Shown here: positions 1 through 64,000 of the stretch, piece by piece
Position numbering within the stretch: the stretch's first letter is position 1
How the letters are laid out: each line of letters begins with the position of its first letter
NCBI GenBank assembly: GCA_964466635.1
Contig: CAYXNG010000001.1
Coordinates: 42,958 to 106,957, forward strand
Reading direction: 5' to 3'
DNA: 64,000 bases
Origin: an uncultured Candidatus Peribacteria bacterium
Lineage (GTDB): Bacteria > Patescibacteriota > Gracilibacteria > Peribacterales > Peribacteraceae
The notes under the pieces: generated by a model
Database searches by the model: none
Told to the model about the DNA's origin: nothing
Seen by the model: the letters and a program-made list of their open reading frames with translations, nothing else
Program-made: the position numbers and the translations under genes

Positions 1-114
1 GCGCCAGCTTTGCTGCCGCTGGAGGCACTCTTTGCCGGAGAGTGGGTTCGCGGGAGAGTACATGGAAGGTGCTCTTCCGCGCTACCAACAAAAAGGCCTC
101 CCTCGGCTGAGTTT

Positions 115-146
115 ATCCTGAGCTCGTCGAAGGGCTCGGGATGACA
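115..146. repeat. REP-like palindromic element copy (CCTGAGC...GGGATGACA family)
   Basis: Sequence atcctgagctcgtcgaagggctcgggatgaca. Related copies lie at 24324, 36585, 38664, 44929-45032 and 58781-58844. Confidence 0.6.
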
Positions 147-873
147 AGTGGACCTAGAACATAAAACAAAAAGGCCACTTGCGTGGACCCTTTTGTGTTT
201 GTTTTGTCGCCCTCCGCGGCTATCGACAGTATCGAAACACTGTTGAGCCGTCGTTACTTGGAGGTGGACGTGGGCGAGGTGTGCCCGGAAACTCTGCCTT
301 ACTCTGGTCTCTTGTTTCTCCTCGGGACCGGCCGAAGTCCCCGTACCGGTTGCCTGACAAGGCCGTAATGGCGCATGAGGAACACTGGGGAGAAAAGGGG
401 ATGCGCACGGAGGTCAACCTCTCGTCTCCGTACGATCATTGTAGAGCAGAGAGGAGGATGACCACGTAAGTAACAATCACGTACCTATGCCCAGAATGTG
501 CAACAGGTGTTGGAGTTGTGTGGCCGGGAGGAACGAGTGCATACGCACATGATCATCCCTCTCTCTGTTTCTGACGTCCGGTGGAGTGAAAGAAAAGAAA
601 TTGTTTGTGTGGGTGTCTCTGTTTCCCTTGATTCCTGTGGGGCCTTTCGGCTGCACTCCAGAAATCATGTCATCGTACTCAGATAACCCCCTGTACGCAA
701 TGATCTGCACTGGTCTAACGATCAAAGTATGATATGAATATATTTTGTGTTCATGGAGTGCATGCAATTGGCAAAAGAGGCACATGTAAATGCCCCATTC
801 TACTCAATGACAAACATCAAAATAATGACAAAATGCACTATTTTGTGTCTATCCGAAGATCAAATTCGTACCT

Positions 874-2235
874 TTATTCCGGCGGAGGCGGAGGGGCCAC
901 AGTCCCCGCGGTGACCATCGGCTCGGGTTCGGGGGGAAAGAGGTTTTTTTCCAGATCGCTCAAAGACATCTGTTTAATACGGTCAATAGGAGATGGTGTC
1001 GTGCTCCATGTGGAGATGGCGGATTGGATGCGTGCCTGATCGTTTCGGATGTCGTCGAGTTCGTAGCCATGATGTTGAGGATATCTTTTCAAAGCGTGTA
1101 GCAGTGCTTCCTTGAGCGTTTTGTGGCCGCCTTCCGTGACGGGCAAGCGCTCGATTTCATTTTCATGGCCGATTTCGAATGTCATGCGTAGCAGACCGTC
1201 TTCCAGAAAGCCGTGCGTCCCCATGTCACAGACGATATAGCCGTCTCCTCTCTTCTCGGCCCAGATGCAGGTGTAGTGCGACAACGTATATCCGTGGATA
1301 TATAAACCGACCGGATTTTTACCCATACGGCTGAGCAGTGCGCAGCAGAGAGCTGTGATATCATCGCAGTCACCCAGCATACAATTGTTCTCAACGCGCA
1401 TCAGCGTTTCGGATGGTGTCTGCCAATACTCTTTTTGGCTTTTTGCAGAACCCTTTCTGAGCGGCTGCTTTTCATCGTCGGTATCAATGGTGTAGTGGAA
1501 GAAGAGCCGGAGAAAGAGCCCGAGATTATGCGGAGTCTTGAGGTGTCCTGCGAGTCGGTCCATGTACATATCGGGTGTCAGCGACGGATCATTTTTCAGC
1601 TCGTCCGGGAACAGGTGGAGTCTTTTTCCTGTTACATCCGTCATGAGCAGATCGCGGCACCGTTCTTCCAAATCAATTCTACGCGCCTCGGCGGCGGTCA
1701 GGTTGGCATCCGCAGGGAGAAAATCGCCGATCGTGCCGCCGTCCGGAAGCGGTGCGACGTCCGCGAAGCGGTCCAGAATGTCGGTCACCCTTTCATGCAG
1801 TTCCGTCCTCCCGCGGACAGTGCGGCGGTCACGGCCATCCTCTTCATAGTCGTATGCAGCCACCAGTCTGTCCCACTCTTGCAGGAAGAGCCGCACGTTG
1901 TCGGTGTATCCCTTCGCTTCAAGTGCCGCTTGCAGGCGGGTGAATTCGACATTCAGAGTGTCCTCTCTTCGATGGAGGGCTTCCCATACATCCTTCCACA
2001 CGTCTATCAGCATCCTTTCATATTTCTGCATCCGCTCGACTCGGCTGACTGTCGTCACTGCCGCTATCGGCTCCGTCTTTTCTGCGGCTGAAACAGAGGC
2101 AGCTGCTGCCGTCATGACAAGAAGCAGAGCCGAACGGAGTGCTTTCGTGGCACTCAAAAGAGCTGTCCGTACTTCCGGCTGTTCGTCGGTTTTGAGGATT
2201 TCTGCGGGCCCGATGCTAGGGGCATCGATACGCAA
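874..2235 (-). CDS. secreted transglutaminase-like cysteine peptidase domain protein
   Basis: 453 aa ORF with an N-terminal hydrophobic signal-like segment (ALLLVMTAAAASVSAAE). It has a Cys/His/Asp arrangement (GDCDDITALCCALL ... SHYTCIW ... IVCDMG) typical of the transglutaminase-like core, and a Pro-rich C-terminus. Confidence 0.5.
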   Translation of the reverse strand: MRIDAPSIGPAEILKTDEQPEVRTALLSATKALRSALLLVMTAAAASVSAAEKTEPIAAVTTVSRVERMQKYERMLIDVWKDVWEALHRREDTLNVEFTRLQAALEAKGYTDNVRLFLQEWDRLVAAYDYEEDGRDRRTVRGRTELHERVTDILDRFADVAPLPDGGTIGDFLPADANLTAAEARRIDLEERCRDLLMTDVTGKRLHLFPDELKNDPSLTPDMYMDRLAGHLKTPHNLGLFLRLFFHYTIDTDDEKQPLRKGSAKSQKEYWQTPSETLMRVENNCMLGDCDDITALCCALLSRMGKNPVGLYIHGYTLSHYTCIWAEKRGDGYIVCDMGTHGFLEDGLLRMTFEIGHENEIERLPVTEGGHKTLKEALLHALKRYPQHHGYELDDIRNDQARIQSAISTWSTTPSPIDRIKQMSLSDLEKNLFPPEPEPMVTAGTVAPPPPPE

Positions 2236-2294
2236 TGGAATGCATCGTAGAACTGGCTCTCAGACAATTCAATATCATCTGACCGGTGTAGAAT

Positions 2295-2621
2295 ATGACC
2301 ATGGCTACCGCCCAATCGACTGTCGACTTTCTGACCGATCAGATGGCCGGAGCAGGGAATATCCGTAGCCGAAAGATGTTCGGGGAATATGCGATCTACT
2401 GCGACGAAAAGGTGGTCGCACTCGTCTGTGACGATCAGTTATTCGTGAAACCTACCACGGCAGGAAAGGCGTTCATCGGCACCGTGGCCGAAGCGCCACC
2501 ATATCCCGGCTCCAAAAACTATTACTGGATCGACGAGTCACAGTGGGAAGACCGCGAGTGGCTGACGGAGCTCATCAAACAGACAGCGGACGAGCTGCCT
2601 GCTCCGAAGAAAAAGAAATAG
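2295..2621 (+). CDS. TfoX N-terminal domain protein
   Basis: 108 aa. The motif MFGEYAIYCDEKVVALVCDDQLFVKP is characteristic of the TfoX/Sxy N-domain family. Confidence 0.7.
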   Translation: MTMATAQSTVDFLTDQMAGAGNIRSRKMFGEYAIYCDEKVVALVCDDQLFVKPTTAGKAFIGTVAEAPPYPGSKNYYWIDESQWEDREWLTELIKQTADELPAPKKKK

Positions 2622-2630
2622 GCTTCTTCG

Positions 2631-3086
2631 TTAGGAAACAAACGCAAACAGGATTCCAGCCATCGCCCACATCGATACCAGCATGTAGCCGCTGTCGATC
2701 AGCAGAAGCTTCACCGGCTTGATGGTGTAGGCGTAGGTCTGTGCCATCACCATGAAGACGAAGGGGAACCAGAGAATCGTGGCGATCACCAGCGCGTATG
2801 CCCAGTGACTCATGTCGACGATCTCGAACGTCCGCCCCATTACGACCGATTGGACGAATGCCGTCGCAAGACTCGTGCCCATCGCAGGCCACATCGCCTT
2901 CTGGGCTTTTTCCTTACTGATTTTGTCCATGCCCGTCATTTTCGCCCATGGCTTGGAGAAGAGTCCGCCGTACCACATCATGCCGATGCCCATATAGGCG
3001 AGCATGCAGAGAACGAGAACGAACGGGTGCGTGACGATGAACAGGCCGAGTGCTTGAAGATGGATCATACGATGAGAAAAAAGCAT
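2631..3086 (-). CDS. DUF1761-family membrane protein
   Basis: Multi-TM ORF with the MWYGGLFSKPWAKM motif. The start is ambiguous (3140, 3086 or 3068); I chose an internal ATG that avoids the divergent neighbour. Confidence 0.55.
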   Translation of the reverse strand: MLFSHRMIHLQALGLFIVTHPFVLVLCMLAYMGIGMMWYGGLFSKPWAKMTGMDKISKEKAQKAMWPAMGTSLATAFVQSVVMGRTFEIVDMSHWAYALVIATILWFPFVFMVMAQTYAYTIKPVKLLLIDSGYMLVSMWAMAGILFAFVS

Positions 3087-3147
3087 CAGAATGGTATCAA
3101 ATGTATCGTGTATTGGTATACTCGAATGTATCTTCCCCATTTTTCCT

Positions 3148-3513
3148 ATGCGTTATGTCGATGGATTCGTGATCGTGGTTCCGACAAAAAACCTCAAGGC
3201 CTACAAGAAAATGGCTCAAGATGGTGCCAAATCGTGGATGAAGCACGGCGCACTGCAGTACATGGAATGCATCGGCGATGACATGAAATCGATTGAGGCC
3301 ATGGGCGGTTTACCCTTCCCAAAAATGACCGGTGCGAAGAAGGGGGAGACGGTAATCTTTTCATTTATCATCTACAAGAATAAGAAGCATCGCGATGCGG
3401 TGAATAAGAAAGTGATGAAGGAAATGGAGAAAGAGTACGACGAGAATTTCAAGATGCCGTTCGATCCGAAGCACGTTGCGATGGGTGGCTTCGAGGTTAT
3501 TGTCGATAGGTAA
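3148..3513 (+). CDS. DUF1428-family protein
   Basis: The segments MRYVDGFVIVVPTKNLKAYKKMA...ETVIFSFIIYKNKKHRDAVN...MGGFEVIV match the DUF1428 pattern. The start is trimmed from the ORF-track 3091 to the ATG at 3148. Confidence 0.7.
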   Translation: MRYVDGFVIVVPTKNLKAYKKMAQDGAKSWMKHGALQYMECIGDDMKSIEAMGGLPFPKMTGAKKGETVIFSFIIYKNKKHRDAVNKKVMKEMEKEYDENFKMPFDPKHVAMGGFEVIVDR

Positions 3514-4087
3514 GAGGGTCCGCTGTCGCGACGGTATCTTGATGCTTGATCAGTTCGAATAGTGCCTCTCCCGGTGGAATTCGGAGCAGATGAAGATGTT
3601 CCTGTATTTTTTCTTCGGACCAATCCCACCACCGCAGTTTCAACAATTGTGCGATCGTTTCATCCGGAAAACGCTTGCGAATCAGTCGTGCGGGATTGCC
3701 TCCGACAATCGCATAGGGTTCAACATTTTTCGTCACCAACGCCATTGCACCGATGATTGCTCCGTCTCCGATCGTCACCCCCGGAAGAATAGTGGCCCCG
3801 CATCCGATCCAGACATCGTTACCAATCACGACATTTCGTTTCGTGGGGTAGTTTACCGGTCGGTCGTGATCGATACCCAAAAACCCGGCAGTGAGCGGGT
3901 ACGTGGTAGTCGCTTCCATATTATGGTTTCCATCGACCAGAATGGTGACCTTTCGCGAAATCGAGCAGAATTTGCCGATCTTCAGTCGCCCCTTCTGCCA
4001 GGAAAGGATCTCGGGTTTGCCGTAGGTATAGGCGCCGATTTCATAGAGCGGGTCCTGTATGACGTCGCGGGTGTAGATCATGGGCAT
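3497..4087 (-). CDS. hexapeptide-repeat xenobiotic (Vat/CatB-like) O-acetyltransferase
   Basis: 196 aa with left-handed beta-helix hexapeptide repeats (IGNDVWIGCGATILPGVTIGDGAIIGAMALV) and the Vat-type C-terminus RWWDW. Confidence 0.8.
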   Translation of the reverse strand: MPMIYTRDVIQDPLYEIGAYTYGKPEILSWQKGRLKIGKFCSISRKVTILVDGNHNMEATTTYPLTAGFLGIDHDRPVNYPTKRNVVIGNDVWIGCGATILPGVTIGDGAIIGAMALVTKNVEPYAIVGGNPARLIRKRFPDETIAQLLKLRWWDWSEEKIQEHLHLLRIPPGEALFELIKHQDTVATADPLTYRQ

Positions 4088-4149
4088 GATTCACATGGTA
4101 CAGGAAAAGCAGGTTTTTTGTTTTCCACTGAACCTTAAACTCGTATCAT

Positions 4150-5022
4150 ATGCGTCATATGAACAAACTTCTCCTTCTGCCAATTTTTCTGGTTGCGGTC
4201 TCCTGCGCACCTGCTGCTCCATCTACGGACGAGCAGGCGATGCACAGTGAGGGTCACTCAGTGCACGATGGTGAATCGAGCACGGCAATGAGCCAGGACC
4301 GATTGAACAATTCCCCGCGGCATCAGGAATGGGTGGAGGTGAAGAACGGCGATAAAACTATTCACACCTGGGTGGTGTATCCAGAAGTCAGTGAGAAGAA
4401 GCCGGTGGTTATTCTGATTCACGAGAACAGGGGATTGAACGACTGGGCACGCAGCATGGCAGACCAAGTTGCCGAGGCTGGGTATATTGCCGTGGCGCCG
4501 GATCTACTTTCCGACTTCAGTGATGAGTTTAAGCGTACGAGTGACTTTGCCAGTGAGGATGCTGCGCGCGACGCTCTCGGTCAGCTTGATCTCACCCAGA
4601 CAATGTCAGACCTCCAGGCTGTTGCAAATTGGGCCAAGACGATTCCTGCATCTGATGGCACATTGGTGTCCGCTGGCTTTTGCTGGGGCGGCGCCCGCTC
4701 GTTCCAGTTTGCGACCGTCAGCGATGACCTTGATGCGACGCTGGTCTTCTACGGCACCGGTCCGGAGCAGGCAGCTGATTACGCCAAGATCGATTCTCCG
4801 GTCTTCGGCTTTTATGGTGGTGCAGACGAACGCGTCAATGCGACAATTGATGCGTCGGATCAGTATATGACCGCTGCCAACAAGCGATTCGATTACGAGA
4901 TCTACGACGGAGCCGGTCATGCATTCATGCGCAGTGGAGAAGATCCCAACGGTGAAGCTGCAAACGTTGCAGCACGCAACGCCGCCTGGGAACGGATGAA
5001 GGAGATTTTGGCGGGGCTGTAA
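4150..5022 (+). CDS. dienelactone hydrolase family lipoprotein
   Basis: Lipobox-like signal (LLLLPIFLVAVSC). The DLH pattern is present: VILIHENRGLNDW ... GFCWGG ... GAGHAF. Confidence 0.8.
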   Translation: MRHMNKLLLLPIFLVAVSCAPAAPSTDEQAMHSEGHSVHDGESSTAMSQDRLNNSPRHQEWVEVKNGDKTIHTWVVYPEVSEKKPVVILIHENRGLNDWARSMADQVAEAGYIAVAPDLLSDFSDEFKRTSDFASEDAARDALGQLDLTQTMSDLQAVANWAKTIPASDGTLVSAGFCWGGARSFQFATVSDDLDATLVFYGTGPEQAADYAKIDSPVFGFYGGADERVNATIDASDQYMTAANKRFDYEIYDGAGHAFMRSGEDPNGEAANVAARNAAWERMKEILAGL

Positions 5023-5310
5023 TTAGCGCGGCTCCGGAATGCGTGCAGGTGTGAAGTGGAGTCCTGCGTTGGTAAAATCCTGTTCCGTTGGGTTGCTGGG
5101 CAATGATGCCAGCCTCGATCGTGTTTCCGCGGAAATCGCATCCGACACGGGATCGGATACGGTTGGCAAACTGCGAAGCCATTGGACCAATGCCATGCGT
5201 TGGTTATCCGGCAGCGTTGCCAAGTGTTTGGTCCACGACACACCTTCCGGGGGTGCGGATAATCCTCGTGCCAGCGCTGCTGCTCTGTAGGCGTCCATAC
5301 ACTTATGCAT
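5023..5310 (-). CDS. hypothetical small protein
   Basis: 95 aa ORF whose start overlaps the stop of the upstream SRPBCC gene by 8 nt, suggesting coupling. I recognise no family. Confidence 0.3.
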   Translation of the reverse strand: MHKCMDAYRAAALARGLSAPPEGVSWTKHLATLPDNQRMALVQWLRSLPTVSDPVSDAISAETRSRLASLPSNPTEQDFTNAGLHFTPARIPEPR

Positions 5311-5716
5311 GTGATTCTACATGCTCCTTGAAGTTATCGAGAATCGACTGCCAACCGGCTTGCTGCATCTCGACAGAGTTCTCCGTCTCGGCATCGAAGG
5401 TCTCGGTTATATGTGTGTGACCGTCATGCTCATCGAAGGTGATGCTGACCGTTCGGCCGTCATCCATCGTGTAATCAATCTGCCGGTGATCGATCACCTT
5501 CGTGTATGTACCGCCGAAGTCGAATCCAACACTGCCGTCTTTCGCTTCCATACGTGCGGTGAATTTACCGCCTTCGCGCAGGTCGTTGGTCGAACTCGGC
5601 GTGTGCCAGTCATCCGATGCAGCATTCCACTGCATGATGCAGTCGGGCTCGGTCCAGCACTCCCAGACAGTGACGATGGGGGCGTCGATGGTCGTTTCAA
5701 CGGTGACTTTGGTCAT
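5303..5716 (-). CDS. SRPBCC/AHSA1 (Aha1-like) family protein
   Basis: 137 aa. The segments VTVETTIDAPIVTVWECWTEP...FGGTYTKV...QAGWQSILDNFKEHVE match the AHSA1/START-like pattern. Confidence 0.7.
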   Translation of the reverse strand: MTKVTVETTIDAPIVTVWECWTEPDCIMQWNAASDDWHTPSSTNDLREGGKFTARMEAKDGSVGFDFGGTYTKVIDHRQIDYTMDDGRTVSITFDEHDGHTHITETFDAETENSVEMQQAGWQSILDNFKEHVESHA

Positions 5717-5856
5717 GAGAGAAGGGGAATGAATCGATACGCTTCATCATATAGCCGTTACAGTGAGGCGTACATTAAATTGCGGTTTTTAGGGATTCTG
5801 ATCGCCTCAAACCGGTTGCGATATACCCGCAAAACCGTACAATACGGCCTACCCGA

Positions 5857-5931
5857 GCGGGTATAGTACAATGGCTAGTACGTCAGCCTTCCAAGCTGAA
5901 TATACGGGTTCGATCCCCGTTACCCGCTCCA
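5857..5931 (+). tRNA. tRNA-Gly(TCC)
   Basis: Hand-folded cloverleaf: acceptor GCGGGTA/TACCCGC, anticodon loop CTTCCAA, T-loop TTCGATC, encoded CCA. Confidence 0.9.
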
Positions 5932-7485
5932 TACTGTAGAAACAACCTCCGAACGCAGACTTTTGCCAGTCCCGACCATGCTTTTTGCTGGTTCGAACAT
6001 AGCGATTTCCTTTGCATATCTTTTTTTAACCTCCTTAAGTACAGAAGGTACAAATAGTGGATCGTAATTAAGGTTTCTCCCCTGTATTTTCCAGTTCGAA
6101 CCGATGCCGCTTACAACAGCACGCTTTTGTTCGGGAGAGCCGCACGTAAGGATGTGCTGTGCATTGAGAATGAGATCGAGACTATCACTGATATTGGCAT
6201 TGGATGTCTGGCGTTCTTTTCTGGCCGTTTCTAGGTCTTCCTGAGCCGACTTCTGTTCGACTCTCAACTGATTCAGTCTTCTCTTCATGAGAGCGCGTGT
6301 ATCGGGATCTGATTCCTCTGCAATATTTTCTTCAATGGTCGTAATTTTCTTGGAAAGAACAGATAAATGCTGCTGTAGCTGTTCCTCTTTTATCGTTTCT
6401 TTAGTAGAAGCCCCCATTTGCTCAAGCTGTCGTATACCAAAGCGAATGATCTCCTCAGGGATCATATACGATTCAGCTTCTGCCATGATTTTCGTCACAA
6501 GAGCGTCAGCTGAAAGTGGCTTTTCGTTGCAGCGGATCGCACGTTTTCGGTGGGCGCAGCGGTAGTAATCAAAATCCTTTGTGATGTTCAGTGATTTAAT
6601 GTGCTTTGTCTTCCGCTCAGCAGTTATACAAGCATCACAGCCGCCGCAACGGAAAAGCCCCTTGAGAGGAAAGTTGAGGATGCGGTCACGCGTCCCTTTG
6701 CCATCCTTGAGAAATGACTGCGCCTGTTCAAACTCGGTCTGAGTAATCATCGGCTGATGACTCCCAACATGTAGCTCTCCCCTCCAACGGAACAGGCCGC
6801 AGTAAAAAGGATTTTGAAAGAGCGCGTGAAAAGTGGAAAAGGCCAGAAGCTTTCCATTTCTGTAGATCGGGCAATGCTCCTGCATATGTCGGTACAGCTG
6901 CATGGTGGAACATTGTTCATCGAGTAGCTTTCTCCATAAAGATTGGATGATCGGAAAAAGAACAGGATCAGGAAGAATGCGCTTCTGACCTTTTAATGCC
7001 TCGACTTCATTACGATAACCCATCGGGGCTTTGCAGGGCATCCACCCTTTGTCTGTCTTGCTAGTCATGCCTCGCTTCACATCGGTACTGAGCTTGCGTA
7101 CATAGTCCGTGGAGCGTCCTGTTTCAACGGAGAGCAGGATTGAGCTGTCATCGGGGTAATACGTGCGCTCAGGTGTAATGATCGCTTGGATGATGCTCTT
7201 CTGAAGCATCCACATGAGTTCGCCGGAATCTTTAGGGTTCCGGCTCAGGCGGTCAATGTTCCAACAAAGGATTACATGCGCTTCACCCCGCTTGATACGC
7301 TCGATCATGGACATGAATCCAATACGCCCAACGTCCTTTGCAGATTTCTGATCCTCGATTATATCCACGATCTCACATCCTCGATCTCTCCCTATACGAT
7401 GCAGCGCATTTATCTGATCGGGAATTGACTGGATTTGCCGCGATTTATCCTCGGTAGATTTACGAGCGTAGAGGAAGCACCTCAT
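5920..7485 (-). CDS. large serine recombinase/integrase
   Basis: 521 aa. It has an N-terminal resolvase catalytic domain (YARKSTEDKSRQ...DRLSRN), a recombinase domain, a Cys-rich zinc-ribbon (CGGCDACI...YYRCAH) and a coiled-coil tail. Confidence 0.9.
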   Translation of the reverse strand: MRCFLYARKSTEDKSRQIQSIPDQINALHRIGRDRGCEIVDIIEDQKSAKDVGRIGFMSMIERIKRGEAHVILCWNIDRLSRNPKDSGELMWMLQKSIIQAIITPERTYYPDDSSILLSVETGRSTDYVRKLSTDVKRGMTSKTDKGWMPCKAPMGYRNEVEALKGQKRILPDPVLFPIIQSLWRKLLDEQCSTMQLYRHMQEHCPIYRNGKLLAFSTFHALFQNPFYCGLFRWRGELHVGSHQPMITQTEFEQAQSFLKDGKGTRDRILNFPLKGLFRCGGCDACITAERKTKHIKSLNITKDFDYYRCAHRKRAIRCNEKPLSADALVTKIMAEAESYMIPEEIIRFGIRQLEQMGASTKETIKEEQLQQHLSVLSKKITTIEENIAEESDPDTRALMKRRLNQLRVEQKSAQEDLETARKERQTSNANISDSLDLILNAQHILTCGSPEQKRAVVSGIGSNWKIQGRNLNYDPLFVPSVLKEVKKRYAKEIAMFEPAKSMVGTGKSLRSEVVSTVWSG

Positions 7486-8542
7486 AGGGGGATAAGGGTA
7501 GCTGAGGAACTAACATGAAAACAGCTCGATGAGTTCGAACCTGTTCCCAGTAGGGGTATGGCGTTTGATCAGCCGAATAAAGCAAAAGAACTTGGAGAGG
7601 ATCAACGCCCATGCGAAATAATGTCTCGCTGCGAGTGATGAACTGCTTTATGTGCGGTATCCTCTCATGTTTCAATTTTGCAGCTGCCAATTCTTCAGGA
7701 TGGAGCATCCGACCTGTTTTTTTGGCTATGGTGAGCCGTTCGATTTTACTGAAATCCAAACCTTTAAGCGGATGAAAATATGTCCCCTGTTCATTCATGC
7801 AGAGGGACGCGAAATACTGCTGAAGAACCTCCACTCCTAAAGAGTCACCGTTGATACGTGATTCCTCATAACGAATGACGATCTCTGGCGTAATGCCCAT
7901 TTGCTTGATGGTTTTTGTGTGCAGCTCTGCCTCAATTCTGGTTACCGTTTCTTCATCTAGGTAATGTGAAAACAGCAAAAATTTCTCTTTCTTGTACGAA
8001 TCGGCTTTCTTGTCATACACCCTGATTAAATACTTTTTGTTACCTTTTTTCATACCGAGATAGAACGATTCGATGTCGTCACCGTTGATGTACGGAATCT
8101 TCTTACGAAACTGCGTCTTATGCTTCTTCCACAGCTTCAATACAGGGACATTACAATCAAGAGCGATATCAACACGAGACAACGACAGGAACGGCAGATA
8201 CTGTGATGTGAACTGCAACAAACACTCTGACAATTCTTCGAAGTAGAAATACGAACCATCGAATAGGAACGTATACGGGACATGGTCGGCAATACCCATC
8301 CCCATGTTTTTTACCAAACAGAACACTCTGTAATGACCATGATTGAAATTCAGAATGCGCTCAGACTTCGTTTCGTTGTATGTCACAGTAAATGAATGAC
8401 CGAGGAATCCCACATTTAATTTCTGTGGTGAGTTTTCTGATAGACCTTCGAAAAGATACGCGAAAGAGTTACCACGGAAGGTTCCACTGAAGTTGTAGCG
8501 GATGCAGTCGAAGCCTAAGCGGAAAACTCGAATATCCATCAT
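7460..8542 (-). CDS. Rep_trans-type replication initiation protein
   Basis: 360 aa with Rep_trans-family (pT181 RepC-like) motifs: LSRVDIALDC, YLIRVYDKKADS and VTRIEAELHTK. Confidence 0.65.
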   Translation of the reverse strand: MMDIRVFRLGFDCIRYNFSGTFRGNSFAYLFEGLSENSPQKLNVGFLGHSFTVTYNETKSERILNFNHGHYRVFCLVKNMGMGIADHVPYTFLFDGSYFYFEELSECLLQFTSQYLPFLSLSRVDIALDCNVPVLKLWKKHKTQFRKKIPYINGDDIESFYLGMKKGNKKYLIRVYDKKADSYKKEKFLLFSHYLDEETVTRIEAELHTKTIKQMGITPEIVIRYEESRINGDSLGVEVLQQYFASLCMNEQGTYFHPLKGLDFSKIERLTIAKKTGRMLHPEELAAAKLKHERIPHIKQFITRSETLFRMGVDPLQVLLLYSADQTPYPYWEQVRTHRAVFMLVPQLPLSPYEVLPLRS

Positions 8543-8798
8543 GAAAGGTGGTCACCGTGTTACTTCACGGTGACCTTGAAAGCATCCGCAGGCGTCGGGC
8601 GCGGCACCGCAGGTGCTCGCGCCCTGCCGCACAGCGGCAAGCAGGCCGAGGAATGCCGTCAGCTTCTTTGCCGCCTCTTCTGGAGGCAGCGAAACGCCAT
8701 AGTGCTTCTCATAGAGAGCACCGAATTTCGAGATGGCCGAAGCTGGCGGCGTGGGAAGTAACACGCCGCTTTTTGTAGATCGGGCAGACTTTAGAAGC

Positions 8799-9599
8799 TC
8801 ACGATTGCTGTTTTTGGTACTGGTTCAGCACCGATTTTGTGAAAGGCTCTGGGTTATAGTGCTTCTGAAAATAGACATATCCCTCCGACTGATCGACATA
8901 TGCGTAACGATTGAGCCTATCGCCCTGTTGCAGCTTCAGGGTCTTGAGATAATCGCTCGGCTTGAATTTCTGATGTTCCGTAAGCGGTATGACATCGCGT
9001 AGCTGCTCGAAGGAAATGCATGTGCCAGCGAGTTTCCAGCACTCATCGAAGAACGCACGAACAGCACCCGTGGATTGTATTTTATGGATCTTTGTCTCTT
9101 TGCCGTTATCAATCTCAATGAGATTAATACAAAGACCGACTGGCCGAGCAATGAGGCGACGAGGAAATTTCTCCGAATCAACCGTCTGCTTTTGGAATAA
9201 TTTTTCTCCGAACGTAAGGGCAATAACCATGCCACCGAATGTACGCAATTCATCGGGTGCGACGATGTGGATTTTTCCGTTCTTCACTTCGATCAAACCT
9301 CCGATCTGCAAGTAACCGATGGCAAAATCCCGATGCTCTTTGCTCTTTTCAATCGGGTATTCGGGAATGTCTGCATATAAGTACGGATCAAGAAACTGCT
9401 CCTGCTTGTACATCGAATAGACGTACAGATTCACCAGCAAGCCCATAACTGCTTGCTGCTGCGGTTCCGTAAGCGTGGCGTATTTGGTCAGCAGAATCGT
9501 GGCGTTGTCTCTGTTGAATGAAACACCCATCTCCAAGGGCATCTCAGGCACATGCTTCAATATCTCATTCGCCAACACATGTTTGATGGAATGCTCCAT
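8799..9599 (-). CDS. hypothetical protein (element-borne)
   Basis: 266 aa ORF with coding-like composition, in the same operon orientation as rep and the recombinase. No family recognised. Confidence 0.5.
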   Translation of the reverse strand: MEHSIKHVLANEILKHVPEMPLEMGVSFNRDNATILLTKYATLTEPQQQAVMGLLVNLYVYSMYKQEQFLDPYLYADIPEYPIEKSKEHRDFAIGYLQIGGLIEVKNGKIHIVAPDELRTFGGMVIALTFGEKLFQKQTVDSEKFPRRLIARPVGLCINLIEIDNGKETKIHKIQSTGAVRAFFDECWKLAGTCISFEQLRDVIPLTEHQKFKPSDYLKTLKLQQGDRLNRYAYVDQSEGYVYFQKHYNPEPFTKSVLNQYQKQQS

Positions 9600-9637
9600 G
9601 GAATAGATGACTCTACTCCATTTCCCTGTTTAAGCAA

Positions 9638-9946
9638 TTATTCGTTATGCCACCACATGAGAAAGCGTCCGTAACCGTAGGCGATGAAGCTGATGAGAAT
9701 CATGATGCCGACGATGCTCATACCCGTGTTTGGCGTCATGATAGAACCGCCAGTATCCGAGAAGGTGAAGAACGCCAAGCAGATCGCAAGAAAGAAAATG
9801 ACGTTGGAAATGACGATGATCAATTTGTCCTTCTTTCGATGAAGCTCAATAAGCATCGGCTCTGAAGGCCTTTCAATGACCCTTTCAATAACTTTTGGCC
9901 TTGGTGCTGAACCGACATCGGACTGTGTGAATTGTTTGTTTTTCAT
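9638..9946 (-). CDS. small membrane protein (element-borne)
   Basis: Starts at MKNKQFTQ (ATG 9946) and has two predicted TM helices. The longer ORF-track start would overlap the divergent XRE gene. Confidence 0.45.
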   Translation of the reverse strand: MKNKQFTQSDVGSAPRPKVIERVIERPSEPMLIELHRKKDKLIIVISNVIFFLAICLAFFTFSDTGGSIMTPNTGMSIVGIMILISFIAYGYGRFLMWWHNE

Positions 9947-9956
9947 GCGTATATTA

Positions 9957-9980
9957 TACACCCCGAAGTATCGGGGTGTA
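9957..9980. promoter_or_regulatory. perfect 10-4-10 palindrome in the divergent promoter region (candidate XRE operator)
   Basis: The sequence tacaccccga-agta-tcggggtgta lies between the membrane-protein start (9946, -) and the XRE start (10012, +). Confidence 0.4.
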
Positions 9981-10011
9981 AAGCTGAATTGGCAAACGCG
10001 ATACTCTGTGC

Positions 10012-10227
10012 GTGCCTTTAACAGCAGCACAGAAATTGGCAAAACGAATAAAAGAACTGCGAATTGAGCGTGGATGGACGCAGGAAGAGGCTGCCAAGAA
10101 ATGTGGCATTAAATACAAGTATTACCAAGAACATGAAAGCAGCACTCCTAGAGACATGCGGTTGAGCACAATGGAAAGGGTCTCCAAAGCGTTTGGGGTA
10201 TCCATATCGGAGCTTACGGATTTTTAG
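10012..10227 (+). CDS. XRE-family helix-turn-helix transcriptional regulator
   Basis: 71 aa. The segments LAKRIKELRIERGWTQEEAAKKCGI ... VSKAFGVSISEL form a classic HTH_3 pattern. Confidence 0.8.
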   Translation: MPLTAAQKLAKRIKELRIERGWTQEEAAKKCGIKYKYYQEHESSTPRDMRLSTMERVSKAFGVSISELTDF

Positions 10228-10267
10228 ATTTTTCTCTGCAATCTAAAACGCCGACTCTTAGCTGTTC

Positions 10268-10759
10268 TCATGTCTTCGGTAATGTTTCCTCTAGCATTTT
10301 TTCCGCAAGTTTTTGCGCCCATCGTTGTACCCGTTCTTCTTGGCCATAGGGCTCATTGACGATGATGAGCGGCGGCACAAAGAGCATGCCATTATGCTCC
10401 CGTATATATCGCAATAGATGCTCCGTACAGCGTGTGCGGAAATAGTAGCGGTCATCGCCTAAGCTGATGCATGTCATAGGCTTCTTCATGAAATCCACTG
10501 TTGATGCTTTTTGGTGTACAAGATCGTGCATATACATATTCAACTGTCCTTCGATACCTCCCGTGTTCCATGTACCTGATCCGAGAATTACCACATCCCC
10601 GCGCAGCAGATCTTCTGCCGTTGCCTGTTCTGCACGTTGCCTCTCGAAAGAGAGTGTAGGCACATGTTCTTTCATGTACTGTTCCACCGTATCCACTACA
10701 TACTCTGTGTGGCCACTGGTCGAGGCATAGATGATGTGAAGGGATGATAGATTGCTCAT
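10268..10759 (-). CDS. flavodoxin-like protein
   Basis: 163 aa with FMN-binding N-terminal motif IIYASTSGHTE and flavodoxin-like alternation (VILGSGTWN). Its start overlaps the DsbB stop as ATGA. Confidence 0.7.
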   Translation of the reverse strand: MSNLSSLHIIYASTSGHTEYVVDTVEQYMKEHVPTLSFERQRAEQATAEDLLRGDVVILGSGTWNTGGIEGQLNMYMHDLVHQKASTVDFMKKPMTCISLGDDRYYFRTRCTEHLLRYIREHNGMLFVPPLIIVNEPYGQEERVQRWAQKLAEKMLEETLPKT

Positions 10760-11322
10760 TGCACCAGGTTATTCTTTGATCGGATGATGGCCAGAGATCC
10801 GAGGATGTTTAACAGAAATACCGTCCACGCCATCATGGGGATGGTAATATAGCCGAAATGGAAGAAAGGCGTTGAGCGGCAAGATGTACCCGATGTGTCA
10901 CAAGGAACATTAGGATCAATCTCTGTGGGAAAGAGTGCGGCAGATACCTGTTCGCCATAGTGCAAAGTCGCAATCAACAGCCCAATAATAGAAAGTACGA
11001 GAATATATGGGGCAATACCCTTATCTTTCTTCCATAATGCGAGTGCCAGCAGAACAACCTGCGGATACATGAAAATGCGCTGGAACCAACACAGTCTGCA
11101 TGGCGTCCATCCTGCGACTTCGGAGAAATACAAACTCCCCACGGTAGCGATGGATGCAGTGATGAGCATGAGCGTCATGCCATGCTTTGATACCCACTGG
11201 AGAAGACTGCTAGAGGACAGGACAGACCTACGCATGAGCATCACGGCAAGCACCATAGCGATTGCCTGCCCAATGACAGTGAGGGCTGATAATGCGCTGA
11301 CGATGGTTTGTGTATATTCCAT
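10756..11322 (-). CDS. disulfide bond formation protein B (DsbB/BdbC family)
   Basis: 188 aa with 4 TM helices, a CRLCWFQR motif in the first periplasmic loop and a second Cys pair (CDTSGTSC). Confidence 0.75.
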   Translation of the reverse strand: MEYTQTIVSALSALTVIGQAIAMVLAVMLMRRSVLSSSSLLQWVSKHGMTLMLITASIATVGSLYFSEVAGWTPCRLCWFQRIFMYPQVVLLALALWKKDKGIAPYILVLSIIGLLIATLHYGEQVSAALFPTEIDPNVPCDTSGTSCRSTPFFHFGYITIPMMAWTVFLLNILGSLAIIRSKNNLVQ

Positions 11323-11355
11323 AATGGCGAAAGGGTAAGTGGATGATAGTGGTTT

Positions 11356-11898
11356 TTACTTGGGCGGCTCTTGCTGGGAAAAATGCTCATAGGACACCAT
11401 TGATTCGAGCGGACGCCTATCTTGATCTCCATGCGGTCTTACAGGACCCTTGGGGTAGCCTAAGGCAAGGCTGCCAAGAATTTTATGGTGGTCGGGAATG
11501 GAGAGCATTGTTCTTGTGGCCGCATCATCCAATGTCACCCAGCAACCGCCCAACTCAAGGCTGGTTGCAGCGATCCACATGTTTTGCATGGCGCATGCTG
11601 CACTAAGAATGTGCTGCTCATGCTCCGACAGCCACGCATCCACTTTCGCCTCTTTGGTTACGGTAACGACAATCACTACGTTCGCACGAGACAGGAATTG
11701 CCCATGACGTGCGTGTTCCATTAATTTCCCAATAGTCTCTGCGTTGCGTATCACCGTAAAATGCCATGGTTGCGAATTCAAGGGGCTTGGTGAGAATCTG
11801 CCTGCTTCCAGTATCTGATTAAGAATATCCTGCGGAACCTCCTGATCGGTCCAATTGCGGACAGCTCGCCGTGTGAGAATCGTGGTAAGTACGTCCAT
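11356..11898 (-). CDS. nitroreductase family protein
   Basis: The segment ILTRRAVRNWTDQEVPQDILNQILEAGRFSPSPLNSQPWHF is a typical nitroreductase N-terminus. Confidence 0.8.
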   Translation of the reverse strand: MDVLTTILTRRAVRNWTDQEVPQDILNQILEAGRFSPSPLNSQPWHFTVIRNAETIGKLMEHARHGQFLSRANVVIVVTVTKEAKVDAWLSEHEQHILSAACAMQNMWIAATSLELGGCWVTLDDAATRTMLSIPDHHKILGSLALGYPKGPVRPHGDQDRRPLESMVSYEHFSQQEPPK

Positions 11899-11967
11899 AT
11901 GCTTGGATTATATTATTCCCTTGTAGCATTACCAGTTCCGAATAAGCTCCAGTATCCCGCTCCATAA

Positions 11968-12270
11968 TCACTTCAGCATCTGTCGTATCCGTTCCTCACT
12001 CGGTTTCACAAACGGATTACACCGCAGAATCCGCCACACACTTAACGGCACCCCAACTATCACACCCCGCTTACTGATCACGTCTTTTGCATACGCTGAG
12101 CAGGTAGGGGAATGGCGGCAGTAGCCGTAGGGATGCAGGTGCTTTAGCGGTCCGTGGTCCGGCGACAGCGTGTGTTGATAGCCGGTGATTAACCACACAA
12201 GTACATTGCGGGGCAGATGGACAATGTGGCTTGCCATGAGCGAAGCCGAATGGTGCAAGAGATTGCGCAT
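11968..12270 (-). CDS. yidD: membrane protein insertion efficiency factor YidD
   Basis: The motif YQHTLSPDHGPLKHLHPYGYCRHSPTCSAYA is the YidD signature. The start is trimmed to an internal ATG (12270; 12237 is also possible). Confidence 0.75.
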   Translation of the reverse strand: MRNLLHHSASLMASHIVHLPRNVLVWLITGYQHTLSPDHGPLKHLHPYGYCRHSPTCSAYAKDVISKRGVIVGVPLSVWRILRCNPFVKPSEERIRQMLK

Positions 12271-12325
12271 AGAAACATCCTCCGTAGACTGAGAGCAGTA
12301 TACGCTTTCTATCCACCTTGTTTCT

Positions 12326-12568
12326 ATGAGCTGGTCACCCGAAGACATCATGATGGGACTCTACATCGCCGTTGCGGTGATGCTCCTGATTGTCCTGTAT
12401 CACGTCATCTTCATTGTTGTTGATGCGCGGAAGATCGCTCGCAGAATCGAGAGCCTGACGGAGGAAGTGGAAACCGTCGTCATGAAGCCACTGTCCATGG
12501 CCGATCAACTGCTGCAGTGGATGGTTGAGTTTGTGCAGGAGAAGACGGAGAAGCGGGATAAGAAATAA
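12326..12568 (+). CDS. small membrane-anchored coiled-coil protein (DUF948-like)
   Basis: 80 aa with one N-terminal TM helix followed by a charged helix. I preferred it over the antisense ORF 12335..12610 on composition. Confidence 0.4.
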   Translation: MSWSPEDIMMGLYIAVAVMLLIVLYHVIFIVVDARKIARRIESLTEEVETVVMKPLSMADQLLQWMVEFVQEKTEKRDKK

Positions 12569-12677
12569 GGACACAAGGATGCAGTCTCCAAGGATACAAA
12601 GAAGAACCAATGCACAAAATTACAACATTGGATTTTGAATATTCTTTGGACGACTTGTTTTTTGTATCCTTGCGTCC

Positions 12678-13187
12678 TTATAAGACCGTCTGCTTATCGA
12701 CAAACACCCGAATGAACAACCGCTTCAGTACTTCCACCGAGCTGCTGAACAGCTCACCCAGCAGAGCGTTGAGATGGTGGATGCGGGTGTAGAGTTGATT
12801 GAGCTTATATGCTCCTCCCGGCTGATTAATACGCGCGATGGTCTTTGCCTGTTTGCGGAGTGTTTTGATTTCCGCCTTGATGTGTTCTTCCAGTTGCTTC
12901 TGCATCAACTTCGGAGCGGGCAGATTGGCAATCGCTTGGTCCCGGACAGACATCGATTGACCGCTTTGACTGCCGGTAGTTTGCGGGGTTGCGCCCGCCG
13001 TGCCAGTACTCCACTGTTCCCCCGGACCGCCGCCCGAGCTCTCGCTGATGCGATTGATGTCTTCCAGAAAAGAGCCCAGCTGGTTACCGAGGTGGCTGTC
13101 TACTTTGACCGGTTGAGAGACGACAGCAGAAGGGGCTTCTGCAGGCTTAAGGCCGGTCTGCCGTTCCGGGGAGGAGGGGAGGGCCAT
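12678..13187 (-). CDS. hypothetical protein
   Basis: 169 aa with a low-complexity N-half and a helical C-half. No family recognised. Confidence 0.4.
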   Translation of the reverse strand: MALPSSPERQTGLKPAEAPSAVVSQPVKVDSHLGNQLGSFLEDINRISESSGGGPGEQWSTGTAGATPQTTGSQSGQSMSVRDQAIANLPAPKLMQKQLEEHIKAEIKTLRKQAKTIARINQPGGAYKLNQLYTRIHHLNALLGELFSSSVEVLKRLFIRVFVDKQTVL

Positions 13188-13292
13188 TACTCTCCATTAT
13201 CCCTTATTTTGGCCTAAAATTCAATCCTTCGTGGTATTTTTCATCTCTGTAAAAGCTCGCTTGGGGCAGGTATATACGTCTAGAATAGCTAT

Positions 13293-13619
13293 ATGGAAAC
13301 TACTATTTTTCATCGTATTTTGAACGGCGAATTACCCGCCGATGTCGTCTACGAAGACGATGACGTTCTCGCGTTCAAGGACATCAATCCCAAAGCACCG
13401 ACGCACATTCTGTTCGTTCCCAAGCGCTTCGTCGCATCAATCATTGATGTCACAGAAGATACTGCCGATATCCCGGGCATGCTGATTCTCAAAGCGAAAG
13501 AGTTCGCTGCAAACAACGATCTTGATGGCTACAAGCTGGTCTATCACGTCGGAAAAGCAGGAGGGCAGGAAGTGTTTTACCTGCATCTGCATTTGCTGAG
13601 TCAGAAGACGCTGGTGTAG
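13293..13619 (+). CDS. HIT-family (histidine triad) protein
   Basis: The N-terminus IFHRILNGELPADVVYEDDDVLAFKDINPKAPTH and the HLHLHLL triad are both present. Confidence 0.85.
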   Translation: METTIFHRILNGELPADVVYEDDDVLAFKDINPKAPTHILFVPKRFVASIIDVTEDTADIPGMLILKAKEFAANNDLDGYKLVYHVGKAGGQEVFYLHLHLLSQKTLV

Positions 13620-13691
13620 CTGATAGCTGTTAGTTTTTAGCTTTTAGAAAACCATTGATTAGCCCTAAAAGCTATCAGCTAACAGCTATAA
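13618..13691. repeat. inverted pair of AGCT-heptamer arrays, (AGCTNNN)n
   Basis: Left arm agctgat agctgtt ag...agctttt ag; right arm ctaaaagct atcagct aacagct ataa. It sits between the convergent HIT and HAD genes and contains the HAD stop codon. Confidence 0.75.
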
Positions 13692-14336
13692 ACTCATCAA
13701 CACCTCCTCCGTCAGCAGATCATAATGCGTCACGCGCAGGTCTGCCTGTGACAGATCTTGTAATGCACTCATATCGGTTTCGATGGCGATGCACGTCATG
13801 CCTGCTGACTTTGCAGCGCGAATACCGTTGCTGGAATCTTCGAGCGCAATACACTCCGAAGGATTCACGCCAAGTTTTTCAGCTGCGAGCAGGTAGACAT
13901 CGGGGTGCGGCTTGGTGCGATCGCCGACATCGTCTGCTGAGCAGATGACGGGGAAGTGGTGGAACAGGTTTTTCTCTTTCAGAACGCCGTGAATCCAGTC
14001 GCGTCCGCCCGAGGATGCGATGCCTTTTTTGAATCCCAGTGTCTCAACGCGCTCAATCAACTCGTGCAGTCCCGGCATGGTATGCAGATCTTTGATATAA
14101 AAATCATCGACGAGGGCATTCAGTCCTCGTTCGTATTCCTCGAATGGCATGGTTAGCCCATATTCTCTCACCAGTAAATCGTAGCCCGCACGGAATCCAA
14201 GCCCCATCATTTTTGCACCATCGGCAATGGTCCAGCCGGGGACAATCGACGGATAAAAGATACGGTCGCCTTTATCGCGCCACTGCCGTTCGCTATCCAC
14301 AATCACGCCGTCGAAGTCGAAGATGAAAGCCTTCAT
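13686..14336 (-). CDS. HAD-superfamily hydrolase (beta-phosphoglucomutase-like subfamily IA)
   Basis: Motif I is FIFDFDGVIVDSE and there is a C-terminal EDSSNGIRAAKSAGM motif. Confidence 0.8.
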   Translation of the reverse strand: MKAFIFDFDGVIVDSERQWRDKGDRIFYPSIVPGWTIADGAKMMGLGFRAGYDLLVREYGLTMPFEEYERGLNALVDDFYIKDLHTMPGLHELIERVETLGFKKGIASSGGRDWIHGVLKEKNLFHHFPVICSADDVGDRTKPHPDVYLLAAEKLGVNPSECIALEDSSNGIRAAKSAGMTCIAIETDMSALQDLSQADLRVTHYDLLTEEVLMSL

Positions 14337-14408
14337 GAAAGAAATTAAAGCAATCGAGGAAATCGAGGATAGCAGATTCCATCCTCGATTTCTTTGATTA
14401 CCTTTGCC

Positions 14409-15767
14409 TTACGCAGTATATCCCGCCTCCTCAGCTTCAGCCTCGGTGGCAAAGTACACCCGCTTGTCGGCCTTGATTTTCTTGCCTGCCGCAGTATCGA
14501 TTGCGTAGAACTTCTTGCCGTCCTTGGAGGCGACGAAGTTCATGCCTTCAGGAACCTCGACTGCCTCGTCGGCATCATCGGACTCTCCGGCTTCTTTTTT
14601 CTTTGCCTCTTCCTCCTCCTGTTCCTTCTTGATGCGTTCAAGTGTCTCTTTGTCGATCGGCTGGAGGGCCTTGATCGACAGACCGATGCGACGCTCGTCG
14701 ATATCGATGTTGATCACCTGGGCCTCGATCTTCTGGCCGATGGTCAGCACTTCGGACGGATCGTTCACCTTGTGGTGTGCGATTTCGGACAGGTGGACCA
14801 GTCCGTTGATGTCTTTCTCCAGGCGGAGGAATGCGCCGTAGTCTGCAAAGCGGACGACGGTTCCGGAGACTTTCTTGCCCAGCGGATAGCGCTCGGCAAC
14901 TTCTTCCCACGGATCCTGCGTCAGCTGCTTGATGGACAGGGACAGCTTGTCGCCGTCGACGCCGATCACTTTGACGGTGACGCGGTCGCCGAGCTCGGCG
15001 TATTCCGACGGATTCTTGACGTGACCCCATGCGATTTCCGAGATGTGTACCAGTCCTTCCAAGCCGTCGAAGGTGACGAACAAACCGAACTTCACCAAGC
15101 CCGAGACGACGCCTTCCTTCACGTCGCCGATCTTCAGTCCTTCGAGTGCCTTTGCGCGTTCCTCGGCCATCGCATCGCGCTCCGATACCACGATCTTGCC
15201 CGCCTCTTCATCCATTGTGACGATCTTCACCGTGAAGGTGTGACCGACGAACTTCGACAGACGCGTGATGATCTCGGTCGACTCGGCGTTGTTGACGCGC
15301 GGATAGTTGACCGGAGCCAGCTGGCTGACCGGGAGGAAGGCGCGGATACCGTCGATGTTGGCGATGAGTCCGCCCTTATTGGCTTCCTGAGCAGTGAACT
15401 TCATTGTCTTGTCGCCCTCGACCAGCTTGTGGAAGCGATCCCAGGCCTTCTTCTGGCTGGCCATGCGGAGGCTCAGCACAACGAGACCTTCGTCATTTTC
15501 GTCTTCCAGCACCAGAGCCGATACCTCGTCGCCGGGGTTGAGCTCCTTGAAGGTGTTGAAGGAATCGCGCAGCTCGCGTCCGGAAATGATGCCGGTAGCG
15601 ACACCGCGGATATCGAGCAGAAGCTTATTTTTTCCTTTAAAGACGACGATGCCGTCAATCAATTCGCCCGGCTTGGAGCGGAAGATTTCTGGGGATTTCT
15701 TGATCAGCTCGTCCATCAAGGCATTCGAGCTCGCCTTTTTTCCTTTCTGTGCGGTTTTTGCAGACAT
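14409..15767 (-). CDS. rpsA: 30S ribosomal protein S1
   Basis: 452 aa with repeated S1 OB-fold domains (GxVxG..V....G.FV pattern about 5 times), followed by an acidic linker and a short C-terminal extension. Confidence 0.85.
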   Translation of the reverse strand: MSAKTAQKGKKASSNALMDELIKKSPEIFRSKPGELIDGIVVFKGKNKLLLDIRGVATGIISGRELRDSFNTFKELNPGDEVSALVLEDENDEGLVVLSLRMASQKKAWDRFHKLVEGDKTMKFTAQEANKGGLIANIDGIRAFLPVSQLAPVNYPRVNNAESTEIITRLSKFVGHTFTVKIVTMDEEAGKIVVSERDAMAEERAKALEGLKIGDVKEGVVSGLVKFGLFVTFDGLEGLVHISEIAWGHVKNPSEYAELGDRVTVKVIGVDGDKLSLSIKQLTQDPWEEVAERYPLGKKVSGTVVRFADYGAFLRLEKDINGLVHLSEIAHHKVNDPSEVLTIGQKIEAQVINIDIDERRIGLSIKALQPIDKETLERIKKEQEEEEAKKKEAGESDDADEAVEVPEGMNFVASKDGKKFYAIDTAAGKKIKADKRVYFATEAEAEEAGYTA

Positions 15768-15879
15768 ACAAATATGTGGTGCAAGCGGGAGAAAATAAAA
15801 GTAGGGGGCGATAGCGTCCTTGCACGAGCAACGTCTATCGGGCGGGGAGTATGGCTAAGTGAAGAGGAATTGTCAAACC

Positions 15880-15950
15880 AGCTTTCAGCTTCTAGCTGTT
15901 AGCTTTTAGGCCTAAAACCCTCTTCTGACAGCTATAAGCTATCAGCTAAT
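15880..15950. repeat. inverted pair of AGCT-heptamer arrays
   Basis: Left arm agctttc agcttct agctgtt agctttt agg; right arm agctata agctatc agctaat; central palindrome ttttaggcctaaaa. Confidence 0.75.
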
Positions 15951-15953
15951 ACC

Positions 15954-16673
15954 TCACAAAGTTGTCGTCTCCAGATCCATCTTTTCCGCCTCTTTGGGCA
16001 GTTTCTGCACCTGCGACGTTTTCGGGTTGAAGATTTTGTACAGCAGGTCAATCAGATCGCGGGTGTTTAACCGGCGGGTATGCAGCCCGATATTCGCGAG
16101 TCCGGTACTGACGAGGTCGATTCGTTCCTGGAGTTCACGCGCACCCTGTCCGAATTCACGGTACCGCTGTCCCGCTTTGGCCGACGTGTCGTCCGGATGC
16201 AGCCAGTCGAAGAACTGCTCGACGACGGTCTTCTTGCGGGCCGAATGGTCGACCGGAATGACGATGTAGAATCGCTTCTGCATGATGTCGGCGACTTCCA
16301 GCAGCTTCTGCATGAACCCGACGTATGCGAGAGTCTGGTTCTTCAGCAACGTATTGCTGTGCTTCTCTCCGATTGCGCGGATCGATTCCAGGTAGTCGTC
16401 GATGTTCGTGCGGCTGGAACGGATCACGATCTGAACGGGAAAGTTCAATGTGTTCACGAACGCGCCGTAGCCGGCGATGATGCCCTGCTGTTCGGTCTCA
16501 CTCTTGAGGTTGAAGTTCATCGCCTCCACTTCCAGCACTGCGCGCAGTCCGCCGTTTTTCAGCAGCAGCGTGTCGTTGCGGATCTCCGCAACCGGGAGAA
16601 ACCGCTGTGTGGCGGCCGCGGTGCCCTTCTTCCTGCCGCGGACGGTGTCCGGTGCTTTCTGCTTGTCTGCCAT
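15954..16673 (-). CDS. VirB4 N-terminal-domain-like protein (no ATPase domain)
   Basis: 239 aa. The segment LPVAEIRNDTLLLKNGGLRAVLEVEAMNFNLKSETEQQGIIAGY..FPVQIVIRS resembles the N-domain of CD1110-type Gram-positive VirB4 ATPases. No Walker motifs are present. It lies directly downstream of the PrgI-like gene. Confidence 0.45.
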   Translation of the reverse strand: MADKQKAPDTVRGRKKGTAAATQRFLPVAEIRNDTLLLKNGGLRAVLEVEAMNFNLKSETEQQGIIAGYGAFVNTLNFPVQIVIRSSRTNIDDYLESIRAIGEKHSNTLLKNQTLAYVGFMQKLLEVADIMQKRFYIVIPVDHSARKKTVVEQFFDWLHPDDTSAKAGQRYREFGQGARELQERIDLVSTGLANIGLHTRRLNTRDLIDLLYKIFNPKTSQVQKLPKEAEKMDLETTTL

Positions 16674-16675
16674 GG

Positions 16676-17290
16676 TTAGGAATGAGGAGAGAGATCGCGG
16701 AACAGCGAGACGGTGCCGCTTGTCTGCATCGGCGTTGCGGTCACACGTGATTTGTTGACGGGGAGCTGTACGACGGAAACGGGTTCCGCCGCCGGGAGTT
16801 CTTCATCGATGTCTTCATCCATAGGAGAGAGCGGCTCCGGTGTGTCGACGGCATGCGCGCGCGGCGCACGATCGAGGATGGAGCTCAACTCATCAATTTG
16901 CGACGGTTCTTTTGCTGGCATACCGGTCGCATGTTTGAGGTCTTTCGTCTCGGGGCTGTTGATGCGGATATTAATGACGATTCCTCTGCGCGGTGACCAT
17001 GTCCGGACCGTCGGCTTGTTCAGCTTTTCCACGGTCAGCAGCAACAGTTTGAACATGCTGATGTCGTTGATGCGGACGAACGCGAATATTGCGGCAAGTG
17101 CGGTGGGGGACCACACGAGAATGGTCAGCGGCAGCGCGAGTGCACCGTACGCCTGGGTCAGCATGCCGTAGAGCACGTAACTGAAACCGCCGCCGATTCC
17201 GACAATCAGCACCTGTTTGAGCGTCAGAGGGCCGACTATGCGGTCCTCAATGTAGACGTTCTGCGGAATTTTGATGGGTTCGATCGGCAT
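16676..17290 (-). CDS. PrgI/VirB3-like T4SS membrane protein
   Basis: The N-terminus IPQNVYIEDRIVGPLTLKQVLIVGIGGGFSYVLYG, followed by 2 TM helices, matches the PrgI-family pattern. The tail is long and acidic. Confidence 0.5.
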   Translation of the reverse strand: MPIEPIKIPQNVYIEDRIVGPLTLKQVLIVGIGGGFSYVLYGMLTQAYGALALPLTILVWSPTALAAIFAFVRINDISMFKLLLLTVEKLNKPTVRTWSPRRGIVINIRINSPETKDLKHATGMPAKEPSQIDELSSILDRAPRAHAVDTPEPLSPMDEDIDEELPAAEPVSVVQLPVNKSRVTATPMQTSGTVSLFRDLSPHS

Positions 17291-17428
17291 GTGTGTGTTT
17301 ATTCAGGAATCTCTTTAGTATAGCAGAAAGAGGCCAAAAACGCCATATGCAGGCAACCGAAGAAACGGAAGAATCCGACGATTTGAGGGTATTTCCTCGG
17401 TTTCGTCGGATTCTTCGGAATCCTCTTT

Positions 17429-20026
17429 TTACGCCACCTCCGCCTCTTCGTTTTCCTCAATTGGCACGGTTTTACCGGGTTTGCCGTGCATCAGGTCCAG
17501 CTTGTCGCCCTTTTTGATCACTTTGATGGTATCCCCTGGGTGGAAGACGCCCTTCAGAATGTGTTCGGCGATTTCATCTTCAATGCGCTCCTGAATGACG
17601 CGACGGACCGGACGAGCTCCGTACTCGGGGTCAAAGCCGACTTCGGCCAGCAGGTTGATTGCCTTCGGTTCCACCTCGATCTCGTATCCCTGCTCTCGCA
17701 GACGGACTTTCAGATGATCGAGATGATGACGGACGATCTTGCGGATGTGCTGCTGGTTGAGGGCGTTGAAGACGATGATGTGATCGATGCGGTTGAGGAA
17801 CTCCGGACGCATGTTGTCCTTCAGTTCAGCAATCACTTCCTGACGCTTCGCCTCGTATTCGCTTTCCTCTTTGGAGGCTTCGTCTTCCAACTTAAATCCG
17901 ATTTTCGCCGCCTGCTTCGTCAGCTTGTCGGCGCCGATGTTGCTGGTCATCACGATAATCGTGTTGCGGAAGTCGACGGTCTTTCCCTGTCCGTCCGTCA
18001 GCGTTCCGTCTTCCAGAATCTGCAGGAGCAGGTTGAAGAATTCGGGGTGCGCCTTCTCGACCTCGTCGAAGAGAACCACGGAGTACGGCTTGCGGCGGAC
18101 CTGTTCCGTCAGCTGGCCGCCCTCCTCGTATCCTACATATCCGGCCGTCGTACCCGTAAGACGGGAGACGTTGTGACGCTCCATGAATTCCGACATGTCG
18201 ATTTTGATCAGCGCGTCCTCGCGGTGGAACACTTCGCGTGCCAGTGTGCGGACGAGCTCCGTCTTACCCACACCGGTCGGACCCAGGAAGAGGAATGATC
18301 CGATGGGGCGCTTCACGTCGCCGATGCCGACGCGGGAGCGACGGATGGCGCGGGCGACTTTGTAAATCGCTTCGTCTTGTCCAATCACGCTTTGGCGGAG
18401 GATTGTCTCCAGCGTTGCCAGGCGTTTTGCTTCAGGCTTGAGGAGCTTGGTTACCGGCACGCCCGTCATGCGGGCGATGACGTTGGCGATGTCATCCGGC
18501 GTAATGGACACCGGCGTGCGCTTGTCTCCGTCGGCAGATTCCATCAGCTCTTCGCGGCGCTCTTTCAGCTCCTGCTGCTCCTGTTTCAACTTGAGCGCCA
18601 GGTGATACTTCTGGTCTTTGACTGCTTCCTGCTGCTTGGCCGACAACTTCTGCAGCTTGTCTTCGATCTCCTGCAGTTCCGGGCTCAGGCGTGCATGCTG
18701 CAGACTCTTGCCTGCGGCAGCTTCGTCGAGCACGTCGATCGCTTTGTCCGGCAGATATCGCTCGGTCAGATAGCGGTCGCTCATCTGGACCGATGCCTCT
18801 AGTGCATCGTCACCGATGGTGACGTGGTGGAACTGCTCGAATGACTGCTTGAGTCCGCGGAGAATCGATACTGCGTCTTCCTTGGAGGGCTCGTCGACCT
18901 GCACCGGCTGGAAACGTCGTTCAAGAGCACGGTCCTTTTCGACCGTGCGGTATTCTTCGAGCGTCGTCGCACCGACAACCTGGAGTGTTGCGCGGCTGAG
19001 GGCCGGCTTCAAGATGTTTGCGGCATCCAGTGATCCTTCCGCCGAGCCCGCGCCGACCACCGTATGGATCTCATCGATGAACAGGATGATCTGGCGGTCG
19101 CTCTGTGCTGCCTCGCGAATGATGTCCTCGAACCGCTGCTCGAATTCACCGCGGTACTTGGTTCCAGCGACGACCGATCCGAGGTTGAGCACCAGCACGC
19201 GCTTTCCTTTGAGGGCATCGGGAACCTGTCCCGTTGCAATGCGCTGGGCGAGCCCCTCGACGATCGCAGTTTTACCGACACCGGGCTCACCGATGAGCAC
19301 GGGGTTGTTCTTCGTCTTGCGATTCAGAATATGGATCATGCGCTCAATCTCGTTGTCGCGTCCGATGATCGGATCGATTTTGCCTTCCTTGGCTTTGGCG
19401 ACCAGATCGTCGGTGAAGTAGTCGAGAGCGGGAGTTTTACTGTTGCCGTCGGCGCGCTTACGCTTAAGGCCTTCCGGTTCACTGGCGTTGCCGCCCTGCT
19501 GCATGCCTGCGATGGTTCCTTGTAGACCCTGGAAGAACGCTTCCAGCGACTGCTCGACGTTGCGATTTTGCTGACGGAACTGACTGATCTGTCCGAACAT
19601 TTCCTCGATGTGCGTTTTCAGGTCTTCCGGTTCCACCTGCATGCTTTCCAGCAGCAGTGTCGCCGCATTCTTGCCGTTGCCGACCAGCGCGTACAGAAGA
19701 TGTTCCGTACCGACGTTGGTGTGGCGGAATTTATGCGCCGTGACAACGGCCTGCTCAATCACCGTGTGAAGGAAGGTCGAGAGTCCGTGCTTCACGTGCT
19801 TGCCTTCGATGTTCCCGCTCTTGCTCGCCTTCAGCAGAATGCGCACGTTTTCGAGCGTGACACCCGCGCCGGTGAAGATGGAGAACGCCAGTGATTTGGG
19901 AATGCTGAGTAGCCCGAGCAGCAGGTGCTCTGTTCCGATGTACGGGCTCTGCATTGCCTTTGCTTCCTGCTCGGCGATCTGCAGAGCAAGCTTGGCGTTG
20001 GGGGTAAAACGGTCGAACGGGTGCAT
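17429..20026 (-). CDS. clpC: ATP-dependent Clp protease ATP-binding subunit ClpC-type (class I AAA+)
   Basis: 865 aa with duplicated Clp_N repeats, two AAA+ modules (GEPGVGKT; GPTGVGKTE) and a short M-domain. The short M-domain favours ClpC over ClpB. Confidence 0.85.
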
Positions 20027-20050
20027 ACCTGAGAGGTAGAAGGGGATGAA

Positions 20051-20077
20051 TTGTCACTCAAACTGAGTGAGTGCTAA
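20051..20077. promoter_or_regulatory. CIRCE-like HrcA operator upstream of clpC
   Basis: TTGTCACTC-N9-GAGTGCTAA compared with the consensus TTAGCACTC-N9-GAGTGCTAA gives 7/9 plus 9/9 matches with exact 9-nt spacing. It lies 25-51 nt upstream of the clpC ATG, downstream of a TGaTATAGT extended -10 (minus strand, ~20098-20106). Confidence 0.6.
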
Positions 20078-20231
20078 ACCATGACTGGTTCTGGAAACTA
20101 TATCACGTATCGGGACGTCCCGGGAAGTATGCGGCAAGAAAAAACGTGGTGAAATTGGCAGGAGTACAAAAAACTGTACATCGCGTGCCGTCCAGCGATG
20201 AGAGAAAGGAGCAGAGGGATGAGACAAACGC

Positions 20232-21527
20232 TTATGACACCTTTTTGACGATGCGGAGGTCGTCCAGGAAAATCGCGATGATTGTCGTCATCGGAACGGC
20301 AAGCAACACGCCGAGAATCGGATGGACGATGCTGGGGAAGCTGAGTCCCATGAGCATTGCGCAGAGTACCGCGATGGGTGACAGGCCGACCGCGCGCTTC
20401 ATGATGAGGGGGACGAGCAAGTTGTTCTCGCAGAGCTGTATCACGTAGTAGATGCCGGCGACGATCAATGCCCAGATGAAGCCTCCGTCGGTAAAGCCGA
20501 TCAGAATGGCGGGGATCGCCGCGATGAAGGGCCCGATGTAGGGAATAAATTCGGTGAAGCCCGCCAGAATCGCCAGCGTCGCCGCGTACGGTACGCGCAG
20601 AATGGTCAGTGCAACAAAGACAAGGCTGCCGACGGCAAGGCCGAGTAGCAACTGACCGCGCGCCCACTGGCCGATTTTCAGGTGGATCGCCTCGGTCTTC
20701 ACGTCGATCAACGCGCGGTACTTGGCAGTGAAGAAACTGCGGACCCAGAGGCGAATGCCCTCCTTTTCCATTTGAATGAAGAAGGCGAACACCAGCACCA
20801 GTACGAACTTCACGAAAAACTCGCCCACCGATCCTGCGATGCGCGTCAGGGCGACAACCGATCCCTGTGCGACGGAGGACATGTTCTGGCCGACGATCTG
20901 CAGCGCGTCCGTGAACTTTGTGATCGACATGCTTTCCAGTGTCGAACGCACGAATTCGGTCAGACGCAGGTTTACGTCATCGGTTAACAACGGCAGACGG
21001 ATCCGCGGATCTTGCAGGAACGCGTTGATGCTGTCGTTGACCAGGAACACGATCTGCTGGATTTGGGCGGCAACGACGGGAATAAGGGAAATCAGAAGGA
21101 ATGCGAGAATGAACAGCGCGGCCAGATAGAGAAGGAGAATCGCGATGCCACGCGGAAAGCCCATGCGCTCCAACCAGCGGACGCCGGGGTCGGTCACCGC
21201 TGCCAGGAAGAAGCCGAGTAGCAGCAGGATGATCGTATCGCGCAGAATGACCGTGACAGCTGCCGCTGCGCAGACCAACATCACGATGACCGTCGCATGG
21301 GCAATATTCATCAGCGAGAAGCGCACGTTCAGTTCCGGCTCAGCTGTTGCCGGTGCGGTTTCGGTCAGCTGTGCCGAGCTCTGCTGCTTGCGCAGTTCAG
21401 CCGCTTTCTGCAGCAGATTCTGCGCTTTCTTGCCGATGATGCGCAGCGAGGTGAAGTTATCGGCCGGCTTTTTCTTCTTGGGAGTGGGCATGGGGTTACG
21501 GAGTGATAACGGAAACAGCGAGATCAA
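20232..21527 (-). CDS. AI-2E family transporter (PerM/UPF0118)
   Basis: 431 aa polytopic protein with the conserved FIPYIGPFIAAIPAILIGF segment. Confidence 0.8.
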   Translation of the reverse strand: MISLFPLSLRNPMPTPKKKKPADNFTSLRIIGKKAQNLLQKAAELRKQQSSAQLTETAPATAEPELNVRFSLMNIAHATVIVMLVCAAAAVTVILRDTIILLLLGFFLAAVTDPGVRWLERMGFPRGIAILLLYLAALFILAFLLISLIPVVAAQIQQIVFLVNDSINAFLQDPRIRLPLLTDDVNLRLTEFVRSTLESMSITKFTDALQIVGQNMSSVAQGSVVALTRIAGSVGEFFVKFVLVLVFAFFIQMEKEGIRLWVRSFFTAKYRALIDVKTEAIHLKIGQWARGQLLLGLAVGSLVFVALTILRVPYAATLAILAGFTEFIPYIGPFIAAIPAILIGFTDGGFIWALIVAGIYYVIQLCENNLLVPLIMKRAVGLSPIAVLCAMLMGLSFPSIVHPILGVLLAVPMTTIIAIFLDDLRIVKKVS

Positions 21528-21849
21528 GAATCAAGTAGGAACAGACGGCTACCACCAGACCGATGATCGACCAGGTCAGGCGGTCTTTGCCTTCGGACTT
21601 TTCACCCGTCCATGATCCCATGGCGATCTGATACCCGGCATAGATCACGTTCAGAAGAAAGAAGGCACTGATCAGGCTGAAAACGAGGGTAATCAAATGA
21701 CCGACAAATATCGGGACGCAGGCGGCCGTGAGTTTTCCCGTAACGAAATCGCAGCCCGGCAGATTGGTAATAACCGCAGGGTTCTGCGCGGCTGCCGATC
21801 CGGGGGCGAACAGAGACAATGCCAAGAATGAGTACCGGAGAACCATCAT
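21496..21849 (-). CDS. T4SS pilin-like protein (TrbC/VirB2 family)
   Basis: Signal peptide (LALSLFAPGSAAAQ) plus two TM helices joined by YAGYQIAMGSWTGEKSEGKDRLTW. This loop is paralogous to the three pilin-like genes at 32560-33973. The start is trimmed to the ATG at 21849. Confidence 0.55.
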   Translation of the reverse strand: MMVLRYSFLALSLFAPGSAAAQNPAVITNLPGCDFVTGKLTAACVPIFVGHLITLVFSLISAFFLLNVIYAGYQIAMGSWTGEKSEGKDRLTWSIIGLVVAVCSYLILDLAVSVITP

Positions 21850-21947
21850 CCGTATTCTGGCAGGAGATGTATGGTTTTGCGCTCGCGTAAGCGTATAATT
21901 GTTATATTGTTCCATTGTTCCACTGCGAAGCAGTTGCAGTTTGGTAA

Positions 21948-21970
21948 ACAATTTAGCAATTTAGCAATTT
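21948..21970. repeat. AT-rich 8-nt tandem repeat (aatttagc)x3
   Basis: Sequence acaatttagcaatttagcaattt, immediately upstream of the dus start. Confidence 0.7.
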
Positions 21971-21974
21971 CGGT

Positions 21975-23003
21975 ATGGCTTTTTCTTGGACCACAACGCC
22001 GCGCCCCATCATCGCGCTCGCCCCCATGGCGGGCGTAACCGATGCGTCTTATCGCCAGCTGATCAAGCGTGTGGAGCCGCGGACTATCGTCTACACCGAA
22101 TTTTTGAGTACCGATGCCCTCGCATTCAAAGGAAAGAAGACAATGCAGATGATGGCGTTTGACGCGAGTGTCGAGCGACCGTTCATCGTGCAGGTGTTCG
22201 GACATGATCCGGAACATTTTCTGGAGGCTGCCAAAATCATCGAACAGTGCGGAGTCGACGGGATCGATATCAACATGGGCTGTCCCGCTGCAAAGGTGGT
22301 TTCCAGCTGTCATGGGGCTGCACTCATTCGCAAACCGGAGCTTGCCGCGGAGCTTGTTTACGCGACAAAAAAAGCAGTGCAGATTCCCGTCAGCGTGAAG
22401 ACGCGTCTTGGCTGGGAAACATCGGATACGCTGATTCCTTTTTGTCAGGCACTGGAAGCTGCGGGGGCAGAAGCATTCGCGATCCATGGCCGAACCTATC
22501 ACGAGAAATTCACCGGCAAAGCGAACTGGGAACCGATCTACGAATTGAAGAAACATGTGAAGGTCCCGGTGATTGGCAATGGTGATATCGGCTGTGCGCA
22601 GGACGCGCTCGATAAAATCGGGAATCTGGACGGGGTGATGGTCGGTCGCGGCACCTTTGGTAACCCGTGGGTGATGAAAGATGTGGCGGACGCATTGGCC
22701 GCTAGCCACCAGCCGCTAGCCACTAGCCATGAAACAAATCTAGAAGCCAGAAGCCAGAAGCCAGAGGCTCCTTCGATCTATGTTCCGACTGTGCACAAAC
22801 TGACCTTTGAGGAAAAAATCCCTTTCATCCTCGAGCATTGCGAATTGGCCGTTCGTACTAAAGGAGAGAAGAGGGGAATGCTGGAAATGCGACGGCACTT
22901 AGCAAGCTACGTCAAAGGGTTTGATGGCGCATCGGAGTTGCGGCAGAAGCTTGTGAGAGTGGAGACGATTACTGAGGTTGCGGAGATTCTGCAGGCTGCT
23001 TAA
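21975..23003 (+). CDS. dus: tRNA-dihydrouridine synthase
   Basis: The motifs LAPMAGVTDASYR ... INMGCPA ... GRGTFGNPW are present. The gene contains the in-frame repeat cassette at 22701-22769. Confidence 0.85.
   Translation: MAFSWTTTPRPIIALAPMAGVTDASYRQLIKRVEPRTIVYTEFLSTDALAFKGKKTMQMMAFDASVERPFIVQVFGHDPEHFLEAAKIIEQCGVDGIDINMGCPAAKVVSSCHGAALIRKPELAAELVYATKKAVQIPVSVKTRLGWETSDTLIPFCQALEAAGAEAFAIHGRTYHEKFTGKANWEPIYELKKHVKVPVIGNGDIGCAQDALDKIGNLDGVMVGRGTFGNPWVMKDVADALAASHQPLATSHETNLEARSQKPEAPSIYVPTVHKLTFEEKIPFILEHCELAVRTKGEKRGMLEMRRHLASYVKGFDGASELRQKLVRVETITEVAEILQAA
22701..22769 (+). repeat. in-frame bipartite heptamer-repeat cassette inside dus
   Basis: Array gctagcc accagcc gctagcc actagcc, a spacer, then agaagcc agaagcc agaagcc agaggct. 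It encodes SHQPLATSHETNLEARSQKPEA. Confidence 0.8.
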
Positions 23004-23286
23004 ACGCGTCCGATTTTTCAAGGACCCGTCTGTATACTGTGCGGAAATACGATTGTAATGCACCTCGGAGAAACGGCATGCGAAAGCACTCGGGATAATT
23101 TTCCGGCATGGGAACTCTTGCGAGGGGATTATGCTCAGCTATGGAATCATGGAGCGTGTGCACATCTCTGTCAGTCAATCCATCCATCGACGTATATCGA
23201 TCAACCATCGCTTCAAATTGCGGAGAAGTGTTCATAGCATCATTCACACTACCCTTCCTTTGTGATCTGTCAATTATACTAGGCAT
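22969..23286 (-). CDS. hypothetical protein
   Basis: 105 aa ORF in an AT-richer patch. Its 3' end overlaps the dus 3' end convergently by 35 nt. Confidence 0.35.
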   Translation of the reverse strand: MPSIIDRSQRKGSVNDAMNTSPQFEAMVDRYTSMDGLTDRDVHTLHDSIAEHNPLARVPMPENYPECFRMPFLRGALQSYFRTVYRRVLEKSDAFKQPAESPQPQ

Positions 23287-23305
23287 TTCGCGCTGAAACG
23301 CCTAT

Positions 23306-23506
23306 TTAGTTCAAATGAAGCACTCCTCTGATAGGAATATCGAATGTCTTCGCGAGTCCGACCAATGCCTTGCATCGGGCATTTGTATTACACGCAACAG
23401 CGCTGATAATTGCATCGTGGATCGGCAAAAAATCGGGATGGCGCACTATTTCGTCCTCTAGTTCATCAAGATCCGGCCAGGTGGATGCTGGAATGTTTTG
23501 TACCAT
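23306..23506 (-). CDS. hypothetical small protein
   Basis: 66 aa ORF, 20 nt upstream of the 105-aa ORF on the same strand. Confidence 0.3.
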   Translation of the reverse strand: MVQNIPASTWPDLDELEDEIVRHPDFLPIHDAIISAVACNTNARCKALVGLAKTFDIPIRGVLHLN

Positions 23507-23588
23507 AGTCGATCACGCTACTCTTGCATGCCGAGACGTCAACAAAAAACGGGCCCGAAGGCCCGTTCGTATAGTGATATCTGTAGGA

Positions 23589-24296
23589 TTATCGAACGAC
23601 TTTCACGCCCGGTCCCATGGTCGGGGCGACGAAGATCGAGTTGATGTAAATGCCTTTGATGCCCGTCGGCTTGGCCTCGTCGATGCCCGCAAGCAGAGCG
23701 TTGAGGTTCTCCTCCAGCTTCTTGCCGCCGAAGGAGATCTTTCCGAACGGAACGTGGATGATGCCGAACTTGTCCATTTTACATTCGACACGGCCCTTCA
23801 TCAGTTCGCCGATGGTCTTCGCGACGTTTTCCGTCACGGTACCAGCCTTGGGGTTTGGCATCAGTCCTTTCTGTCCGAGCGTCTTTGCGATTTTACCGAG
23901 GTTCTTCATCATGGCGGGAACGGCAACTGCAATGTCGAAATCGATGTTGCCTTCTTCAATCGACTTCACGAGGTCGTCGTTACCGGCAATCACGGCGCCT
24001 GCCTTCTTCGCATCAGCGACCATGTCGTCTGGGACGAAGGCTGCGATGCGGACGGTCTTACCCGTGCCGTGCGGCAAGTTTACGGTTGTACGGACCAGCT
24101 GGTCTGCCTGCGTCGTGTCGGCATTGATGCGGATGTGCGCCTCGGCCGTTGCGTCGAACGTTGACGTGCTCAGCTGAGGAAGAAGCTCGCATGCTTCGCT
24201 TGCTGAATACTCGCTCTTCTGAACGAGGGCCATTTTCTGGCGGTACTTTTTACCGCGGTTTGCGGGTCCTGCTGTCTTCTTGCTTGCGCGAGACAT
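23589..24296 (-). CDS. rplA: 50S ribosomal protein L1
   Basis: The segment VRTTVNLPHGTGKTVRIAAF...KAGTVT is the classical L1 pattern. The start is trimmed to the ATG at 24296, because the upstream in-frame stretch is a translated REP element. Confidence 0.9.
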   Translation of the reverse strand: MSRASKKTAGPANRGKKYRQKMALVQKSEYSASEACELLPQLSTSTFDATAEAHIRINADTTQADQLVRTTVNLPHGTGKTVRIAAFVPDDMVADAKKAGAVIAGNDDLVKSIEEGNIDFDIAVAVPAMMKNLGKIAKTLGQKGLMPNPKAGTVTENVAKTIGELMKGRVECKMDKFGIIHVPFGKISFGGKKLEENLNALLAGIDEAKPTGIKGIYINSIFVAPTMGPGVKVVR

Positions 24297-24323
24297 GATA
24301 GGTGGGGGTATGTGGTTCAAGCG

Positions 24324-24353
24324 CCCTGACCCTTCGGCTACGCTCAGGGTGAC
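24324..24353. repeat. REP-like palindromic element copy
   Basis: Sequence ccctgacccttcggctacgctcagggtgac, in the rplA 5' leader. Confidence 0.55.
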
Positions 24354-24428
24354 AATAAGGGCTCCCACAAGTAAAGTACGGGGATTTTGCCTTACGTAAA
24401 CCGCTTCTGCAAGCGTAAAAAACTGCTT

Positions 24429-25061
24429 TTAGCCCTTCTTTCCGATAGCTTTGGCCTTTGTTGGCTTCTTTGCGACCATTACCGGTCGTGGGGCTGGAAC
24501 AGGACGAACAGGGGTGGCCGGCGGGTCGCGGTGCAGTGTGAAGATGCAGAGAACCAGACCGTACAGCAGCATCGTCAGGTGCATCACACGCCATTCATGG
24601 GCATTCTGCATATCCATCATGTAGCGCAGTGCCAACGACAGACCGGTGAAGAGGATGATCAACAAACCTGTCAGTTTCCAGATGTGGAAGAAAATCGCGT
24701 CGGCAACGGCGCGAGTCGCACGGTCGATGGCACGCAGGGATGTGTCGTGAATCAGGTAGGTGAGTCCGCCGATACAGAAGACCAGCAACAATCCGAGGTA
24801 CGTCATCTGATCGAGCGGCTGCGGAGCAAATACCGCGTAGATAGCGGGGAGCGCGCCGGCGGTCATCAATAAAATGCCGAGTGTTTGTGCGAGGTGGCAG
24901 TAAATGACGCGGACCTGCAGATGCGGTCGGGCATTATCGCGTGCCGTGGCGATGAAGAGCAGGGCGATACCGACAAGAACAAGAACGGGCATTGTCCAAC
25001 CGTAGACAAGACCGACTGTCTGGAACATGGAGCTGAGAGACACGGGTGAGTTCATGGGCAA
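24429..25061 (-). CDS. hypothetical polytopic membrane protein
   Basis: 210 aa with about 6 TM helices and a basic C-terminal tail. It is inserted between rplK and rplA. Confidence 0.5.
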   Translation of the reverse strand: MPMNSPVSLSSMFQTVGLVYGWTMPVLVLVGIALLFIATARDNARPHLQVRVIYCHLAQTLGILLMTAGALPAIYAVFAPQPLDQMTYLGLLLVFCIGGLTYLIHDTSLRAIDRATRAVADAIFFHIWKLTGLLIILFTGLSLALRYMMDMQNAHEWRVMHLTMLLYGLVLCIFTLHRDPPATPVRPVPAPRPVMVAKKPTKAKAIGKKG

Positions 25062-25154
25062 TGTGAAAAAGGTAGGACAAGCCTACGGAAAACTTGATTC
25101 GTTTGCACGATAAAGGGATTGCTCGCACTCGCTCTTCATTCTCCATTCTTAGTT

Positions 25155-25577
25155 TTACTCAACCGTCACACCCATGCTGCGTGCCGTGCCAGCGAGCGAG
25201 TTCATCGCTGCTTCGATGCTTGCGGCGTTGAGGTCGGGCATCTTGATCTCGGCGATCTCCTTGAGCTGAGCCTTGGTGATCTTGCCGACCTTCTTCTTGT
25301 TCGGCTCACCGGAACCACCCTGAATTTTAGCGGCGGTCTTGATGAGTTCAGATGCTGGCGGCTGCTTGGTCACGAAGTCGAAGCTGCGATCCTCGTACAC
25401 GGTAATCTGGACCGGGATCAGCTGCCCCATCTTGTCCTTCGTTGCCGCATTGAACTGCGTGCAGAACCCCTGGATATCAACTCCAGCTTGTCCGAGCGCA
25501 GGTCCGAGCGGTGGTGCAGGGTTTGCCTGCCCGCCCCGTGCAACGACTTTGATGACTTTCTTGACCTTTTTCGCCAT
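25155..25577 (-). CDS. rplK: 50S ribosomal protein L11
   Basis: The segment [29 protein letters not shown] is the L11 signature. Confidence 0.9.
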
Positions 25578-25637
25578 AGTGCCGCGTAGGGTAGGGACGA
25601 AGCGTGTGGATGTAAAGAGAAAACGGGCGAACGATTG

Positions 25638-25678
25638 TTAAATTGCTAAATTGCTAACAATATAACAATATAACAATT
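25638..25678. repeat. AT-rich 8-nt tandem repeats, (aaattgct)x2 + (aacaatat)x3
   Basis: Sequence ttaaattgctaaattgctaacaatataacaatataacaatt, upstream of rplK. Confidence 0.7.
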
Positions 25679-26240
25679 ATTTTGTGGTCAGCTCATTAAT
25701 CAGCGTGTTCATGATTTCTTCGGATCCTGATGCGATATGAAATTCTAATAGTCGCTCGCGGACACGGACAAAGACCAGGTGCTCTTCGCTGAGGGCAGGA
25801 TCTTTAAAGCTCAGCATGTTGCGCACGGGCTTTCCCGGCTCCTGTTCCGTGATATCTTTCAGATCGGTCAGATCTGCGGAGAACGAGCCCAGAAGACCGT
25901 CTTTGAGGCTGAGGAAGTGGGTTTTTACATCCGGTGAGTCGATCCACGCGATCGCTCCTGCGCGGTCGCCATCCTTGAGAACGGCAATTGCTTCGGTGTC
26001 ATCGGCAATCTGGCTCAAAAAGGTCGCCTCGTTGGTATTCGTTGCTTCCAACTCCATAGCGTTGACCATTTGGCGAATATCCGCCGCCTGTGCCTTAGCG
26101 ACACCGGTTACGTCGGTGTTGCCGCCGATCGAACCCAAAAAACTCCCCTCTGTGGCCAGATAATCGGCTGTTGCGAGGCCGCCGAGGACAAGAACCAGGG
26201 CTGCTGCCGTCAGGCCTTTCGTGCGGGAGGAAAGCGTCAT
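25677..26240 (-). CDS. hypothetical membrane-anchored/secreted protein
   Basis: 187 aa with an N-terminal TM/signal segment (AAALVLVLGGLA). No family recognised. Confidence 0.45.
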   Translation of the reverse strand: MTLSSRTKGLTAAALVLVLGGLATADYLATEGSFLGSIGGNTDVTGVAKAQAADIRQMVNAMELEATNTNEATFLSQIADDTEAIAVLKDGDRAGAIAWIDSPDVKTHFLSLKDGLLGSFSADLTDLKDITEQEPGKPVRNMLSFKDPALSEEHLVFVRVRERLLEFHIASGSEEIMNTLINELTTK

Positions 26241-26359
26241 AGCGGGGTATATGGTAGACGTAAGAGGCGATAAGGCAAATGGATGTATATTAAATACTAT
26301 AATACTAAATTAGTCAATATATCCTCGCCCTCAGAAAGGGGTCTGCTACACTCCTATCC

Positions 26360-27409
26360 ATGGCGATTGAGCGGACACTGCGTACACCTCCGGTTACCAG
26401 CCCAGAAGTGCTTCCGGCGGAGGCGGAAGCACTGGAAGTGACGCTGCGTCCGCGGGTACTTGCGGAGTATATCGGTCAGCGGAAAATCAAAGAGCATCTG
26501 CTGGTGCACATCGGTGCTGCACGCAAGCGCACCGAGCCGCTTGGACATACGCTGCTCTACGGTCCTCCGGGCCTCGGAAAGACGACACTCGCACATATCA
26601 TTGCACACGAGATGGGATCGCAGATGCGCGTGACCAGCGGACCGGCGATCGAAAAGCCTGGTGACCTCGCATCGCTTCTCACAAATTTGGGAGAAGGGGA
26701 TGTCCTCTTTATTGATGAGATCCACCGCCTGCGTCCGGCGATTGAAGAAGTGCTCTACGGTGCGATGGAAGATTTCCTGCTCGATATTATGATCGGCAAA
26801 GGGCCGACTGCACGCTCGGTTCGTCTCAACTTGAAGCCGTTCACGCTGGTTGCCGCAACCACAAAAGCAGGATCGGTCAGCGCTCCGCTGCGTGACCGCT
26901 TCATGCATCAGTTCAAGTTGTCTTTCTATGAACCGCAGGAGATGTGCGACATCGTGCATCGTTCCGGCGACATCCTCGGTGTCCCGCTCGATGAAGATGC
27001 AGCATCGCTGATTGCCGGAGCCAGCCGCGCCACGCCGCGCATCGGCAATCGCTTGGTCCGCGCGGTCCGTGATTTTGCACAGATGCGCAACGAAGAGAGG
27101 GTTGATCACGCCTGTGTGAAGCGCACGCTGGACTCACTTGATATCGATCATGAAGGGCTCGATACAACTGATCGTTCATTGCTTCAAACCGTCGTCGATA
27201 CCTTCGGCGGCGGACCGGTGGGGCTCTCGACCCTCGCAGCTATTTTGGCCGAAGAGGAAGAGACGATCGAAGATTTGTACGAGCCGTTCCTGCTCCAGCA
27301 GGGCTACCTCCAGCGCACGCCGAAAGGCCGCATGGCGACCAAGAAGACGTACGAGAAGTTGGGGCGAGTGCTACCGCAAGAACTGCAGAATCAGCTGCCA
27401 CTCCTTTGA
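26360..27409 (+). CDS. ruvB: Holliday junction branch migration DNA helicase RuvB
   Basis: The motifs LRPRVLAEYIGQ, LLYGPPGLGKTTLA, DEIHRL and ATTKAG..SAPLRDRF are all present. Confidence 0.95.
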   Translation: MAIERTLRTPPVTSPEVLPAEAEALEVTLRPRVLAEYIGQRKIKEHLLVHIGAARKRTEPLGHTLLYGPPGLGKTTLAHIIAHEMGSQMRVTSGPAIEKPGDLASLLTNLGEGDVLFIDEIHRLRPAIEEVLYGAMEDFLLDIMIGKGPTARSVRLNLKPFTLVAATTKAGSVSAPLRDRFMHQFKLSFYEPQEMCDIVHRSGDILGVPLDEDAASLIAGASRATPRIGNRLVRAVRDFAQMRNEERVDHACVKRTLDSLDIDHEGLDTTDRSLLQTVVDTFGGGPVGLSTLAAILAEEEETIEDLYEPFLLQQGYLQRTPKGRMATKKTYEKLGRVLPQELQNQLPLL

Positions 27410-27558
27410 AGCTTGTTAGCTAGTTAGGCGATTAGCTGGTTAGCTTTTATGCGGAATATTTTTTTAAATGTACTACATGATTTTTAGCAGTTTGAGCTCT
27501 ACCACATACAAAAAAATCCTTGTAGAAGCTAACGAGCCAACTAGCTAACCAGCTACTT
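27410..27558. repeat. inverted pair of AGCT 8-mer arrays flanking an AT-rich spacer
   Basis: Left arm agcttgtt agctagtt aggcgatt agctggtt agctttt (27410-27448). Right arm agctaacg agccaact agctaacc agctactt (27527-27558). Confidence 0.7.
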
Positions 27559-27559
27559 C

Positions 27560-27814
27560 CTACAAAATCTCCCTCGCTAGCGGCACCGCATAGCGAACAG
27601 GTGAGCGCTTTTGAACGACTGTTTGGCGCAGTAAGCGGCGGGATACACGATGAACGTACACCAGTCGACCTTTGGCAAAGGCAGCCGGAGCCCCGACGGA
27701 GCTAATAGATGTCTTGCGCAGAAAACTATCGCTTGGACCCGATGCCGATGCTGCCACCGGTGCGGCCAGGGAGAGGATCGTAACCAGGCCGGCAAGGGTG
27801 CGTCTGATGTGCAT
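27560..27814 (-). CDS. hypothetical small secreted protein
   Basis: 84 aa ORF with a signal-peptide-like N-terminus (LAGLVTILSLAAPVAASA). Confidence 0.3.
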   Translation of the reverse strand: MHIRRTLAGLVTILSLAAPVAASASGPSDSFLRKTSISSVGAPAAFAKGRLVYVHRVSRRLLRQTVVQKRSPVRYAVPLAREIL

Positions 27815-27913
27815 GTCTTCTTCTCAACACAAAGAGTACACGAAGCAATTTTGTGTACAAGACACCTAGACCCCGTTCATTCGTTCTGTCTAGCTCAAAA
27901 ACAGCCTTCCGCA

Positions 27914-29053
27914 TCACGAAGCCATCAACTGGTCTATTTTTGTATGCAATTGTTGTTCGAACTCGGATCGACGGAACTTTGATGCCTGCTTTTGGCAGTT
28001 CTGTTCTGAGTATTTTTTGTGATCAAAATCCTGCAGAGTTTTCATCAATGAATCGACGGTTTGATCATCGAAGAAGGTTCCGGTCTCGTTATCAATGATG
28101 GTCTCAAGTGCGCCGCCACCGCGGTACGCGATGACCGGTGTGCCACACGCCATCGACTCAACAGGGACGAGGCCGAAGTCTTCCAGTCCAGGGAAGATGG
28201 TTGCCTGAGCGCCTGCATAGAGTGCGCGCAGTTCGTCCGTCGATCGGTATCCGAGAAACTCAATTGTTGGTCCGGCCATCCGTTGCAGTCGTCCGCGATC
28301 AGATCCGTCACCGACAATCTTCAGAGGAAGAGTGAGTTTGTTGCACGCCTCGATCACAAGATCGATCTGTTTGTAGCGGGCGAGAGTGGAGACGATCAGA
28401 AAGTACGGAGCCTCTAGTCTCTGGCCTCTAGCCTCTGGCTGTATGTTGTTACTCGTGGCTCGTGGCTCGTGGCTCGTGGCTACAAAAAACGAATTATCAA
28501 TTGGTGGATAGACGACATCACTCCTACGTTCCCAGTACAGTTCGATGCGGCGTTGGACTTCCTTCGATGCAGCCAGAATCATGTCTGCGCGTTGTGCGGC
28601 TTCGGTGTCCCAGACGCGGAGTGTGTGAAATGTCTGACTGAGATACCACCGTGCGAGTGGATTCGCTCTCTTTTGCACCGCATGTGTCTGGTCCCACAGG
28701 TAGCGAGCAGGGGAGTGAACGTAGCTGAGGTGTTTCGGCTTGCTGTTGGTGATAATGCCGTGGGCAAATGCCGAGCTGGAGCTGATCACCAGATCAAACT
28801 CGCTGAAATCCCACGACTCGACCGCTCGCGGAAACTTGTTCAGGTACAGATGATGGTTATGACCGAGGAAGGAGGAGCTAGGACCTAGCGTTGCTGTTCG
28901 TACGCGTTCGCTGGGAAACCAATCGCCCAACTTCTTTTTGTCGTAGAGCAGCGTGTAAATCGGCGCATCCGGGAACATATCGGCCAGAATGCGCAGGACG
29001 TTTTCGGCTCCGCCTTTCATCGTCAAAAGCTCATGAACTAACGCTACCTTCAT
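27914..29053 (-). CDS. glycosyltransferase family 4 (GT-B)
   Basis: The C-terminal domain carries EDFGLVPVESMACGTPVIAY. The gene contains the in-frame repeat cassette at 28409-28480. Confidence 0.85.
   Translation of the reverse strand: MKVALVHELLTMKGGAENVLRILADMFPDAPIYTLLYDKKKLGDWFPSERVRTATLGPSSSFLGHNHHLYLNKFPRAVESWDFSEFDLVISSSSAFAHGIITNSKPKHLSYVHSPARYLWDQTHAVQKRANPLARWYLSQTFHTLRVWDTEAAQRADMILAASKEVQRRIELYWERRSDVVYPPIDNSFFVATSHEPRATSNNIQPEARGQRLEAPYFLIVSTLARYKQIDLVIEACNKLTLPLKIVGDGSDRGRLQRMAGPTIEFLGYRSTDELRALYAGAQATIFPGLEDFGLVPVESMACGTPVIAYRGGGALETIIDNETGTFFDDQTVDSLMKTLQDFDHKKYSEQNCQKQASKFRRSEFEQQLHTKIDQLMAS
28409..28480 (-). repeat. in-frame bipartite heptamer-repeat cassette inside the GT4 gene
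   Basis: Sense strand: (agccacg)x4, spacer agtaacaacatac, then agccaga ggctaga ggccaga gactaga. It encodes ATSHEPRATSNNIQPEARGQRLEA. Confidence 0.8.
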
Positions 29054-29323
29054 GGCTATAGTGTGCCTTGTTTCTTTGGTCTACGGGAGGGATACTTCCA
29101 GCGGTCCTACTCCCAATGAGGAGTGTGGATGGGGGGATTAGATACCCTCCCACTCGATGCTGCATGGGGCTGAGCGTTTGACGCTCAAAAAGCCTCCAAG
29201 ACTGTGCTATGGATGCATGCGTCTTGTGTCCTGGCTACGCGCCAGGAACATCGAGAAAATCGGCTGTAGGGATTCCCCGATTATCAGCCGATAGCTCCAG
29301 AAGGCAGGCAGCAGCCTCTGGAG

Positions 29324-29572
29324 TTATTTTTTGATGAGTGATTCTTTTTTCTCTTTTTCCCACGTCTTCACCTCTGCCTCTCTTTTGCGCGCATCCGAAA
29401 GCGTCTCGAATTCCTCGGTATAGATAATCGACACCGGTCGTTTGCTGCGGGTGTATTTAGCGCCGGTACCATCGTTATGTTTGGCTTCGCGCTCCGCTAC
29501 GTTGATGCAGGTTCCTGCATAGAGCGAACCGTCGCTACACCGTGCTAAATAGAAGAAATGCGCCATCAACAA
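29324..29572 (-). CDS. GIY-YIG nuclease family protein (UPF0213/YhbQ-like)
   Basis: 82 aa. The segment FFYLARCSDGSLYAGTCINVAEREAKHNDGTGAKYTRSKRPVSIIYTEEF..ARKREAEVKTW matches the GIY-YIG pattern. Confidence 0.8.
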   Translation of the reverse strand: MLMAHFFYLARCSDGSLYAGTCINVAEREAKHNDGTGAKYTRSKRPVSIIYTEEFETLSDARKREAEVKTWEKEKKESLIKK

Positions 29573-29640
29573 TCAGTATAGCAGTGCGTGTCATAGTCTG
29601 GCTTTTCGTTCGTCGTATATTGTACCTTCTCCTCTTTGGT

Positions 29641-30477
29641 ATGTACCCATTTAGCACCCGCATTGTCGGCACTGTGATTGCACTCTCGACCTTTTCGGTT
29701 ACCGGGCTTATATATGCCCAGAGCAATGTTTCCTCGCCGTATACCGAGTGTGTCGCACCTCATGTTCGTCAGTATGAACAGTCGCTGCTCGACGTGAATC
29801 GCTCGTATGCCGATCAGCAGTTATCGTTCATGGAGCAGCGGGGGCAGGGGAGAATCAATGCGTGGACCATTCCGGAGCGATCACAGCGCAGTCGTGCCAT
29901 CCGCGATGTAGAGAGGGCTTATCGTGATGCGATGCGTAACTTAAACCGCTGGCTGCGCGATCAGGAACGAGCCATTCGCAACACGTTCCGCGATGCCGAG
30001 GACGCGTGTGATGATCAGTTCGATAACGATGTTGATGAAGGTGAAAGCTTCAGCAGCCAGTCCTTCTCCTCGTTCCGCTTCTCGTCCGCATCGTCATTCC
30101 AGTTCTCTTCGTTCGGATTTTCATCGTCCCGATCGAGTTCCTGGAGTACAGGCGCAATGTGCGGCAATGGACGGTGTGAACCCGGTGAAGGGTACGTGTG
30201 TCCACCGTGCGGGACGTATGGATGTGTGAATTCCTGTTACATCGGCAGTTGTCCGCAGGATTGCGGCATCACCAATCCGTACAGCAGCTCGTTGCGCTCA
30301 TCATCGCGCATAAGCTCCAGCAGAACATCGAGTTCGCGCAGCAGCAGCAGTTCATCGTGGGTGTTCTACCCCCATGAAGCATCCGGTCAGCAGACTAATA
30401 CGAATAGCTGCGCATGCGACATCGTCTGTGATCCGTCCGGCAGTCCGTGCATGGCGGTCTGTCCGAATGAGTGTTAG
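29641..30477 (+). CDS. secreted Ser-rich / Cys-rich hypothetical protein
   Basis: Signal-like N-terminus (start trimmed to the ATG at 29641), Ser-rich low-complexity tracts, and a C-terminal Cys-rich module (CGNGRCEPGEGYVCPPCGTYGCVNSC). Confidence 0.5.
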   Translation: MYPFSTRIVGTVIALSTFSVTGLIYAQSNVSSPYTECVAPHVRQYEQSLLDVNRSYADQQLSFMEQRGQGRINAWTIPERSQRSRAIRDVERAYRDAMRNLNRWLRDQERAIRNTFRDAEDACDDQFDNDVDEGESFSSQSFSSFRFSSASSFQFSSFGFSSSRSSSWSTGAMCGNGRCEPGEGYVCPPCGTYGCVNSCYIGSCPQDCGITNPYSSSLRSSSRISSSRTSSSRSSSSSSWVFYPHEASGQQTNTNSCACDIVCDPSGSPCMAVCPNEC

Positions 30478-30553
30478 TGGTGGGTCGGGCGGGACTTGAA
30501 CCCGCGACCAAAGGCTTAAAAGGCCTCTGCTCTACCGACTGAGCTACCGACCC
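30478..30553 (-). tRNA. tRNA-Lys(TTT)
   Basis: Hand-folded: acceptor GGGTCGG/CCGACCC, anticodon loop CTTTTAA, T-loop TTCAAGT, encoded CCA. Confidence 0.9.
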
Positions 30554-30609
30554 AAAATGTGAACCGAGTGAATGCTCAACTCACTCGACGAGCTTAATTG
30601 TTTTCTTTT

Positions 30610-30651
30610 CGGTTCCGCAAGCGGAACCGGGGCGACTGAGCTACCGACCCA
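30610..30651 (-). pseudogene. tRNA-Lys 5' fragment (through D-loop G18) fused to a CUUG-capped hairpin
   Basis: 19 nt at 30633-30651 are identical to 30536-30554 of the intact gene. On the tRNA strand they are followed by ccc and the hairpin cggttccgCTTGcggaaccg (30610-30629). Confidence 0.65.
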
Positions 30652-30675
30652 CAGGTTTGGCCCGCAGACTATAAA

Positions 30676-30876
30676 TCAATCCAATCCAATCACCAACTCG
30701 TCTTTGGTGATCACCAGGCGCCCCTCTTCGGTTAATGTGCGAAAATATCCCCGTTTGTAGCGGCTGACCGACCGGATCAGAGTATCCTGAACACGGACGA
30801 CTGATACCCAGCCTGGCCGCTGTGACTCCGCTGCAATGACTTCGTCGAGTGTGGCCGGCATCTTGAGGGTAAGCAT
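30676..30876 (-). CDS. hypothetical small protein
   Basis: ORF trimmed to an internal ATG to avoid the tatD start. The C-terminus is encoded by a caatc pentamer repeat. Weak call. Confidence 0.25.
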   Translation of the reverse strand: MLTLKMPATLDEVIAAESQRPGWVSVVRVQDTLIRSVSRYKRGYFRTLTEEGRLVITKDELVIGLD

Positions 30877-30948
30877 CACGTCAGTGTAGCACGCTTTGGT
30901 TTCTTTGTCATAGGAAAGGGCTGGTCGATGCGTGTACTCTGTGGAGCG

Positions 30949-31716
30949 ATGATTGATTCGCATTGCCACTTAGCCGACAAACAATTTGCAGAGGATTTTG
31001 ATGAGGTAATAGAGCGTGCGAAAGATGCGGGAATCGAGAAGATGATCACGATTGCCGATAGCATTCCCGAAGCACTCGCCTGTATCGAAATTGCTGAAAA
31101 GCATCCGCATATTTTCTGCACGGTTGGCGTGCATCCTCACAATGCAAAAGAGTGGAGCAGGGGAGACGGCGAGGTCTTGAAAGAGATGGTGAGCGGATCA
31201 AAGAAGGTTCGGGCGATTGGAGAGATCGGATTGGATTATCACTACGATCACTCGCCCCGCGCCGACCAGCGTGCAGTGTTTTTGGAGCAGCTGACTCTCT
31301 CACGCGAAGTAGGGCTTCCAGCAGTCGTGCACTGTCGTGAGGCGATCGCTGACATCAAGACAATCGTACGCGAAGTCGAACCGCTGCAGTTAGTACTGCA
31401 CTGCTGTACTGAAACATGGGACGATGTGCAGTGGCTCGTCGAACTCGGTCACTTCCTCTCGTTCACCGGTATCGCAACCTATCCGAATTCTGCGGCAATT
31501 CGCGAGACCATCAAGAACTGTCCACTTCATCAGCTGATGATTGAAACCGATGCGCCGTATCTGGCCCCTGTGCCACATCGCGGCAAGCGCAACGAGCCTG
31601 CATATGTCGTGGAAGTTGCCAAAGAAGTCGCGAAGCTTAAGGGTCTCAGTCTTGAGGAGGTTGATGCTGCGACGACCAAAAACGCGATAGAGTTTTTCGG
31701 CCTCCGTTCCGCTTAG
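30949..31716 (+). CDS. tatD: TatD-family metal-dependent hydrolase
   Basis: The motifs MIDSHCHL, GVHPH, GEIGLDYHY, HCREA and ETDAPYL are present. The start is trimmed to 30949. Confidence 0.85.
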   Translation: MIDSHCHLADKQFAEDFDEVIERAKDAGIEKMITIADSIPEALACIEIAEKHPHIFCTVGVHPHNAKEWSRGDGEVLKEMVSGSKKVRAIGEIGLDYHYDHSPRADQRAVFLEQLTLSREVGLPAVVHCREAIADIKTIVREVEPLQLVLHCCTETWDDVQWLVELGHFLSFTGIATYPNSAAIRETIKNCPLHQLMIETDAPYLAPVPHRGKRNEPAYVVEVAKEVAKLKGLSLEEVDAATTKNAIEFFGLRSA

Positions 31717-31766
31717 CTGGAACTACGGCCGACAGGTCGGCTGCTTGTGTTACACTGCGGTATCTT

Positions 31767-31843
<77 letters not shown>

Positions 31844-32074
31844 TTCCTGCCTGTCCGGCGTAGCTTGGAGAGCGTAGACGGGTCGGGGACACCATTGTAT
31901 ACGTGCCTGAATTGCTGATATGCACAAAAAGATGGCGGATTTCTAGTCAAAATACGAAAAGACAGGCACAGTCAGTGTTGTAAGCTTAGTTCTAGGTCAA
32001 AGAAGCACCCAACTTCTCACACATAGAGTTACGATTATATTCTATTCTATTCTATTCTTATCCGTTTTTTTCTT

Positions 32075-32272
32075 ATGGAAACAGGTTCTATCAAGAAGCT
32101 TCTCAATGGCTTCGGTTTTATTTCCCGCGAAGGCAAGGAAGATCTCTTCTTTCATGTTGCGGATCTTGGCGATCTGTCGTTCGACTCTCTGAAGGTGGGC
32201 GATGTATTGCAGTTTGAAGTAGGTTCCGGCCCTAAGGGTCCTAAGGCAAGCAACGTTACGATGGCCGCTTAA
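32075..32272 (+). CDS. cold-shock domain protein (CspA family)
   Basis: 65 aa with RNP1-like GFGFI and RNP2-like FFHV motifs. Confidence 0.85.
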   Translation: METGSIKKLLNGFGFISREGKEDLFFHVADLGDLSFDSLKVGDVLQFEVGSGPKGPKASNVTMAA

Positions 32273-32286
32273 TTCAGGGGCACCAT

Positions 32287-32325
32287 AAAGCACGCGGTGT
32301 AACAGCTGCGTGCTTTTTGTTTTTG
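32287..32325 (+). terminator. Rho-independent terminator after the csp gene
   Basis: Stem aaagcacgc / gcgtgcttt followed by a T-run. Confidence 0.6.
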
Positions 32326-32395
32326 GGCTTGTTTATGGCAAACCATAAACCCATTGCATCCAGATCCCGCGATCCGTAGGATACGTGAGCTCTTT

Positions 32396-32472
32396 GCGGA
32401 TGTAGCTCAATTGGCTAGAGCGACGCCTTGCCATGGCGTAGGTTGCGAGTTCGAGTCTCGTCATCCGCTCCA
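32396..32472 (+). tRNA. tRNA-Gly(GCC)
   Basis: Hand-folded: acceptor GCGGATG/CATCCGC, anticodon loop TTGCCAT, T-loop TTCGAGT, CCA. Confidence 0.9.
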
Positions 32473-32559
32473 AATATCAAATTTAGACGATTTTACGGGC
32501 TTTTTGACGGATTCTGGGACTCGCAAAAACAGCCGTTTTCTGCTATACTGGAGAGATTT

Positions 32560-33033
32560 ATGCCCGTGTTCCGTTTTGCTCCCATTGGCAGCTTCAAACG
32601 CCTAGCAGCAGGGCTCCTCTTGCTTGGTGTCTTACTGCCGATCATCGCATTCGCACAGGGAAATCCTCCGCAGAATCCTCAAAACCCGCCACAGAACAAC
32701 CAGCCGTTAGTCATCCCGCCGGCAAATCTCCCTTTGCTGCAGCCCCTCGATGACGATACGGGGTTTCTGACAATGACCAACGGCAATGACGCCCTGGAAG
32801 CGTTCATGGATTACTTCAACCTTAGCTGGCCGTGGATCATCGGAACGGCGGCAGGTGTCGCGGTACTGCAGGCGCTGATCGGCGGTATCCAGATCATGTT
32901 GTCCGGCTCAAACTCCGGCGCGCGCGAAGAAGGAAAAAGCAGATTGATGTGGGCTCTTGCGGGACTGCTGATGATCGGACTCTCGGGCATGTTCCTCGAA
33001 ATTCTGAACCCTCTCTACTTCCGCCAGGCATGA
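32560..33033 (+). CDS. T4SS pilin-like protein (TrbC/VirB2 family) with Pro/Gln-rich N-region
   Basis: Start ATG at 32560, after tatact and ggagag; the ORF-track start overlaps the tRNA. It has a signal peptide, PPQNPQNPPQNNQP repeats, then two TM helices joined by QIMLSGSNSGAREEGKSRLMW. Confidence 0.6.
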   Translation: MPVFRFAPIGSFKRLAAGLLLLGVLLPIIAFAQGNPPQNPQNPPQNNQPLVIPPANLPLLQPLDDDTGFLTMTNGNDALEAFMDYFNLSWPWIIGTAAGVAVLQALIGGIQIMLSGSNSGAREEGKSRLMWALAGLLMIGLSGMFLEILNPLYFRQA

Positions 33034-33587
33034 GTACGTCTTTTCTGGCACAGGCGGCGGTGCCCGATACACCTTGTACCGGACTGATCGGTTGCGGTGC
33101 GGCGGGTTCCAATGTGATTCTCAACAACATGCCGTCACTTGCGACGCTGATGCTGATTATCGCGGGTTCGACCGCGGTCTTCTTCATCGTCCTCGCGGGC
33201 TTCCGCATGGTTGCCGCGCTCGGCGATGAGGGGCAGATTGCGGATCAGAAGAAAGCGGTCCTTAACGTCCTGCTCGGTTTGGTGGCGGTCATCCTCTCGC
33301 AGGCGATTGTCGGATTCATCGGCACGCAGAACTACGGTCAGGGTAGCAACCCGCTCGACCTCTTCCTCAACTTGGTCGGGTTCGGTATTTCGATCCTGTT
33401 GACGGTCTTCAATGCGGCGGCCGTGATAGCCATCATCTATGCCGGCATCCGCATGGTCTATGCACAGGGCAAATCCGACGAATTCGCAAAGGGTAAAACG
33501 ATCATCACCTGGACCATCGGCGGCGCTGTGATCGCCAATCTTGCGAACGCACTTGTTCAGGCTCTTGCTGCCATCTTCGGTGTATGA
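33030..33587 (+). CDS. T4SS pilin-like protein, tandem two-module form
   Basis: ATGA overlap with the upstream gene. It carries two copies of the helix-loop-helix pilin module (FRMVAALGDEGQIADQKKAVL and YAGIRMVYAQGKSDEFAKGKTIITW). Confidence 0.6.
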   Translation: MSTSFLAQAAVPDTPCTGLIGCGAAGSNVILNNMPSLATLMLIIAGSTAVFFIVLAGFRMVAALGDEGQIADQKKAVLNVLLGLVAVILSQAIVGFIGTQNYGQGSNPLDLFLNLVGFGISILLTVFNAAAVIAIIYAGIRMVYAQGKSDEFAKGKTIITWTIGGAVIANLANALVQALAAIFGV

Positions 33588-33973
33588 AGCGCGTACTCCT
33601 TGCTCTCATCGGCTTCCTTGCCCCCGGCGTTTGTGCCGCGGATCTCTCCGACTGGGGCCAGAATAACCAGGGTGTTTCTCAGATGTGGCAGATTATCGAC
33701 AGCTCCCTCTACACGCAGGTTGCCGGCGGCGACGTCGTTGCGGCATTGACGTTCAGCGCGGTAAATTTCATTTTCCCGCTGATCTCTGCATCCGGTGTGA
33801 TTCTGATCATGTATGCAGGAATCAGAATGATCGCGTCACAAGGAAAAGATGATGATTTCACCCAAGGGAAGACGATCATTTTTTATGCTGCCGTTGGTAT
33901 TATTCTCTCGCTGATTGCGCGTAGTGCCATTCAGTTCTTCGTGCAGGGATTCCTGCCAGAGTTCTTGCGGTAA
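33584..33973 (+). CDS. T4SS pilin-like protein (TrbC/VirB2 family)
   Basis: ATGA overlap with the upstream gene, a signal peptide, and the loop YAGIRMIASQGKDDDFTQGKTIIFY between two TM helices. Confidence 0.6.
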   Translation: MKRVLLALIGFLAPGVCAADLSDWGQNNQGVSQMWQIIDSSLYTQVAGGDVVAALTFSAVNFIFPLISASGVILIMYAGIRMIASQGKDDDFTQGKTIIFYAAVGIILSLIARSAIQFFVQGFLPEFLR

Positions 33974-34017
33974 ACGATCTAAGGCCGATGAATCAGCGCG
34001 TCGTATGTTTTTGGTGT

Positions 34018-34039
34018 GGGGCATAGCGCGCTATGCCCC
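34018..34039. repeat. 22-bp perfect palindrome ggggcatagcgcgctatgcccc (copy 1 of 2)
   Basis: A 26-nt block, ggggcatagcgcgctatgcccctaca, is identical at 37536-37561. This copy lies just upstream of metG. Confidence 0.85.
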
Positions 34040-34059
34040 TACAAGATAGGATGTATGCC

Positions 34060-35589
34060 ATGCCAAGACGGTATATAACGACGGCTATCGATTATCCCAA
34101 TGCCGCGCCCCACATGGGGCATGTGCTGGAGAAGGTGCTTGCCGATGTGATCGCGCGCTGGTTTCGTTTGTCCGGTCACGATGTTCGCTTTCAGATAGGC
34201 ACCGACGAACACGGCATCAAAATTCAGCAGACCGCGGCAAAGCAGGATATGATTCCATCAGCGTTAGTGGAGAAGAATGTCCCACTCTTCAAAGACCTGT
34301 ACGCACAGCTGAACATCTCCGCCGATCACTTCATTCGCACGACCGACCAACAACTGCACTGGCCGACAGTCACTGCACTCTGGAAGAAACTGCAGGATGC
34401 CGGCGCACTCAAAAAGCGTACATACACCGGACTCTATTGCACCGGGTGCGAGCGGTTTATTACTGCCAAAGATCTGGTCGACGGCAAGTGTCCCGATCAC
34501 GGAATCGCGCCCCAGGAGGTGAAGGAGGAGAACTGGTTTTTCACACTCTCGCACGAGACCGAGTGGCTGAAGAAGTTACTCACATCAGAGTATCGTATTA
34601 TCCCTGAATATCGATCAGAGGAGACGTTCGCATTGCTCGATCGCGGCCTTGAAGATGTGTCGTTCTCGCGTCCGAAGTCCAGTCTCTCGTGGGGCATTCC
34701 CGTCCCCGGCGATGAGGACCAGACGATGTACGTCTGGTGTGATGCGTTGACGAACTATATCTCCGGTATCGGCCTTCTGACCGATCATGCACAGTCAGAA
34801 TACTGGGATGATGCACAGGTGACCCATGTGATCGGTAAAGACATCGCTCGCTTCCACGCGCTGATTTGGCCGGCGATGTTGAAGAACGCCGGACTGCGCA
34901 CCCCCGACCAATTGCTGATTCACGGCTTTGTCACCAACGAGGGGCAGAAAATGAGCAAGAGCCTTGGCAACGTCGTCGATCCGGTTGATATCCTGAAGCG
35001 CTTTAGCGACAATCCCGATCCGATTCGTTTTTTCCTGTGCCACGAGATTCCCGTTGGCCGCGATGGTGATTTTAGCTGGAAGAGATTGGAGGAGATGTAT
35101 CAGTCGAAGCTCGGTAATCAGCTCGGTAACATGCTGAACCGCACGCTGGTGCTGTTGAAAAAAGATGAGGACGTCGTTCGCTTCCCGACCGGCACCGAAG
35201 ATCTTCAGCAGACCGCGACACTGTGGAGCGACTACGGCGCACATATGGATGCCTACGAGATCCACGACGCGATCCAGCGTGTGACTGAGTCGGTGTCGAC
35301 GATGAATGGCGCGTTTAACACTGCCGCTCCCTGGACCATCAAAGATGATGCAGATAAGCGCATCGAAACACTTGGAACGTTTGCGGAATGCCTCCGTCAT
35401 ACAGCGTTGATGCTCCTGCCGTTCATGCCCAATACCGCGTATCGCATCTCCAAGCAGCTGAATGTGCCCTATGCAGAGGAGATGCTGAAGAAAGAGTTTG
35501 TGATCACTGATCAGCTGAAAGCTTGGGGAGGATGTCCGGAGTGGACGCAGGTAGGGGAGCCGGCGATTCTGTTTGCGCCATTAGCCTAG
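34060..35589 (+). CDS. metG: methionine--tRNA ligase
   Basis: The motifs YITTAIDYPNAAPHMGH (HIGH-type) and KMSKSLGN are present. The start is trimmed to 34060. Confidence 0.9.
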   Translation: MPRRYITTAIDYPNAAPHMGHVLEKVLADVIARWFRLSGHDVRFQIGTDEHGIKIQQTAAKQDMIPSALVEKNVPLFKDLYAQLNISADHFIRTTDQQLHWPTVTALWKKLQDAGALKKRTYTGLYCTGCERFITAKDLVDGKCPDHGIAPQEVKEENWFFTLSHETEWLKKLLTSEYRIIPEYRSEETFALLDRGLEDVSFSRPKSSLSWGIPVPGDEDQTMYVWCDALTNYISGIGLLTDHAQSEYWDDAQVTHVIGKDIARFHALIWPAMLKNAGLRTPDQLLIHGFVTNEGQKMSKSLGNVVDPVDILKRFSDNPDPIRFFLCHEIPVGRDGDFSWKRLEEMYQSKLGNQLGNMLNRTLVLLKKDEDVVRFPTGTEDLQQTATLWSDYGAHMDAYEIHDAIQRVTESVSTMNGAFNTAAPWTIKDDADKRIETLGTFAECLRHTALMLLPFMPNTAYRISKQLNVPYAEEMLKKEFVITDQLKAWGGCPEWTQVGEPAILFAPLA

Positions 35590-35893
35590 AGGATTCTATA
35601 GTGTGAGTATGAAGCCTGGACTGCCGTCCAGACTTTGATCACAGGGTGGACGGCAGTCCAAGGGGACCGGGCCCTGATGATCTCCCCTCTAACGCTGACC
35701 AGAGCGTTAGAGGGTTGATTATAGAAAGCCAGATATTACACTCCCATCTGTCGGGCTCCTGTCCGGCATTGGTCTCAGAGAGGGACAGTGAGCCCAGGCG
35801 TGCGGCGCGCTCTGAGATCTCGCCCCTTCCTGTCTACACAGGAAGGGGTTGATTTCATCTTTAACAGCATTTCAGTTTCTTTCGGTGTTGAAT

Positions 35894-35922
35894 TTGACAA
35901 ATATATTAATATGTATTAAATT
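35894..35922 (+). promoter_or_regulatory. sigma70-like promoter (TTGACA-17-TAAATT)
   Basis: Exact TTGACA at 35894-35899, a 17-nt AT-rich spacer, and TAAATT at 35917-35922. Confidence 0.45.
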
Positions 35923-35929
35923 ATTCTAG

Positions 35930-36112
35930 TTCCCGATAATTAGAAAGGAGAACGGCCGATGTTACGAATAATACTGTAGAGGCCGTTGTTCGGAGCCCCA
36001 TAGCCACGGCCGGGGCACGGTTCTAACAAGAAAGGAGGAGAGCAATGCTCTCGGGAATACCGCCGCCGTAAAGCGGCACACGAGGGAGGCAACGCGCCTC
36101 CCTCTTATTTTT
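35930..36112 (+). other. short promoter-to-terminator transcription unit with two SD-preceded micro-ORFs (MLRIIL, MLSGIPPP)
   Basis: aaggag-N8-ATG at 35959 (stop at 35979) and aaaggagg-N6-ATG at 36045 (stop at 36071). Local hairpins enclose the first ORF and the second stop codon. The unit ends in the terminator at 36082-36112. Confidence 0.35.
36082..36112 (+). terminator. Rho-independent terminator
   Basis: Stem gagggaggc, loop aacgc, stem gcctccctc, followed by ttattttt. Confidence 0.65.
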
Positions 36113-36120
36113 GTGTGCAG

Positions 36121-36149
36121 TTGAGATCGGCAATCGTTGGCTCTACACT
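36121..36149 (+). promoter_or_regulatory. candidate promoter (TTGAGA-17-TACACT) for the Pur-alpha-like gene
   Basis: Hexamers with 17-nt spacing lie about 95 nt upstream of the ATG at 36245. Confidence 0.35.
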
Positions 36150-36244
36150 CATCGTACTCCCGGAGCTTGCGAGTGTGGAATCCAGAAGATGACGCAGTGG
36201 CAAGAAACCCTGAGGAGTTCTCTACCTCTTTTTCTTTTTATCCT

Positions 36245-36550
36245 ATGTTCGATCCAATGTCAGAACTCACCGGCGGCATGCCGCAAGATGATCAGCCAAT
36301 GCAGCAGGCTCCAGCACCTCGTCCTCATCACAGCGGCGGAGGACAGCGCGGTTTTGCCGATGATGTTCACTCGATTACGATCCACGCCAAGCAGCGCACG
36401 TTCTACATCGACCTCAAGAAGTCCGGCAACGGTATGTTCTTCAAGGTTTCGGAAAAGTCCCGCGGTGGACAGAAGACAACCATCATGTTTGATGCCGAAG
36501 ATCTGCAGCAGTTCATTGCTGCGTTCAACGAAATGGCGACGAAGCTCTGA
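36245..36550 (+). CDS. bacterial Pur-alpha-like (DUF3276) ssDNA/RNA-binding protein
   Basis: The segment VHSITIHAKQRTFYIDLKKSGNGMFFKVSEKSRGGQKTTIMFDAEDLQQFIAAF matches the PUR repeat pattern. The start is trimmed to 36245. Confidence 0.65.
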   Translation: MFDPMSELTGGMPQDDQPMQQAPAPRPHHSGGGQRGFADDVHSITIHAKQRTFYIDLKKSGNGMFFKVSEKSRGGQKTTIMFDAEDLQQFIAAFNEMATKL

Positions 36551-36579
36551 GCTTCTAGCTGATAGCTTGTAGCTTCTAG
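36550..36579. repeat. AGCT-heptamer array (single arm)
   Basis: Sequence agcttct agctgat agcttgt agcttct ag, directly after the stop of the Pur-alpha-like gene. Confidence 0.75.
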
Positions 36580-36584
36580 AAAGC

Positions 36585-36617
36585 GTGTCTATCCTTCGAC
36601 CGGGCTCAGGATGACAC
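36585..36617. repeat. REP-like palindromic element copy
   Basis: Sequence gtgtctatccttcgaccgggctcaggatgacac. Confidence 0.6.
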
Positions 36618-36623
36618 GTTTTT

Positions 36624-37505
36624 TTAATGAATTCCACGGCGCCAATCGTCGGCCTTCATCGGCTTTCGTCCCGGTGGTTGTAACTGCGTAATGAAGAGTG
36701 TGGTTTCTTCTGCGCATCCAAGAGGGATGCCATGTGGGACAGGCTCGAGGGATGTTTCGAGGAGCTTCACTGTGTGACCTTCGATATCACAGGTGACGCC
36801 GGGCCAGGGGTTGAGTGCTCGCACACGACGGTCTATGTCAGTCGCGGTCATTTTTGTCTGATCAATTTCCCCATCTTCTTTCACCAGCTTGCGGCAGAAC
36901 GTCACGCCTTCTGATGGTTGCGTTTCGGGCTTGAGCGGCTTTTTCAATGTTTCGACCAGCAGTGCAGCGCCGATATCCGCCAGCGTCTGGCGAACTGACG
37001 TCGCCGTATCCGCCGGAGTGAGGGGCAGTGTTGCCGTGCTGAGCATCGGTCCTGCATCGAGTTCATGAACCATGACTTGTACTGTGACTCCTGTTTCGCT
37101 GTCACCATTGAGAATTGCATGCTCCACCGGTGAAGCGCCTCGCCAGCGGGGGAGAATTGATCCGTGTACGTTTACCGGTGCGATGCGCGGAATATCGAGT
37201 ACCTGTTGTGAAAGGATTTTCCCGTATGCGACAACAATGAGATAGTCCGGAACAAGATCGGGATGTTCCGTCAGGTATGCCGGCAATTCTTCATTCACTG
37301 TTTCCGGTTGAAGCACGGGAATACCCAAGCTCTCCGCGAGGACTTTGACCGGCGGCGGTGTCACGGTCTTTTTGCGACCGACAGGTTTATCCGGTTGTGT
37401 CACGACCAGTTTCACATCGTACGACGCATCGGTGACTAATGCGCGCAGTGATGCGACAGCGAAGTCGGGTGTGCCGCAGAAGATGACGGAGAATTTTTTA
37501 GACAT
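36624..37505 (-). CDS. fmt: methionyl-tRNA formyltransferase
   Basis: The motifs FCGTPDFAV and NVHGSILPRWRGASPV are present. The start is trimmed to 37505. Confidence 0.9.
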   Translation of the reverse strand: MSKKFSVIFCGTPDFAVASLRALVTDASYDVKLVVTQPDKPVGRKKTVTPPPVKVLAESLGIPVLQPETVNEELPAYLTEHPDLVPDYLIVVAYGKILSQQVLDIPRIAPVNVHGSILPRWRGASPVEHAILNGDSETGVTVQVMVHELDAGPMLSTATLPLTPADTATSVRQTLADIGAALLVETLKKPLKPETQPSEGVTFCRKLVKEDGEIDQTKMTATDIDRRVRALNPWPGVTCDIEGHTVKLLETSLEPVPHGIPLGCAEETTLFITQLQPPGRKPMKADDWRRGIH

Positions 37506-37535
37506 GTGATGATTGTACATCATGCCATCGACGTA

Positions 37536-37557
37536 GGGGCATAGCGCGCTATGCCCC
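37536..37557. repeat. 22-bp perfect palindrome ggggcatagcgcgctatgcccc (copy 2 of 2)
   Basis: Identical to 34018-34039. It lies between the divergent fmt and DHH phosphoesterase genes. Confidence 0.85.
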
Positions 37558-37670
37558 TACAGCAATCAGGTATATTTTCCGGAACAAACATCTACATCAT
37601 CAACAATGCTCATCATTGCAATCTCAGTTCATTGTTCCACATCATCAATCGCCGTATCATTCTCTCCTTT

Positions 37671-38675
37671 ATGCCCGTGTCACTCAGCGATGCCCAGGCG
37701 CTCTTCGATACTGCATCCAAAGCGAAGCGTGTCGTCTGCGTCTGCCACCGCGGGCCGGATGGAGATGCGATCGGATCGTTGATCGGCATTGGCCTGCTGA
37801 TTGAGCAAGCGCTACCGGGGAAAAAAGTGATGCTCTGGTGTGTCGATGAAGTGCCGGAGACATTCAATTATTTGCCAGGTGCCAAACGCGTGACCGCACC
37901 CGGATCCCTTGAGGAGGGAGATGCAGTGATTACCGTCGATTGTGCGGAGGCGAAGATGACCGAAATGCAGCAGACGCATCCGACGATGTTTGATGGGAAA
38001 ATGCCGCTCGTGATGATCGATCACCATCCCGGAAATCCGTTGTTCGGAACCATCAATATTCTTGTTTCAGAGGCCGCTTCGACCTGTGAAATCATTGTGC
38101 AGATTGCCGATCTCTTAAAGTGGAATTTGACGCAGGATTGTGCGACGGCGTTGCTCACCGGTGTCTACACCGATACCGGAGGATTGCTTCACAGTAATAC
38201 CTCCGCTCAAGTATATCGCACAGTTGCCCGCTTGTTGCGTGCCGGTGCTCGTCAGCAATTAATCGTTTCCGCCGTCTTCCGCACGGCCAAACTCAGTACG
38301 CTGAAGCTGTGGGGACGCGTGCTGGAGAAGATCAATATCAGCGAAGAAGGCGGGGCTATTTCTGCCGTTACCGAAGGGGACTTCCGCGCAACCGGTGCCG
38401 ATTACTCGGAGTTAGCCGGGGCAATCGACTACGTGAACGCCGTACCTGGCATGCGCTTCTCCATGGTGCTGTCCGAACGCGATGGCAAAGTGAAGGGCAG
38501 CCTGCGTACGCTGCGTGATGACGTCGACGTTGCAGCGATGGCCGGAAAGTTCCAGGGTGGGGGACACAAGAAAGCAGCGGGCTTCGCGCTACAGGGAAAG
38601 CTGAAACCGGAAGTCCGGTGGAAGGTGGTGGAGGAGACGAAGAAAGAGGACGATAAAAAAGATGTGTCATCCTGA
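37671..38675 (+). CDS. DHH-family phosphoesterase (NrnA-like)
   Basis: The motifs HRGPDGDAIGS, DHHPGN, and DHHA1 GGGHKKAAG are present. The start is trimmed to 37671. Confidence 0.8.
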   Translation: MPVSLSDAQALFDTASKAKRVVCVCHRGPDGDAIGSLIGIGLLIEQALPGKKVMLWCVDEVPETFNYLPGAKRVTAPGSLEEGDAVITVDCAEAKMTEMQQTHPTMFDGKMPLVMIDHHPGNPLFGTINILVSEAASTCEIIVQIADLLKWNLTQDCATALLTGVYTDTGGLLHSNTSAQVYRTVARLLRAGARQQLIVSAVFRTAKLSTLKLWGRVLEKINISEEGGAISAVTEGDFRATGADYSELAGAIDYVNAVPGMRFSMVLSERDGKVKGSLRTLRDDVDVAAMAGKFQGGGHKKAAGFALQGKLKPEVRWKVVEETKKEDDKKDVSS

Positions 38676-38694
38676 GCCCGATGAACCATGACAC
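38664..38694. repeat. REP-like palindromic element copy
   Basis: Sequence gtgtcatcctgagcccgatgaaccatgacac. It supplies the stop codon of the DHH gene and sits between convergent genes. Confidence 0.6.
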
Positions 38695-38696
38695 GC

Positions 38697-40595
38697 TTAG
38701 GCCTTCTCTGCCTCGTTCTTCATCACCTCACTCGGCTTCGTCGTAATCAGCTTCGCTTCGTCCGGGCTGGCGATCACTTCCACCGCGACGTGCTTGTAGC
38801 CGGCAAAGAGAATGCCTTGTCCGACTGCGCTGTTGAGCAGCACATACTTCTCACCATCGGTCAGATAGAAGAGCTTCTGCAGGTTGTCGACGGTTGTCGG
38901 CGACTGCTTCAACAGCACCTGCAACGATGAGTTGGTGATAATCGGTTTGCCGAAGGGGGATTCAACAAAGTCCTCCACGTCTTGTGTAATGGTTGTGACG
39001 CCCAGGTAATACTTGCGGGCGCGCTTCACAATGCCGTACAGGAAGCGTGCGGAGTCCTCGTGCTGCATCAGGTTCCAGGCTTCGTCGATGACGAGGATGC
39101 GCTTCTTCAGCTCTGCGCGGATGCGGTTCCACAGGAAGTTCAGCACGATGTAGATTGCAATCGGGCGAAGCTGCTCCTCCAAGTCGCGAATCTGGAAGAC
39201 GACCATCTGGTTGTCCAGGTCCACGTTCGTCTTCTGATCGAATAGTCCGGCAAAGCTTCCCTGCGTGTATTTCTGAAGAATTTTCGCCATGTTCTCACCT
39301 CCTTCGGTGGTCATTAGCACGTCGACCAGCTGTCCGAGAGTCGGTACTTCACCGGCGCTCAGATCGGTCGCCTGTAGCGTAATGCCGTTCAGTGCGTACG
39401 TATCCAAAATCGCTTTATCGAGAATGCCGTCCTCAGACGGTGTGATCGGTCCGAGCATGAGACGGAGCAGGCCGTGCAGGTTGATGACCGCAGCGCGCAG
39501 CACTTCTCCCGGAGCGGCATCATCGCCGCGGATAGCCTTGGGTAGATCAAACGGGTTGATGCGGAAGGGGCTCTGGATGGAGAGGGGAATGAACGATCCG
39601 CCAACTGCTTCACAGAGGTTGGTGTATTCGTTTTCCGGGTCAATCACCATCACCTCTGTTCCGAGCATCAGGTGACGCAGGAGCTCAAGCTTGGCCGTGA
39701 ACGATTTACCCGCACCGGAGGTTGCGAAGATGTTACTGTTCGCGTTCGGCAGATCGAAGCGATCGAAGATGATCAGTGAATCGTTGTGACGGTTGATGCC
39801 GTACAGGATGCCGTGGTCATCCGTCAGGTCGCTGGAGCTGAAGGGGAAGCTTGCAGCCAACGGGCTGGTGTTCATGTTACGGTTGATCTCGATCTCATCG
39901 AGACAGATCGGCAACGTCGACGTCCATGCATGCTCCATCTGGAACATCGCCGGTTTGGTCAGCACCAGCTTTCCGCCGAGCACCGATTCGATATCGGTCT
40001 GCACTTTCTTCAAGCGGTCTTCGTCCTCGGCATACACTGTAATGTACATGCCGAACTGGAAGAGTTTTTCCTGACCGCGAGCAAGAAGATCACGCAACTC
40101 TTCGGCATCTTGCAACGCAGCTTCAAGCGACGGATCGCGGACGATGCCGCGCTGCTCTAGCATACGGATGGATGAACGCAGCTCCGCGACTTTCTTGCGC
40201 AGCATTTTCATGATCGCCCTGTTCGAGCTCGGGTAGATGAACTGCGCAATGTCCATGGTCGCATCCTGGTTGACGGTCTGGGCCAGCCAGTTCGGGAAAA
40301 TGAAGTTCGGCCAGTTATACGCGTACAGCGTTCGAGCGTATTGGTCGTTGATGATCATCTGCGAGTTCTGCACCTGGATGCCTGCGGGCGCAATCAGATC
40401 GAGCATTTTCTGCAGTCCCTGTTCGTAGCGCTTCACCGATTCCAGTTCTTCCGGCGTCAGCGCTTCGTCGCCCGAATGTTGCTCAAGCATCTCTTCTGTT
40501 TTCTTGGTCAGACCGAGCAATTCGTCCATTGCCTCCAGCAGAGGGTGCTGAAGGGGGAGTCCGGGGGCCGTTTCTGGGGGTTTTTGTTCGGACAT
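38697..40595 (-). CDS. VirB4/TraC-type T4SS ATPase
   Basis: 632 aa with Walker A ATSGAGKSF, Walker B LVIDEAW, and an N-domain of the VirB4 type. Confidence 0.8.
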   Translation of the reverse strand: MSEQKPPETAPGLPLQHPLLEAMDELLGLTKKTEEMLEQHSGDEALTPEELESVKRYEQGLQKMLDLIAPAGIQVQNSQMIINDQYARTLYAYNWPNFIFPNWLAQTVNQDATMDIAQFIYPSSNRAIMKMLRKKVAELRSSIRMLEQRGIVRDPSLEAALQDAEELRDLLARGQEKLFQFGMYITVYAEDEDRLKKVQTDIESVLGGKLVLTKPAMFQMEHAWTSTLPICLDEIEINRNMNTSPLAASFPFSSSDLTDDHGILYGINRHNDSLIIFDRFDLPNANSNIFATSGAGKSFTAKLELLRHLMLGTEVMVIDPENEYTNLCEAVGGSFIPLSIQSPFRINPFDLPKAIRGDDAAPGEVLRAAVINLHGLLRLMLGPITPSEDGILDKAILDTYALNGITLQATDLSAGEVPTLGQLVDVLMTTEGGENMAKILQKYTQGSFAGLFDQKTNVDLDNQMVVFQIRDLEEQLRPIAIYIVLNFLWNRIRAELKKRILVIDEAWNLMQHEDSARFLYGIVKRARKYYLGVTTITQDVEDFVESPFGKPIITNSSLQVLLKQSPTTVDNLQKLFYLTDGEKYVLLNSAVGQGILFAGYKHVAVEVIASPDEAKLITTKPSEVMKNEAEKA

Positions 40596-40696
40596 GTTTG
40601 TATCTGATTATTATAGCAGAAATAGACCTCTCTAACAATCGTTTGGAAGGGTTAGGAATGATGTTTCAGGCTATAATTTAAGCCTAAATCGACAAT

Positions 40697-41515
40697 TTAC
40701 GGTTCAACAGGATCGAATATTGAGCGCCCGGAACGGCGGCGGCTTTGTTCGATGAGGCCGTAATCTTCCACGCCAGGAACGTCTACCACGCTGATACCTG
40801 CAAGCAGTGCTTCACGGTTGGAGGTCATCACCGTCACCCGCTCCTCGGCAATATCAAGTAGGTCGACGAAGAGGTTGCGGATGCTGCGCAGCTCATCAAT
40901 CCGCGCATCGATTTCGGCCAAGTTACTGCGGCCTTCAATCAGGTTCTTCTGCTGTTCGCTTGCTGTCGCGTAATCCTGTTCCCGCAACGCGATATTCAGC
41001 TGTGACTGCGATCGCGCCACCTCACCGCGCACAACACGGCGCTCATCCATCATCACATCCATCTGCTGCTCCAAGCCGTTTTTGTGTGCCGTTGCGCGCT
41101 CTCCGACAGCCTGCAAATTTGAGAGATACGTATCGAAGGCTTCCACACGGTCTGGACTTCGATTCAGCATATCCGGAACATCGACCTGCAGAATGGCCCC
41201 GAGCGTTTCCAGAAGAGCGAAGGATTCTTCCTGCTCCTCTCCTGCATCGTTGAGCAGATCCATCTGGACGTTGATTCCCGCCAACGCCGAACGGAACATC
41301 ACCTGGCGCATCAGAAAATCGGCCAGGTAGACACCCAAAAGTGCGCTTGAGCGAATGGAAGCGAATGCGTCCGATCCTTTCATCAGCTCCACAGTCCAGC
41401 GGACTGCCAGCGGCGCGATGGTCGGAGAATATGACACTGTTTCCTGGCGCCCGCAGGAGGCGAGCACGCAGACAGTTGTTGCGCCGAGGAGAAGATGTCG
41501 GAGTGACCGCTTCAT
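40697..41515 (-). CDS. coiled-coil lipoprotein upstream of VirB4
   Basis: Starts at MKRSLRHLLLGATTVCVLASCG (lipobox), followed by a long helical/coiled-coil region. It is in the same operon orientation as virB4. Confidence 0.5.
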   Translation of the reverse strand: MKRSLRHLLLGATTVCVLASCGRQETVSYSPTIAPLAVRWTVELMKGSDAFASIRSSALLGVYLADFLMRQVMFRSALAGINVQMDLLNDAGEEQEESFALLETLGAILQVDVPDMLNRSPDRVEAFDTYLSNLQAVGERATAHKNGLEQQMDVMMDERRVVRGEVARSQSQLNIALREQDYATASEQQKNLIEGRSNLAEIDARIDELRSIRNLFVDLLDIAEERVTVMTSNREALLAGISVVDVPGVEDYGLIEQSRRRSGRSIFDPVEP

Positions 41516-41713
41516 CTCATTATTATACCATTTTTGCCAATTTCTCACAATGACCCTCCAGCGCTCTGGAGACGACGTGGAGACAGTCAAAACATGTGTT
41601 CGCCACACGAGTATTTTCTGTATGCAAGAGCAACTTTTTATTTCATCTGGAAGCATGCATTTGCTCTGCTATAGTTCGCTTAATTTCCCGAACAGAACGT
41701 TTGTTCAACCCAC

Positions 41714-43408
41714 ATGTTCGACCTGCTTACTTCAGAGGCACACAAGACACTCAAAAAGCTGTACGGCTTGGGTGTCGTCGACCTCCAGTGGGAGTCTCCG
41801 AAGGAGGCCGAACACGGTGATGTGTCAACTGCGGTCGCGTTGCGATTGGCTAAACAGCTCGGTCGCAAGTCGATTGAGATTGCGGAGGAGATTGCAGAGG
41901 GGTTGAAGTCATCGTCATCAATTGCAAAAGCGGAGGTTGCCGGTCCGGGGTACGTGAACATCTGGTTGAAACCGGAGGTGTTGCTGCATGCATTGTCATC
42001 TTCACGCGAAGCATGTGATCCTGCGACACAGAAAAAAGACGCGCCGATTGTCGTCGATTACTCCAGTCCCAACATTGCCAAGCCGCTCGGCATTCATCAC
42101 ATTCTGTCGACCATTATCGGACAGTCGGTGGTGAATCTGTACGCACATGCCGGGACGAAGATGGTCCGCTGGAACTACCTTGGAGATTGGGGGACACAGT
42201 TCGGAAAGTTGGCAGTTGCATATCAGCGATGGGGCAGCGGGAGGCCGGTCATGGAGCACTCACTCGATGATCTTCTTGCTCTCTACGTGAAGTTCCATGA
42301 CGAAGCGGAAAAGGACGAGACACTCGAAGCCGAGGCGCGTGCGACATTCCAGAAACTCGAAGAAGGCGATGCGACCATCAAGGCGTTCTGGTCCGATGTG
42401 GTGACCGTGACCAAGCAGTCGCTGTCCGGTATCTACAGACGACTCAATGTGTCGTTCGATGTTGAGGATGGAGAGAGTCACTATCAGAACAAGATGCAGA
42501 CGATTATCGATGAAGGAAAAAAGAAGGGCATCTTCATGACGGGGGAGAAGGGTGCATTGATCGCTCAGTTTGCAGAAGACACCGGCATGCCGCCGGCGGT
42601 CATTGTGAAGGCTGACGGGTCTACGCTGTATCACACGCGCGACCTTGCGCTCCTTCATGACCGCATCGAACGGTTCCATCCGCAGGCGGTCTACTACGTC
42701 GTCGACATGGCACAGTCGCTGCACTTCAAACAGCTCTTCGATATCGAGCGCCAACTTGGCTGGGATACGCCGCGCCAAGAGCATATCGCCTTCGGCCGCA
42801 TGCGGTTTGCAGACGGCTCCATGAGCACGCGCAAGGGAAATATTCTTAAGCTCGAACATGTGATCGACGAGGCGGTGAAGCGCGCGGCGGAGATTATCAA
42901 AGACCGTGGTGATGCCATCCAGACCGATAACCCGGAGGAGCTCGCTGAGATGATGGGTGTCGGCGCGTTGGTCTACGGCATCCTTAGTCAGAATCGCAAG
43001 ATGGACATGGTGTTCGACTGGGACAAGATGCTGAGCTTTGAAGGTAACAGTGCACCGTATCTCCAGTACACGCACGCACGCGCCCGGTCAGTTCTGCGCA
43101 AGGCGGAGTCCGAAGGTGCATCCGCTCCGACGATCGAGACGTTCACCCCGCATGAGCGTGGACTGATTCTGACACTCCTGAAGTATCCGTCCGTGCTCGA
43201 TGCAGCACGCACCGAACACCTGCCACATAAACTCGCAAATTATCTCTACGACCTCTGTCAGACCTTCAACGCGTTTTACAACGTTGAGCCGATCATCCAG
43301 GCCGACGAGCCTTCGCGTTCCCTTCGCCTGTTCCTCTGCCGCTCCGTCGCCGACGTGCTGCGAAGCGGTGCCTCACTCCTTACGATCCGTGTTCCGGATC
43401 GGATGTAA
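41714..43408 (+). CDS. argS: arginine--tRNA ligase
   Basis: 564 aa with SSPNIAKPLGIHHILS (HIGH region), the class I fold pattern, and a C-terminal anticodon-binding DALR-type region. Confidence 0.9.
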   Translation: MFDLLTSEAHKTLKKLYGLGVVDLQWESPKEAEHGDVSTAVALRLAKQLGRKSIEIAEEIAEGLKSSSSIAKAEVAGPGYVNIWLKPEVLLHALSSSREACDPATQKKDAPIVVDYSSPNIAKPLGIHHILSTIIGQSVVNLYAHAGTKMVRWNYLGDWGTQFGKLAVAYQRWGSGRPVMEHSLDDLLALYVKFHDEAEKDETLEAEARATFQKLEEGDATIKAFWSDVVTVTKQSLSGIYRRLNVSFDVEDGESHYQNKMQTIIDEGKKKGIFMTGEKGALIAQFAEDTGMPPAVIVKADGSTLYHTRDLALLHDRIERFHPQAVYYVVDMAQSLHFKQLFDIERQLGWDTPRQEHIAFGRMRFADGSMSTRKGNILKLEHVIDEAVKRAAEIIKDRGDAIQTDNPEELAEMMGVGALVYGILSQNRKMDMVFDWDKMLSFEGNSAPYLQYTHARARSVLRKAESEGASAPTIETFTPHERGLILTLLKYPSVLDAARTEHLPHKLANYLYDLCQTFNAFYNVEPIIQADEPSRSLRLFLCRSVADVLRSGASLLTIRVPDRM

Positions 43409-43430
43409 TTCCTCATTCCTTTTTCTTATC

Positions 43431-44867
43431 ATGGCAAACCGGTATCGCACCTCTGCACGCCGTCAGTCCCGCTCGTTCCATCCGCTTGTTCCGTTTCTGA
43501 TTGTCGCATCATTCGGCATTCTCTTTGTCGGCTGTAGCGGCCCCGAAGATGTCGAAGAGACGATGGTTTTCACCGACAATGATGAGGCGCTCTACCGCGA
43601 GCTTGCGGACAGCGCTTCCGGAAGCACGACTCTGTCGGGATCTGGAGAAGATATGCCGTTCATAGAGCCGCTTGATACGGGATCCGGCAGTTCATCCGAT
43701 GACTCGGTGGTGCTCGATCTGTCGATGGTCGATTCCTATGCCGCTATGCGCAGGGGTACCGCAGGAAACGGTTCATACCAGGTGACGAATACCTTCCTGA
43801 ACGTTCGCGATCAGGCATCGACGGGGGGCGCCAACATCGCACAGTTCCAGTTCGGACAGTCGGTGAACGTCCTCGAATTCATCGATTCACAGTGGGCAAA
43901 AATCAAGCTGTCGGATGGACGCGAGGGGTACGTCGCGCACCGGTATCTGGCGAAGGCGACCAGCGAGGAGCGGCTTGCAGATGAGAAAAAGCAGTTTGAG
44001 GGTATGTACTACGTAAGCTTCGGTTTCGTAAACGTACGTAAGTCTGCGGACCAGAGCAGCGACAAGATCGGTGAAATTCCAGGAGGGAAAATCATCCGTC
44101 CCTCACAGATTCAGGGTGGTTGGGCCAAGGTCAGCTACAATGGTTTGGAGGGCTACGTCTCGGAGTCCTACCTTGCGCCGTTCCTGCCGAACTTCATCGT
44201 CCGTCAGGAGACATATGACCTGCCGGTTCTCCATTACCGTCTGACCAGCGACCGCACCGATGAACTGCTTACGGCTTTGGGTCAGCAGGTTACCGAGCTG
44301 CGCGCACAGGGCTACACCTTCATGACGTTCGCAAACTTGCGTGATCTTCTTGTCCGTCAGCAGGAACGGGATGTGCGCCTTGATCCTAAAAAGGTTATTG
44401 TGGCCGTCTCCGGAATCACGCCGAACAATATCAAAGACGTGTCGTCCGCCCTCAATACCGCGGGCATCAATGCGACGCTCTTCATCCAGACGCAGCACGT
44501 CGGACTTTCCGGAATCACGGAAAAGACATTACTGACGATGATGGCCAATGGCTTCGACATCCAGTCCGCCACGCACACCGGAGATGATCTGCGCGCTCTG
44601 ACCAACGCTCAGTCCGAACTGGAACTGCAACAGAGCCGCAAGCTGCTGGAGGAGTACACGAAGAAGCCGGTCTTCGCCGTCGCGTATCCGCAGGGCGGCG
44701 TGAACGATCGCATTGCACAGATTGCCGCTGACGCAGGCTACCTCTTCGGCATCGGCGATGATGCGGACCGAAGCTTCGGCCGCAGCCAGCTGCTGCGCAT
44801 TCCCGCTATGGTTGTCTTCCCAAGCGCATCGACAGAGGAAATCGTGAAGTTCGTAACAGGAAAATAA
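43431..44867 (+). CDS. lipoprotein with two SH3b domains and a polysaccharide deacetylase (NodB) domain
   Basis: Lipobox (ILFVGCSG). Two SH3b-like repeats are present (FLNVRDQAS...WAKIKLSDGREGYVAHRYL and FVNVRKSADQ...WAKVSYNGLEGYVSESYL). The C-terminal part shows the deacetylase pattern (SATHTGDDL, AYPQGG). Confidence 0.65.
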   Translation: MANRYRTSARRQSRSFHPLVPFLIVASFGILFVGCSGPEDVEETMVFTDNDEALYRELADSASGSTTLSGSGEDMPFIEPLDTGSGSSSDDSVVLDLSMVDSYAAMRRGTAGNGSYQVTNTFLNVRDQASTGGANIAQFQFGQSVNVLEFIDSQWAKIKLSDGREGYVAHRYLAKATSEERLADEKKQFEGMYYVSFGFVNVRKSADQSSDKIGEIPGGKIIRPSQIQGGWAKVSYNGLEGYVSESYLAPFLPNFIVRQETYDLPVLHYRLTSDRTDELLTALGQQVTELRAQGYTFMTFANLRDLLVRQQERDVRLDPKKVIVAVSGITPNNIKDVSSALNTAGINATLFIQTQHVGLSGITEKTLLTMMANGFDIQSATHTGDDLRALTNAQSELELQQSRKLLEEYTKKPVFAVAYPQGGVNDRIAQIAADAGYLFGIGDDADRSFGRSQLLRIPAMVVFPSASTEEIVKFVTGK

Positions 44868-44892
44868 TCTCACGTATATCCACACACATATG

Positions 44893-44916
44893 GGAGGGCT
44901 ACGGCCCTCCTTTTTT
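44893..44916 (+). terminator. Rho-independent terminator
   Basis: Hairpin ggagggc-tacg-gccctcc followed by tttttt. Confidence 0.65.
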
Positions 44917-44928
44917 AAATACAAAGCA

Positions 44929-45032
44929 GTATCATCCCGAGCACCTCACTCCGTTCGGCATAAACTCCGACAAGGGATCAGTGGTTCGTCGGAGCCTGTC
45001 CTGAGCTTGTCGAAGGGCTCACCATGACACGC
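44929..45032. repeat. composite of two REP-like elements
   Basis: Sequence gtatcatcccgagcacctcactccgttcggc ... tgtcctgagcttgtcgaagggctcaccatgacacgc. The second half closely matches 115-146. Confidence 0.6.
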
Positions 45033-45350
45033 TTACTGCTGCCCGTTCAAATACTGCTGCAATTGCTCCACCAAGCTCTGAGTGTCCTGCGATTCCGCTC
45101 CGCCGCCCATCGACCCTTGGATCATCTGGTTGGTCATCTGCTCAATCATCTGTGGCATGTGTGCAACAAAGTACCACGTGCTCCAGATGATGAAGAGCGT
45201 GAACGCGAGCCAGACCATACCGTGAATGTAGGAGCCGATCATGCGGGCACGATCCCGGCGCTCCAAGCGGTGAAGATAGCCGATGATCTCATCGAGCTTG
45301 TCTTCCATAGATTGCTTCGGTTCTTCGATACTCTCTGTGGCTTTGCGCAT
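45033..45350 (-). CDS. small membrane protein
   Basis: 105 aa with one central TM pair (MVWLAFTLFIIWSTWYFVA). I preferred it to the antisense ORF 45024..45389 on composition. Confidence 0.4.
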   Translation of the reverse strand: MRKATESIEEPKQSMEDKLDEIIGYLHRLERRDRARMIGSYIHGMVWLAFTLFIIWSTWYFVAHMPQMIEQMTNQMIQGSMGGGAESQDTQSLVEQLQQYLNGQQ

Positions 45351-45385
45351 GAGCTTACTATAACCCTTGATGCAGTCGTCTCAAG

Positions 45386-46483
45386 TTAAAACCCGCGTTT
45401 CCATTTGCGGATAAACTCAAATGCCCGCGTGAAGCGATACGATGACGTCAGCGGCAGGTCGATACAATGGACGAGTGGCAACGGCTTTCCGCCGAAGCCG
45501 GTCTTGAACGTGGTGACGCCGGCGAACGGATGGCTCTTGTCGATAATCACCTCCTCACCGGTTTCCAGCATCTTGCGCGGGGCGATCCCCCAGAAGTTGT
45601 AGATGCTGTCACCGCGCTTGAGCGCATCGGAAATTGCCGTCCACTGCAGCAGATAACTGGCGGGGATCTTTGCGTACTTGTGGGTGCTGGCTCCATGGTG
45701 ATAGCTGGTCACACCGCCGTAGGTCATGTGGACTGATGCTGCGACCGGTTCATTCTGATAGCGTGCGATGTAGACGATCGCCTGACCTTTGGGTGCGAAA
45801 TGTTTCACTTGTGCGCGAATGTAGCTCTCGCGGTAGGGGACAAAGTGATGACGCTTGTACGTCTCTTCCTGCAGCTTGAAGTAGATGTCGAGGTCCGCGT
45901 CCGGGTTGTTCGAGGCTTCGACCGTCACTCCTTCGCGCTCGGCACGGCCGATTAAATTGCGAGTCGTCTTACGCATGTCTGCTTTAATCGATTCCTCCGT
46001 GCGTGCCTCTAACTGCGCATCAAACCGATCGTCGATCCATCGATCGACGCTGCGAAGCGCGATGTACCACGTGTACTCCGAGAGCAGGTGCAGCGGGGAC
46101 GGCATTGATTCTGCTGGCGGCCATCCGATCTGTGAAGCCATCGATTCCGGCAAGAACGGGCTGACGCGGATGAAGCCGCAATTGTGATCCCGCGCTACAT
46201 CTTTTACTGCTGCCAGTAAGGAGCTAGTGGCGAGAGGCTGGTGGCCAGAGGCCGTGATCGGTCCATATTGCACCATGAGATGACGGCCGCGTCGTGCCGG
46301 CACGACAATCGCCTGACAGATGCCGGTGATGATTCCATCTTCTCGCATCTCTAAGCGCACCGGTTCCTGTCCGATGTCGCGGTAGACTTCTCCCATCGTC
46401 CAGCTTTGGAGGAACGGGCTGAAGCGTTGCAACTGCAGGAACTGTTCCCAGGAGGCCTGATCGGTAGCGGGCTGGATGTTCAT
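45386..46483 (-). CDS. FemAB-family peptidoglycan interpeptide-bridge aminoacyltransferase
   Basis: 365 aa. The segment YHHGASTHKYAKIPASYLLQWTAISDALKRGDSIYNFWG fits the FemABX pattern. It contains the in-frame repeat at 46219-46252 (SGHQPLATSS). Confidence 0.75.
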   Translation of the reverse strand: MNIQPATDQASWEQFLQLQRFSPFLQSWTMGEVYRDIGQEPVRLEMREDGIITGICQAIVVPARRGRHLMVQYGPITASGHQPLATSSLLAAVKDVARDHNCGFIRVSPFLPESMASQIGWPPAESMPSPLHLLSEYTWYIALRSVDRWIDDRFDAQLEARTEESIKADMRKTTRNLIGRAEREGVTVEASNNPDADLDIYFKLQEETYKRHHFVPYRESYIRAQVKHFAPKGQAIVYIARYQNEPVAASVHMTYGGVTSYHHGASTHKYAKIPASYLLQWTAISDALKRGDSIYNFWGIAPRKMLETGEEVIIDKSHPFAGVTTFKTGFGGKPLPLVHCIDLPLTSSYRFTRAFEFIRKWKRGF

Positions 46484-46510
46484 TGCAAGAAGAATAGCAG
46501 ATGGCAGATA

Positions 46511-47848
46511 TCAGATATCAGTACGATGTGTATTGCTGACATCTGACTTCTGAGATCGTAATAATGGATCAAGGAGTTCAACCAGCTTCTGTGCCTGCTC
46601 CATCGACGTGTCCGGGTTTGTCGGCAGACAGAGAATCTGCTGTCCTGCCATCTCAGCCTTCGGATCATCGCCGTCTTTGTAGCCGCATGCCGCATCATCG
46701 GCATTGGCAGGGCAGATCACACAGCCGGTCCAGCCATCATGGAGATGAATGTTGTGTGTGCGCAACTTCTGACGAATGTTTTCTGCACCCGGCGTGAAGA
46801 GCGGGAATTTCTGCAGCGGGAAGTTGGGAATGACGCCCAGAAGGAGCGGCCAGTTCCGGCGCACTGCTTCGTTGAAGTAATAGTCCGTCAGTGTGCGGCG
46901 ATGTGCGTTGATCTGCTCCAGTCGCTTCCACTGCTGCAGAGCCAGCGCCGCACAGGCGTTGGGCATGCGATGGAGAGTCGTGCCCATCTTTCCTGCCTTC
47001 TCATTTTTCGTGACAATGGGAGCAAGCAGATGGAGCTTGCCGAAGACAGCGAGCAGGATTTTCCCAATGCCTATGCCATACAACGGCTTCGCGATGGCAT
47101 AGAGGATGGGGTACTGCAGCCAGCGTTTGATGTGCCAGAGACCGAATGGTGTTGCATCGTTTTCTAGCTTCTGTAGGTCATGATAGATGTCCGATCGTTT
47201 ACAGATGACCGCGCCACCGGTGACACCGGAGATCGCCTTGTCCCGTCCGAAGCTGAAGAAGAGCAGATCTCCATATTGGCCAATCTCCTCCGGCCCCTGC
47301 TTGTCAGGAATAATGTGCGCGCAATCTTCAATCAGAATGAGTGAGTGGCGGTCGCACAGCGTGCGCAATTCTTTGGTGAACGCAGGAATACCAAATGTGT
47401 GCTGGCAGATAATTGCACGGGTGTTTGGGGTAATCAGCTTTTCCACTTCGAGTACATCGAGGTTGAGGGTGTCTTGTTCGATGTCCGCGAAGATCGGTGT
47501 CATGCCCGCGGCAATAATCGCATTCGGCACGACGATGCAGGTGTAGCCCTGGACAATCACTTCTTCGTCCTTGCGGGACTTCAATGACTTGAGAATTGCA
47601 AGCAGTGCTTCACGGCCCGATCCGAACAGATGAGCCTGACCGCCAAAGTGCTCTGCCAGTGCCTGCTTCAGTAGATCTTTCTCCGGTCCTTCACGCCAGA
47701 CCCACGGCATGAACGCGAGTTTCAGTGCTTTGCGGATCTGCTTTCTGTCCGCCAGCGGCGCGAAGGTGTGGTGGGTTGGACGAAGCACAGGAGCTAGGAG
47801 CTGGGAAGTAGACGATGGATTGTCGAGAGGGGCATACGACCGACGCAC
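46511..47848 (-). CDS. DegT/DnrJ/EryC1/StrS-family PLP-dependent aminotransferase
   Basis: The motifs GSGREALLAILKSL and FFSFGRDKAISG (PLP lysine) are present. The start is uncertain (47848 or 47710); the N-terminus overlaps the upstream gene and a heptamer repeat. Confidence 0.75.
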   Translation of the reverse strand: MRRSYAPLDNPSSTSQLLAPVLRPTHHTFAPLADRKQIRKALKLAFMPWVWREGPEKDLLKQALAEHFGGQAHLFGSGREALLAILKSLKSRKDEEVIVQGYTCIVVPNAIIAAGMTPIFADIEQDTLNLDVLEVEKLITPNTRAIICQHTFGIPAFTKELRTLCDRHSLILIEDCAHIIPDKQGPEEIGQYGDLLFFSFGRDKAISGVTGGAVICKRSDIYHDLQKLENDATPFGLWHIKRWLQYPILYAIAKPLYGIGIGKILLAVFGKLHLLAPIVTKNEKAGKMGTTLHRMPNACAALALQQWKRLEQINAHRRTLTDYYFNEAVRRNWPLLLGVIPNFPLQKFPLFTPGAENIRQKLRTHNIHLHDGWTGCVICPANADDAACGYKDGDDPKAEMAGQQILCLPTNPDTSMEQAQKLVELLDPLLRSQKSDVSNTHRTDI

Positions 47849-49290
47849 AGCAGGACGGATCGTGCGGCGACACGCTGTGTGTGGGCGGTGAGAATTTCGA
47901 CCGGTTTCCCGAATGTCTGAGCGAAGATGTCTGACCCGTGTGGATCAGTGAAGATCACGCGGTCGACGGTGCTCGATGCCTTTGCGCCAAGTTCCCGGAG
48001 GAATCTTTCTTCATCGGGACCGGTTTCCTGTAGACCGCTGGTCAGCAGCACACGGGGGCTTTCGGTTCGAGTCGATGCCCAATCGAGAGCGGCATGGAAA
48101 CTCAGCGGACTGATGTTGTAGGTGTCATCAAGCATCGTCACGCCGCGTTCGGTTTTGACCGTGAACGTATGTGCCTGAGGTTGGAAGCTCTTTAATAACT
48201 CTTTGATGCGATCCACTTTGATGCCCAGATGACGTGCGACAGCAACGGCGAGTGCAACGTTGTAGTCGTTGTGGCGGCCTTCGAGAGAGTGTGAGAGGTT
48301 AGTTGTATCTGAGGCGATGGTGACAGGGCACGATGCACGTTTAGCGAGTTCGGCACATCCGTCGTTATCGCCATAGAAGAATGCATGTCCGTCTTTTGGC
48401 AGCGCTTCTATCAACTCACCATTTGCATCAATAATGTTCTGTTCCGACCCAAACAATGCCAAGTGGTCGGAGCCGAGAGCGGTCATCACGCCGATGGTCG
48501 GCTGCGCAATACGGCAGAGGAGAGCGATCTCACCCTTTCTATAGGCACCCATTTCAATGACGAAAAGCTTCGAGCTGCGAGCTTCGGGCTGCGTGCTTTC
48601 TTGGCGCTTCTTGTCCTCGTAGCTCGAAGCTGGCTGCGATAGCAGCCATTGCGCCACTCCCATCTCGGTATTCACATGCGCCGGAGTGACGAGCGGTTTC
48701 AGATCCTGCGTCAGATGCGCGATCAATTCTTTCACGGTTGTCTTACCAACGCTGCCGGCAATGCCGATTACCGTGATGTCTTTTAGGGTTGATCGCAGCT
48801 GTGCAGCGCGGTCCATCACACGCTTCTTCAGGATGAGGTCGATCGGTCGCCAGAGCAGCCATGATGCAAGAACAATCAGGGGTTGGACAATGGCGATCAG
48901 CGGATACCCGATTGGCAGTGTCCGCAGAGAGAGGATGACGATGACGTTGATGACGATCGCTGTCCCGCCCAATGCCATCGCTTTGCTGGTCCATTGGGGC
49001 ACGCGTTGCTTGTGCAGCACAATCTGCGCTACAGAGAGCCCTGCCAGCAGCATCATTGCACCAATGACCGAACTAGCCGTAGGCAGCAGGCCGATTGCGA
49101 CGAGTCCGATGAGAACGAGTACCGGGCGTAGACGGCCGACTAACTGGCTCATCCAGCCATCACGTCGCAGATGCTCCTGGAGACGGTCTAAACGCCATTC
49201 CTTCTGCTGAAAGAGGGCGGCAAACGTCAAAAGAGGGGAGATGGCCGCAATGAGGCTCAGGCCGATAACAAGGGCAAAAACAGCTGCCAT
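47794..49290 (-). CDS. Mur ligase (MurF-like) fused to an N-terminal polytopic membrane domain
   Basis: About 170 aa with about 5 TM helices, followed by VIGIAGSVGKTTVKELIAHL (the Mur ligase P-loop) and the central and C-terminal Mur ligase domains. It contains a repeat-derived insert at 48564-48647. Confidence 0.7.
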   Translation of the reverse strand: MAAVFALVIGLSLIAAISPLLTFAALFQQKEWRLDRLQEHLRRDGWMSQLVGRLRPVLVLIGLVAIGLLPTASSVIGAMMLLAGLSVAQIVLHKQRVPQWTSKAMALGGTAIVINVIVILSLRTLPIGYPLIAIVQPLIVLASWLLWRPIDLILKKRVMDRAAQLRSTLKDITVIGIAGSVGKTTVKELIAHLTQDLKPLVTPAHVNTEMGVAQWLLSQPASSYEDKKRQESTQPEARSSKLFVIEMGAYRKGEIALLCRIAQPTIGVMTALGSDHLALFGSEQNIIDANGELIEALPKDGHAFFYGDNDGCAELAKRASCPVTIASDTTNLSHSLEGRHNDYNVALAVAVARHLGIKVDRIKELLKSFQPQAHTFTVKTERGVTMLDDTYNISPLSFHAALDWASTRTESPRVLLTSGLQETGPDEERFLRELGAKASSTVDRVIFTDPHGSDIFAQTFGKPVEILTAHTQRVAARSVLLCVGRMPLSTIHRLLPSS

Positions 49291-49483
49291 GAAGACGTGG
49301 GAACAGAATTGTACCTGATCTGATCATTGCATAAAAATAGATATTGTGATATAATAATATCAATTCCTTTCACACACATATATCTATGAACAAGGAAACA
49401 TCCGCACAGCTTCAGCACGTCGCCGCTGGCTTCGTTCTGGCCTCCATGTACTTCGTGTACATGTTCGTTTTGCTCCCAAACAT

Positions 49484-50218
49484 TTAAAGGGACGAACGGA
49501 TAACGGCTGCGATCTCCGTCGCTTTATCACGATGGACGCGATGACGCACACCCTGATACAGGTGTAGCCGACTGTCGGCTATGCCTTTGTGCATGACATA
49601 TGCATCGCTGACCGGCGTCATGCCGTCCTCGGTTCCCCAGAAAATATCGGTCGGCGTTTTGATGAACGGGAGAATCGGGCGCAGGTCCTCGTGGACAACC
49701 CGGCTCATCGTATCGCGCATGATGGGCGATGCTTTTTCGTAATCGTGCACGCGGACAAGTTTGTACAGGAGCTTCTTGGCAACCGGCTGCAGCTGTTTGA
49801 GGCCGGGAATCGCGAGTAAGAACTTGCCGGTCTTCGCGAGCATCAATCCAAACATCCGTTTGAAGTGTCGTGGATGACGAATACCCGCCGCAGCACAGAG
49901 ATAGAGATGTTTGATAGGGAGTGATCCGCGTGCTGCAAGCTTGAGCCCGATGCGACCGCCATGAGAATGACCTAAGAGATGTAAAGCTTCTGGCCTCTGG
50001 CCTCTGGCCTCTAGATAGTGCTCAACCCAGTCAGCGTAGTCATCTACTGTCCATGGCGTCTTCGGTTCCGGCTCATCGCCAAAGCCCGGGAGATCCGGTG
50101 TCAGAATCTCGATATCGGTGCCTTTGAGTGCTTCTCGGAGCTCGGTAAACGATTCCTTGGAACCGCCCCAACCGTGCAAACAGAGCAGTATGGGCTTCAT
50201 AGGGCTAGTGTACAGCAA
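49484..50218 (-). CDS. alpha/beta-fold hydrolase
   Basis: The motifs LCLHGWGGSKESF and the nucleophile elbow GHSHGG are present. It contains the in-frame heptamer insert at 49985-50014 (LEARGQRPEAL). Confidence 0.8.
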   Translation of the reverse strand: MLYTSPMKPILLCLHGWGGSKESFTELREALKGTDIEILTPDLPGFGDEPEPKTPWTVDDYADWVEHYLEARGQRPEALHLLGHSHGGRIGLKLAARGSLPIKHLYLCAAAGIRHPRHFKRMFGLMLAKTGKFLLAIPGLKQLQPVAKKLLYKLVRVHDYEKASPIMRDTMSRVVHEDLRPILPFIKTPTDIFWGTEDGMTPVSDAYVMHKGIADSRLHLYQGVRHRVHRDKATEIAAVIRSSL

Positions 50219-50277
50219 AACTGGCTAGAAGCGTCTTGTTCTATACGGGTCTTTTGGATACCCTTTGCAGGCTTTAA

Positions 50278-50320
50278 ATATGTCACGGTAGCTCAGTAGG
50301 CCTAGCCTCGCTTGCGAGGC
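50278..50320 (+). pseudogene. tRNA-Met 5' fragment (through D-loop G19) fused to a CUUG-capped hairpin
   Basis: 23 nt at 50278-50300 are identical to 50371-50393. They are followed by cctag and the hairpin gcctcgCTTGcgaggc (50305-50320). Confidence 0.65.
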
Positions 50321-50374
50321 GTTAGGAAACAACTAACCGCGACATTAGAATCTTTTACAGCTTCAAGGCCATAT

Positions 50375-50451
50375 GTCACGGTAGCTCAGTAGGTTAGAGC
50401 GCGGGACTCATAAGCCCGAGGTCGCCGGTTCAATTCCGGCCCGTGACACCA
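50375..50451 (+). tRNA. tRNA-Met(CAT), elongator-type (Ile2/lysidine not excluded)
   Basis: Hand-folded: acceptor GTCACGG/CCGTGAC with a G1-C72 pair, anticodon loop CTCATAA, T-loop TTCAATT, CCA. Confidence 0.85.
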
Positions 50452-50467
50452 CATAAGGTTTTCAGAA

Positions 50468-51058
50468 TCAATGCCACCACCACGGTACATCCTGAGGTGG
50501 TGTTTTATCGTACCCCTTGAGTAATTCCGTATGTTGCTTCAGATATTCTTTTGCCCAATCTTGTATCAATACATCTCGCCGAGTCAGATAACCAACTGGC
50601 GGAGGGGGATCAAGAATTTGTTTCTTGTACAAGGATTGGTAGATACCACCCATCACATCCACATTCTGAGATGTGACATCTTGGAAAATATATGGTGCAA
50701 GGAATTCCTTCTCGCCATGAGTTAATTCATGTAATGCCTTTTCTCGTCCTGCTTTTTGCAGAATTGGAGTACTTCGCACTTCAGGTGGTCTGTGTTGCCT
50801 AGTCTGAACACTTGTTTCAACTTCTTTTTTAGAAACCGTTTCAGGCTTAATCGTTATTTCTGTCTTAGGAGAAACAAAAAGTAGAGTTATAGAAAGAATA
50901 ATGGCTGCACCAAGAACAGTATAGTAAGACCCTATTCCTTGTGATCCAATAAAGGGAACTGAAAAAACAGCAACAAGCATTAGTACCCCAAGGCAAACAA
51001 AAGCTCTAGCTAACGGAGGTAAAGTCAGTACATATTTAACTGCAAATTCAGGAACCAT
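50468..51058 (-). CDS. hypothetical membrane protein in an AT-rich patch
   Basis: 196 aa with two N-terminal TM helices. No family recognised. It lies immediately 3' of tRNA-Met. Confidence 0.45.
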   Translation of the reverse strand: MVPEFAVKYVLTLPPLARAFVCLGVLMLVAVFSVPFIGSQGIGSYYTVLGAAIILSITLLFVSPKTEITIKPETVSKKEVETSVQTRQHRPPEVRSTPILQKAGREKALHELTHGEKEFLAPYIFQDVTSQNVDVMGGIYQSLYKKQILDPPPPVGYLTRRDVLIQDWAKEYLKQHTELLKGYDKTPPQDVPWWWH

Positions 51059-51097
51059 TGACTTAGAGACTATCAGGATTTAATCCTCCAATTCAAT

Positions 51098-51448
51098 TCA
51101 AATCAACGCAAACAGACTCAATGCCATGAACAGCAGGCCAATATCGCGGACGGCAATGTCGTTCCAGCCGGTTTGCGTCAAAATTGCGAGTAAGTGCAGC
51201 GCAATCAGCACTGTGCCTGTTTGGCGAATAATCCGGACAGGAATGAGGATGAGCAGAGCGAGCAGTATTTCTGCGATGCCGATGAGAATCAGCCAGCCAT
51301 TGCGGCTAAATGTTAGGAGTCCTTCCATCCACAGCGGAATCCAGCCGATCCAGTAGTCCGGATGCACGAGTTTGTCGATACCGAAGTAGCCGAACACGAA
51401 TGCCAGGCCGATTGTCAGAAGCAGATTTGGCAGTCCTTTTCGTTGCAT
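51098..51448 (-). CDS. DoxX-like small membrane protein
   Basis: 116 aa with 4 TM helices and a DoxX-like N-terminus (FGYFGIDKLVHP). Confidence 0.5.
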   Translation of the reverse strand: MQRKGLPNLLLTIGLAFVFGYFGIDKLVHPDYWIGWIPLWMEGLLTFSRNGWLILIGIAEILLALLILIPVRIIRQTGTVLIALHLLAILTQTGWNDIAVRDIGLLFMALSLFALI

Positions 51449-51495
51449 AGGTCTTTAGCCTAGCCTAGGCTCCTTCTATTCGCATTTCTTTTCCG

Positions 51496-52008
51496 TTGTT
51501 TCTTCCTATGAAACCTCGCTCCGCATCTATTCTCGCACTCTCCGCATTACTGCTCGCTGCGTGCAATGCGCAGGCGCCAACCGGCACTTCCAGTGAGAGT
51601 TCATCGTCGTTCAGCAGTGAAGAGGCAACCATCATGATGCCGTACCTCGATGACGGTTCATCGTCATCCGACTCCGTCGAACTGAACATCAACTCGTCCG
51701 CAGCCGCAGCCAGTCAGCAGACGAACAATGGTCAGACGCGCGTCATCACTATCAATGTGACAGACTGGGAATTTAGCCCGTCCATGATTGCGGTTGCAAA
51801 GGGAGAGAAGGTTCAGCTCAAGCTTGTCGGTGGAACAGGTATTCACAGCTTTGCCGTGCCGGGGTTGGGCATGAACGTCCGTATAGAGCCTGGTCAGACA
51901 GTCACAGTCGATTTGCCGACAGATGCTACTGGAACGTTCGATGCATCATGCCGCATTCCGTGTGGCCCGGGTCATAAAGATATGAAGGCGACGATCATTA
52001 TTTCGTAG
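51496..52008 (+). CDS. cupredoxin-domain lipoprotein with CuA-type ligand spacing
   Basis: Lipobox (LSALLLAAC), a Ser-rich linker, then a cupredoxin fold with H...C-x3-C-x3-H-x2-M (GIHSF...CRIPCGPGHKDM), the same spacing as in COX2 CuA. Confidence 0.65.
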   Translation: MFLPMKPRSASILALSALLLAACNAQAPTGTSSESSSSFSSEEATIMMPYLDDGSSSSDSVELNINSSAAAASQQTNNGQTRVITINVTDWEFSPSMIAVAKGEKVQLKLVGGTGIHSFAVPGLGMNVRIEPGQTVTVDLPTDATGTFDASCRIPCGPGHKDMKATIIIS

Positions 52009-52028
52009 GGATTCTATTTAGTAGAACG

Positions 52029-52095
52029 AACAATTTAGCAATGTAACAATGTGGCCATTGATCTACTGTTCTATTGCTACATTGTTAAATTGTTC
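52029..52095. repeat. inverted AT-rich 8-mer arrays (caatttag / acaatgta modules)
   Basis: Left arm aacaatttagcaatgtaacaatgtgg; right arm ctattgctacattgttaaattgttc. Confidence 0.7.
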
Positions 52096-52119
52096 CTGAT
52101 ATAAAGGTATACTTCTCTT

Positions 52120-52779
52120 ATGAAGCGTTTTCTTCCAGTCATCATCGCTGCTGTCGCTATCGGCGGATCCATCGTGTACGGCATGACGCGTGAGTACCAG
52201 AATCCCGATCCTAATCACACGCACGCAGACTTTGCGGTGTGGGTGAACGGACAACTGCTCGATTTCACCGATCCGCGCTACATGAGCGAGGCCTATGACC
52301 CGGACAACGGTCAGGAGATCCGCGTCGATCCGATGCGGAAGTATCTCCATTTGCATGATGACATCGGAACGGTCGTTCATCGTCACAAGCCTGGTCTGAC
52401 ACTCGGTGAATTCATGGCCTCTATTGGCAATCCGATGGATGGACGGTGCATTACGCTCGATGAAGCGCAGTACGCATCACTGGATGCAGGATGGAAGGAG
52501 GATTTCGCCATCCAGCCACAGCTCTGCGACAACGGAAAATTCCATTGGACAATGGTGGTGAATGAACAGGTGGTTCCGTTTAACTCAGATTTTGTCTTTA
52601 ACGACGAAGATCAGATTCTCCTCAGCTACAGTGCGAGCGATACGGCATGGCAGGATCAGTGGGATGACATGACGAACGATGCCTGTCTCTTCAGCAAAAC
52701 CTGTCCATGGCGCGGTGATCCTCCTGCGGAAAACTGTATTGCGGACCCCGCTGTGCCCTGTGTTGCACCTGAGAATTAA
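52120..52779 (+). CDS. hypothetical membrane-anchored exported protein (His- and Cys-containing)
   Basis: 219 aa with an N-terminal TM helix, HTHADF and HLHDD..VVHRH motifs, and several Cys in the C-terminal part. No family named. Confidence 0.5.
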   Translation: MKRFLPVIIAAVAIGGSIVYGMTREYQNPDPNHTHADFAVWVNGQLLDFTDPRYMSEAYDPDNGQEIRVDPMRKYLHLHDDIGTVVHRHKPGLTLGEFMASIGNPMDGRCITLDEAQYASLDAGWKEDFAIQPQLCDNGKFHWTMVVNEQVVPFNSDFVFNDEDQILLSYSASDTAWQDQWDDMTNDACLFSKTCPWRGDPPAENCIADPAVPCVAPEN

Positions 52780-52855
52780 AAATTGAAAATGAAAAATGGA
52801 AAATGAGACGATTTTTCCTTCAAAAATTTTCAATTATCAATTATCAATTTTCCAT
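52778..52855. repeat. inverted AT-rich heptamer arrays (ATTGNNN / CAATNNN)
   Basis: Left arm aaaattgaaaatgaaaaatggaaaatgag; right arm aaaattttcaattatcaattatcaattttccatt. The same module occurs in frame inside murD (55113-55144). Confidence 0.7.
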
Positions 52856-52869
52856 TACCATAGCCATAT

Positions 52870-53361
52870 ATGTCAGATGATCAGAAGAAAACAACGGGTG
52901 ACGATTCCGTACAGCAAATAGAGTTGCTGCAGGCGGAACTCGAAAAGATGAAAGACTTGGCCGCTCGTGCCCAGGCCGATCTGCAGAACGCCAAAGCGCG
53001 CGTCGAACGTGATGCGGCAGACATGCGCAAATTCGCCTCAGAAGGAATGCTGGTGCGATTGCTCCCGACGCTCGATAACTTCCAGCGTGCGTTCCAGCAT
53101 GTTCCGGACGATCTCAAAAATCATGAGTGGGTGAAAGGTGTTGCGGCTATTGAGGCGGATCTGATGAAGCAGGTGAGCGATGCGGGGCTAAAGCGCATGA
53201 AATCGCTGGGAGAAACAGTCGATTCCGATCGCCACGAAGTGCTCAGTCTTGGTGCAGGGGAAAATGGAAAGGTTGTTGAGGTGTTTGAGGAGGGATACGA
53301 GCTGCACGGCAAAGTACTGCGTCCCGCCAAGGTAAAGGCCGGGGATGGATCGGCGACCTAG
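52870..53361 (+). CDS. grpE: nucleotide exchange factor GrpE
   Basis: A coiled-coil N-half (LQAELEKMKDLAARAQADLQNAKAR) and a C-terminal beta domain (GYELHGKVLRPAKV). Confidence 0.9.
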   Translation: MSDDQKKTTGDDSVQQIELLQAELEKMKDLAARAQADLQNAKARVERDAADMRKFASEGMLVRLLPTLDNFQRAFQHVPDDLKNHEWVKGVAAIEADLMKQVSDAGLKRMKSLGETVDSDRHEVLSLGAGENGKVVEVFEEGYELHGKVLRPAKVKAGDGSAT

Positions 53362-53939
53362 GAGCTCAGTGCCTGAGATGCAATCAGCATCGTGAAGATG
53401 CCGATGGTGTTAAAGCCGAAACAGATAGCGGCGAATGTGCGTGGCCGCAGTTCGGTGTATCCACTCAGCAATGTGACACCAAGCTCATCGGGCAGGGGGG
53501 AGGCAATCAGGATGCCGGCGATGGACCAGGCGGTGTACTGGCGGATTCGCTCGGGGACAGTCTCATGATGGAACCGGTCACGGATCCAGCGGATCACGGC
53601 CGCGCGCTTGAGCCTGCGGAATTCATCCATGAAGGAGAACCGGACGAATTCGAAGATCGTCATATCAGACACCATCGCACCGAGACCTGCAACCACTGCG
53701 CCAAGTACCGGATGAACGGTGTCGGCCATCCCGAGGAAAATTGCGATGGCGAACGGGGTCGTGAATCCGAAGCTGAAGAGCAGTCCGCCGAAGAACATTG
53801 AAATATATCCGTATCCGTTCAGCAATTCCGGCAGAAGGTCGAAAAACCCCTGTGCGTAGAGGATATATGCCAGCAAAAACGAGCAGGCGAGGAGGCTTAA
53901 TTTGGGGTATTGAAGGCGAGTTTTTATCTGGTATTTCAC
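53358..53939 (-). CDS. hypothetical polytopic membrane protein
   Basis: 193 aa with about 5 TM helices. There is a 4-nt overlap with the convergent grpE stop. Confidence 0.45.
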   Translation of the reverse strand: MKYQIKTRLQYPKLSLLACSFLLAYILYAQGFFDLLPELLNGYGYISMFFGGLLFSFGFTTPFAIAIFLGMADTVHPVLGAVVAGLGAMVSDMTIFEFVRFSFMDEFRRLKRAAVIRWIRDRFHHETVPERIRQYTAWSIAGILIASPLPDELGVTLLSGYTELRPRTFAAICFGFNTIGIFTMLIASQALSS

Positions 53940-53962
53940 CCTATTATTTTAACACAAAATGC

Positions 53963-55267
53963 CTATTTAAGCAATTCTATGCAGCGGCGGAATTCGTCGC
54001 CTTTTTCCTCGAAATTCTTGAACATGCCATAGCTGGGGGAGGCGGTGGAAAGAAGAACAATCGGAGTGAAGCCACTGGCCTCTAGCTTCTGGCCACTAGT
54101 TTTCTCGACAGCTTTATCCATTGAATCTACGTCGATTAGCTCTGCAGTAGCACCTGCAGCTATCAATGCTTCGCGGATGCGTGGGCCCGAACCGGGAAAG
54201 AGGAGAATCAGTTCGATCGAAGATTCTTTGATGCGATTGGCAAGTGAGGTGAAGTTGTAGCCGCGGTCTTGTCCGCCAAGAATCATGACCCGAACCCGAT
54301 CACCGAGTGCGTCGAGTGCGGCGATGGCGGATTCCGGCGTGGTCGAGATCGCGTCATCAATCCACTCAATGCCGTGGTGCACGCCAAGCGATTGCAGGCG
54401 ATGCGGGAGCGGAGTGAATCGTCGCACTGCGTCGAGAGCTGTTTTTCCGTCTACACCGAGACTTGCTGCAACCATGCACGCTGCGGCGATGTTGCTGCGG
54501 TTGTGATCGCCGATGAATCGCGTCTCGGACAGATCAATCGGACAGTCGTCGGCGGAGAAGGGGATTTTGCGTCCATCACCCTCTTTCGCGATCTCTATCG
54601 ATCCCTTCATCGTATCGTTAAAGAAGACGAGATCGTCGGCCTGTTGATAGCGGGTGATGTGTTTCTTGGCTTCCAAATACGCTTCTTCCGAACCATGGTA
54701 ATCGAGATGTTCGGGGAAGAAGCTGGTGATAACGGCGATGTGCGGACTGTTCGTCAGATTCATCAGTTGATAGCTGCTCATTTCCATGACGATGATTGTT
54801 CCCGTTTTGACATCATCGAGATGTGCAATGGACGGTTCGCCGATGTTCCCTGTCAAAATTGCATCCTTGTTTGCCGTCCGCAGAATCGTGTAGATCAAGC
54901 TCGAAGTTGTGCTTTTGCCCTTGGATCCGGTGACACCAATTGTCACTGCACCGCGATCGGCAATCGTATCGAGGAAGATTTGCGTCGATGACGTTAATTG
55001 AAAATTGAGAATTGAAAATTGAGAAAGAGCATGAGGGGTGATGCCGGGAGATTTTATGACAACATCAAATTTATTAAGATCCTTGAGCCAATCAGATCCT
55101 AATTGGGTTCGTAATTTTCCATTATCAATTATCAATTTTTCATTCTGGTCGGCAATCGTAATCTCACACTGCGGCGCATGTTTCTCTAATGCTTCAACCA
55201 TCGCTTTGCCCTCGCGCCCGTAGCCGAGCACGCAGACGGTTTTGCCGTTGAGGTCGGAGATCTTCAT
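53963..55267 (-). CDS. murD: UDP-N-acetylmuramoylalanine--glutamate ligase (MurD family)
   Basis: The motifs VLGYGREGKA and GVTGSKGKSTTSSLI and the Mur ligase C-domain are present. It carries three repeat-derived in-frame segments (54071-54099, 54996-55024, 55113-55144). Confidence 0.85.
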   Translation of the reverse strand: MKISDLNGKTVCVLGYGREGKAMVEALEKHAPQCEITIADQNEKLIIDNGKLRTQLGSDWLKDLNKFDVVIKSPGITPHALSQFSILNFQLTSSTQIFLDTIADRGAVTIGVTGSKGKSTTSSLIYTILRTANKDAILTGNIGEPSIAHLDDVKTGTIIVMEMSSYQLMNLTNSPHIAVITSFFPEHLDYHGSEEAYLEAKKHITRYQQADDLVFFNDTMKGSIEIAKEGDGRKIPFSADDCPIDLSETRFIGDHNRSNIAAACMVAASLGVDGKTALDAVRRFTPLPHRLQSLGVHHGIEWIDDAISTTPESAIAALDALGDRVRVMILGGQDRGYNFTSLANRIKESSIELILLFPGSGPRIREALIAAGATAELIDVDSMDKAVEKTSGQKLEASGFTPIVLLSTASPSYGMFKNFEEKGDEFRRCIELLK

Positions 55268-56676
55268 TGTGGAAGAAAAGCGCGGAATTGTTCGGGAACG
55301 CAGTGATCGCTAGATGGGTTAAGTAGATTATGAATGACTGCCTCGGGTTCGTAGGGCAGCGTCATTTCCGCTTCGTGGAACATATCCATTATGGGTGTGT
55401 CATCCCAGTCACCGGATTCATCGGCCAGGCTAAGCGCGGCGTATGTTTCTTCCGGTGTTCCGACACATTCAAACGGCTTGATACCTTCGATGCCAAGCAA
55501 CTCGCGATACAACGGCAGGAGTGATGCATCGGCAAACAGATTGGTCTCAAAGATATTGATCACTGTTTCCTTTGGTAAAAATGCGGCGCACAACGCAAAG
55601 GCAAATGTGCATTTGGGGCATTGGCCGCACCATCTTCCTGTATGGATATTCGAGGGTGCATGCGTATTACTCAATATCTTCCAGTTCGCATTACAACTCG
55701 TAAAGTGCTCAAAGTACTGCGGATACCGGGTGAACTGTTGAACAATGTGCAATTCCGATAGCGGTCGCAGCAGGCTGAAGTATTCAACGGCATCGATACC
55801 CTCATTCTGCAGATACGCGCGGAGTGCTTTCTCGAATTCCAGACTCTTGCTCCATTGATGGTTGATGGTCATGCCGTACATCTCGGTGTTGCCCTCATCG
55901 GCACTGCGTTCGTCGCTGAATGCGACATCGGTAAATCCATAGAGTTCGCTCAGAACAATACTGAGAATCGACAGATAGGCCGTGATCGGTACGTGACCGT
56001 TCAGTGCGCCGTCGGCATTGAGTTTGAAGAGCTGCGGATCGAGCCGGCGATCAACCGTCAGAAGCGATACATTCGCGACGCTCGCGATTTCATGGATGAA
56101 GGGATGAGAGCCAACCCGCAAAAGCGTCATCGGCAGTTTCGATTTCTTCAGCAGTTCAATGGTGACGATCGAATCTTTTCCGCCGCCGATGGGAACTAAA
56201 AGCTTCTGGCCTCTAGCCTCTGGCTTCGAGCTCGTGGCTGGTGGCTGGTGGCTGGAGGCTGGAAAGTTAATCAGTCCCCTAAAATCAATCTCATTCCGAT
56301 AGAAGAATTCTCCAAGTCCCTGTTCATACACCGTCTTCCAGAATTCCGCCTGATCTTTGCCCAGTGACCCGGAGCGGATCTGGATGTTCTTCGGCAGGCA
56401 GGTTTTGTAGTAACTGATGCCGCCGATCAGATGCAGCATGAACAGGGCGCGGTCGAGTCCATCGCGATTCACGATTTCCAATGGCCGGTCTTCGGGCAGT
56501 TGCAGCGTCTCCGTAAAGCGGATCTCGTCATCCAAGGCATAACGGAGCTCAATCCGCTTGGCGGATTCGTCAAAGCTGTAGGAATCGAAAATGAAGGACT
56601 GGTACTGGTTCATTGCGATTGCAGTATACCGTTTCCTATCCCAAAAATACTTGAAGAATAAGGAGAATAACGGCAA
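55264..56676 (-). CDS. PP-loop (N-type ATP pyrophosphatase)-like protein coupled to murD; possible MurL-type epimerase
   Basis: 470 aa with PIGGGKDS (an SGGKDS-like PP-loop) and WCGQCPKC. Its stop overlaps the murD start by 4 nt. It contains the in-frame cassette at 56201-56262. The ORF is secure; the function is an inference. Confidence 0.5.
   Translation of the reverse strand: MPLFSLFFKYFWDRKRYTAIAMNQYQSFIFDSYSFDESAKRIELRYALDDEIRFTETLQLPEDRPLEIVNRDGLDRALFMLHLIGGISYYKTCLPKNIQIRSGSLGKDQAEFWKTVYEQGLGEFFYRNEIDFRGLINFPASSHQPPATSSKPEARGQKLLVPIGGGKDSIVTIELLKKSKLPMTLLRVGSHPFIHEIASVANVSLLTVDRRLDPQLFKLNADGALNGHVPITAYLSILSIVLSELYGFTDVAFSDERSADEGNTEMYGMTINHQWSKSLEFEKALRAYLQNEGIDAVEYFSLLRPLSELHIVQQFTRYPQYFEHFTSCNANWKILSNTHAPSNIHTGRWCGQCPKCTFAFALCAAFLPKETVINIFETNLFADASLLPLYRELLGIEGIKPFECVGTPEETYAALSLADESGDWDDTPIMDMFHEAEMTLPYEPEAVIHNLLNPSSDHCVPEQFRAFLPQ
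56201..56262 (-). repeat. in-frame bipartite heptamer-repeat cassette inside the PP-loop gene
   Basis: Sense strand: agcctcc agccacc agccacc agccacg agc, tcga, agccaga ggctaga ggccaga agc. It encodes ASSHQPPATSSKPEARGQKL. Confidence 0.8.
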
Positions 56677-56836
56677 TTAGGCCGATGCAGCCAGCAAGGA
56701 TGCAGATAGCGAAGAACCATCGATTTTTCGGAGGATTCTTTCCCGGTGAATCGGGGAGAACGCTTGCACACAGCTGAATGATCGCATCGAGGAGCTCGCT
56801 CATGCCTTCATCATACACCCTGTAATCAATTGACAT
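56636..56836 (-). CDS. hypothetical small membrane protein
   Basis: 66 aa with a C-terminal TM helix (FFAICILAGCIGLIAVILLIL). It overlaps the start of the downstream gene by 41 nt. Confidence 0.3.
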   Translation of the reverse strand: MSIDYRVYDEGMSELLDAIIQLCASVLPDSPGKNPPKNRWFFAICILAGCIGLIAVILLILQVFLG

Positions 56837-56864
56837 GTATATAGGAGGGGTATGATCGAAATAT

Positions 56865-57188
56865 ATGACTACCCCGAACTTCCCAACACCACAGGCTGAA
56901 GCATTGAATATGGTTCCTCGACAAATGGCGTCTCTTTACGGTTTTATCCCCGTAAGTTTAGAGGAAGGAGTTTTAACACTTGCTGCTGCAACAGATGCGA
57001 ATGTTGCATTATTGGATGAAGGAAAAGATGATTTAGAATCCTTCCTGGGACTGCGTGTGCAATATGTGAGAAGTTTTACATCTGCTCAAATTAACGCGGC
57101 CCTTACGCAAAATTACGGTCCTGATGAGGAGGCGATGGATGAAGCTCTGGATGTTATAAGCGACTTTGGATTCCTAGATGAGGAATAA
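56865..57188 (+). CDS. stand-alone GspE/MshE N-terminal (T2SSE_N) domain protein
   Basis: 107 aa. The segment VPRQMASLYGFIPVSLEEGVLTLAAATDANVALLDE...LGLRVQYVRSFTSAQINAAL fits the T2SSE_N fold pattern. Confidence 0.55.
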   Translation: MTTPNFPTPQAEALNMVPRQMASLYGFIPVSLEEGVLTLAAATDANVALLDEGKDDLESFLGLRVQYVRSFTSAQINAALTQNYGPDEEAMDEALDVISDFGFLDEE

Positions 57189-57237
57189 GGCTTAGGACTT
57201 TCCCAGTATCCCAAGGCACGCTAGCATCTTCCGGCCA

Positions 57238-57323
57238 GCCATGGTGGCGGAATGGTATACGCGCACGACTCAAAATCGTGTTCCCTTACGGGATTGAGGG
57301 TTCAAGTCCCTCCCATGGCACCA
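57238..57323 (+). tRNA. tRNA-Leu(CAA)
   Basis: Hand-folded class II tRNA: acceptor GCCATGG/CCATGGC, anticodon loop CTCAAAA, long variable arm ttcccttacgggatt, T-loop TTCAAGT, CCA. Confidence 0.9.
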
Positions 57324-57512
57324 TCAATTTAACTTCGACAATTCCGATGCCATCTTACTCCGCTGAGTACGAAGATCGGCAATTTGCTTATCAAGCATAT
57401 CAATTTGCGATCTATATAGATTTTTCTGATCATGAATCATCTTATCCGTTTCGCGTTTTTGATGATCGGCCATCTTTTTCTGATCGGCCAATTCGTTTGC
57501 TGTCGGAGACAT
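57324..57512 (-). CDS. hypothetical small coiled-coil protein
   Basis: 62 aa charged helical ORF in an AT-rich patch abutting the tRNA-Leu 3' end. Weak call. Confidence 0.3.
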   Translation of the reverse strand: MSPTANELADQKKMADHQKRETDKMIHDQKNLYRSQIDMLDKQIADLRTQRSKMASELSKLN

Positions 57513-57582
57513 AAGGAGAAAGGGGGAAATCTTCTGTGAGACGTTTTGAACGGCTTACTCTTTCAGCTATCCTGCGGTCTCT

Positions 57583-58503
57583 ATGTACGACGTTCTCATT
57601 ATCGGTCTGGGCTGTGCCGGATATACAGCCGCTATCTATAGCGCACGCTACAAACTGAAGACCTATTTGGTCGGATCGGTACAAGGCGGACTTGGTCTGA
57701 CTGCTGCCGAGGTCGGTAACTGGCCCGGGGATATCGAAATAACCGGTCCCGATTTGATGGAAAACTTCCACAAACACGCTGCGAGTTTTGAAGAGGTAAC
57801 CATTAAGCTGGCACGTATCGACAAGATTGAGAAAATTGAAGGTGGATTCAGACTGCACCAAGATGACGGATGCACTGTCGAAGGGAAGACAATCATCTTC
57901 GCGATGGGTAGCAACAAGCGCCATCTGGATATTCCCGGTGAAGATCGTTTGTCTGGAAAGGGTGTGACGTACTGCGCCACGTGCGATGCGTTCTTTTATC
58001 GTGGCAAGGATGTCGTGGTGATTGGAGGAGGAGACAGCGCTGTGGAAGGTGCCGCGATTGCCGCACAGGTGGCTCGTCGCGTGTACCTCATTCACCGCCG
58101 CAGCGACTTCCGTGCGGAGCCCTACTGGGTCGATCGGGTCAAGGCACGCGAAAACATCACGATGGTCCTGGATACCAATGTCTTGGAAATTCTGGGTGAT
58201 CAGCGGGTGAGCGGTGTAAAGCTCGATAAGCCGTTTGAGGGATCGGATACCATTGCAACCGATGGTGTCTTTATTGAAATCGGTGCTAATCCGGCAACCG
58301 ATCTTGCTCAGTCCCTGGGATGCGCAATTGATGCCAAAGGCTACTTGCAGGTGGATAATGCGATGAAAACGACGGTTCAGGGTATCTATGGAGCCGGTGA
58401 TATTACCAGCGGATCGAACTACTTTGCCCAATTCGTGACAGCGGCGGGGGAAGGGGCGGTAGCGGCCAATAGTGCCTTTAATTATCTGCAGTCCGGCCAT
58501 TAA
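57583..58503 (+). CDS. trxB: thioredoxin-disulfide reductase
   Basis: The motifs DVLIIGLGCAGYTAAIY, redox-active CATCDA, GGGDSAVEGA and GAGD are present. Confidence 0.9.
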   Translation: MYDVLIIGLGCAGYTAAIYSARYKLKTYLVGSVQGGLGLTAAEVGNWPGDIEITGPDLMENFHKHAASFEEVTIKLARIDKIEKIEGGFRLHQDDGCTVEGKTIIFAMGSNKRHLDIPGEDRLSGKGVTYCATCDAFFYRGKDVVVIGGGDSAVEGAAIAAQVARRVYLIHRRSDFRAEPYWVDRVKARENITMVLDTNVLEILGDQRVSGVKLDKPFEGSDTIATDGVFIEIGANPATDLAQSLGCAIDAKGYLQVDNAMKTTVQGIYGAGDITSGSNYFAQFVTAAGEGAVAANSAFNYLQSGH

Positions 58504-58576
58504 GTGCAGGAATAGAGGGTAATTCACTGTTTTTGGACCTTGCATTGGACAAAAACCCCTGTAACATGCCCGCACT

Positions 58577-58771
58577 ATGCCAAGAGGAAAGCGCACCGTG
58601 TTCGCTATGTACTGCGCCGAGACCAATATGCGTCTCGGAACCATCCGCCTGCACAAACAGGACAAGTTGGGCAAATCGTGGAAGGAGCATGTCGCCGGCA
58701 TGAAGAAGTACTGCCCGACGCTGCGCCGCCGGGTGGAGGTGAAGTTTAAGGAAGAAAAACATTCGAGCTGA
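58577..58771 (+). CDS. rpmG: 50S ribosomal protein L33 (extended form, Cys motif degenerate)
   Basis: The N-terminus MPRGKR and the segment KKYCPTLRRRVEVKFKEEK match the L33 ends. At 64 aa it is longer than typical. Confidence 0.6.
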   Translation: MPRGKRTVFAMYCAETNMRLGTIRLHKQDKLGKSWKEHVAGMKKYCPTLRRRVEVKFKEEKHSS

Positions 58772-58780
58772 TTAGGAGGC

Positions 58781-58844
58781 GTGTCATGGTGAGCGAAGAC
58801 GAACCATACACGCTATATCCCTCGTCTTCGCTCGGGATGACACC
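58781..58844. repeat. pair of REP-like elements in inverted orientation
   Basis: Sequence gtgtcatggtgagcgaagacgaaccatacacgc ... ccctcgtcttcgctcgggatgacacc. Confidence 0.6.
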
Positions 58845-58862
58845 TTTTTAGTCGTGTCTAGA

Positions 58863-58890
58863 AGCTAACAGCTAAAAGCTATAAGCTGTA
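58863..58890. repeat. AGCT-heptamer array (single arm)
   Basis: Sequence agctaac agctaaa agctata agctgta, immediately upstream of the NUDIX gene's GTG start. Confidence 0.75.
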
Positions 58891-58893
58891 TCC

Positions 58894-59361
58894 GTGCCTG
58901 CCGACTGCTACCGCAACGCCGCTTCGATTCTCCTTCTCCGACCCAGTGATAGGGGAGATTGGGATATTTTGCTGGTGCACAAACCGCGCAAGCGTGATGC
59001 CTGGCAGCTGCCGCAGGGCGGAATGGAAGAAGGGGAGACGCCACAGCAGTGTGCCATTCGGGAAGTGGAGGAAGAAGCCGGCGTGACCGGGGTGACCGTG
59101 TTGGGGCAGAGCAGCATCATCTATCAGTATGATTTCCCAGTATCGTACCGCCGCTTCCGTCCCGATCATATCTGCGGACAGAAGATTCACTTTGTCTACG
59201 GAACGGTCGGACGCGACGCAGTGGTGACTGTCGACAATAAGGAGATCAATGGATTCCAGTGGGTGACGGTGAAAGAGCTTTCAAAGTATCTGAAGCGCAA
59301 GGAGTATCTGGAACTGGCGAAGAATGTGTATGAGGAGGCGATCGTGGCAGCTGCACAGTAA
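58894..59361 (+). CDS. NUDIX hydrolase
   Basis: Nudix box GGMEEGETPQQCAIREVEEEAGV. The start codon is GTG. Confidence 0.8.
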   Translation: MPADCYRNAASILLLRPSDRGDWDILLVHKPRKRDAWQLPQGGMEEGETPQQCAIREVEEEAGVTGVTVLGQSSIIYQYDFPVSYRRFRPDHICGQKIHFVYGTVGRDAVVTVDNKEINGFQWVTVKELSKYLKRKEYLELAKNVYEEAIVAAAQ

Positions 59362-59386
59362 GACGATTCCTGTATGCTGATCGTCC

Positions 59387-60484
59387 GTGCGCATCCGCAG
59401 TCTTGAGCTCCGGCAGTTCCGTAATTACACCGAGCAGGTTGTCCGGTTTTCAGATGATGATATCCAGCTTTTCACCGGACGGAATGGCAGCGGGAAGACC
59501 AACCTGATCGAAGCAGTATCGGTTCTCTCTATTACGCGGTCGTGTCGCGGGCGCGATGAGGACGAAATGGTGCAGTGGAGCCATCCGTTTTATCGGCTCC
59601 GGGCAGATGTTGAAAATGATGCCGGTGAAACGTTCAGACTGGAGGCTGTCAGCGAAATTCAGCCGCGCCGTCGCAAGGCGTTTTTCATCAACGATGTGCG
59701 AACGAATATCGGCGGTATTGTCGGGTTTCTCCCGACGGTCACCTTCCTTCCGCAGGATCTGGAACTGTTCACCGGCCCTCCTGCGGAACGTCGGCGATTT
59801 CTCGATCAATTGCTCAGTCAGTTGTCATCCGATTATCTGCAGGCACTCGCCGAATATCAGAAGCTGGTGCAGCAGCGGAATGCGCTCCTGAAGCGAATCG
59901 CCTCAGGCGCCGAAAGTCCGTCATCGCTGGATCTGTGGGATAGGGAATGCGCCCAACGCAGCGCGGTCATTACTGTTGCGCGTCTGGAGCTGATGGAAAC
60001 ATTAAACCTCTCGTTCGCGCAGGAGATGGAGGCGCTTGGTGAAAACTGGCCGGATGTGCGTTTGCAGTACGACCGCAAAGGAACAGCGAAAGAACGGTCG
60101 GAGATGGAAGCGGAATATCAGGAATTGCTTCGGGCCAATCGTGATCGCGATGTTTTGCTCCAATCGACAGGTGTGGGGCCGCATCGGGAAGATTGGCAGG
60201 TGTACCGTGAACATAGACCCTTGCCGTCATTCGCTTCACGCGGGCAGGAACGCACAGCGGTGCTGGCGATGCTGCAGCTGCAGGTGTCGTATCTGGAACT
60301 GCGCAAAGGACAGAAGCCGGTGATCCTGCTCGACGATGTGTTCTCCGAACTCGATGACGAACATCAGGCATCGGTTCTGCGCGGCTTCAAAGGACGACAG
60401 GTTCTGATGACCTCGACCCGCGTTCCGCCGGGAGCGGAGGGGGCGAAGATTTTCATGGTCGAAAAAGGGATCGTTGATGGATGA
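59387..60484 (+). CDS. recF: DNA replication and repair protein RecF
   Basis: The segment LELRQFRNYTEQ...FTGRNGSGKTNLIEAV and the C-terminal LLDDVFSELD are present. The start codon is GTG. Confidence 0.9.
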   Translation: MRIRSLELRQFRNYTEQVVRFSDDDIQLFTGRNGSGKTNLIEAVSVLSITRSCRGRDEDEMVQWSHPFYRLRADVENDAGETFRLEAVSEIQPRRRKAFFINDVRTNIGGIVGFLPTVTFLPQDLELFTGPPAERRRFLDQLLSQLSSDYLQALAEYQKLVQQRNALLKRIASGAESPSSLDLWDRECAQRSAVITVARLELMETLNLSFAQEMEALGENWPDVRLQYDRKGTAKERSEMEAEYQELLRANRDRDVLLQSTGVGPHREDWQVYREHRPLPSFASRGQERTAVLAMLQLQVSYLELRKGQKPVILLDDVFSELDDEHQASVLRGFKGRQVLMTSTRVPPGAEGAKIFMVEKGIVDG

Positions 60485-60503
60485 TCGCGGCGGATGTATG
60501 AGC

Positions 60504-60531
60504 GTAGGAACGCCATGCATGGCGTTCCTAC
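60504..60531. terminator. bidirectional hairpin between convergent recF and ruvC
   Basis: Perfect palindrome gtaggaacgccatgcatggcgttcctac. It overlaps the ruvC stop codon. Confidence 0.55.
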
Positions 60532-61025
60532 AACATGACATGCGATGTGATTACAGGTTTTTGCAACGCCCCATATATCGCCAACGCCAGCGCATCCGCC
60601 GCATCATCGGGCTTTGGAATTTCGCTGAGCTTAAGCAAATGCATCAACATCGTCTGAACCTGGAGTTTGTCTGCTTGTCCGTCACCGGTAATCGCGAGTT
60701 TCATCTGGAGCGGTGTCGCTTCAATAATCGGAATGCCAGCCTCGGCGACGGTTGCGACAATCACGCCTCGGGCCTGGGCGACGTCGATGGCAGTTAAGGC
60801 GTTGGTTGCAAAAAACAGCTTTTCGATGACCGCCAGTTCCGGCTTTGTCTCAGCCAAGAAATCGACCAGATCCTTCCGGATTTCCAACAGCCGGTCGGGG
60901 AGAGGGAGTCCGGCGGGGGTGGTAATCGTGAGCCAGTCAGGACAGCGCACATCGGTGCCGGAATCGCTTTCGACAAGGCCGATGCCGATGGTTGCCAGGC
61001 CGGGGTCAATTCCGAGGATTTTCAC
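60528..61025 (-). CDS. ruvC: crossover junction endodeoxyribonuclease RuvC
   Basis: The segments MKILGIDPGLATIGIGLVE and DAADALALAIY are present. Confidence 0.9.
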   Translation of the reverse strand: MKILGIDPGLATIGIGLVESDSGTDVRCPDWLTITTPAGLPLPDRLLEIRKDLVDFLAETKPELAVIEKLFFATNALTAIDVAQARGVIVATVAEAGIPIIEATPLQMKLAITGDGQADKLQVQTMLMHLLKLSEIPKPDDAADALALAIYGALQKPVITSHVML

Positions 61026-61031
61026 GTACGG

Positions 61032-61061
61032 AGCTTATAGCTGTTAGCTGTTAGCTTCTAG
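61032..61061. repeat. AGCT-heptamer array (single arm)
   Basis: Sequence agcttat agctgtt agctgtt agcttct ag, in the divergent region upstream of ruvC. Confidence 0.75.
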
Positions 61062-61144
61062 TTTTTGGGATATTGACTCCTATGAAATATGCATTGTTGT
61101 ACCATACGAAAAATGCGGTTTTTCTGCTATAATAAGGGGAAAAC

Positions 61145-62578
61145 ATGGATTTCCAGACAGACACCAAAACGGCCTCAAAACGGCGTCATCGCCTGTACGT
61201 CGCAGTGCCACTATTTGTCCTGTTTGCGTGGTTCGGCGTCCCGCACAGCGGTGCGCTGATGTCTACAGATCTCTCGGTTGTTCGTTCCGATGAATCGGGT
61301 CTGATCGCCGGTAAAAGTCTGGTTACGACGATGGTGGAGGATGTGACATTCATCGGATGGAACGGTGCGTTTCATATCGATGCGTCGACAGCTGATCGAA
61401 TGACTGTCGCAGCCCTGACAACCCCGGTTCTGGCTGTCCGCGGCGATGCCCGCTGGTTGGTCCCGGTCGGCATGCAGCTGACCATCGATGCAAATGCATC
61501 CGATGCTCTTGATGCATCGTGGCTGCAGAGCCACCGTCCGCTCAAACTTCCTGCACATTACCTTCGAGATATGCTCCCGCAGACTGACGCATTGATGGAG
61601 CAATCGCAGGTCAGTGCGCTTCCGGCTGTGAATGCAACGATTCCGCCATTACTGGGAAGCGGGCTTCGTTTTGCCGCTGCCGAGAGCCGTGCACAGGAAC
61701 GGAACACTGCCCTACGCTTATCTGCTCTCACCAAAGCGATGAAAGAAGGTGATGAAGAAACAGTCGACGCATTATTGCTCGAACAGTCGACGCACAATGC
61801 GTTGCAGCATGCATCCGTATCGTCATTATGGACAGTGCTTTCACTCGCGCTTTCATCGGGGCGCGATGCATTGATTCTTCCATTCCTTCTGGGGGAATCC
61901 GATGCGTCGCTGATAGCGCGGTATCATCCGCAACTGAGCGACCGCGCATGGGTCTATCCTGCGTCTGCTGCGGACCGATCTATGCTTCTAGCGCACATCC
62001 TTCTACCGCGTTCCGATCGCGATCAAGACCCACGGCCGGAACCAGTGATTCGCGCATGGCACGATGGGTGGCAGAGTTTATTGCAGGACGAAGCACAGGC
62101 CGCGTTTATCCGCGAGACAGTCTTGCCGGTGATTCGCGAGGATATCGAAGCGCTGGATCGTGACGGCTATCCCGCCCGCGCCCGCGCCTACAGCGACGCC
62201 TTGGCTGCCGTGTTCGGATCCGATCAGGGAGTGATTCAGGATAGTCAGATCGATCTGACAGAGCCGCCCTCTGAGGAGGTGGAAGAGGCCGAGGTAAAAC
62301 TTGATCAGCCCATAGAGATTATTCCCGAAGATCAGGTCCGGTCCGATTTGCTCCGCTTTGGTGTGATGTTTACCTCCAAAAGCAGCCTTACTCTTCACGA
62401 GGATGGTTCGTATGCAGTGCGTGATATTGTGCTTGGTACCGCATCGGGCGATCGCGTTCTGTCGTTTGACTATCAGCCTTCCCGAGACATAGTTTCCGGC
62501 ATCGAGCATGACGGTAAAATCTTGCCGTATAGCTTGTCTCTGGAGCAGTATCTGGCGTGGGTGAAGGGGGAAAAATAA
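61145..62578 (+). CDS. hypothetical membrane-anchored protein
   Basis: 477 aa with one N-terminal TM helix (LYVAVPLFVLFAWFGV). No family recognised. Confidence 0.5.
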   Translation: MDFQTDTKTASKRRHRLYVAVPLFVLFAWFGVPHSGALMSTDLSVVRSDESGLIAGKSLVTTMVEDVTFIGWNGAFHIDASTADRMTVAALTTPVLAVRGDARWLVPVGMQLTIDANASDALDASWLQSHRPLKLPAHYLRDMLPQTDALMEQSQVSALPAVNATIPPLLGSGLRFAAAESRAQERNTALRLSALTKAMKEGDEETVDALLLEQSTHNALQHASVSSLWTVLSLALSSGRDALILPFLLGESDASLIARYHPQLSDRAWVYPASAADRSMLLAHILLPRSDRDQDPRPEPVIRAWHDGWQSLLQDEAQAAFIRETVLPVIREDIEALDRDGYPARARAYSDALAAVFGSDQGVIQDSQIDLTEPPSEEVEEAEVKLDQPIEIIPEDQVRSDLLRFGVMFTSKSSLTLHEDGSYAVRDIVLGTASGDRVLSFDYQPSRDIVSGIEHDGKILPYSLSLEQYLAWVKGEK

Positions 62579-62658
62579 GAGATTGGCCGTTTTGGTCCCA
62601 TTGCTTGACCCTGAGGCTGTTTCTGCCTACTCTTGCCGCACCCTAAAAGCGGGTTTTT

Positions 62659-62735
62659 GGGCGACTAGCTCAGCTGGTTAGAGCGCGACACTGATAATGT
62701 CGAGGTCGGCAGTTCAAGTCTGCCGTCGCCCACCA
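62659..62735 (+). tRNA. tRNA-Ile(GAT)
   Basis: Hand-folded: acceptor GGGCGAC/GTCGCCC, anticodon loop CTGATAA, T-loop TTCAAGT, CCA. Confidence 0.9.
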
Positions 62736-62753
62736 TTCACTCCCACTCAATAA

Positions 62754-62864
62754 CGACTAGCTCAGCTGGCCCTGTTTCGCTTGCGAAACAGTATCAATAA
62801 GCGCGACAACTGCGTAGCACTGATACTGTCGAGGTCGGCAGTTCAAGTCTGCCGTCGCCCACCA
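62754..62864 (+). pseudogene. tRNA-Ile-like second copy interrupted in the D-loop by a CUUG-capped hairpin insert
   Basis: It shares cgactagctcagctgg and the last 38 nt with the intact copy. It lacks the first three acceptor nucleotides. A 30-nt insert follows the GG (ccctgtttcgCTTGcgaaacagtatcaata) and about 11 extra nt lie before the anticodon loop. Confidence 0.6.
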
Positions 62865-62876
62865 TCATCCGATTAC

Positions 62877-62905
62877 AAAAAGAGCACTCACGTGAGTGCT
62901 CTTTT
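62877..62905. terminator. bidirectional Rho-independent terminator
   Basis: Sequence aaaaagagcactcacgtgagtgctctttt, between the tRNA cluster and the convergent Ser-rich protein gene. Confidence 0.7.
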
Positions 62906-62925
62906 CATGACTAGTAGAAATGTTC

Positions 62926-63453
62926 TTACATCTCGCTCGATGCACTGGATGTCATCGACGAGGACTGTGCAGACGACGAGGACATTGTGGATGAAGACTG
63001 CTTCGACGAGCGGCTGCTGCGGTATTGCTTGTGCTCTTCCATGCGCTTCATCTTGGTCTCGATCTTCAGCACGCGGCGGCTGGCCTTCTCCAAGCGGCGA
63101 TCCATGCGGTTTTCGATTTTCTGTTGAGCGCGGACTTTTGCCTGGGAGCGGAGACAGTGAGCCATATCCGGGCCGGTTTTACCGCGGCACTCAATTTTCA
63201 TGCCTTTCAGCATGCCAGCGGCGGATGACATCCGTGTCTGGAAGCGCTTGGCAGCTTCTGCTTTGGCACAGGCTGCACGCTCAAGACCGGTTTTGCCTTC
63301 GCAGGGCTGCATCTTTTTTGATGACATCGACGAGGTGGACATCACGGATGATGACATCATCGACGAACTTGAAGAGTCGCTGCTCTGGGCGAATGCCGGT
63401 GCAGCTGACAGACACAGGCTAAGACCTGCAATCAGGGATGCGGTTTTTTTCAT
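62926..63453 (-). CDS. secreted Ser-rich hypothetical protein
   Basis: Signal peptide (MKKTASLIAGLSLCLSAAPAFA), Ser-rich low-complexity ends, and a basic helical core with paired Cys. Confidence 0.45.
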   Translation of the reverse strand: MKKTASLIAGLSLCLSAAPAFAQSSDSSSSSMMSSSVMSTSSMSSKKMQPCEGKTGLERAACAKAEAAKRFQTRMSSAAGMLKGMKIECRGKTGPDMAHCLRSQAKVRAQQKIENRMDRRLEKASRRVLKIETKMKRMEEHKQYRSSRSSKQSSSTMSSSSAQSSSMTSSASSEM

Positions 63454-63523
63454 ACGTACAGAAACGGAAAAAGACAAAACGGAAGCATTCTACCACATTA
63501 CAAGTGTTTGGTAGGTATAAGTG

Positions 63524-64000
63524 TTATTTCTTTTTGTACATGTCTGTCACGCTCTCTTTGCGTTCAATGTGGCGGATCACCTCAGCCAGTAGCGGCGCGG
63601 TCGGCAGTACGGTCAGTCCGGGGAAATCCGCTGTCTGCGGAATGCTGTCGCTGACAACCACTTCTTTGAAAGCAGCCTCCTTTAAGCGATCTACCGCAGG
63701 ACCCGAAAAGAGCGCATGTGTGGCCGCGACATAGACGTCTTTGTGTGCGCCACGCTCAATCAATGCATTTTTAGCCGCAACAAGCGTTCCTGCCGTATCG
63801 ATCATGTCATCAAAGAGGATGCAGGTCCGACCGTCGATATCCCCGACGACCTGCAGCACTTCCGCATGGTGATGCCCGCTGCGGGACTTGTGGAGAATCG
63901 CAAGGTCGGCGCCCATGTTATCGGCAAATTTCTTCGCCTGTTTTGCTCCGCCGATATCCGGTGATACGACAACGGGGTTCTTCAGCTTTTTCTCAAAATA
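63524..64000 (-). CDS. prs: ribose-phosphate pyrophosphokinase (partial; N-terminus beyond the window)
   Basis: PRPP-binding loop ILFDDMIDTAGT. The reading frame stays open to the window edge (…PDIGGAKQAKKFADNMGADL…). Confidence 0.85.
   Translation of the reverse strand, partial: YFEKKLKNPVVVSPDIGGAKQAKKFADNMGADLAILHKSRSGHHHAEVLQVVGDIDGRTCILFDDMIDTAGTLVAAKNALIERGAHKDVYVAATHALFSGPAVDRLKEAAFKEVVVSDSIPQTADFPGLTVLPTAPLLAEVIRHIERKESVTDMYKKK

Follow-up and report, generated by a model that had tools for sequence, protein, structure and literature searches.

Cyanobacterial STRR1-3 are built from units such as CCCCAGT and the like. STRR are 7-bp tandem units that form hairpins in intergenic spacers such as hupS-hupL, and their function is unknown (PMC2670836). 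Judging from the title of Vioque 1997 (cited in PMC2858038), an STRR can also sit inside a functional RNase P RNA gene. The heptamer arrays of Xanthomonas (GGGAATC) and Nostoc (GGGGAYT) are dispersed, with a preference for about four units, and include 70-75 pairs in convergent (inverted) orientation that are capable of forming stem-loops; their length and sequence differ between close relatives at one intergenic site (Rehm et al. 2015, PMC4692102). In Geobacter metallireducens, elements of 4-5 tandem heptamers (GGACCGG; MTYCTGA) occur inside and between genes (PMC2700814). For the TAACTGA repeats of Beggiatoaceae, one strand carries stops in all frames and the other encodes the repeat peptide LSVISYQ, which is tolerated in proteins (PMC4679880). 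Heptamers have been described as the commonest long simple repeat in bacteria, with polymerase slippage as the proposed origin (Mrazek 2007, as cited in PMC4679880 and PMC4692102).

Repeats of other kinds also enter the comparison. Rickettsia palindromic elements (RPEs) are found in frame in many unrelated genes, where the protein fold accommodates the peptides that they add (PMC10969869). They measure about 100-150 bp and contain no short tandem units; each of their families has a consensus over its full length and a peptide that is conserved. REP and REPIN sequences are abundant imperfect palindromes of 20-40 nt, located mostly after genes and belonging to genome-specific families (PMC3116915, PMC3733652); by definition REPs lie outside genes, they show no heptamer periodicity, and they are associated with RAYT transposases. 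The repeats of Borgs evolve fast, occur between genes and in ORFs, and add intrinsically disordered segments to proteins (PMC9879509). Those in Borg ORFs are direct repeats of an archaeal extrachromosomal element, with a unit length always divisible by three.

We have analysed a 64,000-nt stretch of DNA (the window) from a small uncultivated bacterium (Peregrinibacteria) that contains a dus gene (21975-23003, + strand; Pfam: Dus). A sequence-only reading had placed heptamer arrays, in frame and in the same orientation, in seven unrelated host genes. The sequence check of the window found all seven arrays at the positions reported and confirmed their translations on the sense strands, and Pfam supported the assignment of the hosts as Dus, GT4, FemAB, an alpha/beta hydrolase and two Mur ligases. 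The arrays consist of 7-nt tandem units in about 3-14 copies, as in the described heptanucleotide elements, and their number is far above chance. The pattern RGCYNNNRGCYNNNRGCY, which counts RGCY runs at 7-nt spacing, matched 33 times where 0.18 matches are expected, and at most once in any of 100 shuffles. Runs of at least three RGCY units numbered 15 in the window (0.23 expected), nine of which fall in exactly the seven genes, and TRF reported 24 period-7 arrays compared with 0.83 in Markov shuffles. Inside ORFs there are nine RGCY and two AATT arrays. An Rfam scan of the window returned 7 tRNAs only and placed a known RNA family at none of the arrays.

The dus cassette reads in frame as AASHQPLATSHETNLEARSQKPEA, the predicted peptide segment being SHQPLATSHETNLEARSQKPEA. 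Its 5' arm (22697..22728, + strand) reads GGCCGCT AGCCACC AGCCGCT AGCCACT AGCC on the sense strand, i.e., five GGCC/AGCC-NNN units, and is absent in the closest relative (L001). The arm is followed by the 13-nt spacer ATGAAACAAATCT (22729..22741, +), which is the hairpin loop and is unlike the loop of the sister cassette (L002), and by a 3' arm with three AGAAGCC units and one AGAGGCT (22742..22769, +). The insertion amounts to 66 nt (22 codons) relative to L001, the site being occupied in the window and in L002 and empty in L001. Alignment with orthologues showed a segment of 45 aa here versus 18-20 aa in 74 of the 75 distant Dus proteins among the matches listed, and 31 aa in the other one. 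The segment maps to the inter-domain linker in the alignment to 1VHN, and the AF2 model presents it as coil with a block-mean pLDDT of 49-72. We conclude that the dus segment is a lineage-specific in-frame insertion in the inter-domain linker.

The claim of lineage-specific insertion also held for two other genes. The GT4 gene carries a cassette of two arms and an 11-nt loop (28409..28481, - strand), encoding residues about 192-215 of the inter-domain linker, between the two Pfam domains. Compared with L001, it is a lineage-specific, in-frame gain of 45 nt, about 15 codons. The murF-like cassette is a near-perfect Watson-Crick palindrome of AGCTNCG units (48566..48647, -) and corresponds to a lineage-specific in-frame gain of 12 codons relative to L005, in an internal loop of the middle domain. 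For the other four genes the claim was not supported, since their arrays showed about zero net length change relative to the nearest relative (L005), and only +2 to +4 aa relative to PDB homologues. These are the single-arm array of the alpha/beta hydrolase gene (49985..50012, -; AGCTTCT followed by (GGCCTCT)3, encoding LEARGQRPEA), the array in the C-terminal variable loop of murD (54070..54097, -; TSGQKLEASG), the FemAB-like array of period 14 (46222..46253, -; SGHQPLATSS) and the MurL array (56201..56260, -), whose nine in-phase heptamers make up one hairpin (z -6.5 on the antisense strand). All four occupy pre-existing variable loops. The MurL gene had been taken for a PP-loop gene, an identity corrected by PF26299/PF26298, and the GGGKDS motif does stand directly after the array. 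The predicted placement of the arrays in variable linkers or loops was borne out for dus, for GT4 and for MurL, where the array segment is coil. The N-terminal part of murD contains two AATT-core heptamer arrays in coding frame (54996-55025 and 55113-55137, -). At corresponding loops, relatives hold different periodic elements, or none.

Array architecture is also common between genes, where AGCT-core units fill intergenic regions and most two-arm hairpins are found directly 3' of stop codons. An AGCT-core two-arm hairpin lies between convergent genes (13624..13688; Watson-Crick on both strands, z about -6 to -7), and another, intergenic one overlaps a stop codon (15880..15948). At the DegT 3' end, an ATATCAG/CTGACAT two-arm hairpin (46494..46557) has one arm identical to that of L005 in 34 of 34 nt (window ~46490-46524) and a second arm with a few mismatches. 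Single-arm AGCT arrays are located upstream of gene starts at 58863..58887 (+) and 61032..61056 (-), the former being identical in 24 of 25 nt to the reverse complement of the latter. A terminator scan of the window flagged one array (27415-27444) and also found canonical GC-rich terminators. The cores are either AGCT (relaxed to RGCY) or AATT, both of 4 nt, and the cores of the octamer and CTGA families, such as ATTG/CAAT and CTGA/TCAG, are non-palindromic.

The density of in-ORF arrays of period 7 or 14 was 15.9 per 100 kb of coding sequence in 11 Peregrinibacteria loci versus 2.2 in 75 control loci, and that of non-coding arrays was 90 versus 24-30 per 100 kb. The control loci, also used as the distant Dus outgroup, were the 75 from other phyla among the matches listed in a scan of genome contigs with the Dus alignment; the same listing contained at least five Peregrinibacteria loci. 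Few arrays were seen in L009, L010 and L011. The array class is STRR-like and enriched in this Peribacteria clade, and the cassettes of dus, GT4 and the other genes are the coding subset of a genome-wide, mostly intergenic set of heptamer (sometimes octamer) repeat hairpins. The earlier description was incomplete, as it contained neither the inverted-pair hairpin nor the intergenic AGCT-core copies nor the murD AATT-core arrays. Its view of the repeat cassette as a discrete element had to be abandoned: the loops are unrelated, the numbers of units vary, a full-length consensus is absent, and at three sites the array is reduced to one arm or to a minimal one.

The two arrays of a coding cassette are an inverted pair and fold into a hairpin of periodic structure, to which G-U pairs lend extra strength on the antisense strand. 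Such two-armed structures were found at four of the seven coding sites and at most intergenic ones. In the coding cassettes a mismatch interrupts the helices every 7 nt and leaves them at most 6 bp long, dus being the clearest case. The antisense/sense RNA folding energies of four cassettes were -36.8/-18.4 (dus), -26.8/-16.6, -42.7/-21.3 and -51.2/-38.4 kcal/mol, and the intergenic copies folded on both strands (z -2.3 to -6.9). The antisense bias follows from the T-poor sense strand, because G-U pairs form only on the G/T-rich strand.

The sense strand is the C/A-rich one in all seven genes. Its T content is 4-11% in most arrays and 14-19% in the short murD and FemAB arrays. Kyte-Doolittle values of the sense frames ranged from -1.1 to -2.0 for the longer cassettes (murD, -0.86, and FemAB, -0.36, are short arrays), against +0.6 to +1.3 for the open antisense frames. 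We have considered stop codons alone as the cause of the orientation and rejected them, because an antisense frame runs open across the arrays of dus, GT4, MurL and the hydrolase gene; what sets the strands apart there is hydrophobicity. The orientation is explained by selection, as the T-poor sense strand gives a hydrophilic disordered peptide and the reverse strand one rich in W, L and F. Repeats of 7 nt are normally excluded from genes because a change of one unit shifts the frame. Copies within genes persist only where their total length preserves the frame, and with the T-poor C/A-rich strand as sense, so that a stop-free, hydrophilic peptide of Ala, Thr, Ser, His, Gln, Pro, Glu and Arg is predicted. 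Moreover, they do so only at an inter-domain linker or a variable surface loop, where the array is predicted to be translated as a disordered linker.

Among known systems, the arrays are most closely related to the cyanobacterial STRR and to the heptanucleotide repeats described from Xanthomonas, Geobacter and Beggiatoa, and not to the Rickettsia elements. STRR share the 7-bp tandem units and the hairpins and differ in unit and phylum; unlike for the arrays reported here, we found no description in the literature of STRR as translated in-frame linkers of housekeeping enzymes. The Xanthomonas and Nostoc repeats are G-rich, form G-quadruplexes and are under-represented in ORFs, whereas the present arrays have a palindromic AGCT/RGCY core, no G-tracts and a 7-fold enrichment in ORFs over the controls. 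The orientation rule is shared with the Beggiatoaceae type, and CTGA-type units also occur here (46494-46557) and in L001 and L002. However, the Geobacter and Beggiatoaceae reports contain no two-arm hairpins in linkers of conserved enzymes and no comparison of repeated replacement at orthologous sites. The likeness to RPEs that had been proposed stood for behaviour, as the copies are palindromic, in frame, in unrelated genes and at permissive sites, with clean insertion in only three of the seven genes. It did not stand for structure, in which they are nearer to the heptanucleotide families, since they are periodic, 28-84 nt long and with unrelated centres, short of the length and consensus of an RPE. 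The arrays inside ORFs depart from the extragenic REP/REPIN pattern. Compared with Borg repeats, the 7-nt unit makes the reading frame rotate through the unit, and the arms are inverted.

The AGCT/RGCY-NNN, AATT-NNN and CTGA-type units match no described family (STRR1-3, GGGAATC, TAACTGA, GGACCGG), so the unit family is new. The motif (AGARGCY)3 was also found in over 120 stretches of metagenome sequence, most of them on high-GC contigs of Ga-prefixed JGI metagenomes. A clade-specific origin of this unit was rejected, as it is widespread in such contigs, often in inverted pairs.

The comparison of the window with L001 and L005 showed that the elements vary in length and sequence at orthologous sites, as the described heptamer elements do, and are mostly intergenic. 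Six relatives each carry a different periodic element in the dus linker; in L009 this linker contains a GC-rich palindrome without periodicity, and in L001 it is empty. Locus L013 shows two arrays separated by a conserved core of 20 nt. At the FemAB, murF-like, hydrolase and murD sites, L005 has heptamer arrays of other units, of equal length at three of them. In the hydrolase array, GGCCTCT versus GATCTCC, the same three transitions are found in every unit. With slightly better than even confidence, we place the dus segment in a population of short hairpins that extends through the genome, originated mainly in place and was filtered by selection. Arrays would be formed and replaced mostly where they stand, through slippage during replication and template switching within the hairpin, and their units would evolve in concert, with occasional copying of sequence between loci. 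Selection would then act as a filter, making permissive loops hot spots for different periodic elements in each lineage. Six clusters at 90% identity were listed, and the two MurL clusters that were aligned revealed no length variation within their loops, the length differences being due to alternative start sites or to a gap elsewhere in the protein; turnover is therefore not fast at the species level.

That the pattern is due to chance or to an assembly or sequencing artefact is next to impossible. Nothing speaks for it except that repeats are in general fragile when assembled from short reads, and every array keeps an open reading frame. Over window 53929-55767, murD arrays included, a Logan assembly of SRR15237806 shows 100% identity, a MurL protein identical to that of the window is also on record from Logan, and the L002 dus cassette recurs exactly in two further SRA runs. 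These independent assemblies, together with the excess of RGCY-phase matches, have already ruled this reading out. It is doubtful, though worth serious consideration, that a miniature mobile palindromic element of the RPE, MITE or REPIN kind gave rise to the cassettes by transposing or being copied into new sites, genes among them, and that only in-frame, stop-free, loop-located insertions survived. The filled and empty dus sites are suggestive of mobility, and so are the arm units common to seven genes of one genome, L005 using others at those sites. Near-identical stretches of 20-31 nt at non-orthologous loci of different genomes point the same way, and the behaviour fits that of RPEs (PMC10969869). 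On the other hand, the loops of the copies are unrelated, their arms are unequal in length and three sites have one arm only; no net difference in length from a relative is seen at four of the seven sites, and the concerted transitions of the hydrolase array resemble evolution in place. Defined termini were not evident, nor was a target-site duplication at the dus and GT4 junctions in the L001 alignments, where linker flanks differ and boundaries cannot be placed precisely. A Pfam scan of the 38 larger ORFs of the window found no transposase, including RAYT and IS200, and no reverse transcriptase.

In-place turnover by ordinary slippage has difficulties of its own. A one-unit slip (7 nt) throws translation out of frame, which makes it difficult to see how stepwise slippage could have produced perfect arrays of 3-4 units in essential genes. 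In addition, units are closer between genes within a genome than between genomes at one gene: RGCY-TCT and GGCT-NGT are common to dus, GT4, MurL, hydrolase and murD in the window, and L005 has GATCTCC in the hydrolase gene and GATTTCC in FemAB. Together with the near-identical 20-31-nt stretches, this likeness suggests that sequence is copied between loci or taken from a template peculiar to the genome. We find it unlikely that a sequence-directed process, rather than ordinary slippage, rewrites permissive loops and gene ends with genome-specific heptamer hairpins; the candidates are gene conversion with dispersed copies as donors, a copying enzyme of a kind not yet known, and the addition of repeats from a template at breaks. 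The last, in the form of scars left when both 3' break ends are extended with the same heptamer and then joined, is very unlikely. It would directly yield an array, a filler and an inverted array, and would account for the unrelated centres of inverted arms, the unequal unit numbers, unit families that are peculiar to a genome, the fact that target duplications are not evident, and the perfect young arrays. Yet no enzyme candidate was seen, single-arm arrays exist and, read toward the centre, the arms of coding cassettes carry different units (AGCCACC versus GGCTTCT); we know of no bacterial precedent for such addition at DNA breaks. Retention for a function, be it a strand-specific hairpin that stops antisense transcription or marks DNA, or an adaptive flexible linker, also seems quite unlikely. 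The palindromic 4-mer cores do look like sites of methylation or restriction, the antisense strand consistently gives the stronger hairpin, and two-arm hairpins mostly follow stop codons. Some intergenic arrays (the 46494-46557 arm; 58863/61032) are better conserved than the flanking genes, and cyanobacterial STRR hairpins were proposed to stabilise transcripts (PMC2670836). Against this, a close relative has an empty dus site and no evident cost, sequence is freely replaced at a given site, the antisense bias is an automatic result of the T-poor sense strand and canonical terminators are available in the window.

If sequence-directed rewriting were true, the arrays would amount to a self-propagating element of a new and very small kind that several phyla have in common, and the process would directly supply reduced genomes with new protein linkers. 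In practical terms, the arrays inflate loop lengths, and those who annotate or align CPR proteins may mistake them for low-complexity noise or assembly error. In-frame 7-nt repeats are present in dus, murD, MurL, the murF-like ligase and other genes of a CPR genome of roughly the 1.2-Mb class, where they are predicted to add floppy, hydrophilic linker peptides, so that junk-like repeats would visibly contribute protein loops. They offer a comparable set of cases for the origin and spread of heptanucleotide repeats, long unexplained in cyanobacteria, Xanthomonas, Geobacter and Beggiatoa, and for how non-coding hairpin repeats turn into protein linkers and disordered segments.

The dus gene (21975-23003, plus strand) carries a cassette consisting of a 5' arm of five RGCY-NNN units (22697-22728), a 13-nt spacer (22729-22741) and a 3' arm of three AGAAGCC units plus one AGAGGCT (22742-22769), all on the plus strand, whose in-frame translation is AASHQPLATSHETNLEARSQKPEA. 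The readings proposed from sequence alone for this site and for those in the GT4, MurL, murF-like, FemAB-like, alpha/beta hydrolase and murD genes were all reproduced. By protein similarity the window belongs to Candidatus Peregrinibacteria/Peribacteria, a CPR lineage, whose names appear on the best matches of Dus, MurD and MurL. The arrays are real and periodic. In the window (G+C 52.9%), three RGCY units at 7-nt spacing matched 33 times against 0.18 expected, and runs of at least three units numbered 15 against 0.23 expected, with nine of the 15 falling in exactly these seven genes. TRF returned 24 period-7 arrays, compared with 0.83 in shuffled sequences. The arrays are not an assembly artefact, as independent assemblies carry them too: a Logan contig from SRR15237806 equals 53929-55767 base for base, and the dus cassette of a sister locus (L002) was found again in two other SRA runs.

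The two dus arrays form an inverted pair rather than being unrelated. On the antisense strand the cassette reads (GGCTTCT)n - loop - (GGCTNGT)n and forms helices roughly 6 bp long, with one mismatch per 7 nt. The antisense fold was stronger than the sense fold in dus (-36.8 vs. -18.4 kcal/mol), GT4 (-26.8 vs. -16.6 kcal/mol), MurL (-42.7 kcal/mol, z -6.5, vs. -21.3 kcal/mol) and the murF-like gene (-51.2 vs. -38.4 kcal/mol), because G-U pairs turn into A-C mismatches on the sense strand.

The uniform orientation of the arrays relative to translation was confirmed, the frames used being all hydrophilic (Kyte-Doolittle -1.1 to -2.0 in the longer cassettes and -0.4 to -0.9 in the short murD and FemAB arrays). 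Sense-strand T amounted to 4-11% in most arrays and 14-19% in these short ones. Stop codons were rejected as the sole cause of this orientation, since open reverse-strand frames exist across the dus, GT4, MurL and hydrolase arrays; their peptides are rich in W, L and F, with values of +0.6 to +1.3. Hence, the orientation is better explained by selection for soluble, disordered linkers, which also accounts for the antisense hairpin being the stronger one. The same orientation logic was set out by MacGregor for TAACTGA repeats (PMC4679880).

Based on alignment of the host proteins with orthologues, the proposal that a cassette had been inserted in each gene stood for three of the seven. The closest relative at dus (L001, GCA_964623835.1) is syntenic, with ~83% nucleotide identity, and exactly 66 nt shorter at the site, which is empty in about 10 of 27 Peregrinibacteria orthologues and holds differing inserts in the remainder. 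Among the matches listed, the span equivalent to W232-F278 measured 18-20 residues in 74 of 75 Dus proteins outside the phylum and 31 in one, against 45 in the window protein. The GT4 array region exceeded that of six relatives by 13-15 residues, and the murF-like protein had 12 residues more than that of L005 (GCA_044228075.1, ~75% nucleotide identity). In contrast, the hydrolase, murD, MurL and FemAB arrays showed a net length change of about zero relative to L005 and only 2-4 extra residues relative to solved homologues. These four are better described as periodic sequence filling a variable loop.

The predicted placement in variable linkers or loops was borne out. When aligned to T. maritima Dus (1VHN), residues 245-279 of the window Dus match the 8-residue linker that joins the TIM barrel to the helical domain, and an AlphaFold2 model of the window protein (mean pLDDT 87) shows coil at 245-271, where blocks of ten residues average 49-72. 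The GT4 array (residues ~192-215) separates two Pfam domains, and the MurL site is a predicted coil in a loop hypervariable across the clade. In other Peregrinibacteria, further loops of MurL (A3 columns ~385-435) and MurD (A2 columns 145-165) hold long low-complexity inserts, such as HPTTHHLQPT and SSPLTPALSPRERVAQSAGRG, which, viewed at the protein level, may be further in-frame repeat arrays. At 53963-56676, murD is paired with MurL (PF26299/PF26298), which identifies the MurD2/MurL route, with an L-Glu ligase and an epimerase, in place of classical MurD; the JGI homologue names concur.

The cassettes are the gene-internal members of a class of hairpin repeats that extends across the genome. 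Intergenic DNA shows the same architecture, but with AGCT-core units and complete Watson-Crick pairing, as in the TAGCTNN ... NNAGCTA hairpins at 13624-13688 and 15880-15948 (z about -3 to -7); viewed antisense, the coding units resemble this family with A-to-G changes (AGCT to GGCT or GGCC). We also found an ATTG/CAAT octamer family (21898-21970, 25634-25677 and 52029-52094), AATT-core heptamers (52770-52857) and CTGA-type units (46494-46557). By our own ORF calls, most two-arm hairpins lie directly 3' of stop codons, with the next gene either convergent or co-directional. A hairpin at 17355-17425, directly 3' of a stop codon, has 9-nt tandem units as arms (AACCGAAGA ... TCCTCGGTT), extending the periodic-hairpin habit beyond 7- and 8-nt units. 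Two in-frame AATT-core arrays in murD, at 54996-55025 (SQFSILNFQ) and 55113-55137 (LIIDNGK), were missing from the sequence-only reading. Rfam gave no family match at any array in the window.

At two places (58863-58887 and 61032-61056) a gene start is closely preceded by a single-arm AGCT array. The two arrays are identical at 24 of 25 positions, one being reverse-complemented, and both are kept in L005, where the flanking genes are only ~75% identical. Both contain TATAAG, a sequence that makes a promoter or leader role possible. Separately, the ATATCAG / CTGACAT hairpin at 46494-46557 encodes the final 15 residues of a DegT-type aminotransferase (RSQKSDVSNTHRTDI) upstream of FemAB; the 34 nt of its first arm are identical in L005, and its conservation exceeds that of the adjacent genes.

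Among relatives, the arrays are replaced from one to the next, and dus linker content differed in nearly every one examined. L001 has none; L002 carries GCCACCA / CTGGAGG, of the window's family with another loop; L008 has TTCG / CGAA units, L012 GTACGAG / CTCGTAC, L208 a single arm of (GGAGAAT)4, L209 and L210 CGTTT / AAACG units of 7-8 nt, and L009 a non-periodic GC-rich palindrome. The GT4 linker holds AGCT-core units in L001 (CTAAAAG CTATCAG GTAACAG) and L209 ((AGAAGCT)4). In four genes, L005 has heptamer arrays of other units at matching places: three ATTTCCG in FemAB, GGAGCGA in the murF-like gene, three GATCTCC in the hydrolase and GGATCTA-type units in murD. Between the window and L005, each unit of the hydrolase array differs by one recurring set of three transitions (14 identities, 10 transitions and 2 transversions), a concerted change at constant length. 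Many arrays are perfect repeats despite 17-25% genome divergence and are thus young or continually homogenised. Two aligned MurL clusters at 90% identity showed no change in loop length, and within-species variability was not detected there.

In 11 Peregrinibacteria loci, the density of period-7/14 arrays per 100 kb was 15.9 inside ORFs and 90 in non-coding DNA; 75 control loci had 2.2 and 24-30, respectively. L009-L011, phylum members of low or high GC content, had few arrays. The unit is not confined to this clade, with (AGARGCY)3 present in more than 120 metagenome stretches, mostly intergenic and on high-GC contigs (median 60% G+C), several as inverted pairs. One control locus (L013, Acidaminococcaceae MAG JAZLLX010000107.1, 8500-13100) has 15 period-7 arrays within 5 kb of intergenic sequence, and at least three of these arrays flank a conserved ~20-nt core (GGTAAnAtGTTCCTGTGATTA). 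A similar layout, small dispersed repeats within heptamer repeats, is reportedly found in Nostoc, of a different phylum.

On the favoured reading, the arrays would arise through slippage and template switching in hairpins, and selection would filter which of them persist. Pure slippage is strained, since a one-unit step breaks the frame, unit sequences agree better among the genes of one genome than across genomes at a given gene, and non-orthologous loci share stretches of 20-31 nt. These observations keep copying in play, whether by a mobile element, ectopic conversion or a templated process. A classical mobile element fits poorly with the unrelated loops and the unequal or single arms; no evident target duplication flanks the dus or GT4 cassette, whose boundaries are not precisely placeable, and no transposase was found among the window ORFs scanned. 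The sole recombinase among these was a large serine recombinase (5920-7485, minus strand; Resolvase, Recombinase and Zn-ribbon domains) abutting a tRNA gene (5857-5928).

The recombinase/tRNA site (5857-7485) probably marks the boundary of an integrated element. T4SS-like genes (T4SS pilin, PrgI, TraC-like and TraG/VirB4-like ATPase; 32832-33587 and 38697-40595) are syntenic beside dus in the window and lie upstream of it in L001, L002 and L208-L210. Near dus, L210 (GCA_016196295.1) has a 23S_rRNA_IVP / bAvd-like gene (7402-7761); such proteins are frequent companions of diversity-generating retroelements.

Heptanucleotides are the commonest long simple repeats of bacteria (Mrazek 2007, as cited in PMC4679880 and PMC4692102). 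The window class shares inverted pairs with Xanthomonas heptamers (PMC4692102), hairpin-forming 7-bp units with cyanobacterial STRRs (PMC2670836), occurrence both inside and between genes with the four-heptamer elements of Geobacter (PMC2700814), and translation with the TAACTGA repeats of Beggiatoaceae and cyanobacteria (PMC4679880). The likeness to Rickettsia palindromic elements (PMC10969869) that had been drawn applies to in-frame palindromic insertion, but not to size and build. Our search turned up no account of such repeats from Peregrinibacteria. What is new is the lineage and the unit family, the reading of two-arm heptamer hairpins as linkers in conserved enzymes, and the reuse of one set of loops by differing periodic elements among relatives.

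Follow-up and report, generated by a model that had tools for sequence, protein, structure and literature searches.

Hairpin-bearing modules between duplicated tRNA 5′ ends in Candidatus Peribacteria: an apparently undescribed, lineage-specific family

The known integrase sites in tRNA genes are the anticodon loop, the T-loop and the 3′ end, and the resulting repeat is the 3′ part of the tRNA (Williams 2002). Partial tRNA copies of another kind, the tRNA-linked repeats (TLRs), were described in E. coli (Egan and Landy 1978; Rudd 1999). They are 18-19 bp long, identical to the end of the adjacent tRNA, and lie within the operon (PMC8144298). They number one to five per locus, often in tandem, with no enzyme known and mostly no known function (PMC8144298). 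The TLRs are the closest described analogue of the modules reported here from Candidatus Peribacteria. The Peribacteria are tiny uncultured groundwater bacteria and form part of the Candidate Phyla Radiation (CPR).

The window analyzed was a stretch of 64,000 nt from the genome of one such bacterium (G000). At one locus on its minus strand, an intact tRNA-Lys(UUU) gene was preceded by a partial copy of its own 5′ end. The features of the locus were as follows.

30478-30553 (-): intact tRNA-Lys(UUU), CCA encoded (ARAGORN and Rfam, 78 bits)
30633-30651 (-): copy 1 of the direct repeat, made of T(-1) and nt 1-18 of tRNA-Lys and matching copy 2 at 19/19 positions
30554..30536 (-): copy 2 of the direct repeat, the tRNA's own -1 to +18 (nt 1-18 at 30553..30536), from the sequence
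30630-30632 (-): CCC junction, from the sequence (CC, CCYA or ACC as variants in the family)
30610-30629 (-): hairpin P2, CGGTTCCG-CTTG-CGGAACCG, with 8 Watson-Crick pairs and a CTTG loop, from sequence and folding
30594-30609 (-): A-rich linker AAAAGAAAACAATTAA, from the sequence
30585-30593 (-): box GCTCGTCG, the family's GCTCGRTYC by comparison of units, degenerate in this copy
30565-30587 (-): second hairpin, CGAGTGA-GTTGAGCAT-TCACTCG, from sequence and folding
30554-30564 (-): spacer GTTCACATTTT, directly 5′ of the tRNA, from the sequence
30668-30673 (-): -10-like hexamer TATAGT, putative tRNA promoter, 17 nt upstream of repeat copy 1

The 19-mer TGGGTCGGTAGCTCAGTCG was found twice on the minus strand, at 30651..30633 and 30554..30536, and 79 nt separated the two copies. 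The 18-mer GGGTCGGTAGCTCAGTCG (tRNA-Lys nt 1-18) had exactly two sites in the 928-kb, 55-contig genome, both at this locus, and hairpin P2 (30629-30610) occurred once genome-wide. By our own estimate, the chance expectation for an exact 18-mer recurring within 250 nt is ~250 x 4^-18 = ~4e-9. The duplicated tRNA-Lys start with its hairpin is real and cannot be due to chance.

These results bore out the preliminary description of the locus, which had the tRNA-Lys start duplicated upstream and followed by CCC and a CTTG hairpin (the 19/19 copy at 30633-30651 and the hairpin at 30629-30610). The second hairpin that it placed in the spacer was present at 30587-30565. It had set the breakpoint at G18/G19, and the repeat, consisting of nt 1-18, indeed ended in the D-loop; it had also considered the intervening DNA too short for an island, in agreement with the 79 nt between the copies.

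There was no ORF inside the unit. Beyond the tRNA, a 311-aa Ser/Cys-rich ORF with low-complexity stretches (29542-30477, +) stopped one base before the 3′ end of the opposite-strand tRNA-Lys, and its start was overlapped by an 82-aa GIY-YIG ORF (29324-29572, -). A link between the latter and the unit was not supported: the ORF lay ~0.9 kb off and a 13-mer search found no adjacent tRNA fragment. There were four GIY-YIG loci in the genome, and that on contig C26 alone was a cassette at a tRNA. At this locus (C26:6640-7140, -), a tRNA-Met gene (7012-7088, possibly initiator) was followed by an 84-aa GIY-YIG ORF and then by a partial tRNA-Met copy composed of nt 27-38, the hairpin TCCCGC-ATTC-GCGGGA and nt 47-77, a small nuclease cassette.

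Hairpin P2 (30629-30610) was rejected as an intrinsic terminator, because it had no U run: next to it was AAAAGAAAA (an A run) on the tRNA strand and GGGCGACTG (GGGCGA) on the other. A weak terminator-like call at the second hairpin (30565-30587) was the sole flag raised there by the terminator scan. The promoter consensus scan of the locus left TATAGT (30668-30673) unflagged. The orthologous box, TATATT, lay 5′ of the repeat in the related genome G002 and directly 5′ of the tRNA in G003, which carries the empty allele.

The second hairpin seemed to be peculiar to the genus. The counterpart of its site in G013 was the uninterrupted GCTCGGTTCAC, and G002 had only GCTCGTCGGGTGA in common with it. 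From this comparison, the second hairpin was probably produced by a local inverted duplication of ~24 nt placed within GCTCG|GTTCAC.

When every tRNA gene of the 0.93-Mb genome was scanned, 6 of the 34 had a copy of their own start upstream, at a distance of 78-105 nt. Downstream tandem pseudo-copies were present at four more tRNAs.

Ala-UGC: upstream copy, repeat of 18 nt
Lys-UUU: upstream copy, repeat of 18 nt (window 30478-30651, -)
Met-CAU: upstream copy, repeat of 19 nt plus 4 nt of leader (window 50278-50451, +)
Lys-CUU: upstream copy, repeat of 18 nt (contig C8)
Ser-GGA: upstream copy, repeat of 15 nt plus 5 nt of leader
Val-UAC: upstream copy, repeat of 19 nt
Ile-GAU: downstream pseudo-copy (window 62754-62863)
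Thr-GGU and Thr-CGU: downstream pseudo-copies
His: downstream pseudo-copy, gene split over two contig ends

All six upstream repeats led into a hairpin rich in GC, the loop of which was mostly CTTG, and then into an A-rich stretch. The linker, of the GAAAACA/GGAAACA type, was common to the Lys-UUU, Lys-CUU and Met units. Each repeat matched its own tRNA, reading GGATCGG...GTTG at Lys-CUU versus GGGTCGG...GTCG at Lys-UUU. In the downstream pseudo-copies, a hairpin following G18/G19 and an A-rich tail stood in place of about nt 20-25. Perfect CTTG hairpins of at least 6 bp numbered six genome-wide, of which four lay in tRNA units, compared with 0-3 in shuffled genomes. A dispersed REP-like element was rejected on these counts.

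The genome-wide search for further copies was one that the preliminary description had called for. The window locus was not solitary, because six upstream and four downstream copies existed in the same genome. A lineage-wide family of modules, common to different tRNA genes, is more than had been seen from the window locus.

Individual members of the set had features of their own. The 23-nt repeat of the Met-CAU unit (50278-50451, +), made of ATAT and nt 1-19, was followed by CCTA and the hairpin GCCTCG-CTTG-CGAGGC. On the 3′ side of this hairpin came GTTAGGAAACA and then CCGCGACA, similar to the tRNA's own acceptor 3′ strand CCGTGACA, and the spacer was similar to the tRNA's own 3′ trailer. 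The tRNA-Ile(GAU) gene and its tandem pseudo-copy occupied 62659-62863 (+) of the window. The pseudo-copy was without nt 1-3, had CCC, TGTTTCG-CTTG-CGAAACA and GTATCAATAA replacing nt 20-24, and carried an 11-nt insert with GCGTAG in the anticodon arm. Both kinds of insert recurred in the His pseudo-copy with which contig C6 begins. The contig ends of C6, C30, C32 and C47 fell within tRNA genes or partial copies, and it is probably these tRNA repeats that fragment the assembly of this genome.

Other inserts were seen as well. A conserved module of ~66 nt (GCTCCCAGCCGCAAGCTCTCGAA...GAGTGGCTTGYGGCGCAGTCCC) lay in the T-loop of pseudo-tRNA-Thr (GGU, CGU) copies, at C43:4489-4673 of G000 and at L142 and L146 of G002; Rfam gave no match for it. 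A 20-nt palindrome of the type CCTGCCTGCCGNCAGGCAGG was found inside units or pseudo-tRNAs on contig C49 of the same genome, at L026 in a genome of another genus (G126) and on the metagenome contig L181, where it sat within the module's own hairpin. A 94-nt 'tRNA-Cys' called by ARAGORN on contig C7 lay within coding DNA and was a false positive.

Twenty-eight units, whose hairpins were all distinct, were parsed automatically; this rough parse gave ~175 Watson-Crick pairs and 4 G.U, the latter from mis-parsed cases. The main hairpin class had the form stem3-GA-GYG-CTTG-CRC-GA-stem3. Among its seven distinct sequences, 100% of the cells paired, 5/7 pairs showed double changes and none was changed on one side. 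The tandem G.A was invariant. The observed covariation score was reached by 0/500 shuffles, in an alignment of which four rows had been padded with one G at an unpaired column for register. GNA triloops and CTTG loops are of a kind that is very stable in single-stranded DNA.

The repeat was assessed in 18 loci that had been found by the hairpin tip, without demanding a perfect repeat. It was perfect up to the junction in 14 of them and had 1-3 mismatches in the other four. The box was an exact inverted copy of the unit's own D-arm in five units, over 15, 10, 10, 10 and 9 nt (each p <=0.003). The Lys units retained only CTGCTC of the box, degenerate in the window copy, and the Ala units had a Lys-type box, which did not pair with the Ala acceptor strand. 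The Ser hairpin was made of its own tRNA's D-arm sequence.

The acceptor 3′ strand of the unit's own tRNA was present within several units (p = 0.0045 by locus-matched permutation), and in several the spacer was similar to the unit's own 3′ trailer (p = 0.024). Plain local alignment of the module with tRNA nt 19-76 was not significant for individual units; the locus-matched tests alone were significant. From these likenesses, each unit resembles a tandem copy of tRNA and trailer that lies upstream and has had its interior swapped for the hairpin module. Units combined direct with inverted copies of neighboring tRNA segments, a combination typical of template-switch rearrangements.

The distribution of the module was followed through the family Peribacteraceae and beyond. 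The strict junction TCGGTAGCTCAGTYGCC was present in 12/199 genomes of the family. tRNA-Lys nt 1-18 not followed by G19 were found in 21 of the 199, representing 14 of the 84 genera, and the next copy was always 87-100 nt away. Another 17 tRNA-Lys units came from metagenome contigs, with a spacing of 93-113 nt, two of them in tandem. The tRNA-Lys comparison set was thus 23 loci from the 21 genomes plus the 17 metagenome contigs, 40 loci in all.

No ORF or integrase lay between the copies in any of these 40 loci. The view that this is not a classical integrase sublocation therefore stood, with copies 87-113 nt apart that never enclosed an integrase or ORF. The comparison with related genomes, proposed with the possibility of a deletion scar in mind, showed no integrase-bearing island between the copies at the 40 loci, and hence no such scar was seen.

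A junction 17-mer was searched in 185,579 species representatives, one genome per species, and gave 72 matches. The repeat-hairpin-tRNA architecture was confined to Candidatus Peribacteria, with the exception of one record, a 2-kb contig binned as Verrucomicrobiota that was closely like Peribacteria units. The other matches outside Peribacteria were dismissed as chance matches in coding DNA.

The hairpin tip GAGYGCTTGCRCGAG was more widespread, occurring in 40/199 family genomes and 26/84 genera. Of 30 loci read, 21 had the tip directly after a tRNA D-loop fragment (Ala, Lys, Val, Met, Arg, Thr and others), and the other 9 were chance matches in coding sequence. Separately, nine metagenome contigs (L182, L183, L189, L195, L200, L205, L210, L214 and L217) had cttatgagaaag, GGATCGGTAGCTCAGTTG and actacgaccaggcgcg in common, with no second copy nearby on any of the nine. 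This tRNA-Lys 5′ fragment, from an unrelated organism, may be the boundary of an element.

An empty site was found in the congener G003, where the module was absent and a tRNA-Lys(UUU) 100% identical to that of the window lay directly behind gTATATTctgcgctacctgac. In G002 and G001, gTATATTctgcgctacctgac stood in front of the repeat. Because the G003 promoter adjoined the tRNA without the module, the module was either an insertion or had been precisely deleted in G003. In both cases, this arrangement suggested that the whole unit is under the control of one promoter.

In G002, the survey covered all 44 tRNA loci. Upstream units were present at Lys-UUU, Ile-UAU and Thr-CGU, and the Met, Val and Ser genes examined had none, unlike those of G000. 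The promoter of the unit-less Val-UAC gene of G002 was clearly orthologous to that of Val-UAC in G000. At Ala-UGC of G002, the module was found in two downstream pseudo-copies. The unit at Ile-UAU was flanked by a perfect repeat of 40 nt (21 nt of leader and nt 1-19), which pointed to a recent event, and its module was ~85% identical (by eye) to that of Val-UAC in G000.

Hairpin, box and spacer of the G002 Thr-CGU unit were of the Lys type. The block CCGTCGAGCGCTTGCGCGAGACGA was 24/24 identical between a pseudo-tRNA-Ala of G002 and Lys-CUU units from a different genus. G126 had a tandem of two and a half units, and some pseudo-copies with the module were placed behind terminators. The modules are thus common to non-orthologous tRNA genes, show turnover among the species of a genus and occur in tandem arrays.

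At the RNA level, in the folds of many units, tRNA nt 1-10 and the box paired and enclosed the hairpin; the pairing used G.U wobbles, which are possible on the sense strand only. The predicted fold of the window's whole precursor had -74.9 kcal/mol (z = -3.4), with the upstream copy, instead of the tRNA's real 5′ end, paired with the acceptor 3′ strand. A fold in which this copy, the mimic, served as the 5′ strand was as stable or more stable in 23/24 units, by a mean of 2.4 kcal/mol. Thermodynamically, the modelled precursor is ambiguous, and co-transcriptional folding would favor the native form. The same energies gave no support to the box as an insulator that keeps the mimic off the tRNA 3′ strand, the mimic fold being as or more stable in 23/24 units. 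Loss of RNase P as the cause of the odd leader was ruled out, as RNase P RNA was present in this genome and in 12/12 relatives checked.

We interpreted the observed anatomy, distribution, empty site, sharing between loci and covariation as those of a non-autonomous, copy-and-paste DNA module that duplicates its target and is passively removed by RNase P, a reading that we hold to be somewhat better than even. The family unit is a non-coding stretch of ~60-90 nt between a direct repeat of the tRNA 5′ end and the intact gene. The repeat spans a leader of 0-21 nt through nt 15-19 of the tRNA. The module opens with CC and continues with a perfect hairpin that is rich in GC and usually has CTTG as its loop; an A-rich linker, a box of the GCTCG type and a spacer follow.

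Such a module may act as a non-autonomous copy-and-paste element, or be the product of a recurrent rearrangement that is spread by recombination. Since the repeat derives from the target, the tRNA would always be rebuilt intact. Modules could pass between different tRNA genes and expand into tandem arrays, and recombination or slippage at the repeats could remove them precisely. As the native promoter lies just 5′ of the first repeat, transcription probably includes the module, which would form a long structured leader 5′ of the tRNA. A cut by RNase P at the true +1 would then remove the leader and leave the mature tRNA unchanged.

Counted in favor of this DNA module were its dispensability, fast turnover, transfer between loci, arrays, and a young copy with long perfect repeats. 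The copies behind terminators and in dead tRNA copies were counted likewise, as was the nearly wobble-free hairpin with its GNA and CTTG loops. Counted against it was that neither an enzyme nor an ORF-bearing autonomous version was seen in the 40 tRNA-Lys loci, and that the length of the duplicated target varied, from 15 to 40 nt. We know of no transposase that yields a duplicated target of such varying length. An element of the MITE or IS type was rejected, as no terminal inverted repeats were seen and the duplicated target, at 15-40 nt, was not fixed.

Alternatively, the unit may be a functional structured 5′ leader (a 'mini-tRNA' or pro-sequence), in which mimic, hairpin and box control the folding, processing or expression of the downstream tRNA, or from which two RNase P cuts free a stable small RNA of ~95 nt, a decoy or regulator. 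We regard this as possible, if rather unlikely. The promoter directly 5′ of the mimic would place the module between promoter and gene, and the stem covaried as an RNA helix might (double changes in 5/7 pairs, pairing 100%, tandem G.A invariant), with its tip kept in 26 genera. On the other hand, the hairpin lacked the G.U pairs usual for selected RNA helices. The conservation of tip and tandem G.A across the 26 genera, together with compensatory stem changes, fits a selected RNA and a DNA recognition site alike.

The pairing of nt 1-10 with the box, using G.U wobbles and thus functional on the sense strand alone, also favored a leader RNA, as did the fit of the box to the unit's own tRNA (p = 0.0045) and the exact inverted D-arm copy of 9-15 nt that served as box in five units. 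Against these points, the box of the Ala units was of Lys type and did not pair with the Ala acceptor strand, and that of the window copy was degenerate. The precursor was predicted to be bistable, and the mimic could stand in for the real 5′ strand in 23/24 units, giving the minimum-energy fold for the window copy. Some E. coli TLRs are processed small RNAs (PMC8144298).

The comparison of genomes weighed on the other side. The module was dispensable, being absent from most congeners with an identical tRNA, and the set of carrier tRNAs differed between two species of one genus. The same module was also found behind terminators and in dead downstream tRNA copies. The mobile-DNA and RNA-role readings are compatible; for a selfish module, the hairpin may be a necessary recognition site.

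A more specific version of the RNA role is a programmable pre-tRNA 'pro-sequence', which seems improbable to us. In it, the mimic, a box complementary to D-arm or acceptor (anti-D-arm/acceptor-complement) and a protein-binding G.A/CUUG hairpin would gate the maturation of a bistable precursor; or RNase P would free a small RNA of the mini-tRNA type, specific to its tRNA, which might for instance be a decoy for nucleases that attack tRNAs. A module of this kind would spread among tRNA genes because it is useful.

Still less probable is a mutational footprint without any mobility. A local tandem duplication of tRNA plus trailer would be followed by a template switch (fold-back) at the D-arm that makes the interior of the upstream copy palindromic, and the similarity across loci would be convergent. 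The trailer-like spacers (p = 0.024) and the acceptor 3′ strand remnants of the unit's own tRNA (p = 0.0045) point to a tandem duplication on the spot and not to DNA inserted from another place. The joint presence of adjacent tRNA segments in direct and inverted copies, the Ser hairpin built from its own D-arm sequence, the window's second hairpin as a local inverted duplication, and the other small palindromes inserted in the same units all agreed with it. Convergence cannot, on the other hand, yield a 24/24-nt block in Ala and Lys units of different genera, nor a Lys-type box and spacer at a Thr gene, nor a Val-type box at an Ile gene.

An attL/attR-type scar, left by an integrase-borne island later deleted to ~80 nt, has in its favor that partial tRNA duplications are a classic mark of integration, and was effectively refuted as a most improbable reading, since the 5′ end and not the 3′ end was duplicated, the forty tRNA-Lys loci had 87-113 nt between the copies and no integrase, and the remnant architecture at ten tRNAs of one genome would require ten identical deletions.

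A partial copy of a tRNA gene is routinely taken for the scar of an integration. In this case, a different process would be at work across a whole lineage, one directed at the 5′ end and D-loop, by which the tRNA gene is rebuilt and a conserved hairpin stays behind. A mobile module would represent an unknown tRNA-gene-directed mechanism of insertion or repair in genome-reduced CPR bacteria, and a module acting as RNA would be a tRNA-specific leader of a new kind. On the practical side, the units break MAG assemblies at tRNA genes, and they can mislead the annotation of tRNAs and genomic islands.

In Rfam 15, the tRNA alone was matched in the window region (E up to 10) and on five related loci (E up to 1). 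Full-text literature searches found no description of the module, and the Peribacteria genome paper PMC4736985 is silent on it. The units thus apparently form an undescribed, lineage-specific family of 5′-linked, hairpin-bearing tRNA-linked modules.

Each known system shared some of its features with the family. As in the attL/attR duplications of phages, ICEs and genomic islands, a partial direct repeat of a tRNA flanked foreign DNA and the gene remained intact. Unlike in these, the break was in the D-loop, the 5′ part was repeated, the insert measured 60-90 nt and there was no recombinase gene. The window's unit differed from a homing-endonuclease (GIY-YIG) cassette in that no nuclease ORF lay between the intact tRNA and the partial copy.

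REP/BIME, Rickettsia palindromic elements and MITEs are likewise short, structured and non-coding, are present several times in a genome, are gained and lost among relatives, and keep their stems by compensatory change. Unlike these small palindromic repeats, the module was not dispersed, and its hairpin was confined to sites next to tRNA 5′ fragments. Terminal inverted repeats were also missing, and in place of a short target duplication of constant size there was a duplicated target of 15-40 nt that always ended in the D-loop.

The tRNA-like domain of tmRNA offered a likeness of layout only. In both, an acceptor 5′ strand and a D-loop analogue are followed by a helix that replaces the 3′ half of the D-arm and the anticodon arm. 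Unlike tmRNA, the units had no mRNA-like region and no pseudoknots, and those upstream were without T-arm and CCA. A module-bearing pseudo-tRNA-Ala (L109, G002:C4:15350-16501) gave a sub-threshold tmRNA match (29.5 bits vs a cut-off of 47) and also matched permuted tmRNA. It is likely that its acceptor 5′ strand, insert, T-arm and CCA jointly mimic the tmRNA layout.

The nearest likeness was with the E. coli TLRs. The repeat of the window, like a TLR, was short (18 nt, or 19 with position -1) and identical to its tRNA; its place between a promoter-like box and the gene would put it in the same operon. A TLR repeats the 3′ end and lies downstream, whereas the Peribacteria unit repeats the 5′ end and lies upstream, between promoter and gene. 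The layout was thus mirrored, with no sequence similarity. Unlike TLRs, the Peribacteria units also had a hairpin that is conserved and covaries, and some of them contained the D-arm as an inverted copy. A 3′ tRNA-linked repeat of the E. coli kind was seen on contig C38 (3704-4000, +), where tRNA-Trp was followed by two tandem units of 129 nt, each ending in the last 20 nt of the tRNA. If mobile, the Peribacteria modules would provide a mirror-image model for the unexplained origin of the tRNA-linked repeats of E. coli.

Follow-up and report, generated by a model that had tools for sequence, protein, structure and literature searches.

The locus at 50278-50451 raises the question of why an intact tRNA gene should be preceded by a broken duplicate of its own 5′ end. 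It lies in the window, a 64,000-nt stretch of DNA from an uncultured Candidatus Peribacteria bacterium (GCA_964466635.1 CAYXNG010000001.1:42958-106957), whose genome, here called G000, comprises 0.93 Mb in 55 contigs and is 83% complete; other G numbers denote relatives. The initial annotation described a 23-nt duplicate of the start of a tRNA-Met gene that ends at the D-loop GG, runs into a CUUG hairpin and is followed, after a spacer of about 50 nt, by the gene itself. Indeed, positions 50278-50300 and 50371-50393 are identical (23/23, spacing 93 nt) and constitute the only direct-repeat family within 50150-50520. The 23-mer occurs at these two sites only in the window, even with up to three mismatches allowed, and 0/100 shuffles gave a match. 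ARAGORN and Rfam agree on a 77-nt tRNA(CAU) with an encoded CCA at 50375-50451 (Rfam tRNA score, 70.3 bits), and the repeat therefore consists of 4 nt of leader and tRNA nucleotides 1-19, the upstream copy of which (50282-50300) is a dead stub.

Read 5′ to 3′ on the plus strand, the locus begins with a promoter-like block, P1 (50236-50264; TTGTTC, 17 nt, TACCCT), which is conserved among relatives and lies upstream of the stub. We infer that P1 is the native promoter; a strict consensus promoter scan makes no call at the locus, P1 included. The stub breaks at G18/G19 of the D-loop, as first described, and abuts a hairpin “plug” that we assign to subfamily b (50301-50326; CCTA-GCCTCG-CTTG-CGAGGC-(GT)-TAGG; predicted fold, -13.8 kcal/mol). 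The hairpin is slightly longer than originally outlined: to the inner stem GCCTCG/CGAGGC (50305-50310/50315-50320), which encloses the CTTG loop (50311-50314), the fold adds an outer stem CCTA/TAGG (50301-50304/50323-50326), with a GU bulge in the 3′ side. Next come an A-rich linker and the position of a GCTCGGT motif (here AACCGCGAC), at the end of which (50327-50343) the conserved element core stops, as delimited by a covariance model, R1. A second leader (50344-50374) contains a -10-like TAGAAT (50346-50351) and a boxA-like CTTTTACAGCTTCAAGG, and its last 4 nt fall within the direct repeat. Altogether, 48 nt separate the hairpin from the tRNA, close to the length first given, and the roughly 70 nt between the repeats hold no ORF. 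The neighbouring genes encode a hydrolase and a Mur ligase.

No intrinsic terminator features were found at the locus: the hairpin is accompanied by an A-rich stretch in place of a U-tract, and a scan calls no terminator-like sites. We also discarded the idea that the hairpin is a general terminator of this organism, as long-stem CUUG hairpins are almost exclusively tRNA-linked and have no U-tract. The Rfam tRNA model does not match the stub plus insert, and a search of the locus and eight related loci against Rfam 15 (E ≤ 1) returned only the tRNA and an antisense artefact of the plastid trnI region. The latter is a match of the reverse strand of the tRNA (50375-50451) to the Plastid-ycf2 5′UTR family, below threshold at 35 bits. 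Because that family overlaps plastid trnI-CAU, the tRNA may be a lysidine-type tRNA-Ile2 and not an elongator tRNA-Met. Of the original tRNA-Met label, the CAU anticodon is confirmed by ARAGORN; the anticodon is the whole basis of “Met”, and elongator identity does not follow from it. The initiator tRNA sits on another contig of G000.

The orthologous site in related species tells a more varied story than the tRNA itself, which is identical at 77/77 positions in G006, G003, G002 and G001. G006 carries an identical unit, and G001 has the same hairpin and linker (43/44) behind a stub with two substitutions, with a diverged leader. In G002 and G003 the site is empty: the conserved P1 block, 'ttggctaccctttgcaggc', lies directly upstream of the tRNA, which begins some 20 nt further on. 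Since the tRNA of these empty-site species begins at the position of the stub, the stub marks the original gene start. The second leader of G000 resembles the single leader of the empty-site species, and 22/33 of its positions are shared between G000 and G001. G004 holds a different module with a hairpin of subfamily a. The upstream block 'ttgg(a/c)taccctttgcaggc' is conserved in G000, G006, G001, G002 and G003. A site that is empty, filled or differently filled within one genus is more indicative of an insertion element than of a fixed processing signal. Because the Mur ligase of G003 is closer to that of G000 (79% identity) than is that of G001 (64%), the empty site of G003 is a secondary loss or an allele replacement. 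G000 and G006 are 100% identical over about 290 nt (50163-50451), spanning the hydrolase start, the intergenic block, the stub, the element and the tRNA, against 83% in the flanking genes, which suggests a recent exchange of the whole allele between species at a recombination-prone tRNA locus.

Directly 3′ of the tRNA (50452-51087), the two genomes are unrelated for about 640 nt. An AT-rich gene of unknown function had been noted here; the gene is present as a convergent ORF on the minus strand (50468-51058), and its 196-aa product is a membrane protein with a weak Pfam match to SieB (superinfection exclusion; 27.6 bits, cut-off 26). By appearance, the segment is a small islet of variable content adjoining the 3′ end of the tRNA.

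The unit is not confined to this site. R1, built from 11 units and comprising the 5′ half of the D-arm, the hairpin, the A-rich linker and the GCTCGGT motif, matches the locus at 50289-50343 (65.1 bits) and two further places in the window. One is the tRNA-Lys(UUU) locus on the minus strand (30478-30651), where the same architecture had already been noticed and is confirmed: a stub of tRNA nucleotides 1-18 with the element core (30587-30650; 70.9 bits) lies upstream of the tRNA (30478-30553). The other, on the plus strand (62754-62864; 53.3 bits), is a nearly whole pseudo-copy of tRNA-Ile(GAU) behind the intact tRNA-Ile (62659-62735), made up of nucleotides 4-19, a CUUG hairpin and the remainder of the tRNA with an 11-nt insert. 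Across G000, a stub and CUUG hairpin precede 6 of the 34 detected tRNA genes (Ala-UGC, Lys-UUU, the CAU tRNA of this locus, Lys-CUU, Ser-GGA and Val-UAC), always as the gene's own nucleotides 1-15/19, a G(CUUG)C hairpin, 44-60 nt and the intact gene, at offsets of 78-105 nt. Behind the Ile-GAU and Thr-GGU genes, nearly whole pseudo-copies carry the hairpin at the same D-loop position, and stub units and hairpin-interrupted copies together involve about a quarter of the tRNA genes of G000. The Thr-CGU, Trp and fMet genes are followed by 3′ fragments. Elsewhere in G000, G(CTTG)C hairpins with stems of at least 6 bp are hardly found outside tRNA-linked sites.

Recurrence at other tRNA genes, which the initial annotation had made a test of its claim, extends from the genome to the family. 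All eight modelled stem pairs of R1 covary with double changes among the 11 units, a score reached by 0/500 shuffles, and 58 copies were aligned in total. In most of the approximately 100 genera of Candidatus Peribacteraceae the model gives strong matches, with 1-18 copies per genome, amounting to hundreds of copies beyond G000, and other families of the class yielded only marginal matches (E ~ 1e-3). The host tRNAs in the family are Lys, Met/CAU, Thr, Trp, Ala, Val, Arg, Asp, Asn, Ile, Pro and His. Among members of the genus to which G000 belongs, G007 and, effectively, G005 have no copies, and the highest number is 10. Each of three hairpin subfamilies is found at different tRNAs and in different genera: G004 has an identical hairpin at tRNA-Trp and tRNA-Met, tRNA-Ile(UAU) was filled independently with subfamily c in G002 and with another type in G004, and the tRNA-Lys(CUU) module of G000 is of a type unlike that of G006 and G003. 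Tandem arrays with a 95-100-nt period are present in several genomes, and in G081 two adjacent units have unrelated stems and stubs that both match the tRNA at 18/18 positions. We found no published description of the stub-hairpin element in the literature searched, which included the Peribacteria genome paper.

The extent of the duplication was measured in 40 units upstream of intact genes. Exact identity reaches 0 nt upstream of tRNA position +1 in 11 units, 1 nt in 7, 2 nt in 6, 3 nt in 2, 4 nt in 2 and 5 nt in 3; single units extend by 6, 7, 9, 11, 21 and 28 nt, and extensions are longer still inside tandem arrays. Beyond the exact extension the leaders are near random, and identity usually stops 0-3 nt from +1. 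Two clean, young cases show the arrangement at its simplest, namely tRNA-Ile(UAU) in G002, with a 40-nt repeat, a 59-nt insert and a 40-nt repeat, and a 46-nt repeat in G008. The stubs agree with their own tRNA at 711/720 positions. Free drift of the fragment in close relatives had been named as counter-evidence to the original claim; some drift is seen in G001, where 2 of 19 stub positions differ, but with stubs overall 98.75% identical to their tRNAs it is not the rule. Neighbouring unconstrained sequence seems to change faster than the stubs do. The hairpin-plus-linker core of orthologous pairs is 74-98% identical (43/44, 42/43 and 39/45), against 40-67% for tails and flanks; between G000 and G001, the hairpin and the next segment agree at 43/44 positions and the flanks at 47-67%. 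One orthologous pair has a wholly replaced hairpin with compensating arms.

Two readings of the spacer and tail were rejected. Alignment at six loci did not support a decayed remainder of the same tRNA (p = 0.03-0.66 versus shuffles). A pseudo-acceptor stem, formed by a complement of stub nucleotides 1-7 in the tail, is matched by CCGCGAC at the present locus, but 38 units showed no enrichment.

The explanation that we favour, with a probability of about 0.5, is that the locus is one copy (subfamily b) of a multi-copy, ORF-less insertion element that is specific to Candidatus Peribacteraceae and lands in the D-loops of tRNA genes, between G18/G19 and the next base. A unit starts with a P1-type block and a dead stub (nucleotides 1-18/19); a GC hairpin whose loop is G(CUUG)C comes next, then an A-rich linker and a GCTCGGT-type motif, and a leader-like tail runs up to the complete tRNA. 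The module is thus lineage-specific, multi-copy, non-coding and tied to the D-loop position, and the intact gene always lies beside it. The 5′ part of the gene flanks about 70 nt of foreign sequence on both sides, and the gene survives; units have been gained, lost, replaced by another hairpin subfamily and amplified in tandem, and have passed between species within identical blocks. Insertion would duplicate the target over lengths varying between 18 and about 46 nt. Only duplications reaching back to +1 would leave a working gene, so that viability would select for them; the frequent start of identity at +1, or just ahead of it, would find its explanation here. The tRNA would then be made by read-through from the old promoter and RNase P cleavage, possibly helped by the promoter-like and boxA-like sequences in the element tail. 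Our best guess for the mover is a structure-specific nuclease or recombinase that would recognise the hairpin and an extruded D-arm of the tRNA gene, followed by repair synthesis; we know of no precedent among bacterial transposases for target duplications of 18-46 nt. Two features sit less easily with this explanation. A simple staggered cut does not account for whole pseudo-copies behind an intact gene. Conservation of the core in place, together with near-perfect stubs, would be unexpected for a purely selfish, immobile copy and is unexplained by a dead selfish insert. Because of this conservation, we keep alive both a cis-regulatory explanation and one in which homing needs perfect arms.

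The cis-regulatory explanation takes the module to be a host leader, that is, a tandem promoter and leader for the tRNA kept by selection, with the stub as a by-product, or else an RNA hairpin that insulates or stabilises the precursor. In its proposed layout, which matches that of tRNA promoters and leaders in this lineage, the loop and 3′ arm supply a -35-like TTGCGN, and an A-rich spacer leads on to a -10-like TAnGCT; behind this lie a CGGTYGG discriminator and a leader of boxA-like type. The slow change of the core relative to its flanks is what such selection would leave; the loop TTG and the motif GCT are 16-18 nt apart in 32/54 copies; and the native promoter of tRNA-Ala is built alike (TTGCGA, 16 nt, TATCCT, then CGGTCGGT). 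The element tails carry motifs of the TTCCTTCCAC/CTTTTACAGC type that resemble the GCTC(C/A)TTCACAGCATCG of 16S leaders in the family, the comparison with boxA being one of sequence likeness, and the predicted fold of a 190-nt precursor (50262-50451) consists of a leader structure of its own and a normal cloverleaf (z = -2.5). That P1 is still conserved in the filled species also counts in favour. Against this explanation, the module is missing from the orthologous site in G002 and G003, altogether from the congener G007 and effectively from G005, and varies from 0 to 18 copies per genome. The hairpin sequence is moreover freely replaceable, just one copy in four or so carries the key A at position 2 of the putative -10, the strict scans call neither promoter nor terminator at the locus, and the same hairpin sits inside whole dead tRNA copies, where a promoter would be needless. 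We consider host regulation a doubtful contender. Comparable doubt attaches to a structure-directed insertion that would read the tRNA gene as an extruded cloverleaf, with cuts in the D-loop and at the base of the acceptor stem. The duplicated piece would span approximately +1 to G18/G19, the GC hairpin cassette would serve as a handle, and the enzyme would lie outside the reverse transcriptase, Y1 transposase and TnpB families; stub and hairpin would stay intact because only copies with perfect arms keep spreading between alleles and species. We hold this version tentatively.

The search for a mover bears on the remaining explanations. Reverse transcriptase (RVT_1, PF00078) and Y1_Tnp (PF01797) are absent from G000 and most element-rich genomes, and both are commoner in element-free genomes; TnpB (PF07282) is absent from 23/23 genomes tested. 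Mobilisation by IS200/IS605, RAYT or TnpB was rejected on these grounds, the genes being absent or anticorrelated with the element. An unlikely candidate is provided by the small GIY-YIG nuclease cassettes that invade tRNA genes in bacteria of the candidate phyla radiation: the element could be an ORF-less miniature of such a cassette, with the hairpin as its handle, moved in trans by GIY-YIG nucleases that the same genome encodes as free-standing genes. Cleavage of single-stranded DNA beside cognate hairpin repeats is known for GIY-YIG enzymes of the Ssn family (PMC11893778), and by this analogy the link is no more than a reasonable hypothesis. Every family genome tested has 3-12 small GIY-YIG ORFs, approximately 11 of 30 inspected adjoin tRNA genes, and G000 has six matches, one of them inside the tRNA-fMet locus. 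There, on contig C26 (6787-7088), an 84-aa GIY-YIG ORF lies between tRNA-fMet and a hairpin-plugged 3′ fragment of it, a duplicate of nucleotides 29-39 and 48-77 whose anticodon arm has partly given way to a TCCCGC-ATTC-GCGGGA hairpin. The arrangement is a nuclease cassette lodged in a tRNA gene of the same genome. Similarly, a GIY-YIG ORF of G132 ends inside tRNA-Pro, with hairpin-plugged pseudo-copies on its flanks. Against a direct connection, no examined unit of the element family has an ORF between hairpin and tRNA, none of 30 GIY-YIG loci carries a CUUG-type hairpin (their flanks carry other hairpins), small GIY-YIG ORFs average about 4.6 in element-rich and about 7.5 in element-free genomes, and an unrelated gene stands between tRNA-Lys and the GIY-YIG gene of the window (29324-29572). 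An origin at the RNA level, in which a 5′ tRNA fragment cut in the exposed D-loop would be joined to a hairpin RNA, copied into DNA and recombined beside the gene, fits the identity that begins 0-2 nt from the mature 5′ end in 24/40 units and always ends in a loop of the folded tRNA, as well as the further inserts at anticodon-loop and T-loop positions of whole pseudo-copies. It is nevertheless very unlikely, given the absence of reverse transcriptase just described, the smooth decay of repeat lengths upstream of +1 without a peak confined to RNA ends, and the several repeats that span 5-28 nt of leader. Finally, the repeat might be the collapsed remnant of an attachment-site duplication, dating from a genomic island or prophage with an integrase; this view is close to refuted. 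The tRNA genes here are island targets, as the SieB-like ORF and unrelated sequence 3′ of tRNA(CAU) illustrate, and tRNA 3′-end duplicates exist at tRNA-Trp and tRNA-fMet, but the duplicate in question is a tRNA 5′ end broken in the D-loop, only about 70 nt separate the repeats, one hairpin design recurs at a dozen different tRNAs with each stub matching its own tRNA, and no integrase adjoins the locus.

Several observations on GIY-YIG genes and promoter motifs stand apart from this weighing. The window ORF (29324-29572, minus strand) is free-standing, encodes 82 aa (Pfam E = 1.7e-14) and lies 0.9 kb from tRNA-Lys, with a Ser-rich secreted-protein gene on the opposite strand between them. Among 23 family genomes, element abundance is inverse to that of reverse transcriptase, Y1 transposase and small GIY-YIG ORFs, a pattern that may reflect lineage or competition for tRNA sites. 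In the tRNA trailers of relatives (L012, L021, L029, L055, L057, L089 and L104), another module stands right after the CCA, consisting of TTCGACTC, a hairpin and then CTCATGGCAAGCCAT, often upstream of a GIY-YIG ORF. Homogenisation of the kind seen in diversity-generating retroelements was discarded, since the differences in the stubs show no adenine specificity and reverse transcriptase is lacking. As for motifs, nnnGCT was rejected as a -10 hexamer, the spacing being suitable and the hexamer poorly conserved, and GCTCGGT was rejected as a genome-wide promoter motif (17 matches versus 29 expected, one of them at a tRNA). The G000 assembly contains no rRNA genes, and the 16S leaders of relatives (L114-L118) were therefore used; they carry one to three copies of GCTC(C/A)TTCACAGCATCG. 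Many tRNA genes of G000 have motifs of the GCTCTTT(A)/TTCACATCA type 5-20 nt upstream, which may be boxA-like antitermination signals.

tRNA genes are classic landing sites for mobile DNA, and the known invaders use the 3′ half and carry an integrase. The attL/attR repeats of tyrosine integrases resemble the present arrangement in that foreign DNA is bordered by a direct repeat of part of a tRNA gene, of which a whole copy survives; they derive, however, from the 3′ part of the tRNA, with crossover in the anticodon loop, T-loop or 3′ end, and bound kilobases that include the integrase, whereas the element repeat is the 5′ 18-19 nt, breaks in the D-loop, bounds about 70 nt of non-coding sequence and has a stub taken from the element's own host tRNA. 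Like REP/BIME sequences, Rickettsia palindromic elements, mitochondrial GC clusters, double-hairpin elements and the repetitive hairpin-forming elements of sponges, the element is a short, ORF-less, GC-rich hairpin in many copies (58 aligned, up to 18 per genome, as befits a MITE or REP), its stems covary and its distribution among relatives is patchy. REP-type and other miniature hairpin repeats are scattered over intergenic and coding regions with short target duplications or none. The element differs from them in being tied to one tRNA-gene position with an 18-46-nt duplicate of the gene start; its repeats are not of a fixed short length but range between 18 and about 46 nt, the D-loop being their constant end point, and no RAYT/Y1 transposase accompanies it, unlike REP. 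Free-standing homing endonuclease cassettes make “gene hybrids”, examples being SegB in the tRNA cluster of phage T4 and mobile endonuclease ORFs in fungal mitochondria. Here too selfish DNA would enter an essential gene and leave a displaced dead fragment beside a reconstituted working gene, but those cassettes encode a nuclease and bring a foreign replacement, whereas the element is ORF-less and the regenerated part is a local duplicate. Archaeal non-canonical tRNA introns (bulge-helix-bulge) and split tRNAs interrupt the sole functional copy and are spliced out. The introns likewise place extra sequence at tRNA loop positions, the D-loop included; in our case, however, a complete, uninterrupted gene lies beside the interrupted piece, and removal of the insert restores no tRNA. 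The Ssn/SRM system shares genome-wide, oriented hairpin repeats and small single-domain GIY-YIG genes in the same genomes. SRM repeats flank nuclease genes and are not tRNA-specific (PMC11893778); the element hairpins, in contrast, do not lie beside GIY-YIG genes, and their sequences fail the NTS consensus. An integron attC-like site was also considered, GTTAGG in subfamily b resembling the core site, and was rejected on inspection because the cassette boundaries misfit.

What sets the element apart from invaders of the 3′ half is thus a module of about 70 nt, non-coding and placed at the D-loop, which has colonised up to 18 tRNA genes per genome in otherwise streamlined genomes of approximately 1 Mb. 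The stubs it leaves are dead and promoter-proximal, and within one genus it turns over from species to species. Should it move by itself, it would point to an unrecognised targeting or recombination activity; if it is kept by the host, it would represent a new kind of tRNA leader element. In either case, the tRNA-like fragments and tandem repeats will confuse tRNA annotation, the calling of island boundaries and assembly in Peribacteria MAGs.

Further tRNA-linked repeats of other designs were encountered. On contig C38 (3780-4000), a 109-nt repeat stands twice in tandem behind tRNA-Trp, and both copies close with the last 20 nt of the tRNA. On contig C8, tRNA-Pro(CGG) (15526-15602) has a decayed pseudo-copy upstream, in which CGGGAT and a 26-nt insert are followed by GCTCAGTTGG and GCGCGCCG..., and at this site G006 has an extra subfamily-c hairpin unit with a 64-nt repeat. 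Lastly, pseudo-copies of tRNA-Thr(GGU) in G000 (contig C43, 4489-4680) and of tRNA-Thr(CGU) in G002 (L073) have in common a homologous T-arm insert of about 70 nt (ctcccag.cgcaagctctcgaa.gcga...), which is a second element family aimed at a tRNA loop.
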